This document shows, piece by piece, positions 1 to 64,000 of a stretch of 64,000 bases of DNA (its first letter is position 1; every line of letters begins with the position of its first letter). Source of the DNA: Lytechinus pictus (lineage: Eukaryota). A model generated the notes under the pieces. That model was not told where the DNA came from. It was given only the letters and a program-made list of their open reading frames with translations, and searched no databases. The translations under genes were made by a program, and so were the position numbers. The stretch is from the NCBI RefSeq assembly GCF_037042905.1, contig NC_087245.1, positions 6,202,001 to 6,266,000 of the forward strand. The letters run 5' to 3'.

Positions 1-325
1 CAACCTCATTATCTTGTCCAACTGCCAACCATAGGATGCCTTTCTCATGACCTTCAAGATCAAACACATCTCCACCTTCCTCTGTTGATTGGTCTAATTT
101 CCAAACACGAAGCCTGCCCTCCTCTTTAAATCCACCAATCAAATTCTTGCCGTCTCTGCTGAAGATCAGCTTGGAGGTAAATCCTGCTTCACGACGGGTC
201 ACATGGCAGTCATAGAAACTAGAGAACTTAACGGATCCCTCTTGTCCACTGGTTATAACTGTGGAGTCATCCGGAGTAAACTTGACAACAACTGCATGTC
301 CACTGTGTCTCTCCCTCTTAATCAT
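1..325 (-). CDS. NWD1/NWD2-like gene, coding exon 9 (WD40 repeats; continues beyond window start)
   Basis: Acceptor TGCAG| at 327-326; phase 0 reads MIKRERHSGHAVVVKFTPDDSTVITSGQEGSVKF...LRVWKLD...LEGHEKGILWLAV, open to position 1. Confidence 0.85.
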   Translation of the reverse strand, partial: MIKRERHSGHAVVVKFTPDDSTVITSGQEGSVKFSSFYDCHVTRREAGFTSKLIFSRDGKNLIGGFKEEGRLRVWKLDQSTEEGGDVFDLEGHEKGILWLAVGQDNEV

Positions 326-564
326 CTGCAAGAAGGTAGACAATGAATTACGAGATGATCAAACTTTTGAAAAATTTCCGAAACTAAAGACTGGAAAAAA
401 TGTGTTCTGAAAAGTTTAACAAACTATTTAATCAATCTATCAATCAATCAACCAACTGTGATTGCAGCTTTTCAATATATATCTACAAGAAGATTTTGAC
501 ACAATCTCTATTATTACTGGCCTGATGCATAAACTGGACTGTTAACCATCAGTGAAAGGTGAGC

Positions 565-980
565 TTATATGACACCTAGATAGATCCTTGGCATTTGATT
601 GGTTGTTTGATATCGATCATTCGGACCATTTTACAATGACGTCATCGGCCGTGCAATTTAGGATCCATTCATCATGCAATTTTGGATCCATATGATTTTG
701 TCCATTGCACACGCAACAATCAACAGACCAAGCTCGCAATGCATGATCACATTTTGCATCGAAACTAATAAATTTCCTATGAAAAATAATCTAGTTTTAA
801 GTGTCATATAAACCAAAAAAATGTTCCTTCATTCGTGCAATGGACAGAATACTTCATTCGGAGAAAGATGAAATGAAATGATCCATTCAACTCAGCTACG
901 CCTTGTTGAATGAATCATTTCATCTTTTACCTAATGAAGGATTCTGTCCATTGCACTCATAAACATTCATTATTTGTATA
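565..980. mobile_element. Non-autonomous palindromic element, CryptonV-like (tentative)
   Basis: Inverted repeat TTATATGACAC (565) / GTGTCATATAA (801-811), followed by a long hairpin 836-955 with central CATTCAACTCAGCTACGCCTTGTTGAATG. Family call is by resemblance only. Confidence 0.45.
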
Positions 981-1233
981 TTAATTGCCCATGATGGATT
1001 TAAACAATATGTGTAATTGGATTACATTCCTAGTCTGCATGCACTTTTTTTCCAAACAACAAACCAAAGGGCTAAAAAATGGAACAAAATTAATTTTATT
1101 TTCTATGTAAATTTGGGACATATCTTCTTTTTGATCAGCTAACTTTATATGTTGCACATCATTGCAGAAGCTCTTCACTTCATCTATTTTCAGTTTCTGT
1201 ACTTTGTTCATTGAAGTTCATTAAGACTATTAC

Positions 1234-1496
1234 CGTTTCCTTGGTATAGACCCACATCTTAGCGCTTTTATCATTCGATGCAGAGTAAAGCACTCTCATC
1301 TTTGTTCCAGTAACATCTGAGATCCATGAAGAATGTCCTTCCAGTGTAGTGATGAGAGGACACTTATCATCCTTTGGCGCCAGGTCCCAAACCTTCAGAA
1401 AGTCATCTTTAGAACATGATACTAAGATAGACTTGGACCCTGTTTCCTTGGGGTCTGCTGGCCAGTGCCAAAGGCAAGTAACCATACCATCATGAC
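1234..1496 (-). CDS. NWD1/NWD2-like gene, coding exon 8 (WD40)
   Basis: ACAG|GTCAT acceptor, ACG|GTAATA donor; GHDGMVTCL...SKDDFLKVWD...GHSSWISDV WD40 motifs; phase 1 in, 0 out. Confidence 0.9.
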
Positions 1497-1832
1497 CTGT
1501 AAACATACAAAATGATTCACACAAGATCAAAATCAAATGCCAAACAGAATTGTTTTGTTGAAGACAGAACATACATGTGTAAATACGAACGGTTCATATA
1601 AGTGTGCATTGTTCATACAACTTTGGTGTATAATTTATTCCCATTCCATTTTCTACACATTTATGCATTTGTTGGTTAAAATTTAGTTCTGTCATGTCAT
1701 AATGAATGTGTTTGAGTTTTGATAGCAAGTGTCCCATAAGATTTAATTTTACTCTGAGAAATCTACAATGAAGTAAATGTAGCTAAAATATTATTAACAT
1801 ACCAAATAATAATCTGAATATTAAACCCCTAC

Positions 1833-4026
1833 CTTGACATTTCAACAAAGCTGAGCCCTCAGTCATATTCCAGACACGAACAGTAAAATCAGCTGACCCA
1901 GAAGCAAGTAAATCATCTGATAACACTAAGAGACAAGTAACAGCTTTCCTGTGACCTTCCAGGACCATATCAGGGCCACTTGGTTTGCATGCATATCTAG
2001 AGAGCTTGATGGATCCATTGCTATCACCAGAAGCAAGAGTCTGCACAGACCTTGCATGGGCAACCACTTTCATGTCATTGTTCTTATGAGCTTGGAATGA
2101 ATGAAGACACTCTTTAGAGGTGATGGACCAATGTCTGAAGAAACCATCCTGGCAACCGGTCAGTACTTCATCATCACTTTCAAAGAAGGAAAAGTTGGCA
2201 GTTTTAGGGTGTTCAAGCTTAGTCAAGAGCTGTCCATTATTGAGGTCCCAGATATAGACATTTGACCCTTTGTCTGATCCACCAATGGCCAGTGAACCAG
2301 TTTCATTGATCTGAAGAGAACTGACAGCATGGTTATCACCAGTCTCAAGTTTCCACATGCACTCACCGCTTGTGAGTTCAAACATTCCCAACAGCTGACA
2401 ACCAAAGATAACAAATCTATCATCACGACTGATGGTAAGGGATAATGCTCCAGATGCCTTGCTTCCTGCCCTGATTTGCAGAGTATGTATGAGCTCTGCA
2501 TTTTCTTCATCCCAAACATTAGCCATGGGATAGTCATTGGCATCTTTGCACGCTGTTACTATTACATCTCCTTTGCCAGTGCAAGCAATAGCCTCTACTC
2601 TTGATGGGTGACCTGCCAAAGATGTCTTCAACTGTCCTCCAGGAGGGATCAGACATGCTCCTCTAGGAATGATTAAAGGATGCTGGGTAGTCCTTACCCA
2701 GGACTTAGCTCCTTCAAGTAATTTTTTTATATTGGGGTACTTGTCCATCAGGTCATACATCCTCCCAAGAAGCTGGCCTGCTAAACAGAAAGGGTCTTCT
2801 TTCAGATTACTACCAGACAAGTACAAGGCCTCAAGAAGAATGCCACTTTCTTCATCGAATGTGGAGAAATCATTCACAAGTTCTAGAAAGCTAAACGCTC
2901 TTATCTTGGTCAGAATCCACTCAAAGTTGTACATGATATGCTGCACCATACCCTCAGGGATCCCATTCACCATTTCACACTGCATCAGATGGAAAGGTAG
3001 CTCATGCAGTTTTCTGAGATTGAAGACATTCTCCCCAAACATAAGGGGTTGAGGTGAGACAAGACGGTCTGCATTTGGGAAATCCTTTTTGCGCCTCTCA
3101 AGTCGAATTGGCCTGATTTTCCCTCTGCTGTATTCTCCAAGAAACATATCTGCAAGAACTTTGTGTCTGTCCATTTTGGACTGTGGGTCACCAAGGTAAC
3201 GCCTTTCTGCAGTTTCAATGAACTGTCTATGATACCAAGCAATCACTGTTTTTCCACCAGCCTGTCGTTCTGTAATGAATTCCCCGATGTCTTGATGCAA
3301 CCTCTTCCAGACTGAAGGCGGAATACGAACAACCCCTTCCACTGGAGGATCCCAGTACTGATAGACATCATTGAGAACTTTATCATCACAAGATAGGACA
3401 TCCTCTATCTCTGCTTCAGTTAGACCACTCTTTCCTGCAGTGAGGTAACCCAGTGCATGAGCTACAAAGATAAGCCCATGACGATCTTCAAGATCCTGAA
3501 ACATCACATTGATAGCATCCACTACAGTGGTAGGAAGTTTAACATCTTCTACTGACTTGTACGATGGCCATGTTACGAACTCCTCAAACAGTAGCTTAAG
3601 AAAGAGTGGCTGAGGGCTCTTACTGAAAGCATCAGTTACCACTTTTACTTGTTGATCATTTAACCTCCGTTTTCTTTCTTTCAACCAGCCATTCATGATG
3701 GCAATTCCATTCTCTTCACCAACAACTTCCATGCAAATATAGCACCTAGGATCTGTCAGGGTCTTCTTGATGTTGTCCAGAATGTTGTGTTCATGAGGCA
3801 GCATAGACACAACAACATGGACATGTTCTGGGAGTGTTTTTAGAAGCCAGTTCATCTTATGGGCGTTGTTATTGGAACTGAGCTGGTCAATACTGTCAAA
3901 CAGCAGCAGGAGTGGTTTATCTTTGGTTGGAAGCATTTCAATCAACTTATTGAAGAGCTGAACCAGTTCTGAGAAATCTCTTGAGTGGTTGGATAGGAGC
4001 GGTGGTGCACCATAAGCATAGCAAAT
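1833..4026 (-). CDS. NWD1/NWD2-like gene, coding exon 7 (NACHT Walker B, helical region, first WD40 repeats)
   Basis: Contains the 720-aa ORF; LLLLFDSIDQL Walker B, GLTEAEIEDVLSCDDKVLNDVYQYW, WYHRQF, NLRKLHELPFHL motifs typical of NWD proteins; GH...WD repeats; AG at 4028-4027, GT at 1832-1831. Confidence 0.93.
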
Positions 4027-4550
4027 CTGTTGAAAACAAAAATTGTATCAAAGTCAGTCACATTCACTTGCAGGCTTACTTACTTTCTGAAACTTTCCAT
4101 ATCATGTCCTAAATCTGGAGAAGTTACAAAACTGATTAAATGAATATCAAACTTGGATCTCCATTATTATAATAAGTATAATGCCTGTCTCCTTCCAATC
4201 CATAGGTGTCATGTTATGCAATCATCCCATGATTGCTATAGGTACCTGGTAAGATGAAATTTCTCATTAGCAGGGGACATTATTAGACCCTCTCAGTTTA
4301 CGAAAGTGCAGAAATCTTTGCGCTTCTTGAGGATAATTTTTTATAATATTGCGCATTATTAATGTCAATCTTGAGATGGCAAAATAATTGATTACCTAAC
4401 TGTTCATTGTTTGTCACATGCTTCCAAAGTGCAGATTCGATTATCAAAATACATATTCAGATGGTCAACTTAATTCCAAAGCATTGGAATTGTATTTTAG
4501 TCTTTTGCTGATTATATTATTGTTGAACCTGCCTTTAATATAATGTATAC

Positions 4551-4785
4551 CTGTTTACACATGCTCTGCAATGTGGCATGGATGGTAGAGCTGTTGGCTG
4601 ATGTCCCTAGAAACCTGAGTACAGTCACACATCCTTCAATCCATTCTCTTGAGTGCCTTGCAACCATAGCCATGACCGATGTCTTCCCAGATCCCGATAT
4701 ACCATGGACAACTAGGGGCTTGGACATGTTTGAAGAGAGGTAGGACCTGATGGATGATAGGATATCTTCCCTTCCTTGAAAGGCA
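4551..4785 (-). CDS. NWD1/NWD2-like gene, coding exon 6 (NACHT P-loop)
   Basis: FQGRE...PLVVHGISGSGKTS Walker A, LRFLGTS motif; canonical splice sites, phase 2 in, 0 out. Confidence 0.92.
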
Positions 4786-4980
4786 CTGTATAATACATAA
4801 AAAGCATAAGGGGCAAAGGAAAGCACTAAATCATATCACTTGTAAAGGTAAGGGGCCCATTTCATTAAAAAAAACTAACTATGTCAACATTGCCATTACC
4901 ATGGCTGCTGAGCCTTGTTACCATGGAAGTTGTCAAAATAACAAAGTTGCCATAGTTGTAACTCATGAAATGTACATCAG

Positions 4981-5137
4981 GGGCTCCGTTTCATAAGGAC
5001 TTGCAACTGTTGTTACTTTGCCATTACGGCAACTACCATGGAAACCCTGATTATGATTGGCTGCTGAGTCCTGTTACCATGGTAGTTGCCGTAATGGCAA
5101 AGTTAAAACAGTTGCAAGTCCTTTATGAAACGGGCCC
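4981..5137. mobile_element. Palindromic MITE (GGG...CCC ends, Harbinger-like)
   Basis: About 60-bp near-perfect arms (TTTCATAAGGACTTGCAACTGTT.. / ..AACAGTTGCAAGTCCTTTATGAAA); degraded relatives at ~4851-4972 and ~10608-10737. Confidence 0.75.
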
Positions 5138-6074
5138 TTGATCTATCAAATTATGTATAAGAGCACAAGGCAAACAGCATACATGATAAAGGAAGGTACT
5201 ACTATATATTAAATCACAAGTACAGACTTGGGGGGGGGGGCTTATAAAGAGTTCAGTTTGTTAAGAATTCATGCTTCATTTGCTTCACTTGCACATATAT
5301 ATTTCAAGCTAAATGATAAAAATTCTATCTGGTACTGTGTATCCCGTGGGCGTTATCTGAGCAATTTGCTAAATCATTATATACCACGCACAACTACGAA
5401 TTTAAGTGTTTTAGTCAAACTTTATTCTTTGTGATACATCCCCCTATTTATCAAATTTTTAATAATCCATGGTATTTTTATAGCATTATTTCCACTTGGG
5501 TAAATGCTCAAGGGACTTTAAGAAGCAAGAGAGGAAGACAAAATGATCAAGAGAAATCTCTCACACATATGGATGAAAAAAAATCAGGGTCGGTCCAGCA
5601 TGAGCAAAAGCTTGTTCCTATCAAATAATATGTAGAGAGCATGGGGGAAGGGGTTGATGCACCGCTTCAATTAGTCAAAGGTCTTCTGATTCCCCCTCCA
5701 TGACCCACTCACTGACAATGATGTTTTGTGTTTTTTATGTTTTCCCCCATTCTTGCTAAATAGAAGAAGAATAGGAGAAGAATGACCTTGCCTTTAAAAG
5801 ATACAAATTTCAGACCTGATGACATGTCACACAACCATAAAACTAAACTACATTCAGACATGATAACACAGATCATAAATGTATTTTTTTTAATAAGGAC
5901 AAAGTGTCACCTTGTCCTTACCCTTAACAAAATAACTTCACTTTCATGTATATTCCCAGAAGAAGTGGGCAAGTATTTATTAACATACACATTTTTTTTC
6001 TATTTTCCTTTGTCATAAGAAATGCAATTTTATTTTATTTTTCCTTCCAATTTATATTGCATGAATATCCATAC

Positions 6075-6392
6075 CTGCATTTTGTTTTACAAAAGAATGC
6101 ATGATGTAGCAGTTCTCTCTGGAGCTGACTTTTGACTGGATTCACAACCTTTGACCTTTGAGCTTCCCACTTCTTGTCTATCATGGCCTTCATTCTGTGT
6201 TCAAAGATCTCACACATCTGCTCAAGGTATTCTGCATGCCCTGGGCAACCAATTGGGTCAATTCCTTTATCACACCATGGTACAGTGAAGGTATGAAGTG
6301 CTTGGGATGGTACCACACCGGGAATGTATTCTTTCTTCAGCCTTGTGAGTAACGTCTGCGACTGCTCAACAAACTCTAGAGTTTGATTGTCA
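6075..6392 (-). CDS. NWD1/NWD2-like gene, coding exon 5
   Basis: TTGCAG| acceptor, |GTATGG donor; FTVPWCDKGIDP..GHAEYL...ELLHHAFFC; phase 2/2. Confidence 0.9.
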
Positions 6393-6965
6393 CTGCAAAA
6401 TGGAAGTGTACATAATACTGTATAAGCTAAAGTTATAATAGTGATTGTCTAATTTTCACTTACTTGAAAACTACAACATCACTAAAATTTCCACTTTTAC
6501 ACTATTTCATTGCAACACATGAAAACATTGTCTGTTTTTTTAAATAATTTATAAAAAGAGATTTGTTTGCAGTGATCCCAAAATACAGCTCTTTGGTAGT
6601 CATATCTCTTCATTAATATCACCCAATACAGTACCATGAATATTTACTGAATATATATCACAACAAACAAACTCTACTTGATATACCTCTGTAGTTCAAA
6701 GTCTCATTTACACATGAAAAAGTGAACATAGGTTGCCAGGCTTCCATTTTAAAGGCATGTTAGATAATATTTAATATATTCATTTTTTTTCTATGTATAT
6801 CTATCCCAGGGCAGGATGAACTTAATATAAAAATAGAAAATTCATCAAAATTAACTCCATTAAGAAGGAGATACTAAATATGTAAGACAATTTTTTTACA
6901 GTAAATACATGAGTGAGGGACAAACATAAGACCCACTATAAACCCCAGGCTAGGGCCTTACTTAC

Positions 6966-7113
6966 TCATCAGTTTGAATGTCAGTAAACTTAGACAAAGC
7001 ATCTTTCTGCTTATAAGATGGTTCCATATCTTTGAAGTCTCTGGTGAAGAAGATACAAGTATCTTCAACATTGGTATTGTCTTTCAATCCATGACGAATT
7101 TCCTCTTCAGTCA
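6966..7113 (-). CDS. NWD1/NWD2-like gene, coding exon 4
   Basis: TTACAG| acceptor, |GTAAG donor; joined to exon 3 it gives MSVTEEEIRHG, the SVTExE motif of NWD proteins. Too short for the ORF track. Confidence 0.88.
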
Positions 7114-7196
7114 CTGTAAAAATTATTAAACAGAAGACTTTTGAACAGTACTTCAGCTACATGTACATTCTTTCCAATATTAGAGAGTCAAAAGGG

Positions 7197-7235
7197 GCCT
7201 AAGCTTTCGATCCTAGCAGAATCTTCGTCGGAGGC
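7197..7235 (-). ncRNA. Minimal type I hammerhead ribozyme motif (variant core) at the Penelope 3' end
   Basis: Minus strand reads GCCT-CCGACGA-A-GATTC-TGCTA-GGATC-GAA-AGCT-T-AGGC: stem I, core, stem II, GAAA, palindromic stem III. Confidence 0.75.
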
Positions 7236-8163
7236 AAAATGACAAACATATAAAGTGGAACAACCATAATATAGACCACAAACATTCAACAGCAACACTA
7301 GAAACGAGGAGACAAAAGGGGCATTAGTGAGAAGAGATGACCAATCAGGTTAATGAAGGGGATGAAAGAAAAGGAGTGGGCAGACACAAAGAGAAGTGGG
7401 TGTAGGCCAAAGAAAGACATCAAGCCAAGAGGGATTAAAATGTGAGGCAGGCAACATCAAACAGGATCTGGAACAAAACAGTGATAGAGGGTATGAGGAA
7501 GAGATGAATAACAAGAGAATTAGTGAGAGGTGGGTCAAACAGGTAACAAAGAAAGGCATAATAAACTGGTGCATAAGAGTGGGGAAAAGGGAAAGAATGG
7601 GGAACAACTGATATGGTGCAAAATACATAAGTATGTATGATGGAGTAATAAACTAAGAGAAGTAAGTGAGTGTAAAAATAAACCTGTAAGAGTAAAAGTA
7701 TGTAAATATTTCCAAAAAGGAATGTATATGAAAAGAAAATATATATAAATATATATACAAAGGGTGTAACTGATATAGTAACCCGCTGGGTGTGAGGGGA
7801 AAAAAACAGAAGACTATATATATATAAAAAAATAATTAAAAAAAATGGAAGGGAAGCAAATTGCCTAAAAGGGTAAAAGCAAATTAAGAAGCTGATGCTG
7901 TATGAGAGAGGGGGTGTATTAAGGAAAAAAAAACATAGTAAACATGAAAATAAGCAAAATAAATAAGAGGTAAGTGAGTGGAGAGAGAAAAAAAATATAT
8001 ATATAATAATAATAATTATAATAACGTCTGAATAAGGGAAGGAAAATTGGAGCTGAGCTAGTATGAGATATGGGAGGAAAGTGGAGGCAGAAAGTATAAT
8101 GTAACTAATCTAAAAGAGCTGAGGGGAAAAATTATATGTGTACACAAATGGAAAGTGGATAAA

Positions 8164-8665
8164 TCAGTCGTTTCCCTCTTGAATGTTCAGGCCATGAGGT
8201 TGGATGGTGCGAAGTCGTCTCATCCAGAACTTCTCTCTGCTGGTACGGACTGAGTCGGGACGGGTACCTAAAGATTCGATGCCCTGTAGCATCATGTCAG
8301 TGATGGAGTGGTTGGGAAGGTTAAAATGGCGGCCAACTGGAGTGTCCAGCTTTGCTGTGTTGACGGTGGATCTGTGCCCGTAGAATCGTTTCTTGAGTGT
8401 GGTCTTGGTTTCCCCTACGTATTGTACCCTACAAACTCTGCAAGTGATGAGATATACAACATTAGTGGTAGTGCATGTGATGTTGCCCTTGGTTTGGTGA
8501 GAAAGGCTGGTAGAGTTGCTGGTGAGTGTCGCCCTCGTGAATGTGTATTTCACATATAATACACCTGTTGCTGGTGCATTTGAAGGTGCCATGCTGTATG
8601 GGAGAAGAATGGTTAGTGAGGGAGGGCAATTCAGCACGAACAATGAGGTCCCTGAGATTCAGTGG
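8164..8665 (-). pseudogene. Penelope-like GIY-YIG endonuclease fragment, frameshifted
   Basis: RPLNLRDLIVRAEL...CTSNRCIIC in one frame, then ITCTTTNVVYLITCRVCRVQYVGET..LKKRFYGH...REKFWMRRLRT.QPHGLN in another. Confidence 0.88.
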
Positions 8666-9104
8666 TCTTTCCAATATTGACAGTTGATTGGGACAACTTT
8701 ATGTTTCTAAAAATAAAAAAAAGTTTTTCTTTCATTTCAGGTTATTTTTCTCCCCTCTCAGTTGTATGAATTAAATTAGAAATTAAAATCTACGTACAAG
8801 TCAAACTCTGACATTTGGTTCATGTTACAGAACATAGACAATTTTCAAGTGATTTGAAAGTTCAAAACTATCTAGCTTTCTCATTAATCTTGAGATGTCA
8901 TTCAAACATGATGATCTTTATTTAAATAAAAATAAAAGCTTACAAGAAATTCATATATTTATAATTATGATAACACCATTCATGTATAATGCATATCATA
9001 TCAACATCCATATGCGCTTCCAAAATACATATATTATTACACTGGTTTTAGAACACAGTCTCTAATAACACGGAAGCATTTCAAGGAATACATTCATGCC
9101 ATGT

Positions 9105-9226
9105 ACTCACCTGGGTAGAGTGCAGCACAATGGAGATCAATTTCTTGCTGAAGAAAATTGGCGGGATCTGAAACCATGACCCTCTATTTCAAAGTCAGGA
9201 GACTTATCCACTAGGCCACAATGCTC
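9105..9226 (-). mobile_element. Degraded tRNA-derived SINE
   Basis: Reverse complement has A/B-box-like head; similar to 33088-33232 and ~35706-35830. Confidence 0.6.
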
Positions 9227-9301
9227 TATGATATAAGTGTTTCTATTTTACATACCTCTACAACTATTCAGTTGATAGACAGAATGATAACCATGACTCA
9301 C

Positions 9302-9662
9302 CAGACATAACAAGTTCATGCATTTCCTCCTCAGTGAAGACACCTTCTTGTCTAGCCAAGGTGGCAGCCAAATCAAACACCTTCCTCATCTTATCAAAGA
9401 CCACCCACCACTTCTGTCTTGTCTCACTCTGCTTCTGTGAATCACTAGAATCATAGTAGTCAGGAAGGTGGACAGTGATAGGCTGCAGTACGTAGACAGG
9501 TGGAATAGCATTGGTGTCTTCTACATACCACTTCCGTATGAGATCTACATCTTCTGCCGAGATGCTGTCATCTTTTGAGACAGTATCCATGAGCTTTTCA
9601 AACATGCCTGACGAAATGGTGGCATTGAGTGGCCGGTAGCCATACTTATCACCCAAGATACC
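9302..9662 (-). CDS. NWD1/NWD2-like gene, coding exon 3
   Basis: GILGDKYGYRPL...WYVEDTNAIPPVYVLQPI; TGTAG| acceptor, |GTGAGT donor. Confidence 0.92.
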
Positions 9663-9883
9663 CTACAAATAAAGACATATATCTCAGATCAGAACAATTA
9701 CTCTTTCAACAGGGATTGAAGATTCAAGTAAATAATTTAAATCATTATTATCATAGTACTTCTTTGGGTGTGGATGAAAATATTGCAATATCCTACAAAG
9801 ACTTCAATTATAATAATGAAAGAAGGATGCAGAATTATTCACAAAAAATGGGAATACTAAAAAAGATCAACATCATAGCATAA

Positions 9884-10156
9884 CCGGTGTGTTAGCTCAG
9901 TTGGTAGAGCGTCCGTCTCACAACCGGGAGGTTAGGAGTTCAAACCCCGGCCGCGTCAGACCAAAATACGTTAAAAGATGGGAGTTGCTGCTACCCTGTC
10001 TGGCGTTCAATGATTAAAGGGATACGGTAGAGCCTTGTCTGTCTGGTGCTGAAGAGTGGCTGCTGGGCCCACAATCAATTGGGCAAAGGAAATTTTCAGA
10101 GTATTTCATTTCATGTCTATTTCAAACAATAAAATAAAGATTTTCATCTTTTCATC
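9884..10156 (+). mobile_element. tRNA-derived SINE (MetaSINE-like core)
   Basis: A box TAGCTCAGTTGG, B box GAGTTCAAACC, then CGTCAGACCAAA body and TTTCATC-repeat tail. Confidence 0.75.
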
Positions 10157-10232
10157 AATAAACAACGTAAAATATTTAGAAAACACATGTACATGTACAT
10201 GTATTTGAATTATATCAAATGAAACTTCTTAC

Positions 10233-10435
10233 CACGAAGTAAGGTCCCTGAGACATACGTTTACACCTGTCAATTTCATTAAGGCACAGGAATGATGTCA
10301 GGTGATCTGCTGTGGCACTATCTCGTACACCCCATCTCATATCAACCACTTCAAACTCAAGCATCTTTTCATGGCAGTATCTACCAAGCTCTGGAAACAC
10401 CTCCCTGATTAACTTATTCCTTTCCTCCTTCATGT
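10233..10435 (-). CDS. NWD1/NWD2-like gene, coding exon 2 (DUF4062-like domain)
   Basis: DMKEERNKL...FPEL..YC...FEVVDMRWGV...CLNEIDRC...GPYFV; TTTAG| and |GTAAG sites. Confidence 0.92.
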
Positions 10436-10873
10436 CTAAAGGGAGAAAGATCATTGCACAAAGTGATGCCATGAACAGTCTGCACACACGTTTCAGACTC
10501 TGGTCTTACATATTGGCCTACATGTTTCAAATTGTAATTTTACTTACTAAGTTTTATTTACATTCATGTACTTCATTATTTTACTTGATTTTATGTGCTT
10601 CTGGGGCTGGGCCCTGTTGCATTAAAGTAATACTAAAACGTAACTAACAAAGTAAGAAGGCTCAACAGCCAATCAAAATCAAGGAATTCATGAATTATAC
10701 CATTGGACAGTAAAGTTACTAAAGCAACAGAGACCTGGTCTCATGATTTGACTTTGATCATGAAAACCACCTATATGTACAGTATAAACCTATCCCAAAG
10801 GGTCAAAATATCTCCAGTACACGAATACTGATAGCCAGTAAATGTAACATATCGATAAATGGTTAACATTAGA

Positions 10874-11102
10874 GGTGCCGTGGAGGTGCCGTGGCCGAGT
10901 GGTCTAAGGCGCCTGGCTATACATGGAAAGTCCGGGGTTCGATCCTCGGCCGCGACACCTATGCCCGTGAGCAAGGCATTTAATCTACAATGCTATTTTA
11001 TCCTGCTTTCAAATAAATGGAAATGCTATATGCATTATTGGTAACTAGGTGTGCACTTGTTTAAATAAAAAAATAAAAATAAAAAAATAATAAAAAAAAA
11101 AA

Positions 11103-11133
<31 letters not shown>
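10874..11133 (+). mobile_element. tRNA-derived SINE with poly(A) tail
   Basis: A box TGGCCGAGTGG, B box GGTTCGATCC, body TGCCCGTGAGCAAGGCATT, ~70-nt A-rich tail; ATTAGA flanks both ends; head GAGGTGCCGTG duplicated. Confidence 0.8.
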
Positions 11134-11136
<3 letters not shown>

Positions 11137-11409
11137 AGACTTTAATGATTACAAAAACAGGTTTGAAATAATCTCATTATAGTGTCACTTACAACTGCAT
11201 TTCATTCCTACCTTAGTCCTTACTGCCATACTAAATGTATGTCTTTCTTAGCATTTACATCATAACCTTTCAGCAAAGCCATTAAAATTCAGACTTGGTG
11301 ACTCAAAATTACTAAAACCATCACATCATTAATTTGTAAGTTACTTACATACAAATGGCAATTAAAATTCTTGTGCATTCTACATTCTTTTTCAGATTAT
11401 TTATCTTAC

Positions 11410-11575
11410 CTGTGAAAGTTGAACTAAGGAATATCCTCACTGTGTTTGATTCTTGATCTGGAAGGGACTCAGTCTCACCTAACACTAGGTCCCTAAAACC
11501 AACTGGATCACAGTCCTGCTTAGATTCCATCTTGTCCCTGAAACCAAGGGGATCGCAGTTCAGCTTAGAATCCAT
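11410..11575 (-). CDS. NWD1/NWD2-like gene, first coding exon
   Basis: Acceptor CATTAG| at 11584-11583, ATG at 11575; ends VRIFLSSTFT|GTAAG, giving FLSSTFTDM with exon 2. An upstream non-coding exon is implied but not located. Confidence 0.85.
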
Positions 11576-11690
11576 CTTTGCTCTAATGGATGAAAGAAAA
11601 ACAAGTGGAATGCCTCTGGCGGTCTCACCTGCATCACGCGATTCAATATAGCAGCAGTGCTGACTTTGAAAACTACTATAACTCACACAA

Positions 11691-12900
11691 GATGTTCAGT
11701 GATACTTGGTTACACTTATTTCCACGTTTTATGAACTAGACCAATACACTTACAGAGATATGATGGTAATTCAACAAATACCCCCAATGTGGCCAAAGTT
11801 CATTGACCTTACATGACCTTTGACCTTGATCATGTGACCTGAAACACGCACAGGATGTTCAGTGATACTTGATTACTCTTATGTCCAAGTTTCACGAGTC
11901 AGATCCATAAACTTTCAAAGTTATGATGGTAATTCAACAGATACCCCCATTATGGCCAAAGTTCATTGACGTTTGACCTTGGTCATGTGAACTAAAATGC
12001 GCACAGGATGTTCAGTGATACTTGATTACTCTTATATCCAAGTTTTATGAACTAGACCAACATATTTTCAAAGTTATGATGGTAATTCAACAAATACCCC
12101 CAATTTGGCCAAAGTTCATTGACCCTAAATGACCTTTGACATTGATCATGTGACCTAAAACACGCACACGATGTTCAGTGATACTTGATTACTCTAATGT
12201 CCAAGTTTCACGAGTCAGATCCATAAACTTTCAAAGTTATGATGGTAATTCAACAGATACCCCCATTATGGCCAAAGTTCATTGACCTTTGACCTTGGTC
12301 ATGTGAACTAAAATGCGCACAGGATGTTCAGTGACACTTGATTACTCTTATATCCAAGTTTTATGAACTAGACCAACATACTTTCAAAGTTATGATGATA
12401 ATTCAACAAATACCCCCAATTTGGTGAAAGTTCATTGACCCTAAATTACCTTTGACCTTGATCATGTGACCTGAAACACGCACAGGATGTTCAGTGATAC
12501 TTGATTACTCTAATGTCCAAGTTTCACGAGTCAGATCCATAAACTTTCAAAGTTATGATGGTAATTCAACAGATACCCCCATTATGGCCAAAGTTCATTG
12601 ACCTTTGACCTTGGTCATGTGAACTAAAATGCGCACAGGATGTTCAGTGATACTTGATTACTCTTATATCCAAGTTTTATGAACTAGACCAATATACTTT
12701 CAAAGTTATGATGGTAATTCAAAAAATACCCCCAATTTGGCTAAAGTTCATTGACCCTAAATGACCTTTGACCTTGGCCATGTGACGTGAAACTCATGCA
12801 GGATGTTCAGTGATACTTGATTAACCTTATGTCCAGGTTTCATGAACTAGGTCCATATATTTTTTAAGTTATGATGACATTTCAACCTTAGGTTAAGATT
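11691..12900. repeat. Tandem array of alternating 163/153-bp units (316-bp dimer)
   Basis: GATGTTCAGTG anchors at 11691, 11854, 12007, 12170, 12323, 12486, 12639, 12802. Confidence 0.95.
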
Positions 12901-12916
12901 TTGATGTTGATTCTCC

Positions 12917-13757
12917 CATGGACCCATTAGGAATGGACATTCAACGAATCCCCTCCTTTGGCACAAAGACCGTCGCCGCTAATCCTTTTATAAACAGAGC
13001 GCTGGCAGCTGACACCCATCAAGCCGGTCGTAATAAACGCTCTCACCATGCTCTCACTGATGGACAGCGGAAATCAATTGTACGCTGCTCCTACCCATTG
13101 CGATGTTGTTCGTTCACTTTATCAACAGCAACGCACAGCAGCGAACGTTAGCGCTATGAAAATGATAGCAGAAACAAGAAAACAGGCGTGCATAAACATA
13201 TTTTTTACGTACATCGCTCACAACCGAAAATGAAATGCATTGACATCACCTTGCAGATCCGTATATCTATGGCAAAAAAGCACTTGAAATTCGACGAAAA
13301 AACGTTAAAATTTCATCTTTTTCGGACAGTATTGATGTCGATAGTAGCGCTTACCTTCGGTCAGAAGTTGATTTTCATTTGGGCATAAAATTCCACAGGA
13401 TTGATGAAATTTAACAGGATTTCTTTTGATGGACAGACGACAATCGCACATTATAGACAGCCTAAAATAATGTACTGAAAAACCGGATATGAATTGCGCA
13501 TTGCATTCTAGGTAATGTAGGGACTTTCCCTTTTGGCAATCGGGGCTAAAACATGACCGCCTTTGGTCGAAAGAGGGCCAGTGATCGATCGGTGACGATC
13601 AATGGGCGAAAGGAGCTTGTGTAAACAATCGCCCCGGGCGGTGGTCGTAAAAACCGCGTAAAGAGAAAGTTAAGGGTTAAACAGCGATTTTGACAGCTGG
13701 AAACAGGTGGTGGTCATAAAATACTCTCGTTGAATGTCCATTCGTAATAGGTCCATG
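12917..13757. mobile_element. Non-autonomous TIR transposon, CATGG ends, 7-bp TSD (P/Galileo-like), nested in the HINE
   Basis: About 31-bp TIR CATGGACCCATTAGGAATGGACATTCAACGA / TCGTTGAATGTCCATTCGTAATAGGTCCATG; ATTCTCC on both sides. Confidence 0.85.
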
Positions 13758-14694
13758 ATTCTCCCAACATGGTCTAAGTTCATTGACCATAAATGACCTT
13801 TGACATTGGTCATGTGACATGAAACTCAGGCAGGATGAAATCTAGTAATACTAGATTTACCTTATGGCCAAGTTTCATGAACTAGGTCCATATACTTTCT
13901 AAGTTATGCTGTCATTTAAAAAACTTAACCTTAGGTTAAGATTTGGTGTTGACGCCGCCGCCGTCGTCGGAAAAGCGGCGCCTATAGTCTCACTCTGCTA
14001 TGCAGGTGAGACAAAAATCAGAAAAACTGAAATATGTATACAAAAAAGGTCCTTTTGGTGCAAGTTCAATTCAATAAAGTGACACAATCTCGTTCCTTTT
14101 CATGAGGATATCCTGTTTAAAAATTGAAACATTGAGATGGGAACAAGAAAAATTCCAGCCCTATCAAAGAAAGTAAACAAGTCCCTCAGGGCACTAATCC
14201 TCCTACGAACAGAAACCACATCAACAACTCTTGTAGACATTTTGAAGGAGTGAATTGTTCATCTTTTTCGCTCGCTCCCCCTCTCCGTCTCTTTGTCATC
14301 TCTCTCTCTCTCTCTCACACACACACATATCATTTATCTCTTCCTCTCTCTCTCTCTCCTCCCTCTTACTCTGTCAAAATAAAAACATAAAGACAAACCA
14401 AACATTAACGATGCTCTAATAGTGGTCTAGGAATTAGACTATACTATACTATACTGTAGAAGTATGCAACTCCGTGAAACATTGAGATCCAAGTTTGAGG
14501 CGAAATTTGGAACCCAATGAGTCAATATGCGTTTGTTCGTAAGGACATGAGAAAAGAGCTCGTCAAGAAAAGGAGACTGAATAAATTATCTTGGCTTTTA
14601 CTTGGTCCTTTTCAGCCATTCAAAGTAATATCTAGGGTAACTATCAATTTAAAGACCCAGACCGGACCCAAAAATGAAATTGACAAATTATATA

Positions 14695-14757
14695 GGTCAT
14701 TTTGCCTCCGACGAAGATTCTGCTAGGATCGAAAGCTTAGGCCCCTTTTGACTCTCT
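14695..14757 (+). ncRNA. Solo Penelope-derived hammerhead ribozyme insertion
   Basis: 14696-14757 is the exact reverse complement of 7182-7243; flanked by AAATTATATA at 14685-14694 and 14758-14767. Confidence 0.8.
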
Positions 14758-14978
14758 AAATTATATACCAATCGAAAGCTTATAAGTTACTAAATAGAGC
14801 AATGTATGCTTTATGCATTTTCACCACTTCCCAGCTGAGTATTTTGCTTAAGAATATTCCAATTATCAGGCTTCGAACCCGGCTTAGAAAATAGGCTTTA
14901 TTGTGCTTTTCACCTGCCTCGAGACCGTGACGTCATGTTGTGTAAGAAGCGTCGTGATTCCATAGGTTTGTACACAGA

Positions 14979-15070
14979 ACAAGTGGAATGCCTCTGGCCG
15001 TCTCACCTGCATCACGCGATTCAATATAGCAGCAGTGCTGATTTTGAAAACTACTATAACTCGCACAAGA
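14979..15070 (-). mobile_element. HINE terminal fragment
   Basis: Near-identical to 11601-11692 (ACAAGTGGAATGCCTCTGGC..GTCTCACCTGCATCACGCG). Confidence 0.8.
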
Positions 15071-18000
15071 TAATAAACCATAAATGTCCAGAAATTCGTT
15101 TTTGAGTCTTGTGATCTTGTAATGGGATGAGAGAAGCCTGTGTGTGATGCCGCGATGTTTGATCTAATTTTTAAGTTTGACCATGTTTCACCTTGAATTT
15201 TTATTCATTTCTAAAAAAATTTAGTTTTCCAACAATTTTTTGATTATATTTAAAAAACCAAAAATATAAAGATTTTTGGGGTTAAAAGTTTTTTCTTTCT
15301 TTCATTTTCTTTGCTTTTTATCCTTCTTTCTTCATCCTTCTGTCCTTCCTGCTATCATACTAATTATTTATAATCACATAATAAATTTCATTATTTGTAA
15401 AATAAGAATTTGTATCTAAATTGTTCTTCAAAATGGCATCGCTAACCGGATGTACGTCATACATAAGCGATTCAAGGCATTGTATTTGCGTTGTGTACAT
15501 TTGGATCGAGGGATCTACATGACATCGGTCTGGTAAGAAACCTTTATTTTTACATATTTTGATTCAATATTTTTTTAAACCTTCTTATGCTTTAGGCGTA
15601 GGAAAGTTAGAGAATAATAAAATCATGATCATTTTTGTGATTTTTAATAAAAAAGATGGATTTCCTAGTTTACAAATACAAGTATCTCTTATATATGGGA
15701 GGGGATTCAAGACTCCATGATGAAGAAGCATAATGTCAAATTTTTCTAAAAGACATCATCATGGAGTCCTCAAGACTGACTAAGTAACGTTAGATCGAGA
15801 CTGGGGTAGGAGAGAACTTTTTGTTTTTTATTTTACTTTTAGGTTCAATCAATTCTGTGCCTCGATGTCAGGATACTGCCACACGATAGACCTTCATGGC
15901 TTCATCCATATAATCGTGGTAAGTGCATAATTTCTGTTTTCACAATTTATTTTGCTAGATATTTTGACCATAATCTACCCTAGTCCCGTGAGTATGGGTA
16001 AATAGACGGTGAGCAGGTGAGCTCCTAGGCGACGGCCCAAGCGGGCCGGTGTCCTAGGTTTTTTGGCCCGGGTACCGGCGGTCCAAAACGACTAGTTGAT
16101 TAGGGCCGCCAGTACAAAACGACTAGTCGATCGGGCCCCCCGGATCCAAATGACTGGTTGAAATTTTTGCCGAAACGACAGGAGAGCCGCCGTTTGGTTC
16201 CGTATTCGTCAGAATGTAGCAAATGTAGTAAATATATTCTATAAATATCTGCTTTGGTGAAATGTTTCAATATATATATTGATGTGATTTTTAATGTAAT
16301 TTCATCCCAATTATTTACATAATTCGGTCTTTAATTAAAAATATTGGTACATCTAGATAAGAGGTATTTCAGCCTCGTACGTTAGGTACCGGTAACATTT
16401 TTGCGCACGCGCAGCGCTGCACTGCTTGGACAGTTGATTGACACGATACGACGCAGCCCGGTACCGCGCTGTACTGTGTTAACGAGTGCCTATCCCTTAA
16501 GTTGCCCTTCTTAAATGCCCGACCAGTGCCCGATTTCCTCTTACTGTTCTGAGAACTTTTATTTCTTAAAAATAATTTCAAAATGTTATGCCCCCATCAC
16601 TTGCCCTTTTTCATCTGCAGAGTGCCCCTTTTTACCTTTGATCAAGCGCCCCATTTGAATATGTCGTTATTCTAATAAATGCCTCTTTTCTTTTCTAGAT
16701 TGTTCAAAATGTGCAGTTTGTTAATGTAAAGTATTTGCTATTAGCGCACTCTTATGCAGGGGCACCTGAACTGGGAAAAGGGGGCACCCCCCCCCCCCCT
16801 TTGTGTCAAGGAGCATTAGACTTTTTACCTTAGGGTGCCCTGGGGTAGGCAAGGTGTTGAAAATAATCTGTTTTCACCCAACCCCTTTTGACAATTGAAG
16901 AGCTTAATTTAAAAAAAAAGGCTAAATCCACTTTTGACCAAATATATTTTAAAATATAAATTTGTTTATCTTTGACACGGGAATCAAGTGCACCATATCG
17001 CATTCCAAAATTTTTGGAAGTTTGGCAAAAATTGAACACAAATTGAGGTTTTTTTAACAGAAGGAGCTAAATCCAAAACAGTTTTATTCCAAAAGGAGCT
17101 AAATCCACTATGTTCACTGAGGATTTCTTGATTTAACAACATTAGCTAAAGTTATGGTTTAAATGTTTGTTATGTACCTGTTGTACATATGAGTCTACAT
17201 CGTCTGCAAATTTTGATATACATAACAGAATTTTACTATTTTTATGAATATTTTTGGATTTAGCTCCTTTTGGAATAAAACATCGAAATATCACCGTCTT
17301 CGGAGATTTCAAAAAATTTCCCCCAATTTTCAATGAATAAAAATCTGAAAAATTGCTAGACATGTTTAAATGTGCAAAAAGGCACATTCGACTAAAATTT
17401 TATTCCAAAAGGAGCTAAATCCATGAAAATTTAAACCATCAAAATTCCTGAAAAATTGAAATTAGTCGCTAGATTTTATAAACATGATTTAATTTATCTA
17501 GTATTGTGATAGCATCATCATATATATCAAAATAGTATATATCAAAATCAGATATTAAGTAGCAGGGGACAAGGGAATATTAAAATTAAATTAAATATTA
17601 AAAGTAAATAAAAACCCTTGATTTACTGAAGATCGCTTTATATAGATATAGCTCCTTTTGCAATAAAATTCTTCATATATTAGTCTGAACAGGGATGTGT
17701 TAGGAATAGGAAGGATATGAAACTCACGGGTGTTTGATATTCAATGTGGCGTGCCGATATTAACCTTTCGGATCAGAATGGATTATGACGGAGCGAAATA
17801 TCATTTACGCTTTTTTTCTCTAAAAGCATCGTTTTTCATCAATCTCTTTTGAAAATTTCAAATTAGTTGAAGACAGCAAATAAAAAGCCCTTGTGATGTT
17901 TTCATGCCAACATGATATAAAAGAATCGTGAAAAAAAAAGACAAATTTAATTTTATAACTACTTCCAAAATTGACAAATTTCAGCATTTTCCGACAATTT

Positions 18001-18809
18001 GTGCTATTTTAGAGCTCACTCATTGTGAAAAATATATGATTATGAACATATTTTGTATTACAATTTATCCGTAGTCATGTGTGTTTCCGAGATAATTAGC
18101 TTTAAATATTACTCAAATTATGGTGATTTCTGTTCGCTGATACCAATTATACGTACTAATGCATTATCAAAAACTGCACCAGCCAAATAAAAATCCGAAT
18201 CTCTCTTGTTGCTAAGAGAAACTGTCGGCAAATGAAAATGCCTGTATTGTTGAAACACCTGAAAAGACATTCACATGTTTAAAAGACAATATCCAGTCGT
18301 CGGCTCGTCAGATGGGGTTAAAGCAGGCTGGTACTAAAGCGAAGAGATTCCTATCCTCCTAACACATCCCTGGTCTGAGTATTACGTCAAAATCTATACA
18401 TCACAATTATATATTTTTTAATTGAACAGTCAAAATTTTGCTCGCAGCTTAAAAAAAATGCGTTGTACGCCATGTCTGGCCCAAACTTTTGCCTCATTGC
18501 GCCACTGGGGTAGATAGTATACTATTTTTTTAAAATTGTTCTTCATATTTTAAGTGCGCTTTTTGCCTTTTTCCCCTGTGTCCCTCTCCCACTTTAAGAT
18601 TTGCCCCGCCGCTCCTGATTTTTTCCTCTGTCTTCATATTTCTATATTTTTGGTAAAATATATAGCGTGAGAAATGACTTGCGGACAGAACGTCGCTGGT
18701 GTTTTATACTTCAATGATCAGTGAAATGACAATACAAATCTTGTAGCTTCTTTCTTGTGCCAAGCTTTGATCGAAAGCTTAGTGCAATTAAAGTGATATT
18801 AAGAAGCTA

Positions 18810-19050
18810 CATAGGCGACGGAAGCGGGGATGGGGGGGGGGGATGGGGGAGCGAGGGTCCTGTCCCCCTAAATTTGAGTGTTTTTTTTTTTTTTTTGCTT
18901 GTCAATTTCGTTCCTGCGTCCCCCCTAAATTCAGGTGGACCGCCCTAAAATTGTTTAAAATCGTTATGGTCCCCCTAAAATTTTGTTCACCTTTTTTTTT
19001 GCTTCCAGGTAGACCCCCCCCTAATTTTTTTTTGGCTTCCGCCGCCAATG
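18810..19050. mobile_element. MITE with 8-bp TSD (hAT-like)
   Basis: TIR CATAGGCGACGGAAGC / GCTTCCGCCGCCAATG; AGAAGCTA at 18802-18809 and 19051-19058. Confidence 0.85.
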
Positions 19051-19144
19051 AGAAGCTATACGACCAATTTTGAGTCATTCATTCACTTCTAAATAATATA
19101 TATATATATATATAGGGCCTACATGTGTGTTATTAAATGCCAGC

Positions 19145-19314
19145 CAGGTGCGGATCCAGGAATTTCCTGGGGGCATTTTAGTCCAGAAAAAAATTGACAG
19201 GCAAAAATTTTAAAAAGGGTTAGCACTTGCACATATACGGTACTTTCGACTTTTTTTGGCTCTCAAAAGGGGGAGGCATGAGCCGGGTGTGCCCTCCCCC
19301 CTGGATCCGCGCCA
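19145..19314. mobile_element. Degraded MITE
   Basis: GCGGATCCAGG / CCTGGATCCGC inverted ends; no clean TSD. Confidence 0.55.
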
Positions 19315-20630
19315 AAGCACCCCCTCCCTCGAGCTTAAGGTCAGTTTGGTGGCGCGCCCATGCACGCTCTTTTATTATTATTTCATCTCCCCCTCTTTCC
19401 CCCCTTCATTTTCCTCCCCCCTTATTCCCTCTTCCTTCTTTCCTTTTCTCATACAGGCTACGTTTCGGCCATTTTTTGCGATCTCTTCTTCCTACGTTTT
19501 TTTCTCCCCCTTTTATTTTCATATATTTCCTCCTTTTTTTACTACCCGGGTCCCGTGCCCCAACCCCCCTCAAAAAAAAAAAAAAATATATATATATATA
19601 TGCGCATAGTGTGTGTCTCATTGAGGTGTCACTGAGAGTTCCCTGTGTTTTTGGCAGCCTCATATATTGTTGGACTTAGTTTTCTTGTATTGATACATTC
19701 ATTTTGATTTCTACTTGATTACTTTGGGGGTTCGAAGAGTATGCATCAGCGTTTACCCCCCCCCCCCCCCCCATCACCATAGTCGCCAATCTCATCCTAT
19801 TTCTTGCTTGGTTATAGACAAACCAGCCATATTGGTGGATATAAGTTCACACCCCGAATAGCCCAGGCGCACAAAGGGAGCACGCAATGTTAATTTAGGG
19901 CGTCATGGCGCACAAAGCAGCCGTCCCCGGATGTTTAATTACATGTAATTGGAAGAGTACTATAAATGCATACGACTCTTTAAATAACTTGAGATTCTCA
20001 AATCGGCAACTGTATCTGTTCTGTGGGTGTGTTTGACTTGGATGAGACAATTGGTTGAAAAGGACGACTGGAATATCACATTCTTGCTGTAGGGGTGATA
20101 ATGGTGCATGAACAGCGTATCGGAACAAATCGCCTGGTCGGAAAAAATCGACTATGACGATCGCATCACACAACAAAACCCGGTACTAATCGACGGGATA
20201 AGTAAAGCGCTTGGCTTGGACAGCGCACGGTTCGGATCTCCTCTGACAAACACGCAGCAATTCAATGACAAAGGGATTGTAGCAGTAGCGAGAAAATTAG
20301 AGCGAGCGTACGAGAGTGCACACGCCGAAGCTAACCCGGTGGGAAGTGGCGGGAAATTCGAAAGGGCTATACAACCCACGTGGACGCCAGGACCAACTGG
20401 ACAAGTCTTCTTAACAGCCATCTTAAGCTTCAAATTTTATTGGAAATCTGACTCAGCATTACTCAAACACAAACTGTGAGCTCTAAAGTTTTCTGATTTG
20501 TTAATATTTTGCACATTATAAGATAAGATTTTACCTATTTGGCGTTTATATTCATTTACTCATTAGCACCTATAGATAACACTAACCACCATAACAAATC
20601 AAATAACAAATGTGTCTGTGATTTATCAAA

Positions 20631-22062
20631 ATGGCTACTTCTGCCTCCTCAGGCGAGGAGGCGTATGAAGATTATGCTAGCGCGATTTATTATCAATCGC
20701 AAGAGAGAATACGCCCACCATCGCCTATGGTGGCTGACCGTGAGGTATTTAGTGATCACACTATTACCGAAGCTCGAGAAAATACAACAGAAGAAGAAGG
20801 AGAATGGTATACTATACCAAAGAAGGTTAGAAGTAGTCAAAGAAAGCCAAAAAGAGCAAGGATCAGCACCATTAATGACTCGCCTGTAAAACAGCAAGGG
20901 CTGACCATTATCATAGAAGGTATAGAATCAAACGTAGTTAAAATTAACCCGATCAAAAGGGCAAAATTTCTAAATGAAAATGTAGGGCAAGTGCAGAAGA
21001 TTGAAAGAGGAAGAAATAATTTAAAGATAATGTGCAAAAACCAACAACAAGCAGAAAAATTGAGGTCAATGACAGAATTTGTAGGAATTGCAATAAAGGC
21101 AGATTGGTACGACCCAGATAAGAAGAAAAGAAAAGGAGTTATAAATAAAGGTAAGTACTGATATTGCAGATGAAGAATTATTAGAAGTATTGAAGAAGGA
21201 CAAGGTCATTGGGGTCAAAAGGTTCAAGAAAAGAATCGAAGGGGAGTTGCAAAACACCCCATCGGTTCTTTTGACCTTTGAGAGAAGAGAAGTGCCCAAA
21301 GAACTTTATTTTGCATATGAACGTTATGAAGTGTTTGACTATGTTCCTCCGCCACCTCGATGTTTCAAATGCCAAATGTTTGGACACGTGGCAGACAGTT
21401 GCAAAAACAAAGTACGTTGTGTGCGATGTGGAGAGGGTCATAGTTACGATGATTGTCCAAACAAAGAGACTCGTAAATGTTGTAGGTGCAAACAAAACCA
21501 CTCGGCAGCATATCTTGGATGTACCTCATACAAAGAGGCTGTTAAAATAAACTCAATCAAGCAGAACGAAAAAATTTCCTATGCTGAAGCTACCAAGAAA
21601 TTCCACACTAAAGCAGAACCCATTTCTGCGCAAGCGACCGTTCAAGCACCCTCGCAAAAAGAGGAAGGAAATATTCCCTCTCAACGTAGAGCAGACAAAC
21701 CAAAACCCCAAAGGATAAGCCATAAACAAAAAAATGGAAATGCTTCTCCTTTTATTTTTGGTAAAGACCAAACTAGTACTCCAATGGCATCTAGGGATGA
21801 GATGTATTCTACAGTTTCACCGGTACAGTCCGGGGAGGAATCTAGAAATAGCCACGTCAAGTATAATAGTCTGAAAACAACCTTTGCCATGAAAAGTTTA
21901 GACTTTCTAGCATTTATTGTTTTTATAATCAATAATTTGGAGCACGAACACACCCATTCTAACAGAATACGCCTTGTTGTAGAAGCTGCCAAATCTTGCC
22001 TGGGAATCACAAATATCCTTCCCCAAATGATCCACGAAAGACTAGCAACTTCCAATGAATGA
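20631..22062 (+). pseudogene. LINE ORF1 (gag-like nucleic-acid-binding protein) with one frameshift near 21141-21150
   Basis: KGVI motif, then frame change to VSTDIADEEL; YVPPPPRCFKCQMFGHVADSC, CVRCGEGHSYDDC, CCRCKQNHSAAYLGC triple knuckle. Confidence 0.88.
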
Positions 22063-22238
22063 TGGCTATGACAGGTGGAATTCCTTCACTCCCTCATTTC
22101 TCTCTCTCTCTCAGCTTTCCACTCTTTTCCTCTTATTACTTTTCCCCATTCTTCAGTTTTCTCATTCTCCTTTCCAAATTCTTTTCCACATTTCTTCGAC
22201 TTTTTTCATCTACAGCAGTGATCGTCATTTTATTATTT

Positions 22239-25200
22239 ATGGTTAATATATTTCAATGGAACGCCCAATCCATGAATGCTCATGGCTTTAATTTTTATGA
22301 AAGTATAATACAGAATGTCTCTATCCAAGAGAAACCTGGGATAGTATGTATTCAGGAAACATGGTACGATGAATATAATATGTTACATTTTCCTCATTAT
22401 CATTTAGTAAAGAAGAATAGACACGACAAACGTGGAGGTCTTGCTATATATCTGCACGAATCTATAGCATTCCGGGTTATAAATACCCCAGAGATCAGTG
22501 AATATATTATTGTGGATATATATTTACAAAACAATACGTTTTCTCTCGTAAATTTTTACAACCCTTGTAAAAAAATCAGTCACACTCTGCTTGATGAAAT
22601 AATGAAAAATTGTAAAGAACAGGTTATAGTGTGTGGAGATTTTAACTCCCATAATCCACTGTGGGGGAGCACCACTTTGGACGTTAATGGTAAGACTGTC
22701 GAAGACTTCATGAATAAATATGATCTTGTCCTTCTTAATGATGGTTCCCCAACCAGGTTGGACCCAAGAAGTGGGGGAAAATCCTCTTTGGATCTTACTT
22801 TTATATCCAAGGAAACCAGCGGTTATACTCACTGGGCGGTCTCTGGACATAACTTTGGAAGTGACCACTTTGTCATCAATTTTAGTATCAATAGAGGTAT
22901 TAAGGACATGTTTGAAATAAAGTATACATACAGTGTTTCCCAGAGTAGAAAACAGGCAAAAATAAATTGGAAGTGGTATAAGATGGAAATGGAATCCAGA
23001 TTTGAGAATATAAAAGACAAATACTCGGAGTTAGATATACAAGGTAAATATGATTTACTTGTAGACTTAATGCTTGCCTCTTTTGATAAACAAAGAAAAA
23101 AGACTATAAAAAAACATTTCGATAAATCACCGGTACCTTGGTGGAACAGAGAATGTTTTAGAGCATCAAAAGAAAGAAATAAAGCTAAAAACAGATTCAT
23201 GTATAAAACATTTCTTTTTGAGGATTTTGAAAAATACTTGATTAAAAAAAGGGAGGCACAGGCAGTTTTCAGAAAAGCAAAAAGAGAATATTGGAAAAAT
23301 TACTGTGCCAAACTTAATAGAATGGTAAGTATAGGTTCTGTTTGGAAAAGGATAAAAGGTATAAAAGAAGGTTGTAAATCTAAGATACCGGATTTGATCC
23401 TAAATAACGGAAAAACTATTGCTAAATCGGCAGAAGAAAAAGCACTCATTTTTCTTCAATGTTTTAACCGTATTGATTCAAACCTAGACAAGTCAGAAGT
23501 AAACAGGAGAAAAAAGATTGAGAACATAATCATGAACAATATTGAAAAGGTAAGTACTAATCGAGAAAATGTACTAAATGACAATTTTAACATGAGTGAA
23601 TTACAAGGTGCTATTAATGAAATCAAGGACACTGCGCCAGGTAAGGATGATGTCCAAGCAAAAATGATATGGAACCTTCCAGGTAAGATAATTGACATTA
23701 TGTTAGATTTATTTAATGAAATATGGGATAAGAGCTTATTGCCATATCAATGGTCAGAAGCTATACAAATTCCAATCCTTAAAAAAGGAAAGGATGCTTC
23801 CAATCCAGCATCTTCTCGTCCAATTTCCCTTACACCATTATTATGTAAATTGATGGAAAGATTAATAAAAAACAGAATGAATTGGTATATAGAGAAAAAC
23901 AATATCATCACCCTTATCCAATCTGGATTCAGGAAAGAAAGAAGTACTACAGATCATATCATAAGGTTGGAAACGGATATTAACAAGGCAATGGTTAATA
24001 GAGAATATACAGTCGTTATTTTCTTAGACCTACAGAAGGCCTATGATTTAGTACGGAGACAGGGTATAGTAAGCAAAATATATGAATTGGGCTTTGATGG
24101 AAGAATTTTGCGTTGGATAAATGCTTTTTTATCTAAAAGAATGTGTCAAGTAAAGATCCATGACCACCTTTCGGTACAGCAAAACGTTGAGATGGGAATA
24201 ATGCAAGGGAGTGTAATAAGTCCTTTATTATTCAACTTTATGATTAATGATCTGCATAAAATACAAGACGTAGTAGAGATTTCAGTTTTTGCAGACGATA
24301 TATGTTTATGGTTTTCCCACAGGAACCCCTCTTTCATTATAAAGAAACTGGAGACAGCAATTGTTTTAATCCAGGAATGGTGTAAAACATGGGGGATGCA
24401 TATTTCCTCCTCCAAATCTGTAGCAGTTTCTTTTGGTAGGAAAAAAGACTTCAAATTTGACCTAAGAATCAAAAATGAAAAAATTCCAATAAATAAAGAA
24501 GACAAGTTCTTAGGAGTATGGTTTGACTCGAAACTGACTTGGTCAAAACACATAAACGAAGTAGTAGTAAAATGTAAAAAAAGACTCAATCTCTTAAATT
24601 GTATAGCTGGCACCGATTGGGGCCAAAAATCTGACATCTTATTTTTGGTGTATAAAGGTTTAATTAGATCAGTATTGGACTACGGTTGCGAGGCCTATGA
24701 CGGAGCTTGTGGTAATCTGAAAAAGAAATTAGACTCTATTCAATATCAAGCCTTAAAAATCATCACGGGAGCAGCACACCAAACATCTTTAAATGCTTTA
24801 CAAGTGGAATGCAACGAAATTTCACTACAGGCACGAAGAAGTATGTTTGTAGATAAATATTACCTAAAGGCGGCAAAAGAAACGCATCCCACAAAAAGAA
24901 TATTATTGCCATGTTGGCAGTACGAAATAATTACAGGAAAAACAGGAGAAGGTCCGTTTGTCAAAAGGATAAGAAATCAAATAAAGGATGATATTCAAAA
25001 ACAGGTAGACTGTGCTCCAAGAAGACCTTTTTGGCACTACAAAACACCAAATGTTTCTACGATTATCAAAGAACATATTAATAAGAAATTTACATCACCG
25101 TTAGAGTCTAAATCATATGCTAATGAAATAATTACGAAGAAATGGTCCCATGTCCTCAGAATCTATACAGATGCTTCCAGGTTACAAGACGGACGAACAG

Positions 25201-25988
25201 GTTCAGCTTTTTACATACCGAAGTTACAAGTAAGAAAAAAGTTCAGATTATGTAAAGTCAACATTATGAGAGCTGAACTGTCAGCGATTATTATGGACTT
25301 AGAATGGGTAGAGGAATATCTTCCAATAGCAGTAGTAATTTTATCTGACTCATGTTCTGCTTTAGAAGCCATAAAAAATTTCCAGGAAAGTAGTATGATA
25401 GTTGAAATATATGAAAAATTAATGATAATAAACAGATTTGGAATAGAAGTGAATTTCGAATGGGTACCAGCACACTGTGGCCTAGCAGGCAATGAGGAAG
25501 CAGACGCTTTAGCAAAACATGCGGCTTCAAAAAATAACATTGATGTTTACATTAACAAAAATAAACAAGAATACTTGAGTGAAAGGTCAGATTTTTATAA
25601 AAATGAATGGCAGAGTTCATGGGAAAACACGGAAAAAGGTAGCCACCTTTTTAACATACAACCAGAGGTGAAATATAAATGTATTATAAAAGGTTTTTGC
25701 AGGAAAGATGAACGAATATTGCATCAATTCCGTCATGGTAAATGCAGATTAAATTATTATAATTATATAATGAAAAAACACGATACAGGACTTTGTAATA
25801 ATTGTCAAACACATGAAACCATTGAGCATTTCATGTTATTTTGTCCTTTATATGCCAGACAAAGGGATCGACTTTATCGCAAATTGAAAGTTACGAACCC
25901 GAACCTAAAGACATTATTAGCCAAAGAAGAAAATTTTCCGGCCATTTTAGCCTTTATAAAAGGCAGCGGAAAATATAACCAACTGTAG
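22239..25988 (+). CDS. LINE ORF2: AP endonuclease, reverse transcriptase, RNase H, C-terminal CCHC (frame open from 22059)
   Basis: FQWNAQS, CIQETW, CGDFNSH, GSDHF; QSGFRKERST, FLDLQKAYD, QGSVISP, FADD; IYTDAS, AEL, LSDS, WVPAHCGLAGNEEAD; CNNCQTHETIEHFMLFC. Confidence 0.95.
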   Translation: MVNIFQWNAQSMNAHGFNFYESIIQNVSIQEKPGIVCIQETWYDEYNMLHFPHYHLVKKNRHDKRGGLAIYLHESIAFRVINTPEISEYIIVDIYLQNNTFSLVNFYNPCKKISHTLLDEIMKNCKEQVIVCGDFNSHNPLWGSTTLDVNGKTVEDFMNKYDLVLLNDGSPTRLDPRSGGKSSLDLTFISKETSGYTHWAVSGHNFGSDHFVINFSINRGIKDMFEIKYTYSVSQSRKQAKINWKWYKMEMESRFENIKDKYSELDIQGKYDLLVDLMLASFDKQRKKTIKKHFDKSPVPWWNRECFRASKERNKAKNRFMYKTFLFEDFEKYLIKKREAQAVFRKAKREYWKNYCAKLNRMVSIGSVWKRIKGIKEGCKSKIPDLILNNGKTIAKSAEEKALIFLQCFNRIDSNLDKSEVNRRKKIENIIMNNIEKVSTNRENVLNDNFNMSELQGAINEIKDTAPGKDDVQAKMIWNLPGKIIDIMLDLFNEIWDKSLLPYQWSEAIQIPILKKGKDASNPASSRPISLTPLLCKLMERLIKNRMNWYIEKNNIITLIQSGFRKERSTTDHIIRLETDINKAMVNREYTVVIFLDLQKAYDLVRRQGIVSKIYELGFDGRILRWINAFLSKRMCQVKIHDHLSVQQNVEMGIMQGSVISPLLFNFMINDLHKIQDVVEISVFADDICLWFSHRNPSFIIKKLETAIVLIQEWCKTWGMHISSSKSVAVSFGRKKDFKFDLRIKNEKIPINKEDKFLGVWFDSKLTWSKHINEVVVKCKKRLNLLNCIAGTDWGQKSDILFLVYKGLIRSVLDYGCEAYDGACGNLKKKLDSIQYQALKIITGAAHQTSLNALQVECNEISLQARRSMFVDKYYLKAAKETHPTKRILLPCWQYEIITGKTGEGPFVKRIRNQIKDDIQKQVDCAPRRPFWHYKTPNVSTIIKEHINKKFTSPLESKSYANEIITKKWSHVLRIYTDASRLQDGRTGSAFYIPKLQVRKKFRLCKVNIMRAELSAIIMDLEWVEEYLPIAVVILSDSCSALEAIKNFQESSMIVEIYEKLMIINRFGIEVNFEWVPAHCGLAGNEEADALAKHAASKNNIDVYINKNKQEYLSERSDFYKNEWQSSWENTEKGSHLFNIQPEVKYKCIIKGFCRKDERILHQFRHGKCRLNYYNYIMKKHDTGLCNNCQTHETIEHFMLFCPLYARQRDRLYRKLKVTNPNLKTLLAKEENFPAILAFIKGSGKYNQL

Positions 25989-26621
25989 AGAATATATGAA
26001 CATACATATATGTGCATGTACTAATACATGTGAATACCTATATATGAGGCTGGTTACTAATTTGTTGTTGTGTGTATATATTCAGGCTTATTTTTAGGCC
26101 GATTTTGTAGTAGTATGTCACATTATACTGTATATATATAAATAGGGAGGAAAAAAAGAGAATTTAAAAAAGACAACAAAACATTTATATCTTGAGATTC
26201 TATTGGAAATTCCATATAGATACAATTTTCTTTCTACTTCTGTTTCTACATTTTTAATGAACCAAAGATATTGAGTAAGGAGCGCTTATAAATGCTTTTG
26301 AAAGACACATTATTAAAACTTATAAACTAACACCCACATCCATGAAAGGAAACACAAGCACGAGTACTAACTGTTAAATCTAACAAACGGTGTTAAACAA
26401 AAAACTCATAAGATTTGAATACTAACAAAACGCCTTTCCTCGGTGAATCTATATCTCACACACAGTGCAATTAATAGCAAAATCGAATGACTAGAGCTGT
26501 ACAGGGGAGGGTGGAATCCCTCTCGCTTAGCCTGGCGGAAATCATCGGATATCGATGGATAGCGCCACTTCACACTAAACTCAACCAACCAACCAACGGG
26601 TAATAGAGCCGTCGATTAGTA

Positions 26622-27095
26622 TAGTGAGTGATTGTATTACCGACCGGCCTTGTATTACCGAACGCGCGCATCATATGCATCAGAAAATAATTTTATACGC
26701 TCAAAATTTTGCAACATCCTTCCAAAGAGAACATGAATAGAAAGATGATGAAAATTGTAAAAAACACATTTTCAAAGTCTTAATATTCTAAAAATAATTA
26801 AATATGGTCAAAATAGCTCATAAGTGATTTTGCTGTTTTCTCAACTTTTCCCATAGAAAACACACGTTCGGTAATACGATATCTTTTTAAGTGACCAAAA
26901 TATTTCACATGCGAAGAGGGGTCCGATTGGAAGCTAATATCGTAAAAAATAAAAAAGATTTCGGCAAAATTTTTACATATTTATATTTTGTAGGTAATTG
27001 TGTATTTATGGTGAAAGTTTGGTGAATTTTATGAGAATAATGTGTTTGATATGATTGAATTCATGAAAAGTGTTCGGTAATACGATCCACTACCA
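26622..27095. mobile_element. MITE with TA target duplication
   Basis: Imperfect TIR TAGTGAGTGATTGTATTACCGA / TCGGTAATACGATCCACTACCA; internal GTATTACCGA repeats; TA at 26620-21 and 27096-97. Confidence 0.7.
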
Positions 27096-27150
27096 TACCT
27101 CCGGCCCCGATCGACGGGCCGGTCCTAATTTCCTATGACACCGGCGCTCC

Positions 27151-27593
27151 TAGACAGCTGGCAGCCGTCTGTTTTGAGGAGTTTTTTAACATTTTTTTTT
27201 TAAGTTCTCCTCATACACAGACGGCTCGCTAGCGTGCAGCCACCATTAGGGGACTTGCAATGCAAAATCCCCCCGTCGGGGCTCTTCAATTTTTGTCTTT
27301 AATCAATAAACATTTTGAAAATTAATGCGACCAAAATGCAAATTGATATTCCCTCTTGGCATTAATTGCCAAGAAACGGCGAAAAATCGAGTTAAAAGGA
27401 ACAAAAACAGTGACTTACCTCGGCTGTCGCGCAAATTCACTTCCCCGTTTTATCCGATCTTAAGTACATAAACATATGGCCATTGAGTCCCCTGTACAGA
27501 TCGCGCTAGAACTTCGGTCTCTGTATTTGGTGAGTGAAGCCAACGGAGTTCAGCTGAACAACCAACATAACAGAGACCGAAGCTTTTGGTCTA
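27151..27593. mobile_element. TAGAC...GTCTA element with 9-bp TSD and a hairpin at each end
   Basis: CGGCGCTCC at 27142-27150 and 27594-27602; internal stems GCCGTCTGT..GAGGAG/CTCCTC..ACAGACGGC and CTTCGGTCTCTGT/ACAGAGACCGAAG. Confidence 0.8.
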
Positions 27594-28110
27594 CGGCGCT
27601 CCCTGGGTTAGTGGCGAGCACTCATCCTAGTTCCTACGTCTACGATTTACGAACGAGGGTGATCACTGACACTTGTTTATTGACTGAGAAAGATCTCAAT
27701 TCTAATTTAAAAAATGAATTAAAACACTTTGAGCTTTCCATCGACAGCTAAATAATCAGTACATCATCCAGATTATAATACTTACATCTCATGTTAGGGT
27801 ATTGGAAATCAAATATGCGTCATTACATTCATGACAAGCGTCACTTCTTCCAACTGTATCCATAGCAATTTAGCTGGGGCGGTATGATATGGTACCGTAC
27901 CCGTACTCCCGGTACGGTACTGTTATTTCCCAGCTAGCTGTCGTCGGGGGAAAAGAAAGAAATAAGGAAAGGAAAAGGGGTGAAAATATTGAATGTCATT
28001 ATTTTCCAAAGACTAAATGAGGGTAAAAATATTTTGCATTCTCGTTTCGCTCCCTCGTGGCTTTTTAACTACGGCCCCTAGAAACAAAGGATTTGGGCGC
28101 CTGCCCCCTC

Positions 28111-28992
28111 CCCGGGGGGGGGGGGGCACTTACATTGACGAGTGGATACCAATTGTGCGACCAAAAAAAAAACACGTAAAAATGATGTCATTTTCAAGAT
28201 AGGGCACGTTACGTACAAAAACACAACAATAATGAAAAAAGGGCCCTATCGATCTGTTTACAGGAAAGCTAGTTACGTGTTTAGGGTCAAATTTGCGGGG
28301 ATGATAAAACAAGATTCAAATGTTTTATAAATTAAAGGATATTTGCCCCAACACTAACGTGTTTAGAGTCTGTTGCGCGAGGTGTTGAAGGCCGGGGCCG
28401 TACTAATAAACCAAATGTTGTGTGAGGTAAAACCGTCGACGACCGCGACGACATAATAAAATATCGCTGTACTTGCATGTTTAGGGGTTCATTTCAGGAA
28501 TACTTTCAAAGAGTATATCGTTTTTTTTCCAATACTAATTATTAAGGGGTGCATATGGAAAATACGTGTTTAGTGTGCCTTTCGAGACCCCATGTTCGCG
28601 CATGGTATCCACTCGTCAATTAGTCCAGATTGGACCTTGTTGTTTGGAAGTGCCTTTTCCCAAAGCTAACATAGAGGGCACATGTCTCCCAATCTCTAAT
28701 CAGCGCCAATCCACTCATCTTCCCTCCCCACTTGTACTTGTACTGGACCTTGGTGGGGAGGGAAGATGAGTGGATTGGCGCTGATTAGAGATTGGGAGAC
28801 ATGTGCCCTCTATGTTAGCTTTGGGAAAAGGCACTTCCAAACAACAAGGTCCAGGAAGATGAGTGGATTGGCGCTGATTAGAGATTGGGAGACATGTGCC
28901 CTCTATGTTAGCTTTGGGAAAAGGCACTTCCAAACAACAAGGTCCAATCTGGACTACTCGTCAATGGACTCGTGCCCCGGCCCCCCCCCCCC
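28111..28992. mobile_element. MITE with CCCGGGG...GCACT terminus, right TIR split by a younger insertion
   Basis: CATTGACGAGTGGATACCA (~28133-28151) pairs with TGGTATCCACTCGTCAAT (28603-28620), which resumes after 28965. Confidence 0.7.
28621..28956. mobile_element. Fold-back TAG...CTA element with 9-bp TSD and a duplicated arm
   Basis: TAGTCCAGATTGGACC / GGTCCAATCTGGACTA; CTCGTCAAT at 28612-28620 and 28957-28965; 93-bp tandem duplication starting 28761 and 28854. Confidence 0.9.
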
Positions 28993-29126
28993 TCACACAT
29001 CACTTTTCAGAACCAACTGACGCCAATTTGGTGATGGGGGGGGGGGCTAATTTCACCGAGTGATCGAGCGACAATTAATAAGCCGCCTTTAATGCTGCCT
29101 TTCTTAATTTCTTTCACTTTCAAGAA

Positions 29127-29700
29127 AGGACAAGACCACCCGAACAAAAGTTGATTTGAATGAAAAGTCCAATAAGCCGAACACTGAAAACTATTTCATA
29201 AAAATCGGATGTATTATAGAAAGTTATGACATTTAAAAGTTTTGCTTTCTAGTAATTCACAAACCAGTTCAGTTATATGCACATCCTAGTGGATATGCAA
29301 ATGAGGAGAATGATGACGTCATCCACTCACTATTGAAATAGGTAATATTTCTCCTCATTGTCAAGTGAAACAACAATTAATTCCTCCCTGAACATGTAAA
29401 ATGAGCATATTATGATTCAGTCAAGTTAATTGGCCCTTATTGTCAAATTAATCTATGTGTAAAAAAAATGAAATATTGTATAATTCAAACAATAAAAAAG
29501 AAATAGTGAGTGAGGGACATCATCGACTGTCTCATTTGAGTTGCATTATTGTTATGTGAAAAAATTATTGATTGAAATTTTTAAATGTCATAATTTTCTT
29601 ATTTTACATCCGATTTTGATGAAATTTCAGCACTTTACTAGTTTGATTTTTTTATATTTATTCACGGTATGTTATGAATCAGTTATTTTACAGGTGGAAC
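29127..29700. mobile_element. Kolobok-like MITE, degraded copy
   Basis: Similar to 56036-56628 in inverted orientation; right end approximate. Confidence 0.65.
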
Positions 29701-31566
29701 CTTGATACATTAGTTAGCTATGATAGAGGCCCGTTTATGAAATAAAGTGAGTTATGTTACCTCACTGTATTCACTGCAAGAAGCAATAAAATTTCGGAAT
29801 AGGCCCTACCTATTACCACTAAATGCACGGCAGTCAAATATTTCTGAAAATCTGATGATATCTATTTTTCTTTATTTATTGAGCAGTTCGGGGTGGGGTT
29901 CGATCGCTTGTCACTTCGAAAAAATAATATAAGGAGAAAACATGACCTAACATGCACTAATTTTCATCTACATAATTGTACTGCTTTTCCGTCCGTTTTC
30001 TTAACCCCTTCCTGCCTTTTATGTAGGCCTATATATTCTATTCATATTCATATATCTTTTTGTTATTTTAGGAGACCTTCCCTCACAAGTCCTCCCATTC
30101 CATATTATACATGCTAATTATACTCTGTGTATGAAGCATGCGGCCTACTCTACGATGTAGGCCTATACTCATTGAAAGGAATAAAATGTATAATTCAAGT
30201 GAACTGAACTGAATCATAAGAAATAGAACATAATTATGGGCCTCCGGCAGATCATAAAAAAATTCTATAAAGCTGCAAGCAAGCAAAAACGAGCGAGCCA
30301 AAATTTTGACATTTTTTATATGAAGCTAATTTTGACATTGTAGGCCTATTCATTTCACCATTTTTCCTTTCTTTTTTTCTCTCTTTTTTCCTTGGTCGTG
30401 GAAATTTGGAGGTTCATTGCTCAAAGCCCCTACCCCATCTATACACCAGAGCTATAAAAAAAAATGCATGATTTTTTGGTGAAAATTATCTAAACAACAG
30501 TTATGAAACCTAGATCTCTGTGTAACTAATCGATATTAGAACAATGCCTCACTGTTCACCAATGTTCTTAACTTGATAGAAATGCAAATAGAAAGTGGTT
30601 CACGTTTTGTGAGTATGTGCCAGCTAGTGAACAACGAAATTATGCGTTTGCTTTATCAACAAATTGCTTTTAAATCAAGAGTCTGTTTTATGAGTTTAAC
30701 ATTCAAAATTTGAATTGAAAGCAGAAGTTTCTTAAATAAACATAGAAAACAAAGGTGGTGATATTTTTGGGGTTTTATGCTCTTATTGTTCTTTCAATTT
30801 GCATTGTTCATTATGTCCAATCTATTTAGCATTTTTAGTGAACCATGAATTTGGCATTATATGTCAGAAAAAAACTATTGTTTTCATGTTTGTGTGGTTC
30901 TAGAAACATCAAGGTAACATTCAAACGCATGTTTACAGTATATTTATCGTACTGTCACTGAGAGTTTTCTCAGAAACCCAAAAATATAGTTTGTGGAGTT
31001 ATTTTTTTCTTTATTATGCATGTAGTACACCTTCTATGTTGTATATAAGTTACTTCTTCCCAGCTTTTTCAGTTTTGTCATTTTTTATGTAAAGGGACAC
31101 TTCAGGCTGAAAATAATACGATTAAATTTGAACAGATAAAGAAAAATCAGACAAACAAAACACTTATTGATCAAAATCGGACAAGGAATTACAAAGTTAT
31201 ATGACATTTTAAAGATTTTATTTGGGTGAAACAGTTCTATGCATGTCTTCATGAATATGCAACGAGCAAATTAATGATGTAAAATCCCCATTTGTTCTTT
31301 TGTATTTTATTACATGCTTATTTAAAAATTTTAATTTAAGAATGAAAAAATAATTATAATTTCATGGTATAACATTAGCAAAAGGAAAAGTAGGGATATA
31401 TGACATCATGCAGCCTACCTTGAATTGAATATTCATGACGATGAGCATAAAACCGTCTTCACAAAATACTTCTAAACATTTTGAACATTCAAGAAATTCA
31501 TTTTTTGTTTTCAGAATTTGATGGAATTTTCAGCATTTTGGTTTGTGTATGGACTTTATCATGTAA

Positions 31567-32137
31567 AGGTCAAGTCCAATAATGTTGATTTGAATAAATG
31601 GAGAAAAATCAAATTAGCATAATGCTGAAAATTTCATCAAATTCGGATATAAAACAAGAAAGTTATGTCATATTAAAGTTTCGCTTATTCACAAAATAGA
31701 GATATGCACAATTCAGTGACATGCAAATGAGATAGTCGATGATGTCCCTCACTCACTATTTCTTTTTTTTATTGTTTGAATTTAATACAATATTTCCTTT
31801 TTTCCTTCTTCTTACAGATTTGGCAATAAGGGCCAACTTGACTGAACCACATAGTATTAAACAATGCTAATTCCACATGTTCAGGGAAGAATTATCGTTG
31901 TTTCACTTGACAATGACTGAGGAGAAAATTATAATATTTTATATAATAAAATACAAAACAAATAGTGAAGGCATTTGCATACCCATCAGGATGTGAATAT
32001 AACTGTTTTGTGAAATCAAGCGAAACTTTAAAATGTCAAAACTTTTTTATATTTTACATCCGATTTTGATGAAATTATGCTTGTTTGATTTTTCTCTTTT
32101 TATTTGAATTAACTTTTTGTTGGAATGGACTTGTCCT
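31567..32137. mobile_element. Kolobok-like MITE
   Basis: AGGTCAAGTCCA / TGGACTTGTCCT|TTAA; colinear with 56036-56628. An older relative lies at ~31091-31560. Confidence 0.75.
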
Positions 32138-32149
32138 TTAAAGTCATGT

Positions 32150-32270
32150 TGTATTGGCAAATTCGAAACATTTCTGACCGTCTTTGCCGCATACCTTGTA
32201 CTTCTAGGTACCAAAATTCATTCCTACCTCAAGCAGTGAAGATAATCAATGATCTGAAACTTGTTTAATT
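32150..32270 (+). mobile_element. Tiny 3' remnant of a Rex1/Babar-like LINE
   Basis: Translates SRYQNSFLPQAVKIINDLKLV*, resembling the RxxNSFxPxAxxxxN ORF2 C-terminus. Confidence 0.4.
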
Positions 32271-32631
32271 TCATTTCTAGCTTGTATCTTTTGTTGATGA
32301 ACAGTACTTTCCCATTTTCTCCCTCTTTCCCTTTTCTCTCTCCTCATTTCTGTCTTTTATTTCTATTTTTCTTCTTTATCCTTCAGTCTTCTGTTATTCT
32401 TTCTTTCTTTTCTCTTTCCTCACTTGGGTATATATGAAATTATCAGTTTGCTCACTGAATATTCAGGAAGACAAGCATACAGATATTTCACCAAAGTACT
32501 GCCAATATTCAAAATGTCATAACTTTGTTATTCCATGTCAAATTTTCTTTATCTGTTCAAATCATTTTTATTTTAAGCCTGTTTTGGAGTACCCCATTAA
32601 TAAATAATAATAACAATAATATTAATAAATA

Positions 32632-33065
32632 ATAAGTGGAGCACCTCTGGCAGTCTCGCCTGCATTACGCGATTCAATAAAGCAGCTGCAGTGCTGACTT
32701 TAAAAACTACTATAAATTATTAACAAAAACACCATTCATATGTGATATACAACGTTCATTGACCCTAAATGACATTTGACCTTGATCATGTGACCTCAGA
32801 CTTGTCAATGATACTTGATTAACCCTATGTCCACATTTCATTAAGTATATCCATAAACTTTCAAAGTTATGATGGCAATTCAACAATTACCCCCAACATG
32901 GATGAAGTTCATTGACCTTAAATGACATTTGACCTTGGTTATGTGGTCTGAAACTCAAAAGGGATTTTTAGTGATACTTGATTACCATACTCTTTATGTC
33001 CAAGTTTTATTAACTAGATCCATAAACTTTCAGTTATGATGGCGATTCAACAAATACCCCAAACA
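32632..33065 (-). mobile_element. Diverged HINE copy with about 2 tandem units
   Basis: Same terminus (AAGTGGAGCACCTCTGGCAGTCTCGCCTGCAT) and same repeat unit as 11601-12900. Confidence 0.8.
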
Positions 33066-33087
33066 TTCAAGGAATTTCTTCCTTTCA

Positions 33088-33232
33088 AGTACCCATTCAT
33101 CTAACCTGGGTTGAGTGCAGCACAATGTGGATAAATTTCTTGCTGAAGAAAATTACAACATGGCTGGGATTCAAACCCACGACCCTCTGTTTCAAAGTTA
33201 GAAGACTAATCCACTGGACCACAACGCTCCAC
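33088..33232 (-). mobile_element. tRNA-derived SINE
   Basis: Minus strand GTGGAGCGTTGTGGTCCAGTGG (A box)...GGTTTGAATCCC (B box). Confidence 0.7.
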
Positions 33233-34582
33233 ATAATAATGAAAATAATAGTAATGATAACAATAGTCATAATGATAATAATTATACCCAATATTTATAA
33301 CAAGTTTTCCCAAATGCCAAAAGCGCTTACAATTTCAGTTTAAATTCATACAAAAACAAATACAGAATGACATACAAGTTTTTAGAGACTTATTAAATGA
33401 TTTAATAATAAAGTTAAACCAAGGAGCTTGAAGCTCATTGTTAAAGTTACTGTTTCCTCCTATGTTCACCTTTTGTAACAGAATAAATAACCTCTCCTCC
33501 CTCTTTTTATAAATGTCTATAACTCTCACCTCACCCTCTCTCTTCCTACCCCTTCTCTCCATCTCTCTCTCCCTTCCCCGCTCTCTCCCCCTCCCTCCCA
33601 CCCACCCACCCCATTCATTCTTACTTCCTCATCTCTGCTGCTCTCATGAAAAATTACACTGATCTGATTCATTAAATTTCAGTCATATTTTATCATAATC
33701 AAAATAATGAACAAGGATTCTTTTATTTCTCTTTATTACAGTCAATTTCAATGTCGAGAAAAGAGAAAACATCATAAAAATCAGCAATAAAAGTACAAAT
33801 ACCAATGTCTTACTTTTACTGTAGTACAAATATAGCTTTTCTGTAAAAATATATACTGCAATATGGCAGTTCTTATTTCATGATGTAAAGCACAGAAATA
33901 TTAGTCAATCAAAAATTCTTAGGAGGAAAATAATTTGTTAAATTCTTTATATTCCAAATAGCTGTGATGTATATAATATTACATTGTCCATAAAATATCC
34001 CATATAGAAATATATATGCATGAAATACATCAGTAACAATATACAATTATACACTGAATATTAGTTATCACTATTATATCCTTCTTCTGTCTATATATGT
34101 GAGACATACATGAACATTTACTACTTGTATATTATAACACATAATCATATTAGGAATGCAAGAAAATACATGTAGATTGGTCTCATTTCTTAAATACATC
34201 TATGAATAAACAAGCAGCTAATAATTCCAAAGGCAGGATTAGAAAGACACATTTCACAGAGATTGCTATTCATGTTAATCCAACAGAATTGATAAAAACA
34301 GGTATAACTTTCTTCAGCATTTTCAAATATTCCCATCATCGGCCCAGTAGTGAGAATACCTCATACATACTATGTGGCAGGAATTAGTAGAGGGCTGAGG
34401 CATTGATTCAATGAAACAAAGAAAGGAAAAGTAAAAAAAAAAAGGAAACTAGAATCTACAAGATGTAATTAATTGTAGTTCCTTACTTTGAAAAAAAAAA
34501 GCCCTACATGAAACATAAGAAAGAAATGTTTTGAAACAGTGTCATAAAAATACCAATACATAAACTCCAAAATGGTAACCAG

Positions 34583-35332
34583 GGGTGGTATTCTGGAACA
34601 CTGTCATAACTTTTGTCATAAATATTGTCATTTCTTTCCGAGATGTGACACCGCTATGATTGTCACAAATCGGTATTCTGAACATTGTCTTTTCCCTGTC
34701 ATATCTCTCTGAGTTCCCGCCCATCCTTTCGGAAGCAAACCAATCAAAATCATTGTTAGATCCCAGTGGGAGCCCTTCTAGCCAATAGGAAGGCCTCGTG
34801 GCTGGAAGGGCGTATCCCAAATACAGTTGCTGGCATCGCGCAACTAAGGGTATATTGATGCGCTTAATTACAAAGAGAGACAGGAGATGTGAAGGATTTT
34901 AGAAGAGAAATGGAAAAGGAAGGAAAACAGAGAAAAAATGAGAAATTAATATTTAGGGCCTCACTAATTGTAGCATGAAAAAATAATTTTGAAAATTGCC
35001 ATGGATGAGTGAAACTAATACTACAATCTAATCTAAATAATATCAGTATATGCTTGACATTCAGTTGGTAGGGTATCAGGTTATTTGGTACAAAAAGATA
35101 TGACAAAATTTATGACTGCTACCCCCTGTCATAACTTTTGTCATATCTTTTGCTTGTATAAAAGGATTACGTGCATTTAAAGCCGCATATTTTTGGTGTG
35201 CACTAAAGAGAAGAGACAAAATTTATGACAATTTTTGTGACAAAAGTTATGACATCCACCAGAATAAAGATTTTGTCATATCTCTGAGAAAAGATAAAAT
35301 ATGGAGAAAAGGCAATGTTCAGAATACCGCCC
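34583..35332. mobile_element. Harbinger-like MITE, CAG TSD
   Basis: CAG|GGGTGGTATTCTG ... CAGAATACCGCCC|CAG; repeated TGTCATAACTTTTGTCA motifs in both orientations. Confidence 0.75.
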
Positions 35333-36565
35333 CAGATTTATATATCTCTGCCAGAATCTGTAAAAATAAAATAATGTTATCAATGGGGAAACTTATTTGT
35401 CTTCGAGACAATCACTTGCAGAAACCATAAAGGTCTATACACTGAATATAGGTGTATTACTCTCTTTTCTTCATAACACAAGTCACACAGATTAAATTTT
35501 TAAAAATGACATGCTTCTCCAAATTCAATACAAATTTACTTTGTTTCATTATAACACAGAAACATACCTTAACTCAAACCTTATTAATAATAATATATCA
35601 ATTGATTGTAATAGTGCAGTTACCTACTTCACTACATACTTGGTAAAATATTGTTACCCTAGCTCACTGTATATAGGTGCTTAAGCATTCAAAGAATAAA
35701 TCCCTTTGGGTACCCATTCACCTCTTCTGGGTCGAGTATAGCCAGAACGGATCATTTTCTTGTTTTAAGAAAATTGACTCCAGAGAGTAGAATTCGAAAT
35801 CATGACCCTCTCTCTGATCAAAAGGCTTTTAGTTTCCTCACAAATGCTAACCTGTTAAAAAATACCTGTATTAACCCTCCTAAATTTATCTTACTGGCTA
35901 GATATCCATATTTATTCACTGTAGCTATTCAAATGTGTGTGTGCATTGCATACCATGCAATCTGTTTTAATTTTCATGCAATTTGATATGGAAATTAAAC
36001 GTAAATGAAACAAAAACAAACATAAAACCACAACCACTGAAATGATATACATTTATGTAACATAAACAAATCTAAACAGGACCAGCCTGAGGTTAGTTCA
36101 ATTCAAATATAGACATAATACTTTATCTTATCTTACAAGGCACTAACAAATTTAAATATTTCATTATTTGAAATTTTTTCAAATCTCATGAGTGACCAAA
36201 TATAAATTCATGAAAATTAACTTTTTTTATGTGTTCATAGGAATAATTGATTCAGCCATGATAAATACATGTTCAGGCAAATGATAGAAAACGCCTTACA
36301 CTATAAATTGTAATGACTGCATTCGATAAAATGAAAAAGCTGTAAAAACCAAATTTAGCAGTAAATAAAAGAAACAAAAGCAACAAAATTGATGAAATGA
36401 TTGCTTCATGGTTAAGGCCCTGTTCAATTATGAGTATCGAGCAAATGAATGCATGCTTAGCATTCATCTATTTGTGCAAGTTTCAAAATATGCTCTGGGC
36501 TTACTTCATATCTTATTAACATGGACATAGCAACTGATGAGCCTACAGATGTTGACTACATAATA

Positions 36566-37551
36566 CAGTGCGTATCAAAAAAAAGTTTACACTTAGAAAA
36601 AATCCTATAAAATTATACATTTGTAATATCCTGAAGATTTTTTCACATTTTAACATTGGTACAGATCCATTTAAGCAAATGACGATATAACTGTCGAAAA
36701 ATATTTCCGCTTGAGTGAGCACCACTTACTTTTGAAAAGTTAGTGAAAAATGATTTGCGCAGAACTTTGAAATAGTTATGCGAATAAAAGTGGACCTTAA
36801 TCATGAATAACACGTGAAATTTAACGAGTAAAATTGATTTGAAGATATCTTATACCTTTTTAACTTGTTTCATTGCCCAAACCACTTCGAGGAGTGCATT
36901 GCGCCCCACCCCACTCCCCCACACACCGAGGCCATAGTGACAATATTTCCTTTACACTGAGCTGTGATTTACATGAAATGGCTTAGGCTTGATTTTCATT
37001 TTGTTAATCATTGTCAAGCTTGGGAAAAGTGTGGAGAAACAAGTATTAAATGAAAAATGAAATGTAAACCCACATCAAATGATAAAAACTTAGTGAAAAA
37101 ATGCTGGAGATGTCTGATATAAACTTTTGTTCAGATTCAGTTATGTCCTCAGATCCATCTGGCACAAAAAGGGTAAAGGTTGTGTTTACTAAGTGTTGAA
37201 ATTTAAATTTGGGTGGCAAAATTGTTAGAAAATGCTTAAATGTATCCGTTTTATTTCAATTGACTAAAAGTGCAAGGAAAATGTATGAGAAATGTTTCGC
37301 AGGGTAAGTTTGATTTCGCCCTTTCCCCTTGACACAGCGTACAAACGAGCATTTCTGCGCAAACAGATTTCTGCGAGCTTTACAAAAATGGACATTGCTC
37401 ACTCAAGTGTAACATTCTGTCAAAACTTTTACTTTCATCGGATAGATGAGACTCAAACCCAAGATTATATGTGAAAAAATAACCCACATGTTGTATATTT
37501 TTTAATTCCCAGGGCTTTTCCAAAGTGTAAACTTTTTTTTTATACGCACTG
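36566..37551. mobile_element. Tc1/mariner-type MITE
   Basis: TA|CAGTGCGTATCAAAAAAAAGTTTACACTT ... AAGTGTAAACTTTTTTTTTATACGCACTG|TA. Confidence 0.9.
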
Positions 37552-39528
37552 TATAAGCAATGAATAGAAGAGTATAGAAAGTAGACATCTAGCAAAAGCT
37601 GAGCAAACAAACTTAATGACCAGGGAATGTCAAATGACTGTGTGTCATTTTGTGGAACAAAATTTAGCTAAACAGCTCTTTACTCATTAATTTGCACTGT
37701 GATATGTTATATTGTGATGAGGTCTTAAATATAACACTCTGAGCAAGATATATGAACAAAAGACCAGTTTAAATAAGGTCAAAAACAAAACTGAAAGGAA
37801 ATCCCATCATCAAAGCATGTATTGTGTAGGTACTCAATAGTGCTCCTGCTCACTAAATTTTCATATCAAATAACTAAATGCAAACTTCCATACACCACAA
37901 TTCTGTTCAGACAAGATCCAATTCAATTAGGAAAAGAAACTATATGTATATAATTTGTAAATATAATCTTTGCATAACATGTTTAGTCATGTAAATCTAA
38001 TTGTTCATTCATAAACATTTGCATAATTATCATTCATACAATTTCAATGAAATGGCAGCTACTGCACAATGAATCTCTTCTTGCTTTATTTACTCTTGAG
38101 CCACAATACAATCATGGAAGTGGGTAAACAATGCTCATTAACGACAAAATACACTGGCTATTTGGAATATTCCATTAATATAAATGTGTACACATTAAAC
38201 AGCCATAACTCTATCATTTGAGGTGGAAATTTTACACCTAGTTGCAAACGGCAAAGTAATAAATTAAAAAGTATCCAAACAGCACCATTAAATGATTTTG
38301 CACCACAAGCCATAAACGCATCTTGCAATAAAAAGTTGAGTATAATTCTTATTTTACTGTGAGTTGAGTAGCACACAATCTCGCCCAATGTTTACTGTTT
38401 AGTCAGCTATAAAACAACTTTCTTAAAACATTTATGAAATATTAATGGATGACTTATGAATGACCAGAATATGATAAGAAATATGTGATTCCACATTCTA
38501 AATTGATTGTATCAGCAAGAGTTGAATATGAAGATAAGGCTAACACAATGTGGGTGGCCCTGCACAACAGCGTGTGAAACACAGACACCATAACTGCTGG
38601 GAGGAATCTTTGACGGTAAGGTAGTACCCTTATCATGGCATCATTGATATCTTACAGCTATGTCCTTTGCTGTCTGACCTTAAGGACTATGATTGAATTG
38701 CCAGTTAAATCATGGATTTGGGTTTTGAATTTGAGACAAAGTTACTACCTTTCATTGACATTATTAGAAATATTTGACCACACTTTGTGTGACATTCAAG
38801 TAGAACTTTGGGCATCCCTTTGCCATTTAATATTCCAGTCATTTGAAAAGTCATGAATAACCTCATTTTCAAGTGTCACGAAAAAACACAAACTTATAAA
38901 GAACTCATACTATTCTGAATAATGGAAGTATTAAATCCTGATAAACAGATCTTTATGTGTAAACGTAAAAGAGAACTAATTTGAGGCTACATTTACATTT
39001 TTAGCAAAGCTGTAATATGAAAATTTAAAAATCTCAAAGCAGCTTATTTAAATGTCAGCCCATTTTAGGTTTAAAGATAAGCAAAAGATATTTTAAAACA
39101 TCTGAACTCAAATCATACATTCCTAGACAGACAGATATTGATTTTATTTTCTGTTAACTTTCAATTTTACATTGAAATAATGACATCTATTAGCCATCAT
39201 TAATTCAGTCTTAGAACTTTTCTTCTGGTTAGTGTATCTTCTTATTAATCAAAGCTTAATCACCATCTTATTGTCATTGACACCTCCCCACTGGATAAGG
39301 TCACATCCCCCACTGACCTCTCTCTCTCTCAAGATCAAATGAAATCTGAGTACTGAAGCTTATCCTGCACCCTGCCAGTTGGTGGAAGACATTCCTAGGA
39401 CATCTCAAAGACAGAGTAGCTACCTCTCTGGAGATAAATTCCAGTTCATTCTCCCAATTCTCCATTGATGTCTTTAGACTGGGAATACAGGAACTGGTCT
39501 CTTATTCTTGCTGGTAATGAAATCAGTT

Positions 39529-39648
39529 TCAACTTTCTTTATCTCTAGCCATTTGGCGGAAGACTGTCTCAAAGCCTGGCATGGTCATACTTGTTTCCTT
39601 CAGTTCTCTGACCATTGATCTCAGGTTTTCTATCTCCATATCTTTAGC
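39529..39648 (-). CDS. ITPRID/SSFA2-like gene, last coding exon (11)
   Basis: ATAG|GCT acceptor; AKDMEIENLRSMVRELKE...RDKES*; stop at 39531-39529. Confidence 0.7.
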   Translation of the reverse strand, partial: AKDMEIENLRSMVRELKETSMTMPGFETVFRQMARDKES

Positions 39649-40552
39649 CTATTTATCAAACAAGACAGAAACATGCAAAAAAAAAAAATATGTAAATACT
39701 AATAAAGTACAGTTCTTGAAATAAACCAAGCACAAACTTCAACTCCCTATACATCAGCATTATAAACTCTATTATTCTAAAATATGCTATAACTTTATCA
39801 AATGGGCTTATATTTCTAAATTGAAAGTGTGATGATGCAATATCAAATCTATTCATATTGAGTAAACATACTTACTCAACTGTTGAGGAGTTTTATTTTC
39901 ATTTTCGCCACAGAGGAAAGGAGAGTGGAGACAGGATAACTTACAAAATAACATTTACTATGAAAATTTATTATTGTTCAACAGAAGTGGTATTGAGCTA
40001 GAGGAAGCAGACTATGATAGTAATCTGACATTTCAATTTATTTCAAAATCAAAAGTGTGAATAAAGAAATAAAAATTCACTTATTTTCATAGAAATCACT
40101 GGAAACAAATGCAAAAATATATAGTTTTATTTACTTACAATTGGTAAGTAAAAACAGAAAAAGAAATAGATGAATTTTATAAATGCCACAAATAAAAAGG
40201 AGGAACCTCATACCTTTATGGTTACTAATGCAGTCAGGTGAATATACTCTATGCACGACTAATACATGTTTGTTAGTTACAACATACATTGATACATATA
40301 TGATTAATATGGGATTGAACAACTATGAACATTTGACTGTATGGATTAATGAATGAACTTGTAGGATGTCTCATTTGAATTTAGGGAACAATACACAATA
40401 CAAGTCATGATATTCAACTTTAGCAGATGAAATAAACACTTGGAAATTATTATCCATGCCAATTATTGTGAATTTAATTTTTCTCTTTGAAGAGAAAAAT
40501 CAAAATCAAAACTAAATCAAATTAATATTAAAATAACAAATCAGTTATGTAC

Positions 40553-40627
40553 CTGCATCTGAACTTGCAACAACTGGGATTCCATATGAATTTCCCTCCT
40601 CACTTCAGACAGGATAGACTGTCTCAC
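40553..40627 (-). CDS. ITPRID/SSFA2-like gene, exon 10
   Basis: CTCTAG| ... |GTACAT; VRQSILSEVRREIHMESQLLQVQMQ, phase 0/0. Confidence 0.8.
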
Positions 40628-41835
40628 CTAGAGGAATAATGGAATAACCCAGTACCCAAATCATAAACATGCACTGAAAATAATTTAATCAAATTTGAAG
40701 TATGGTTCATTCAGTTAATAAGGTATCAAAATATATTGATTGAAAGCTTGAAAACTCTCTGATGAAATGATATTATAAACATGCCCTTCTAATAAAATAA
40801 ACCAATTATTTTTGCTATGAAATATAACAAGCTATTCCAATGCTTAACAAAAAAATTAGCTTAATGCGTGTTAGAATCATACCATAATGCTGCATTACTA
40901 TTAGTATAAAGATAAACTAACTACTGTGTATATGAAATTACATCTTCTAATGAAAACAAATATAAAGGTTTTAAAAAGCTCATAAATTGATTCCCATAAA
41001 CCTAGAGAGATTGAAAAACAAAATCATATGGAAACATGATGTTAATGTCCGTTGATGATATGGGAAACAAATAACAGATTAGACAAACTAAAATGCAAAG
41101 AAAGAGCTCTACATTATTTTTTTATATAGGTTTTATAGATTGGAACTGTAATTATATAAAAACAATATAATATAGCACTTTTCACATAGGAACCACATCA
41201 GTAAGTGCATTACAGATATACTATTGTTTTATTTGATGAAGATCAAACTTTTCACCGTATTGCCCTTGCCATTGAATGAAGGGAAAATAACAATGACCAT
41301 CCCATTTTGAATTTTAGAATTTTTATTGGTTAGCCTTTCAAAAAATAAATCTGTAGAAATGCTTTTATTGCTATAGCAAACATAATTTTTCATTTTTTCA
41401 AGGCCAGTCTACTGAAAGCTTTGCTACATTTTCGCTTCTTCACCGAGTATAAAAGTACATTTTAGTCAAAACTAATATTAAAAATAGAGTTACTTGTGTA
41501 AGAAAAATAAAAGTTTAACGTTGAAGATTGAATCATTATTTATAGAAAGCAGCAAAGGTAGAGGCCAAAACAAGTTTTGTTCTACTTGCCATGGCTGATT
41601 TTGAAACAAAGGATAAATGCCAGTTCTATTTCTTTTTTCTTCGTTTTATTTTGTAAGAACAATTAAAAAAATCAAATAGCTTTGAAATCATAGGAGGTTT
41701 TCCTCTTTATTTTGTTAATAGTAAGACATAAGATGTATAATCTAGAGCAGAAGATGATAGAGAATGTTATGAAACTAGCAGGTGATAGTACATTGAGAAG
41801 CAAAGAAGCAAGATGGATTGGACAATGGTCCTTAC

Positions 41836-42219
41836 CTCTCTGACTGCCATGACAACATCCTGTTTGGCTTTGAATTTCATCTTCTTCAAGGCACTCTGTG
41901 CTTTCTGCAGTTCTTCAATCAACTCCCTCTGGCTCATGGTACCAGGGTATGATAGATCAGATGTAGCTTCATCAGTCTCTCCTTCAGACTGATTCCCATC
42001 ATCATCCACTGAACCTCCAAAGGTAGCATCAACCAGGCGATTCCTAGGTTTGGATGATTGCACTGACCAGGAAGGGGTAGGTGAGCTACTGTTCTCCAAG
42101 GCCTGAAGATCATCTAAGAAGCTACGCAATGATGTCTGCTCTTTAAGTAGATCTACCATCTGACACATGACATGAGACAGGCTAGGTGACCATAAAGACT
42201 CCTTTTCACTCTCATTCTC
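41836..42219 (-). CDS. ITPRID/SSFA2-like gene, exon 9
   Basis: CACAG| ... |GTAAG; includes VMCQMVDLLKEQTSLR and a coiled-coil-like end. Confidence 0.8.
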
Positions 42220-42489
42220 CTGTGATTGATATTAGAGAAAAAATGTGCTGAATATCCAGAAAAGTAAGTTTCGACATCATTAGTATACATAGTTAAGACT
42301 TCTTTTGCCAAAAGATTCATTGGGTAATATTTTATGAAATGTGAACCTAGATGCCAAAGAGTCAATGGATTGTGACTGGATTTTATCCTTTGAATGGCCA
42401 ACTTACACTAATTTGAGTACTGAACAAAGATTGCATGTTTAAAGTTTTGTTAGAATTCCTAATGCAGGTAATTGTTTTTCTAGTACCAG

Positions 42490-42699
42490 GGGGGTATTTC
42501 ACAAAGATTTAAGTATGACTTAATTCGCACTTAAATGCCAACGCTTACATGATATGCAACGCGCAATCTTAATGATCAATACGCAGTAGTGCGCGTCCTC
42601 TTGGCATGATCTGCCCGATGCGGTCATACCTTTTATACCGTGCGCAACTAGACATTTAAGGGCGACTAAGTCATACTTAAATCTTTGTGAAACACCTCC
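42490..42699. mobile_element. Palindromic Harbinger-like MITE
   Basis: TTTCACAAAGATTTAAGTATGACTTA / TAAGTCATACTTAAATCTTTGTGAAA. Confidence 0.8.
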
Positions 42700-43198
42700 A
42701 ATCCAATCTGATCCTCATGTTTTGAAGGACTGCTACACAAAAAAGTCTTGTAGCAAAATTTTACATAGGAATGTACAGACCTTAGTTGACAGCTAAAAAA
42801 TGCTAATCAAATTTGGTAAGCAAAATTATTCTCCATTATGTTAAACATAACACACAAAAAAAAGAACCCACCCCCAATAAAAATGCAAACTGGTCAAGAA
42901 ACAAAGGCACCTGCATCATTAAAAGACTGCAAATTTGTTTTTACTCTATTATGAAATGGCTCTTATGACTTTTGAAAAGTGACCAGTTTGCGTTTAACAT
43001 GAGCTCTCTCATGCGTAACAAATCAGTTGACAGATGCATTTCAGTTTTACACAAAACTTACTCGTAAAGTGTCAACAGTTTGTACCATATGTGCTGAAAA
43101 CCTTTTTTGTTAAAAAGCAATGCCACTTCAATATATGGGAAATTTACATTTGTATTACATTCCTATAGTCATTATTATCTCTGGAAGGAAAGTCATAC

Positions 43199-43307
43199 CA
43201 TGTCTATGGATATCACTGCCTGAAATTTCTCCATTAGATTTGTTTGAAGACTTTGAATCTCATCCTTGATCTTGTGACGAACTTTAGACAAGCTGTGTAA
43301 GTCAGAT
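43199..43307 (-). CDS. ITPRID/SSFA2-like gene, exon 8
   Basis: TTTAG| ... |GTATGA; SDLHSLSKVRHKIKDEIQSLQTNL; phase 2 in, 0 out. Confidence 0.82.
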
Positions 43308-43728
43308 CTAAAAATGAAATGAAATTCTCACTTTGATTTCATGTCTCAATACAAATAGTTCAAACATTCAAAGATCAATTAGAAATACTTTGATAAATAA
43401 AGCAACTATAGAACCCTAATTTGCAACATTAATTTGTTAAATAAGACCTTCATCATGATTGTATTATTCAAAGGACTAATTACATGTACGTGTACCTTTG
43501 AAAATCACTAAAGAATGTTACTATATTATATTTAATAATGAGCACTTCAATATCCTCATTTGGTTGGTAAAGAGATACACTAACAATAATTACACAATTA
43601 TAAAAAAATAATACAATGGCTGCAATTTCAGGCAAGTAGCTCTGTTTACATTTAATAATAGAATTTCAAATCACTGCATCAAATTTATTTACTGAAAGAT
43701 TAGATGCATGATCATAGGCATCACAAAC

Positions 43729-43856
43729 CTCTCTTCTGGGCTTAAAGCAAATCCAACATCTTGAAAAAGTTTTGAAGACCACAATTCCAGCTCTTCTAGA
43801 TCCTGATGGTATCTGCCTAATGCCCTCTGTAGGAGTTTGAGATCCTCCACAGCTTC
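43729..43856 (-). CDS. ITPRID/SSFA2-like gene, exon 7 (SSFA2 C-terminal coiled region)
   Basis: EAVEDLKLLQRALGRYHQDLEELE...LSPEER; a different frame from the track ORF 43666-43866. Confidence 0.8.
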
Positions 43857-44076
43857 CTGCATTCAACCATTGAAATGAGAATTTATATCACAAATCAGTC
43901 ATGATGATTATCAAAACTGCATTCAAATGTACATGCTGATGGATGCCAATGAAAAGGTGCACAAAGCACAACATTTCACTATCATTTCATTTTTTGTTTC
44001 AACATGCTTAGCAATCAATTAAAAAACCAACAAAAAGAAGATTGTTTGACAAGTTCATCACAATGACTCATATCAT

Positions 44077-44600
44077 TTTTTTTTTTCAATACAATAATCA
44101 AGTTCATAATCATAATACCCGTTCTTCCAATAAATTTCATTTATGGTCTATCAAGTCTAGTCACGAAGCTAAATCATTGAGTTATGTAGGTCCCAAACAA
44201 TGGAACGAGATTCCCCAAATAATAACTAATTCACAATTTATATCATCCTTTAGAAAACAGTACAAAAATTTTCTAGTAAATGATTATTAATTTTCGCAGT
44301 TGATATCAATGCATTACTTGTACCATATCTACCCCCCTCCTTCGATTTGTGTCTTTTTGTATTCTTTGTTGTTGTTTTTTTCCTCCTTTTTCCTACATTG
44401 TATTTACTATGATGATATGACATTCTGTTTTTTATTATTCAATATTGTTGTCGTTTTACTATGTTTTGGCGATCCAGCCTTACAGGTTTCATATAACCTT
44501 CATGGAAAGCCACGCAATTTATTTTATTATCTAATCACATTATTTGATGTTTCTTTGTATTTTTATCTTATTTTGCGAAATAAAGATTGAATTGAATTGG
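44077..44600 (+). mobile_element. 5'-truncated L2/CR1-group LINE 3' end
   Basis: HNHNTR...GPKQWNEIP...SSFRKQYK* C-terminus, AATAAA plus (ATTGA)n tail, ATATCAT at 44070-76 and 44601-07. Confidence 0.85.
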
Positions 44601-44805
44601 ATATCATATCTATTGAAGTGTAATTAAACATGAGATGAGACCATCTACCCAACTTAGTAATAACAATTATAATGAGGATAATAATGATAGATATTCATAT
44701 ACTGCTATCTATTTAAGGCGCACAAGAAAATTTAAATAATAGTTAGGATGAGCCAAAAAGTTATAATACTAGAGTAGATAATCTAGGAGAAAAATAAGTA
44801 CTTAC

Positions 44806-44856
44806 ATTATGATTGGCTGATTTTAATGGCACTGATGATGATAACAAAGGGTGATC
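44806..44856 (-). CDS. ITPRID/SSFA2-like gene, exon 6 (51-bp, frame-neutral)
   Basis: TTTTGTTTTCAG| ... |GTAAGT; DHPLLSSSVPLKSANHN. Confidence 0.65.
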
Positions 44857-45411
44857 CTGAAAACAAAAGAGAATAACACCAATTAAAGTACATCTGAGAG
44901 GAAATATAAATTGTTCGCTTACAAGATGCTAACATTCTAATATATCATTACATCTTGGCCCAGTTACAAAAATTATACAATTGGATGAGAATGTTTATTA
45001 TATAGTTTAGTATGTTAATAAGGCAAAAACCAGTAACATGTATAATTTCATGAGAAGTTTCAGAAGTCTATGAGTGATAATTCAAAAAATCTAAATCCTT
45101 TCATTTCAAATCACTTTATTTTTTAAGGAAATGAAGCTGCTGTTTAGGAGTTTGTAACTGGCTAGATATTAAGAGCTTTACTGCTTATGGAAGAGCTCTC
45201 TTCAGTTAATTTTAAGCAATGGGTAATCTGAGGGAACATGATCATCTATTTTCACTCGTTTTGACAAGAGGCAAACTGTAAAAAAAAAATCATATACATT
45301 CATATTTAAACTTCATGACAACTACACCTACGTACAAGAAGCTTAGAACTTTTGATGGAAGATATCATCAGTTTGGAGTTACATATATTAATCTCGGTTC
45401 ACAAACCTTAC

Positions 45412-47300
45412 CTGAGATGAAAGAAGTGCTTTAAGTTCTTCTCTAGCCTTAGAGTGTTCTTCTTTGTTGATCATCTCAATTCTTGTGTCTATAACATTAT
45501 CCGGGAGTGGCTGGGAAGCTACTTCCTTTAACAACTGTTCAGGATCTATAGGGATATTTGAAGCACATTCTGTGACCTCCGAAGGTTGAACCTTATCTAT
45601 GTCCGGTCTACTACTAGACAAATCAACTTGGACAGATGACACATCTATAGAAGCAGTGGTCTGAGCTGTAGAAGACAATTTTTCAGTATCAGTTAAGGAC
45701 CCTGGTAATGCTGAAGATACCTCAATAGATCCTGCTGGCAGTGTGGCATCATTCAATGCAATATCCTGAGTTGTGACAGATTGTTCAGTCTCCCCTGAGT
45801 CGGCATTGTTGTGCCAACATTTTACGGATAAACATTCATTTGAAGCAGTTACACATATACCTGATGTCTCCACATGTCTTACATTTTTTAACATCTCAAC
45901 ATCAACGACTAGATTTTCTTTCTCTTCAACTTCTTGCTGATCAGGAATACTGTTCTTCTCGCTAAAATCTAAATCCCTATGTACATCACAATGTTCCACA
46001 TCAAATTCACTTGAGCTGTATGCACTAAATGGCACTTTCTTGTCCCATTGGCACTTGATGAAAGACACATCTGCATCATCATCTGTCACTGTACTAGATG
46101 TCTGACTACTGAATTCACATTGATTGATTTCAGAGAGAGTCTGTTTTACCCTCCTTCCACTTCTCTCACTATCACCAATGTTTCCATTATTACAAGAAAG
46201 TTCATCATTAGATATATCCTCATTTATACATGTAGATAGATTCTCTGATAAAAATTTGTTGGATACTTGGCTACTGAGCTGCACATTGTCGGAGTCACTT
46301 ACAACTGGTATTGCAGGATTAACTTTGACTTCATCAAAACTTACTTGGTGTTCATAATCAGAAGAATGTTTTGACTTTACTGAGACAGACTCTGTGGAAT
46401 GGGATGTTGTAATAGAAAGACGTTGATATGCATCATGGCTTCTGTAGGATGGAATGACATTGGATTCAATGGGTGCAGCATCAGACCCTTCACACACTTC
46501 TTCAACATTTGTCACAATGGCAGCATTACTTTCTTCAGTCACATGTTCCTTGCATTGTTCATCAGGAATGGAAAACTTTGTAACAGATTGCACGAGTCTA
46601 TCTTCCTTGGTTCCACGACCATCATCAGTCAACCCATCTTGACTGAGAAGCTCTTCATCAACTTCATGTAAAACCTCATAGATTTGTTTATGCGACACTT
46701 TCAGACTTGATTCCACCTGTGTTTGTACCCCTTTACTTTCAGCATTACGCTTAAAGCCATACCCTTCTGGATCCACACTTTTCATTTTCATCAATTTGGG
46801 ATGCTTACGTCTGGTTGACTCAGAGGGACCTTGGTTGCTTTCTTTACCAAGTTCTTTTGAGGTTGTGTGAAGGGAAGACAAGATCTCAACAACTGTTTTG
46901 GGTCCTGACTCCTCTATCCTTCTATCCTGTGCTGCAGGGTATGTGCGATGTCTTGTACGTTGTGTGTCACTCTTTAGTAATTCAGTCCCCACTATCGCAT
47001 CATCAAATGGGGAATCATCCAATGAGGTCACAGATGGAAGACTTTGCATTGATTCTTGACTTATTGTAAGTTCTGCATTCTTATCTGAAGCAGCACCAGA
47101 GTTATAGCGTAGTCTCTGGAATTGACTAGAATCCAAGGGTTCTATATCAGCATCAAAACTTGTCTGGGTGATCTTCGAATCAGAGGTAATGGTAGAGTTA
47201 CCAGAAGTGCTTTTGGGTGATTCTGTCTCATTGCTGCCTGTATTTTCATCTGCAAAGCCACTGCTATCTGACTGTGTGCTATCACTGCGGATCAAATTAC
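45412..47300 (-). CDS. ITPRID/SSFA2-like gene, exon 5 (large Ser/Glu/Asp-rich exon)
   Basis: Within the 669-aa ORF; begins LIRSDSTQSDSSGFADE, matching the SDSSGF motif of this family; CTCAG| and |GTAAG. Confidence 0.88.
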
Positions 47301-47753
47301 CTGAGGGAAAACAAAAAGAGAATGTACTACTGGTAAGAGAGAGTATCATTCTTGTACTATTTGATATAAGGGTGGGGGTATAAAAAGTTTTCAGCATTGG
47401 TTTATCAGCTCAAAATATTCAGTGAAATCCTAGCCTTTGCAGTGGACTCTGGCTGTCACTAAAATGTAATATATATGCTGACAAGCTTATTAATGAAATG
47501 TTGCCTAGATCTTCAACATTTAGCATTGGTTCACTATATGTATTAACACAAAAAACAAAATCCCATATTAAAAAAATTACAACTAAAGACATGCCATACA
47601 ATATACAATGGGACATTCTTTCTGTGAATAATTGCACCATCACAAAAAATATAAATTTGAACATGAATTCAAGTATTGTCATTGAATAGATGGTAGAGTG
47701 AATCTAGTAGGTCTATATACAGAAGAATTGCATTTTCTTTTTATCCAGCTCAC

Positions 47754-47826
47754 CTTGGTTATTCAAACTAGCTTCTCCAGTATGATTCATACCATTGTTA
47801 TCTTCCAATCTCTCCTCACTAGAAAG
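47754..47826 (-). CDS. ITPRID/SSFA2-like gene, exon 4
   Basis: TTACAG| ... |GTGAG; 73 bp supplies the phase 0 to 1 change needed between exons 3 and 5. Confidence 0.78.
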
Positions 47827-50193
47827 CTGTAATAAAAAGAAGAGGAAAAGAAATTATATATCAAGGTTGTTTTAGAATTATGCTCCAGAAAAACATATCA
47901 ATTACATATGCATATACACCGGGAGGTCAAGTTTTAACATGTATTTACATGTACAAACATCTTTCTTTGTAAAAATGTTACTATATAATCATCAAAGGAC
48001 AGTTGTGAATTCTATTTAAGTTTTAATCTTGTAATGTAACATGTAAGCTGATTACTTTGGTTGCTCTTAACTTCATAAATAGCCATTGAAAAAGAAATTT
48101 GAATTATTCTATTCTTTGCATAATTACAAAAATATACTTCTCTTTGGGGGAAAAAATACACATGAACGTAGCTGGTATAAACCATTAACCATTAAAGAGC
48201 GAAAATTTTTGAAAAAATTATGGCACAAAGTAAAATGTACATGTATCTCTCCCACAGAACAGCTTTGCCACAAAAAAAAAACAACTAACAGAACAGCTCT
48301 ATTACAAAACACAAATTTCAAAACAAATTCACAAATTATTGAATGGAAAAAAAATGACTTCAATCAAATCATGCCAGCATGGAAAAGGGAGTCTGAATTC
48401 TTGGAGAAATGCTTGACCTGGTAAACCTGTATTCATTTGTTTGTGATTGAAATCATTTTTGTAACATCAGTCCTGATACTTTTCAGTCACACTTTCTTAT
48501 ACCAAATTTCAAAGGTCAAATTTATTACAGACTTTTCTCCTCCAATTTCTAATTCACAATATCTGGAAAATCAACTCTTTGTAATAATATCTACAAAAAA
48601 ATCTCTTGTGGTTCAGTTGAATACTCTAAAAGCTCACACCACTCAAAAGTTTATTTCTGTCACCTGCATTAAAAAGAATTATCACCCTAAGCTTTCTTTT
48701 GAATCACGACAGGACTTGAACAAATCAACCGTTTCCATGTCAATAGCTAATTGACGTCAATAAGCGTATCGTTTCCCTCTTATCTCATCTATATGTACTT
48801 TATAGCCTGTATCATGTTCTCTCCATTTTTAACTGATGGAATAATTAACCCAACCTTTCACTGCCATTATTGACTATGAATTTCAACCTCTCAATTATGA
48901 AGTACTTATATCAAAATAATTGATGATATACCCCGTACTTAGGAAGGCAAGGCAATTTCTATGACCCATTTTTTAAATAATATTCATGTCTAGATTGTAA
49001 AAATTAAGTCTTGAACATGAATTGCCTTTTTCCTATCATTCCAGTGGTTGTTGGTATAGTGTATGGTTTGAAGGCTAGTAAGTGTAATTCTTCTTTGCAC
49101 AGTTCACATGAAATAAGTGTCTGATTCAACACAGGGGCTCAACTATTTATCTATATTTAAAGGAAAAAAATAATAAATTATATTCAATAATTTCAGGGAT
49201 TTGATTTTTCAGTAATTAATTGCAAAAATTATTTGATAAACCAAGCTGAATTTGTCTGTCTCTCCTAGTGTGTGGTCCTTGATACACCTTTTCAATAATT
49301 CCCCTTAAAATAGTCCAGATCAGGTTCAGACTCCGCAATAAGAATTTTATTAATTATTTCCTAATTAGTCTACAATATTTACAAGTGTAGCTTGGAACTA
49401 CACGTAGTGCAGACTATCATCATGGTAAACTACTAGTGATAAAGCACTCAAACTTGTGACCTTTGACCTCAGTGTCCGCACTATCAAAGAACTCTGTTCA
49501 TTGATTCCAAAGTGAGATCTAGTGGGCCTAGAGTGCAGACTGGGTATCAACAAACAAATAGATCAGACAATTCTGGTCCTCACCCTTTCATTAATTTATC
49601 TTTCAAAATATAGTTCACAGGCATAGTCCACACCCACACATTAATGAAACAGGAATTTCACTATCACTGAAACATATATTGCATTCAAGGTATATAACTT
49701 ATATAACTTTTTCGTCACTTACACAATCGCAAGATTGAAAAAGAAAATCTTTATCTTAATTTAGGTATATAATCAATGCACTATAACCCCCCCCCCCCAG
49801 CAGTTCTTAACCACAAGAATTCATGCCATAGATAGACAAAAACTCAACAGGAATAGACCTACTCAACATCTACACATGACAAACAGCACTAAAAATCCTT
49901 GACCTTTCTCATGAAAATGGAATTGCTATTTCATAAGAAATAACTCATTTTTTCTTTCTGCACGTGCACCAGCAAAGCATGTGTCAAATACATATAACTG
50001 TGACTTCCTCGGGTAGATACAAACAACATTTTGTCTTGTGAATGATGAAAGGTATCATATCATTTCGCTTCCTCTTTATCAATTTATAAATGAATGGATA
50101 ATTATGTAAAATGTATATTTAAGCTGTGTAACAAGAAAATGAAAATGAATTGATGTTTGATACTATCCTATGACTAAAATTTAAAATACATGT

Positions 50194-52419
50194 CAACCAA
50201 AAAATTACACGGGGGCGGCGGGCGAATTCGCCCCGGAAAGTCCAAAAAGAGCCCCGGAAAAGGGCTAAAAACATTCACACGAGGGCGACTGCAAAACTCA
50301 TAATCGCCCCCGTCAACTAGGCTTGGGAGCCAGTGCCGGGTAATCGAGTCTACCCGATTCTCAATGCCAGAGTCGGGGAGTCGACCCTGATCTCTGGAGA
50401 CTCGAGTACCAAGCGGCGGCGGTTCTGAGATAAAGGGACTCGAGTCTTTGCCATGCTCTCTCATTCATGGACGAAAATCGGCCCCAGCGCCGACTCCAAG
50501 CACTGAGATAAAATAAATGTAGAATTTGGAGCCGAGGAGTCATATACTTCGAGCAGAACGTTTCTCTGCGCTGCTTGTGTGCTTTAGGCTCAGTGTGACT
50601 GCATGTGGTATGGGGATGCATCGTGTGCATTGTGTGTAGTGTGTATTTCTGTGTGTGTGACTGTAAAATGCCAGTAGAGACCACGTGCGCATGTGTTGAG
50701 CGACACTTGTGATTGTATCATGAACTGGGATTTGTGTGTGGATTGTGTGAGAAGTTTGGTGAAGGTGTAAGATTTTGGGCGAATTGATAGATGATTGCTC
50801 CCCCCCCTCCCATTTATGTACACTCTCTAGCCCCATGTCGAGCTGCAGCCACCCATCTTGATCCTTCCCCCCAAAGCTTGTCTCTCCTCATTCCTTCTTT
50901 TCTTCCAAACTTTATTTCCCTATTATTCTTGTTAATTTCTCCTTTTACAAGTTGTAATTCACTACGAACTTCATTATAATTTTAATGAAGTGTTTATCAC
51001 CTCTTGTTTGTTTTTAAATATTTTTATATCTCTGTTCAAAACAAGAGTCTCGTCTATCCCTTTAAAAAAAATCACGCTTTGATTTTTTTTTCTTTCATTC
51101 CAAAATCCCATTGATAACGTTTGCTTGCTAGTCTTAAATTGGAGTCTTGCCTTATTGGAATATTGGCAAGAAGTTAATAAAAAAAATGATGTTATTGTTC
51201 TGTCAGTAATAAAAGTAGAGATTCAACTATGGATATTTTTCAGTCATATTTCATTTAATCTTCGTTATTTTAATCCAAACATTCATTTTTTTTCAATGAT
51301 GTATTTCACCTTTGGCCAGTTCGCCATTTTCTTAAGTGACTGAAAACGTAGACTAGCCCCTTAATTCAGGGACATCAACCCTCGGCAATTTGTTTACATA
51401 ACTTTCTTTGTCTCCATCATGTATTGCACAATCTTGAGAAGCACATGTTTGGAAATCTGATATTCTTGTGGTGGTGGTGGGGGGGGGGGGGTACGAGAGT
51501 GCCGCCCTTTTCATTCTGTTTTGGTTTGGCTGCCACATTGCCTCTCTCACTGTGTGGAGAAATTAGGTCAGGTAAAATTTGCAAAGACGTGGATAAGTTC
51601 ATTTCAATTAGAGGCCGTGCAAGGCTAGGCATTCATGATGGATGATGGAAATTGCCAGTTTTGGTTCTGGTAGGCCTTTTTGTCATGAATCTGTGTAACT
51701 GATACGAACGCTTAACAATTCAATGACCTTTATGACTTATATCATTATTTTGTATGAATAATTGTAAGTCTTTTTTAAAAAGTGTCATTTAAATAACTTT
51801 CAGTCAAATATGTACGAAGGATATTTGTTCAACTTCATAACATTTGTAGGTACCTATATTGTATGATAAAATAAATGACCTCAGAATTGTACAAATTCAG
51901 AACTTTCTTTTTCTTTTACATTGTCTTTAGACACGAATACAGATATTTCTAGATTAATTTGGCAAATGGGCTATAACACTAAATAGTAAACACGCAAAGC
52001 TCACGTCAACCAAGTATCAAACATTCAAACTTGGATTAATTCATGGAGGTTCTACCTCCATGATTTAATCTGAATAGGTCTGTATTAGGTCCATGAATCA
52101 ACTCAGATATCGTTCAAGCATCAAAATCAATCTATCATCACAACACTAAAATCATAAACAATCACTTCGAAGAAACAATGCGAAGGTCAAACCAGGGAAG
52201 TGTTATACTTCCCTGGTATATGCTAGCTACCGTGTATATATATACACACACACACATACACACACACACACACAAACGCAAAAAAGCCGCGAAATAGCTC
52301 CAGAAATTGTAGCCCTGGAAAGTGGAAAAAGAGCCCTGGAAAATGAAAAAGTAGCCCTGGAAAATTTTTAAGTTTCTCCAAAAAGAGCCCTGGAAAGAAA
52401 AAAAGTAATTTTTTGGTTG
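50194..52419. mobile_element. 2.2-kb non-autonomous TIR transposon, 8-bp TSD (hAT- or P-like)
   Basis: Perfect 15-bp TIR CAACCAAAAAATTAC / GTAATTTTTTGGTTG; ATACATGT at 50186-50193 and 52420-52427; subterminal AGCCCYGGAAA repeats. Confidence 0.85.
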
Positions 52420-52624
52420 ATACATGTTATGCTAAGAGAATACACTGCAAAGTTTTTATGGATAAAATTAACAAACATTGGTTAAATGATTAAATCATCA
52501 AATAAAATTTTGAATTAAATTGCTGACATGAATTTCATAAATTGATAACGAGAAACAATGTTAACTACTTGGCAATGGATGTAAAAAAAACATTAAAAAA
52601 ATAACAGAAATCTTGTTTTCATAC

Positions 52625-53331
52625 CTCTTCAAACTCAAATGAGTCTTCCCTTGAGTGCAGACCATGACCAGTGACTGTTCCAGTATGGGTGTTACTGAGT
52701 TGTGCTATCCTTGGTTGTAAAGCCAATCCTTTCTCCTGGCTGATCTCCTTCATAACACTACACTTCTCATTAGGCTCAATATCTACCTCTCTCTGTGGTC
52801 TCCTGCCAAGGTTAGAACATCCACTTTGAATTTTGGATCCAAGTCGACAGGGAGGGTCATTCCTTTGGTTCTTCAAGACATTCATGTTTTCTTTCTCCTG
52901 TCCTGTAGATGGTGCAGTTGAGACTGATATGACCTCTGTCCTTTGACCTTCACCATGAAGTGTTTTATGACCAACTGGAGATGACTCTCCTATAGGAGTC
53001 AGTTCAATGTCATCAACATTGCTTTGCTCAACCAGCTTATGATGACCTTTGATCTTGTGACCCTTTTCATATTTGACCCCTTTTTGCGTTTGTACTGTTT
53101 CAACATTGTGGTTCAAGTCATCATCAGGAAGCCCTTTGTATGGTTCTTTCTTTAGCAGTTTGTTCTGTTGAGTTTCTTTCTGTTCATGTTGTGGTTCTAC
53201 AATGACGTTGACAGGTGTGCTGTTAACATTTGAAGGTGTAGGTTCACGACCAATTATTGGAGAGGTAGACATTCTAGATGATCTACGAAGGGCAGGACCC
53301 AAGCTTCTAAGACCACCAACAAGACTAAATC
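52625..53331 (-). CDS. ITPRID/SSFA2-like gene, exon 3
   Basis: TTTTAG| ... |GTATGA; ends HSREDSFEFEE, matching the family SFExEE motif. Confidence 0.85.
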
Positions 53332-53873
53332 CTAAAAGTAAACAAAGTTCAAACTAATAAAAAAAAATTGAAGTATAGATATTCATTAGGTATTGGATGG
53401 ACTTGAGTATACTGCAAGCTACAATACTTGCATGTATTCCATGAAAGATCCAATATAATAATCATTATTTTACTCCACAAGATAATAAAAATTGGAAATT
53501 ACTGGGGATTTACTGATGATCTTATCTCAGACACATTCAATTGTGATTAAATAGAATTTTTTATCCCTGGCATAGTTTTAGTACAAAATTAATGTGACAT
53601 TACAAGTAGTTTCTTTTGTGACATCACTATTTAAAGGAAATGTTAGATACACCGCAATATCAAGCGCAACATTAGAATATGTCAAGCTTGCAGACAATTC
53701 CCAAAACATTGATTAACCTATGAAATCTTATGGGGATGGCAAAATAATAATTTTCTTCAATATTTTTTAAAATAATGTCCAAAATTAGGGGATAACAAGA
53801 TATCCCATGGGATACAAAAAAGAGAGATATGGTATCTTTGGTTACTGAGAAGTTGGTAACAAACCATATTATA

Positions 53874-54683
53874 CAGTGCGTCAAAGAAAAAACGAAACCG
53901 AGATTTATCGATGATTTGTCATAACTTAATCACAAATACAATAGACAAATGACCCATCAGTATCATTGTAAAGCTGAGAGTCTCCTCTTTCATTTCAAAT
54001 AACTTAGAAAATTTATCATTCATGCATGAGTGAGCAAAAACAATTTGAAGAAAGGAAACAAAAAAGTCACTTGGCGGGCAGTATCTGAGTTTCAAAAAGA
54101 AGATCACATTTAAAAAATTTCAATATCTGCTCTTTAATTTAATTCTGTTTATTTGAAATAAGGCTTGAATTCCAATAATTTCATAAAATGAAGAGGTTTT
54201 ACTGGATAGCTTCCAGACTTACTGGATAGCTTTCAGACTTACTCGACACTCCGTTTTGTTGACGATCAGCCATGCATAGAGTCTTTTGTTAACCGTGTGA
54301 TAGCTTAGGTGAGAAACCGGTGAAAACATGTATGTTTCATGAAATTATGGAAACACATTGTTTTGAAGAAACATAGCTTTGTTGTTTTTTGACCATTTTC
54401 TGCGATTTAGCTATCAAATTAAAGAGCAGATATTGAACTTTTTAGGCATGTGATTTTCTTTTTGAAATTTTGATACCCCCCGCCAAATGACTTTTTGCTA
54501 TCCTTTCTTCAAATTGTTTTTACTCACTCATGCGTGGATGAGAAATCTCACATGTTATACATGTAGCATCTGAAAGAAGAAATTCTAAGCTTTACAATGA
54601 TAGGTCATTTGTCTATTATATTTGTGAGTAAGTTATGATAAATTATCGCTAAACCTCGGTTTCGTTTTTTGTGGGACGCACTG
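53874..54683. mobile_element. Tc1/mariner-type MITE with long inverted arms
   Basis: TA|CAGTGCGTC..AAAAAACGAAACCGAG ... CTCGGTTTCGTTTTT..GACGCACTG|TA. Confidence 0.88.
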
Positions 54684-55250
54684 TATATTGCTGTCACTAA
54701 TAATCAATAGATTTCATTTACTCAAACTTAAGTATCTATGAATTAAGTTCTCATGTATGCTGTCATAAACTTAATTGATCACTGTCAAAAGCATATCAGA
54801 TAAAGGAATTAAAAGTAATAACTTCAGAGAGAATTACAACTTTGTACAGAAAATTAAAGAACATTACTGAACATAGGCGATATCAAACTGAGGGAGTCAT
54901 GATGTCAATGTCTCATCTGAAATTAAAATTTCATTCTTTGTTTCCTATAGCATCTAGAGCTCATATTTTGTAGGTATCTCACGAATATCACAACACAGAA
55001 TTAATCTATGCATGATATCACACATCATGACTGCATTAAAAATGGGTCATTTTCCACACTGAAAAGATATCTTCTCTAACGATGAGTAATTTGATATTGT
55101 TGATTAGTTTTCTATTCAAAACTCAATCATACAGTTGCAATTATTTTGCAACCCAATTTCCCAGTTCCTCAAGTACAAACATATTTCCTTACTACATCAT
55201 CATTTAGATGAAAATAATGAATAGAGGAATAAATGGATATATTTGCTCAC

Positions 55251-55438
55251 CACATCCTCTTTCTAATTCATCCATCTGATAGAGGTAGTGATCAGTTGAG
55301 ATACCCCTAGCCCGAGATTGTGTTTGGAGAAACCTGGAAGGGATGCGATCGACAGCATCTTTGTCAGGTGATCCACCAAAGCCAAGGTTAAGAAGAATCT
55401 CTTCTGGGTCATGTCTGGCAATCAGCAAGTCATCAATA
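55251..55438 (-). CDS. ITPRID/SSFA2-like gene, exon 2 (KRAP IP3-receptor-binding domain)
   Basis: SIDDLLIARHDPEEILLNLGFGG..D...RIPSRFL..S.ARGI, the DPEEILxxLGFG...IPxRF signature of SSFA2/ITPRID1/TESPA1. Confidence 0.9.
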
Positions 55439-56035
55439 CTAAAAAAGGAAGAAAAAAAAAATGAAAACCAATGAGTAGTACAGCATCATCTCTCCCATGG
55501 TTGGATAGTTGTAATCATATTTTGCTTTAGGGAAATGAGATATTTTTTCACTTCTCTCATAGTTTTGGATGTTTATCAATTATGCCAACAATATTTTCTC
55601 CTTAATATCACTTTAATAATAAAGCTGTCATCAAGTACTTTTGTAGGTTATTGTTGATCAATTTTGAGTTATATATATCATTTTAAAGCTTATGATGTGC
55701 TTTTTCAAACTCAATAAAACTCAAAAATTAATTTTGGGCGACCTATTGTTGGTTTTAGGGTGGCTGGTCACATATTAGCCGATACTCAGAGTTACCAACT
55801 ATCGATACTAATATCCTGGGTAACTTTGCTGGGACATGCACGTCTGGTAGCAGTCAGCGAATGGGCCGATCAATGCTACAGTTAAGAGACAGCTCGGCTC
55901 TGCTGATTTCTCTAAATCTAATAAAACTTCTTCATAGCTTGATCAATCATGGACTGATTTCGACGATTAACACTTTGACACCTGAGAGAATTTTAGAGCA
56001 GTAGTGCGTTCCTTACGCAGGGAAATGACAATTAA

Positions 56036-56628
56036 AGGTCAAGTCCACCCCATAAAAATGTTGACTTGTATAAATAGAGAAAAATCACACTAGCAAAATG
56101 CTGAAAATTTCATCAAAATCGGATGTAAAATAAGAAAGTTATGACATTTTAAAGTTTTGCTTATTTTTCACAAAACAGTGATATGCACAACTCAAATGAG
56201 ACAGTCGATGATGTCCCTCACTCACTATTTCTTTTGTTTTTATTGTTTGAATTATACAATATTTCATTTTTTGTTGATTTGACAATAAGGACCAACTTGA
56301 CTGAACCATATAGTATTAAAACAATGCTAATTCCACGTGTTCAGGGAGGAATTAATCTTTGTTTAACTTGACAAGGAGGGGGAAAATAGGATATTCCCTA
56401 TTTTATATAATAAAATACAAAAGAAATAGTGAGTGGATGATGTCATCAGTCTCCTCATTTGCATACCCAACAGGATGTGCATATAACTGTTTTGTGAAAT
56501 TAAGCAAAACTTTAAAATGTCATAACTTTCTTATTTTACATCCGATTTTGATGAAATTTTCAGTGTTATGTTTGTTGGATTTTTCTCTTTTTATTCGAAT
56601 CAACTTTTTGTTGGGGTGGACTTGTCCT
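56036..56628. mobile_element. Kolobok-like MITE, TTAA TSD
   Basis: TTAA|AGGTCAAGTCCACCCC ... GGGGTGGACTTGTCCT|TTAA. Confidence 0.85.
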
Positions 56629-57799
56629 TTAACTGTTCACACTGGAAGTACCCATCATTGCACATCTGGGTACTTGGCAAGAACTACTATAGGAGGACAT
56701 ATCAGATTGTTGAAAATACTAACATGATATTCTCTATCTTTGAATTATAGAGACTGTGTACATGGAGTTTAAGACAACTTCAAAAAGGGATCAAATATAA
56801 GCTTATTTCCTTGTCTGATCCCCCTCCCTGCATTTTCAATGAAAGCAAAGCAAAGCAAATCTTTTAAAAATTCAGGTCCAGCAGAGCGGTGTAATTAACT
56901 TGACAATAATACCTCCAAACGTTTTGAATATCTAACAGACATTCACACACATTAGTCTATTTGTCAAGGAAAATTCACTAGCTTTTATTTTCTGCCTCCA
57001 TGTATGTGAACAAAATTTTCTCAAATTTTTAAGACTCAAAATGATATCAAATTATCCTGAAAAAAATGATATCAAACAATCAAACAGTTTTCATTTCGCG
57101 CTAAATTTCATTTCATTGTCTAAAATCACTACACTCAAACTTTTTTCCAGACATATCCATACGTCTCATTGAATATTCATAACATTTACTGCATTTTCAT
57201 GAGATACATGGCCCTGGGAATTTGTGGGAAACAGAGGTGCTGAAGCACCCCCCCCCCCCAGATTTGCCTGGGGGTGCTGCGTGTGTTATTCATCATCTAG
57301 GCAACACCCATTGAAAACCATGTAGGTGTGCTAAAAAGTATATTTAACCAAATCACATTCATTCATTTTTTTTACTTGTCAAATTTTTGCTGACAAATAG
57401 GTTCTGTGAGATTTCTTCTCGATTTTTACTCAAATAACAATGAAATAAATGACATGGACAGTCAATGAAACTATTTTTATTTTCAAAAAGGTAAATATCA
57501 CTCAGATTCATGGTCATTTGCAAAAGTTATGATAGTTTACTGAAACACTTTTCTCACAGTAGTTTCAGGTAACCTTTTGTTAACTTTAGAGAGATTTTGA
57601 GGTCACCACAAATTGAAAACAAGCCAGTAATTGCACTGCCCCTATAGCCTGAGCGCTGATCAATTTAATAGACTCTGCTTTTCAGAGTGTACCAATTTAT
57701 ATAACCATTACACCTTCACATACAAAAGATTGCTACACTCATACCAATGAAAGCAACTACAATAAACTGATTTGACATAAGGGAGTAGACATGGAAGAG

Positions 57800-57990
57800 A
57801 AAAATTAAGAGTCTGAGAAGATGAGATGTGGAAAAGAAGAGCAAGAGAGGAGAGGAAGATAGAGAAGAGACATGGTGGGATAGAGAGAGAGAAGGGAGAG
57901 GGGAGAAAGAAAGAGAAAGGGAGAGGGAAAGAGAGGAGAGAGAGTACGAGAAGAGAGAAAAAGAGTGTGACACAGGGAGAGGGGGGCATA
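57800..57990. repeat. GA-rich low-complexity tract
   Basis: Purine-rich run on + strand; similar CT/GA tracts at ~14280-14370 and ~33490-33610. Confidence 0.7.
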
Positions 57991-58713
57991 TAATCTGTAG
58001 GTGGGGTGGAGAGACAGACTTCTGGTTGAACAAGAACGACAGACAAAACAATGAGGGAAGAAGATTCTGCTTCAACCATTCACATTGATATCTGAGATGG
58101 AAAAAATAGGAAGAGTCTCAGCAGACAACATTGCTGTAAGGATTTATAATATTAATCAGAGATGAAGAAAGCAAGAACAGCGATCCCATAGGCTTTGTTC
58201 CCTGGATCAATCTACAATCCCTGGATACCTCAAATAAATCATATTAGAGACTTTATAAAATACCCCTTTAGTATCAAAGAATTCAATGGAAAACAAACTT
58301 GATTATTTCTTATAGAATCTCTCAGGAAAATCAATTTTCTTCTCCTGACAATTTTACCTTTCAGACAGACAAAGTTATTTGCTGCAATCTTCTGTTGCAA
58401 TGATTCTTTTTTTTAAAGTTGAATTGTATACCGGTAGGTAAAATAACTGTCAAATCTCTATTGAATGTAGGGGAGACTTCCAAAAAAGAAACATGCATCT
58501 CATTTCCAATCAATATCAATTCAGTTTCATTAATCATTTTCTTTTTAAAGGCTGACATCCAATAAAAATCCAACTAAAAAGAAAAATCAATATTATAATA
58601 AAGTTCATGATCCATTATAATGAAAATATCAAAAAAATGAAGTAAAACACTTTCCACAACATGACAGACTTGGTGTCTGAAAAATTACTGTACAATACAG
58701 TATATCTCTCATT

Positions 58714-59665
58714 GGTTCCATGACATTTGCTCCAGCGACAATTGTTCTGATGGAAAATCTAAACGTTAAGCCAAACACAAAACCTAACCTCCAAAAGTAA
58801 ATAAACCCTAATCCTTATTCTGAACCAAACACTGTGTAATACCATGGACCTATGAAGAGATGGACATTCATCGCTTAGATAATGAATTCACTAACAGGTG
58901 ACGGTAATTGTCATCTGAATAACATTTTCTTCATACTAGTCTTCTTTGGTCCTATGATCGTCACCGTGAGAAGGGACTGAATTAGTTCGTTATTGGACAT
59001 TTATATTTCACAAATTATATGCGCAGTTGATAGAAAATCAATGAAATAATGGATAATCGATGTGCAGTTTTTGTTTACCTTTGTTAATCTTAGTTCCATG
59101 TGTTTTATTTGGGGAAATGTCTGCATATTTTGATATAGAGGCAATATTGTGATTGATTGTTTACCATTTAAAATTCAATTTTCCCAAGTTTCTCCATAAT
59201 ATTCCAGATATACGTGGCACATAACATGTGTAGATCGTGTATCTTTCAATGTTATTGAGGTCCTTATGTGTGAGCGGTAGTTAGCGGATCGAATAATATC
59301 ATATTTTATATCATAAAAATCGTCTGCTTCTCAAGTTTGCTGATCCATATATGAAGCAAATTGACTGAAAGGCACATACTGAAACAGGGGATCAGCCAAC
59401 AAAAGTCAAGACCGGGAAACTGTTCCGTCTTTGAGTGATCAGATACCCTTGGTAGTCATGGTAATTGCTATTGTTACAACACCTGTATGTTCTCATTAAG
59501 ATGCGCATAACCAGGTGACGGTGACTATCATTGGGTCAAAGAAATGCTCGCGTTAATCGTCCATCTCTTCATAGGTCCATGGTAATACAATCCTAACTCT
59601 AACCCTATGCCCACTGAGATATTAAGACCAGATAAAATATCAGTGGAGCAAATGTCGTGTAATCC
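58714..59665. mobile_element. Small MITE hosting a nested P/Galileo-like element
   Basis: GGTTCCATGACATTTGCTCC / GGAGCAAATGTCGTGTAATCC ends; internal AACCCTAA-like motifs on both sides of the nested insert. Confidence 0.65.
58843..59581. mobile_element. Non-autonomous TIR transposon, CATGG ends, 7-bp TSD (P/Galileo-like)
   Basis: Perfect 23-bp TIR CATGGACCTATGAAGAGATGGAC / GTCCATCTCTTCATAGGTCCATG; GTAATAC at 58836-42 and 59582-88. Confidence 0.9.
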
Positions 59666-59846
59666 AAATGCATGCTGTGAAGGTTACAAATAAATTCAAG
59701 TTCAAAGTTTTGAATTATTACTTGGCAATGCATAAAGTACATGTATAGTGCATGATAAACAATGTCTTAGAAGTATAATAAGTATTTTCAACACATAAAA
59801 ATAAAGCAAATTGACAATTGAATCAAATAGAAAGGTAATATTATAC

Positions 59847-60782
59847 ATGGGTGGGTGGGTGGGTGGGTGGGTGGGTGGGTGGGTGGGTGGATGGATGGAT
59901 GGATGGATGGATGGGTGGGTGGGTGGGTGGGTGGGTGGGTGGGTGGATGGATGGATGGATGGATGGATGGATGGATGGATGGATGGATGGATGGATGGAT
60001 GGATGGATGGATGGATGGATGGATGGATGGATGGATGGATGGATGGATGGATGGATGGATGGATGGATGGATGGATGGATGGATGGATGGATGGATGGAT
60101 GGATGGATGGATGGATGGATGGATGGATGGATGGATGGATGGATGGATGGATGGATGGATGGATGGATGGATGGATGGATGGATGGATGGATGGATGGAT
60201 GGATGGATGGATGGATGGATGGATGGATGGATGGATGGATGGATGGATGGATGGATGGATGGATGGATGGATGGATGGATGGATGGATGGATGGATGGAT
60301 GGATGGATGGATGGATGGATGGATGGATGGATGGATGGATGGATGGATGGATGGATGGATGGATGGATGGATGGATGGATGGATGGATGGATGGATGGAT
60401 GGATGGATGGATGGATGGATGGATGGATGGATGGATGGATGGATGGATGGATGGATGGATGGATGGATGGATGGATGGATGGATGGATGGATGGATGGAT
60501 GGATGGATGGATGGATGGATGGATGGATGGATGGATGGATGGGTGGGTGGGTGGGTGGATGGATGGATGGATGGATGGATGGATGGATGGATGGATGGAT
60601 GGATGGATGGATGGATGGATGGATGGATGGATGGATGGATGGATGGATGGATGGATGGATGGATGGATGGATGGATGGATGAATAAATGGATGGGTGAAT
60701 GGATGGTGTGAATGGATGGATGGATGGATGGATGGATGGATGAATAAATGGATGGGTGAATGGATGGTGTGAATGGATGGAT
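59847..60782. repeat. (GGAT)n/(GGGT)n microsatellite, ~0.93 kb
   Basis: Directly visible tetranucleotide array. Confidence 0.99.
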
Positions 60783-61165
60783 ATAAACAACTAAAATAAA
60801 ATGAGACAAATCAATCAATTGATTAATTTTTAAATAAAGAATAAATAGATAAATAAGTATGTGTCCCACAAAAAATATGCCAATGGCACTCTAAATGAGT
60901 ATAATGTAAAAAAAAATTGATATCGTATATAATTTCATAATCCTAAACTAGCGTTTACTTTAATTTAAACAACTGGCTGAAACTTTACATAATATGGTCC
61001 ATTGAACACAGAAATATGAGCCTTCTTTCAGCACTCATCTAGAGTGACTCTTGCATTTTTTTTGGGGGGACACGCTGTATAAAACAAATAATCAATGGCT
61101 AGTTTTCATCACTCATTTATTCTTAATTTACTTTCCACTGTAGACTGCCATTTCTTCTTTCTTAC

Positions 61166-61377
61166 CTTGATTTCCTACATGTAACATCTTCAATTCCTTC
61201 TTCAAATTCCTGATGTCCCCCATTCAGCCTCTTTAAAATCTGCAGCTTCTGAGTATCAAAGTCAAAGTAATTTCCCTGACAACTTGACACCCAAGTACGT
61301 GTTCCTGAGTTATTGTAGCCTGATGCAATGAAGACATCATCATCACCAGGACTCGAGGTCGGATAACAGCTTCTCAT
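61166..61377 (-). CDS. ITPRID/SSFA2-like gene, probable first coding exon
   Basis: ATG at 61377 with in-frame TAA 30 nt upstream; |GTAAG donor; phase 2 matches exon 2 (KSSIDDLL). Confidence 0.7.
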
Positions 61378-64000
61378 TGTTGACGATGGCTTATTTTCAC
61401 TTAATTAGTAGTCATTGTTGGGGATCAAGTATTAATATCAAGGGGCACTTAAAGAAGTATTGCTCATGAAGATAGAAATCCATCGGATGGCAGGTCCGTT
61501 CGAAATAGAAAAGTCATCCTGCTCCATACTGCAGCTCTCCTATATTCTTCCTTTCTAGATCCATCATTTTATTCCCATTTCTCCCCTTCAGAATTAAATC
61601 TAGAAGATGAGACTGCTACCGCAAAGCTGCATTTATAGGTCAGTTTGTTGAACACCAACCAGTTAACATGGTCAAGACTACACTGTGCACAAGATGAATA
61701 AATTTCTGTCAGAGATGTTCTCCCTTTCCTAAGCAAACAAGAGCAGATGAATTCAACAAACATAAAATGCTGTGCAATGACTTGTGAACACACTCAGCAA
61801 AATATTAGGAGCAACCCACTACAAACTCTGCCTGCAAATCACAAGAAATCTGTCATACTGATCCACTCATCTATTTAAAATGTTCATCTTTATAGAAATC
61901 ATTGATAAAATATACTCCAAGCACAAACCAGAGAAAATCTCCATCAAACTCTGGCTGACAATCACGAAAAGCCTTTCATACCGGTCCAATTATGTAAATG
62001 CTCAGCTTGAAAAAAAAAGAGCCATCACTATATAGGCCTAGTGTATTAGTGATGACAGTGAAGCCTGTCAGGGAGAATCCTTAAGGACAGGCGATAACCT
62101 TTCTATTCATTCATTTTGATCATTTCAATCCTTACAACAACTCGAATAAAGAATGTTCATCCAACCAATCAAAAGATTATTCATTTCCACCAAGGTTTCT
62201 CAAACATTTCCCTCAATAAATTTGTAGAGATACTCTCCCTAAAGAATTAAAAGCCAGAGAACTATCCAGTTTTTCTTTTTATTTGTATGAAAACCTAACA
62301 AATTCATGGAAAGCAAAACAAACTTCCATCATTTTACCAATAATTGCAGCATTTTTGACAACACAGTTCAATTGAGAGATTTATAATACATCATAGCAGG
62401 CAGGGTTACTACAATACTTTTTTTTTTTTGGGGGGGGGGGAGGTGGGAGCATTTTAATGATGAATTAACTGAATACTGCATACCAGTAAGTACTCTAATT
62501 TGCTAGGAAAGTGGGATTTTCGAATTTCACAACAGGGGTTAATTCAATTTTTTTTCTAGAGTAAAAAAAAAATTATCAAAATAAATCATTTGCATATTCT
62601 TTTTTTTTTGTTTAGGTTTAGAGCCACTTCTCAAGCATAGAATGATTTGACAATTTTAGGATGTAAGGTTTGTCTTTGCTTTGGAATAACAAATCAATTC
62701 ATTTGGAAGAAAATTCAATCCCAAATTTTACAAATATAGGATAAAAAAAAGGTTCACCTCACAACTTTGTAAAAGAATGTTACATGATGCTACATGTATG
62801 ATAAGTAATCCTCTACCGAAGCTTTAGACATGCCTTAAGGGCCAATAGGCACAATATATTGGATGCATCTAGTCTGACTGATGAATATAGTGTATGTCCT
62901 CTGAGCATAATCTAACCAATGCAGTGAGTTGTTATATACCACACAGAACCAGGATATTAAAATTCATTTTTCACATTTGACTTTGTGAAATAGTCATCAG
63001 GACAAATTAATATAAAAAATATTGACATTGGTGCTACTTGACCACCACATTTACAAACTAAATCACAGAGTAAACTCACAAAAAAGATCCTTCAGAAGTT
63101 GGATCAACCCAAGAAAATTTCCATCATCCTTTGAAATTTAGTATCCATGGCTGCTGAAGCACACGCTCATTTCATTGCCTGTAAAATTAGACATTTTGCA
63201 TTTCCAAAGCATCATATCATGATGCAAGCATACCGGTATAAGTAGTTTGAATAAGGAAATATATAATAGACTTCAAGCGTTGAACATTGAATCACCACAT
63301 TATATGATCATCAGTTTTTTTCCCCTCGATCCAACAAAATACATCAATCACATTTCTGCAACACAAGCTCCTTCTTTGCCTAACAACAATCACAGAAATC
63401 CAAGCTCTAGATGGATTAATCCATAACAAGAAAAGATACAATTGGAGTCACAAATGCAATCAACTTAACAAGGAAACATGAATGTAAAAAAAAGTGCTAT
63501 CAACATTGTGTGACAACAACAGAAGGCATATCAGATAAGATCAGGACTAAGGTTATGTAAACTTTCAGTTTTTCTGACCTATCAATCCAAACAGCAAAGT
63601 AGATCACTAAATAATTTGCAAGTGGTTTCACCTTAATGAAGCTATCACAATACAGGTAACACAATACCAGAGTTTTTCCTGTGCACTTTCATGTATCCTT
63701 GTTAGTTTGATGCCGCCAACGATTTCCTGAGTATGAGTATGTGTGTGTGAGTGTGACTGTGTTGCAAAATAGATTGATAGGTAGGACAAGATAGGACAGG
63801 TATGTCATCTGTTAATTCTGGTCGCTTTGCCAAACAGCTCTGTGGTCTGACAAAAACAGCTAAACCATCAGAATTCATGACAGTTCAATTAGCATTGTAA
63901 TATGATGCCTCTCTGTTCCATCCCGTTAGCATTATGTCACACACACGAACCAGTACACAAAGGGGCTGTGCACCACAGTGCAGATCAATACAATGCTTGT

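What the first reader, a model, noticed from the sequence alone, without database searches (positions are those of the whole stretch)
14685..14767. Solo 63-bp hammerhead-ribozyme insertion with its own 10-bp TSD
Seen: 14696-14757 is identical to the last 62 nt of the Penelope-like element 7.5 kb away (opposite strand), is flanked by AAATTATATA twice, and removing it restores CAAATTATATACCAATCGAAAGC. Known: Penelope-like elements carry minimal hammerheads. Inference: this is a retro-insertion consisting of almost nothing but the ribozyme, either an extreme 5' truncation or a tiny non-autonomous ribozyme-only mobile unit. Perfect identity implies recent activity.
Basis: partly seen in the sequence, partly recalled or inferred. 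Interest (0 to 1): 0.75.

Follow-up and report, generated by a model that had tools for sequence, protein, structure and literature searches.

The report
Solo end-repeat of a Penelope-like retroelement
This 63-base insert is a real, recent mini-insertion made only of the short repeat that ends an active Penelope-like jumping gene, one of over a hundred such mini-copies in this animal genome, and its hammerhead-like fold departs from the standard ribozyme core at one position.

Summary
Window 14696-14757 is 100% identical to the last 62 nt of a 5'-truncated Penelope-like element (PLE) at 7180-8667 on the minus strand. It is flanked by AAATTATATA twice. DNA contigs from three studies and 144 RNA reads carry the exact form without the insert (skips 73 bases, with 10 ambiguous letters).

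The 62-mer is the terminal direct repeat of a ~4.3-kb PLE with a 909-aa RT plus C-terminal GIY-YIG ORF. The family has at least 1013 near-identical copies.

It is not a random truncation. At least 134 copies start at this same nucleotide. The background is about 1-2 starts per nucleotide inside the repeat and about 8 per nucleotide just upstream. These starts carry G-rich extra bases. All 30 of 30 sampled copies of this class are solo units of ~62 nt or ~120 nt; the longer form adds the optional PLE "tail".

The repeat fits the published PLE minimal-hammerhead architecture except that core U4 is C (98 of 100 copies). Rfam finds no hammerhead. The predicted cut site is not a preferred 5' end.

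My best reading (0.58) is that the cDNA starts at an RT start site close to the RNA 5' end and runs off that end. This is an ordinary by-product of an active PLE, with some mechanistic interest.

The parts
14685..14694 (+). Left copy of the 10-bp target-site duplication AAATTATATA
   Evidence: Read. The joint that skips 73 bases has 10 letters fitting either side.
14695..14695 (+). Extra G at the 5' junction. The parent element has T here, so the G is either untemplated or was added at the RNA 5' end.
   Evidence: One search shows ...gtttGTCATT in the parent copy. In one search, all 32 RNA reads covering 14695 read T. Of 134 copies with a non-T base here, the first 100 listed are G 74, A 19, C 7 (hand count).
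14696..14757 (+). 62-nt terminal repeat (R, a minimal pLTR) of the PLE family. This is the inserted unit.
   Evidence: 100% identical to window 7243-7182(-). The same 62-mer lies at both ends of a 5'-complete copy on contig C16. Its first 28 nt occur 1013 times in the genome.
14704..14742 (+). Minimal-hammerhead-like motif. Helix I is GCCT (14704-07) paired with AGGC (14739-42). The core is C-C-G-A-C-G-A (14708-14), with C at 14709 where U4 should be. An unpaired A sits at 14715. Helix II is GATTCT (14716-21) paired with AGGATC (14725-30), with loop GCT. GAA follows at 14731-33, then the palindrome AGCT at 14734-37, then H17 = T at 14738.
   Evidence: My descriptor, built from the features listed in PMC4209133, hits only this site and its twin at 7235-7197(-) in the window. 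It gives 0 hits in 100 dinucleotide shuffles and 0 hits when U4 is required. The MFE fold gives the same helices but with z = 0.08. Rfam gives no hammerhead at E<=10.
14758..14767 (+). Right copy of the target-site duplication. Its first one or two A's could instead be element-derived, because many copies end ...CTCTCTAA.
14624..15082 (.). Host high-copy repeat into which the unit inserted
   Evidence: Depth jumps from about 30-100 to 10^4-10^6 in three DNA runs. 14978-15071 is 97% identical to 11600-11693 (D6).
7180..8667 (-). 5'-truncated copy of the same PLE family: end of the RT-EN linker, the GIY-YIG endonuclease, about 0.9 kb of 3' UTR, and the terminal 62-mer at 7243-7182. It has no tail.
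   Evidence: GIY-YIG hit for 8164-8658(-). Full-length relatives align to 8667-7178. Sequence read.

Best explanation
The 63-bp block is a solo copy of the 62-nt terminal direct repeat of a young, probably still active, endonuclease-bearing Penelope-like element, plus one extra G. It was inserted by target-primed reverse transcription into an AT-rich site and made a 10-bp duplication.

Shown. At least one complete element has the order 62-mer, ~58-nt tail, 5' UTR, 909-aa RT/GIY-YIG ORF, ~1-kb 3' UTR, 62-mer, with or without a tail. Insertions end at one of two alternative 3' ends, after ...CTCTCT(AA) or after the tail. This matches the two internal RT start sites and the optional tail described for PLEs. 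A large class of copies begins exactly at the first base or two of the 62-mer, often with extra G's. In my sample these are all solo units of ~62 nt or ~120 nt. Many are paired head-to-head.

Inferred. The element's RNA starts at the first base of the 62-mer, as expected if the transcription start lies in the pLTR with an internal promoter, as in Drosophila Penelope. The RNA therefore carries an RT start site only 62 nt (or ~120 nt) from its 5' end, as well as the one at its 3' end. When the RT primes at the 5'-proximal site it runs off the RNA end after 62 nt, adds G-rich extra bases, and the mini-cDNA is integrated. On this reading the unit is the shortest complete product of the element's own RNA. 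It is neither a random truncation nor an independent element.

The 62-mer folds on paper into the PLE minimal-hammerhead architecture, but with C at core position U4 throughout the family. I infer it is kept as an RNA or protein-recognition structure, not as an efficient self-cleaver.
For: Insertion and duplication: (exact 73-base skip with 10 ambiguous letters, in 10 contigs from 3 DNA runs and 144 RNA reads).

Family: the 28-mer occurs 1013 times against 0 for the control. 41 of 44 scored matches are 100% identical. 7 of 74 rows have a stop-free open frame of 909 aa. The ORF has RVT_1 and GIY-YIG and a C-x5-C-x2-C linker.

Terminal repeat: in the C16 copy the 62-mer lies at joined positions 1007-1068, followed by the tail and then sequence continuous with the bodies of two other copies. 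It lies again at 5250-5313.

Tail: 14 of 32 printed copies are followed by the same ~58 nt. Similarity stops after 59-66 nt in 4 of 4 extended loci. One 62-mer+tail unit is flanked by an 11-bp repeat, counting one G that could equally be the 62-mer's own first base (one search scored 10).

Discrete 5' end: 9 of 30 loci picked only by 63-mer similarity end at 62-65 nt. 134 copies have a non-T base before GTCATT and 69 have a non-G before TCATT. By contrast only 13 copies have an R-anchored break in the 15 nt before the predicted ribozyme cut. About 27 of 100 listed breaks are spread over positions -5 to -15 (hand count).

Extra G: G 74, A 19, C 7 among the first 100.

Solo nature: 30 of 30 loci end by element position ~127, split 14 without tail, 14 with tail and 2 complex. 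Only 39 copies carry the tail-to-5'UTR junction.

Target duplications: flanking direct repeats of 9-15 nt in 12 of 27 non-inverted solo rows, against 10 of 2000 shuffled flank pairs.

Head-to-head pairs include a perfect palindrome at the first base.

Literature. Two internal RT start sites define the tail, both DNA strands are extended, and ribozyme mutants still insert (PMC11167929, main text read). The transcription start lies in the upstream pLTR with an internal LINE-like promoter (PMC2377424, passages). The pLTR is sufficient in trans and solo pLTRs exist (PMC3846280, passages).
Against: No direct RNA 5'-end evidence: the one RNA run laid showed no place where many molecules begin or end. 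That library was ordinary cDNA and the reference was a solo copy.

Only 2 of the 39 5'-complete copies could be cross-checked by coordinates as starting at the 62-mer (C16:28192005 and C1:254711). Both have T, not G, before TCATT. They may have longer upstream partial copies or belong to a sister subfamily.

About half of the read depth has A at 14712. That subfamily is invisible to my exact patterns, so all counts are lower bounds for one subfamily.

A secondary zone of starts 5-15 nt upstream, at about 8 per nt, is not explained by a single start site.

The loci were selected with patterns that require G before TCATT, which biases the junction sample.

The hammerhead descriptor was written after I had seen the sequence. 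The fold is no more stable than shuffles (z 0.08).
Confidence: 0.58

Rival explanations
1. It is an ordinary dead-on-arrival copy. Reverse transcription started at the normal 3' end of a full-length RNA and stopped early, with a local hot spot of stopping or joining at this position.
For: PLE insertions are known to be heavily 5'-truncated (PMC8557442 passages). A continuum of lengths does exist here: 74, 82, 108, 143, 225, 277, 327, 470-595 and over 1500 nt. Breakpoints are scattered from -5 to -15. An earlier scan note on another genome reached this verdict for similar fold-back copies (e1-7788964).
Against: The spike is far above background. At least 134+69 copies start at two adjacent nucleotides, against 13 R-anchored breaks in a 15-nt stretch inside the repeat. 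G-rich extra bases are the mark of run-off at an RNA end (recalled from LINE-1 work), not of internal stalling. The same nucleotide is the 5' end of two 5'-complete copies. By the time the RT reaches the 5' strand of the fold, the structure ahead of it is already unwound (inference).
Confidence: 0.2
2. It is a solo repeat left by recombination between the two 62-bp (or 120-bp) terminal repeats of a once full-length insertion at this site, like a solo LTR.
For: The element does carry direct terminal repeats. Recombination would leave one repeat flanked by the original duplication. Solo pLTRs attributed to recombination or deletion are reported in a rotifer (PMC3846280 passage).
Against: Solos of this class number well over 100, against 39 copies with a complete 5' end, in a family whose copies are mostly 98-100% identical. 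That would require very frequent recombination across only 62 bp in a short time. Head-to-head inverted solo pairs with palindromic junctions cannot arise this way. The rotifer solos in print lacked duplications, whereas these have them.
Confidence: 0.07
3. It is a tiny non-autonomous, ribozyme-bearing mobile unit (retrozyme-like or SINE-like) that is transcribed on its own and mobilised in trans by the PLE protein.
For: It has discrete sizes of ~62 and ~120 nt and a hammerhead-like fold. RNA depth over the 62-mer is about twice that of its flanks. pLTR sequences suffice for trans-mobilisation (PMC3846280). Animal non-LTR retrozymes are reported to be homologous to pLTRs and to occur as solo monomers (bioRxiv 10.64898/2026.07.22.740005, passages).
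Against: I saw no substitution that marks solos as a lineage of their own; most match the parent's repeat exactly. There is no tandem array at this locus. I looked for no circular-RNA evidence beyond, which lists no back-joint within the unit among the joints shown. The core carries C4. No promoter of its own was identified. RNA reads over the 62-mer can all come from full-length elements.
Confidence: 0.08
4. Hammerhead self-cleavage of the element's RNA creates the 5' end of the unit.
For: Hammerhead motifs are proposed to process PLE precursor RNAs (PMC4209133). The unit does contain a hammerhead-like fold.
Against: The predicted cut, after ...GAAAGCTT at 14738, lies 19 nt from the 3' end, not at the unit's 5' end. 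Only 1 of 13 nearby breakpoints starts there. The core has C at U4. No hammerhead is found upstream of the unit in the 3' UTR or anywhere in a full-length copy. In the anole PLE, ribozyme mutants insert normally (PMC11167929).
Confidence: 0.02

Closest known systems
Canonical C-terminal endonuclease-positive Penelope-like elements (Neptune/Nematis-type linker), with pLTR, optional tail and inverted 5'-truncated partners
   Same: [quoted passage not shown] Partial tandem and head-to-head inverted copies. An optional extension at the 3' end. AT-rich targets with variable duplications. Heavy 5' truncation.
   Different: The terminal repeat of the 5'-complete copy examined is only 62 nt (120 nt with tail), not hundreds of bp. 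The tail is ~58 nt, against the 30-40 bp in print. No canonical hammerhead is found, although these are described as universal in C-terminal EN+ PLEs. I did not place the ORF in a clade by phylogeny.
Minimal type-I hammerhead ribozymes of metazoan PLEs (Cervera and De la Pena 2014, PMC4209133)
   Same: Helix I of 4 bp and helix II of 6 bp. An unpaired base between A9 and 10.1. A G10.1-C11.1 pair. A GAAA box. A palindromic 15.1-16.1 (AGCT) in place of helix III. Location in the PLE terminal repeat. Genome-wide occurrence as single motifs and as opposite-strand pairs.
   Different: The CUGANGA box reads CCGACGA, with U4 replaced by C in 98 of the first 100 listed of 1234 copies. Rfam models do not score it. 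Cleavage was not tested.
[quoted passage not shown] 2024, PMC11167929)
   Same: There are two alternative 3' ends separated by a tail. Both DNA strands appear to be used, which would explain the head-to-head pairs. Ribozyme catalysis is dispensable. A short RNA segment next to the hammerhead region is enough as template.
   Different: In PAc the start sites lie 111-118 nt inside the ORF and the hammerhead cut lies about 85-90 nt upstream of them. Here the start sites lie in untranslated sequence, and the hammerhead-like fold abuts the first site. The idea that a 5'-proximal site yields solo units is my inference and is not in the parts of that paper that I read.
Solo pLTRs and animal non-LTR retrozyme monomers
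   Same: These are short pLTR-derived, hammerhead-bearing units dispersed as single copies (PMC3846280; bioRxiv 10.64898/2026.07.22.740005).
   Different: The rotifer solo pLTRs quoted lacked duplications and were ascribed to recombination. Retrozymes are described as tandem units with active hammerheads; that they give circular RNAs is recalled. The units here are 62 or ~120 nt, flanked by 9-15-bp duplications, mostly identical to the autonomous parent's repeat, and carry C4.

Membership tests
Penelope-like element (C-terminal EN+) | Single ORF with a reverse transcriptase followed by a GIY-YIG endonuclease | tested here: met
   The 909-aa ORF of L070 hits RVT_1 (E 9.8e-09) and GIY-YIG (E 0.0015, below the curated cut-off). 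The window copy 8164-8658(-) hits GIY-YIG at E 6.3e-05, above the cut-off.
Penelope-like element (C-terminal EN+) | pLTR or partial-tandem organisation and adjacent inverted 5'-truncated copies | tested here: met
   The 62-mer lies at both ends of the C16 copy. There is an inverted 3' fragment upstream of L035. There are many head-to-head junctions.
Penelope-like element (C-terminal EN+) | Optional short tail extension at an end of the insertion | tested here: met
   A ~58-nt extension follows 14 of 32 printed copies and 14 of 30 solos. It ends after 59-66 nt. It is longer than the 30-40 bp in print.
Penelope-like element (C-terminal EN+) | Hammerhead ribozyme motif in the pLTR | tested here: inconclusive
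   The architecture is present but with C at U4. There is no Rfam hit in the window, the 3' UTR or a full-length copy.
Hammerhead ribozyme (PLE minimal type I) | Catalytic box CUGANGA | tested here: not met
   It reads CCGACGA at 14708-14714. My descriptor gives 0 hits with U4 required. C is found in 98 of the first 100 listed of 1234 copies, T in 1.
Hammerhead ribozyme (PLE minimal type I) | GAAA box, G10.1-C11.1 pair, unpaired base after A9, helix II of 6-8 bp, helix I of 4-5 bp, palindromic 15.2-16.2 | tested here: met
   All are present at 14704-14742. The descriptor gives 0 hits in 100 dinucleotide shuffles of the window. The features were taken from PMC4209133. The descriptor was written after I had seen the sequence.
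Hammerhead ribozyme (PLE minimal type I) | Self-cleavage after H17 | not testable with these tools
   There is indirect evidence only. The predicted cut is not a preferred 5' end (1 of 13). No excess of read starts was reported.
Non-LTR retrozyme | Tandem head-to-tail repeats of a hammerhead-bearing unit that give circular RNA | tested here: not met
   This locus holds a single unit with a duplication. The sampled units are solo or inverted pairs. Circular RNA was not specifically searched for. One place with a junction repeated 249 nt apart was not followed up.

The most novel reading that the evidence does not exclude
The solo 62-nt and ~120-nt units may be an in-vivo footprint of internal initiation on a terminally redundant PLE RNA. 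On this reading the RT can enter at a start site only 62 nt from the capped 5' end, makes a strong-stop-like mini-cDNA, tags it with cap-dependent extra G's, and integrates it, often from both DNA strands at once. The hammerhead fold that fills this segment, with C at the U4 position of the core, would then be kept as the RT's recognition scaffold, not as a ribozyme. If so, counting solo units would give a genome-readable measure of where PLE reverse transcription starts and where PLE RNAs begin.
Probability: 0.35. Interest if true: 0.6.

Novelty: new variant of a known kind. Interest (0 to 1): 0.4.

Why it matters
How PLEs transpose is still poorly understood. One in-vitro study proposes internal RT start sites and finds the hammerhead dispensable. 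This genome offers a natural test set: one young family with at least 1000 near-identical copies, a hammerhead-like fold with C in place of the conserved U4, two sharply defined 3' ends, and a sharply defined 5' end marked by extra G's. If the inference holds, it supports internal initiation and a transcription start in the pLTR in a distant invertebrate PLE. It also suggests that the ribozyme fold serves as a structure and need not act as a catalyst. For annotation, it shows that the many isolated minimal-hammerhead hits in animal genomes can be complete mini-insertions with target duplications, not decayed remnants. The single locus itself lies in another repeat upstream of a gene, and I saw no sign that it has a function for the host.

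Tried and rejected
Rfam was negative for hammerhead families in four scans: gathering threshold on the whole window, and E<=10 on 14600-14850, on 7100-8750 and on a full-length copy, L074+L076.

Thermodynamic folding of the 63-mer and of 111-nt contexts on both strands gave z-scores of 0.08 to 0.78, so there is no stability signal.

I first took the recurrent sequence after the 62-mer to be the 5' end of a tandem downstream element. I rejected this because similarity stops after about 60 nt and no RT ORF follows. It is the tail.

Hammerhead cleavage as the origin of the 5' end is rejected.

A search for RNA start sites with raw RNA reads reported none. This is not informative, because the library was ordinary cDNA and the reference was a solo copy.

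Whether this locus is polymorphic could not be decided. Contigs break at the host-repeat boundary near 14649 (table 8).

Cross-checking the 5' ends of the 39 5'-complete copies by coordinates resolved only 2.

A B-box-like string (GGATCGAAAGC) was noted by eye. With no A box it was not pursued as a Pol III promoter; the consensus is recalled. An initiator-like TCATTT at the start of the repeat was noted, but the observed ends lie 2-3 nt upstream of the A it would predict; the consensus is recalled.

Literature searches for 'Penelope-like' with 'hammerhead' and with 'solo' turned up no description of solo terminal-repeat insertions with extra G's in the papers I opened. Supplements were not read, and bioRxiv supplements are closed.
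Full report
1. The observation

The window reads AAATTATATA at 14685-14694 and again at 14758-14767, with 63 bases between them. The repeat finder pairs 7180-7250 with 14689-14759 as an inverted repeat (I8). BLAST gives 100% identity over 64 nt, window 7243-7180 against 14696-14759 (L005).

The partner is the 3' end of a 5'-truncated Penelope-like element (PLE). ORF 8164-8658 on the minus strand hits the GIY-YIG domain, and longer genomic copies align over 8667-7178. The base at 14695 (G) differs from the parent, which has T before GTCATT.

The pre-insertion form exists. Contigs of three DNA runs from three studies (4, 2 and 4 contigs) and 144 raw RNA reads join 14684 to 14758. They skip exactly 73 bases, with 10 letters that fit on either side. 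This is what a 63-bp insert plus a 10-bp target duplication predicts.

The flanks from about 14624 to 15082 are a high-copy repeat (depth table). The empty forms are therefore most likely other copies of that host repeat and not alleles. Whether this locus is polymorphic remains open.

2. The family

The window lies in an 812-Mb assembly. The first 28 nt of the unit occur 1013 times, against 0 for the reversed control. A 35-nt pattern that tolerates two variable core positions occurs 1234 times. Of 44 scored matches to the 63-mer, 41 are 100% identical.

A protein search with a 611-aa ORF from one copy returned 74 rows; 7 have a stop-free open frame of 909 aa. [quoted passage not shown] It also has a C-x5-C-x2-C motif in the linker, a motif that Craig et al. 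ascribe to Neptune-type PLEs (PMC8557442, passages). Three long copies are 97.8-98.8% identical to each other. RNA reads cover the 62-mer at about twice the depth of its flanks. The family is young and probably active.

3. Anatomy of the element

In the most complete copy I could read (contig C16), the parts lie in this order:
- the 62-mer;
- a ~58-nt segment (AATTTACTCC...TTTTTGCCA);
- about 170 nt more of 5' UTR, continuous with the bodies of two other copies;
- the ORF;
- about 1 kb of 3' UTR;
- the 62-mer again (98.4% identity between the two).

So the 62-mer is a terminal direct repeat.

The ~58-nt segment also follows the 3'-terminal 62-mer in 14 of 32 printed copies. There it ends in unrelated flanking DNA after 59-66 nt in 4 of 4 extended loci. 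One 62-mer+tail unit is flanked by an 11-bp direct repeat, counting one G that could equally be the 62-mer's own first base (one search scored 10).

This is the optional PLE tail. Frangieh et al. showed that it corresponds to the stretch between two internal start sites of reverse transcription (PMC11167929, main text read). Here the two 3' ends are ...CTCTCT(AA) and the end of the tail.

4. Is the 63-bp unit a random truncation?

No. Among 30 loci chosen only by similarity to the 63-mer, 9 end at 62-65 nt. The rest are spread over 74 to more than 1500 nt.

Genome-wide counts:
- 134 copies have a base other than the parental T before GTCATT.
- 69 have a base other than G before TCATT.
- As a measure of background, an equivalent anchored search for breaks in the 15 nt before the predicted ribozyme cut inside the repeat found only 13 copies. 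The same kind of search at the 5' boundary found 158.
- In the 100 listed rows, I counted by hand about 70 breaks within 0-3 nt of the boundary and 27 spread over -5 to -15.

So there is a spike of two orders of magnitude over the background inside the repeat, plus a weaker zone just upstream.

The base added at the boundary is G in 74 of the first 100 listed (A 19, C 7). This is far from what I assume for an AT-rich genome; I did not measure base composition. Runs of two or three G's are common. Extra G's at 5' junctions are the known mark of reverse transcription running off a capped RNA end (recalled from LINE-1 work and from the template-switching behaviour of retroviral RTs).

All 30 loci fetched end by element position ~127. 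Of these, 14 have no tail, 14 have the tail and 2 are complex. None continues into the 5' UTR. Only 39 copies in the genome carry the tail-to-5'UTR junction.

Flanking direct repeats of 9-15 nt are found in 12 of 27 non-inverted solo rows, against 10 of 2000 shuffled flank pairs. Several solos are paired head-to-head, one with a perfect palindrome at the first base.

5. The hammerhead question

Rfam finds no hammerhead in the window, around the unit, in the parent's 3' region or in a full-length copy, even at E<=10.

Cervera and De la Pena (PMC4209133, parts 1-2 read) define the PLE minimal hammerhead by these features:
- the boxes CUGANGA and GAAA;
- a short helix I (4-5 bp);
- a long helix II (6-8 bp);
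- an unpaired base between A9 and 10.1;
- a G10.1-C11.1 pair;
- a palindromic 15.2-16.2 in place of helix III.

The unit has every one of these at 14704-14742, except that the first box reads CCGACGA. A descriptor I wrote from those features finds only this site and its twin at 7235-7197(-) in the window when U4 is relaxed. It finds nothing when U4 is required, and nothing in 100 dinucleotide shuffles. The descriptor was written after I had seen the sequence.

C at this position is the family state: 98 of the first 100 listed copies, with one T and one A. U4 belongs to the uridine turn of the conserved core (PMC6155905, passages). That its substitution strongly lowers cleavage is recalled from classical mutagenesis and was not checked here.

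The predicted cut, after 14738, lies 19 nt from the 3' end and is not a preferred start: 1 of 13. As a canonical, demonstrably active ribozyme it is not supported. The ribozyme does not define the unit's ends.

6. Mechanism

These steps are shown:
- target-primed insertion with a 10-bp duplication;
- two alternative 3' ends;
- a discrete 5' end with G-rich additions;
- solo units of two sizes;
- frequent head-to-head pairs;
- the same 62-mer at the 5' end of a complete element.

These steps are inferred. The element's RNA begins at the first base of the 62-mer. This fits Drosophila Penelope, whose transcript starts in the upstream pLTR under an internal LINE-like promoter (PMC2377424, passages), and Chlamys-3 (PMC8557442). 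Such an RNA carries the RT start sites twice, once 62 or ~120 nt from its 5' end and once at its 3' end. Priming at the proximal site gives a mini-cDNA that runs off the RNA end. Priming from both strands of the cut target, as seen in vitro for the anole element, gives head-to-head pairs.

The hammerhead-like fold spans the whole unit. Its outer stem pairs the first bases with TGACT just before the start site. It may be what the protein recognises. I put this reading at 0.58.

7. Rivals

- A truncation hot spot (0.20) fits the known habit of PLEs, but not the size of the spike or the G additions.
- Solo formation by recombination between the terminal repeats (0.07) cannot make inverted pairs, and it would need to have removed most complete copies of a very young family.
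- An independent ribozyme-only element (0.08) lacks any lineage-specific mutation, tandem array or promoter.
- Ribozyme cleavage as the source of the 5' end (0.02) is contradicted by the position of the cut.

8. Weak points

- There is no direct RNA-end evidence.
- Only 2 of the 39 5'-complete copies could be checked, and both start at TCATT with a T before it.
- About half of the read depth belongs to a subfamily with A at 14712, which my exact patterns miss.
- The junction samples were selected with patterns that require G.
- Counts of letters in listings were made by hand.

9. Comparison and novelty

The thing is a member of a known kind. Isolated minimal hammerheads 'probably related to truncated PLEs' and opposite-strand pairs were noted in 2014. 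Solo pLTRs were noted in 2013. Solo retrozyme monomers related to pLTRs were described in a 2026 preprint.

What differs here is:
- a very short terminal repeat;
- a family-wide C at U4 in a C-terminal-endonuclease PLE, a group said to carry canonical hammerheads universally;
- a sharply discrete class of solo units with duplications and extra G's.

I did not find the last point described in the papers I opened (searches; supplements not read). Two earlier notes of this scan, on other genomes, describe similar short PLE tail copies. They agree with the ordinary part of this verdict.

10. Verdict

This is a real and recent insertion. It is an ordinary by-product of an active PLE with an informative anatomy. 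Interest 0.40.

Noticed in passing
window 11675-12922, also 13758-13920 and 32734-32984: An array of alternating 153/163-nt tandem units (a 316-nt higher-order period), with related single units elsewhere in the window. It is preceded at 11600-11693 by a segment 97% identical to 14978-15071, next to the solo insertion. It looks like a satellite-bearing transposon family.
   Followed up: no
window 14624-15082: The DNA that received the 63-bp insert is itself a very high-copy repeat that is transcribed. Depth is 10^4-10^6 in three DNA runs, and there are thousands of RNA reads over 14975-15082.
   Followed up: partly
window 28621-28956: Perfect (100%) 93-103-nt repeats in both tandem and inverted orientation, forming a long perfect palindrome-like block. 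This could be a very recent rearrangement or an assembly artefact.
   Followed up: no
window 59715-60600: A long array of an 8-nt unit, with more than 100 registered copies and occasional 12-nt steps.
   Followed up: no
window 9886-9958 (+): A tRNA-like sequence just above the Rfam gathering score (31.5 bits against 29). It lies between minus-strand coding-like ORFs; I did not decide whether it is a tRNA gene or a SINE head.
   Followed up: no
window 1783-4047 (-), 9264-9662 (-), 10215-10505 (-): A host gene of the NWD1/TEP1 type on the minus strand. The large open frame has WD40 propellers and the HTH_NWD1 domain. The truncated PLE copy at 7180-8667 lies between its coding-like ORFs, and the solo unit lies beyond its 5' side.
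   Followed up: partly
window 14712 (N7 of the hammerhead-like core): About half of the DNA and RNA depth reads A instead of C here. This indicates a sister subfamily that my exact-pattern counts do not include.
   Followed up: no
G000 C2:42467729 and C2:42467978: The tail-to-5'UTR junction of the element occurs twice, 249 nt apart on the same strand. This may be a short tandem of the 5' region, which would resemble a retrozyme.
   Followed up: no
window 29270-29630, 31480-32140, 56028-56636: Another dispersed repeat family with internal inverted arms (140-nt arms at 88% identity at 56028-56636), possibly MITE-like.
   Followed up: no
G000 copies listed (for example C1:40527177): The rare T variant at the U4 position (1 of the first 100 listed) gives the canonical CUGANGA reading. 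The C lies in a CpG, so this may be simple deamination and not a retained active form.
   Followed up: no
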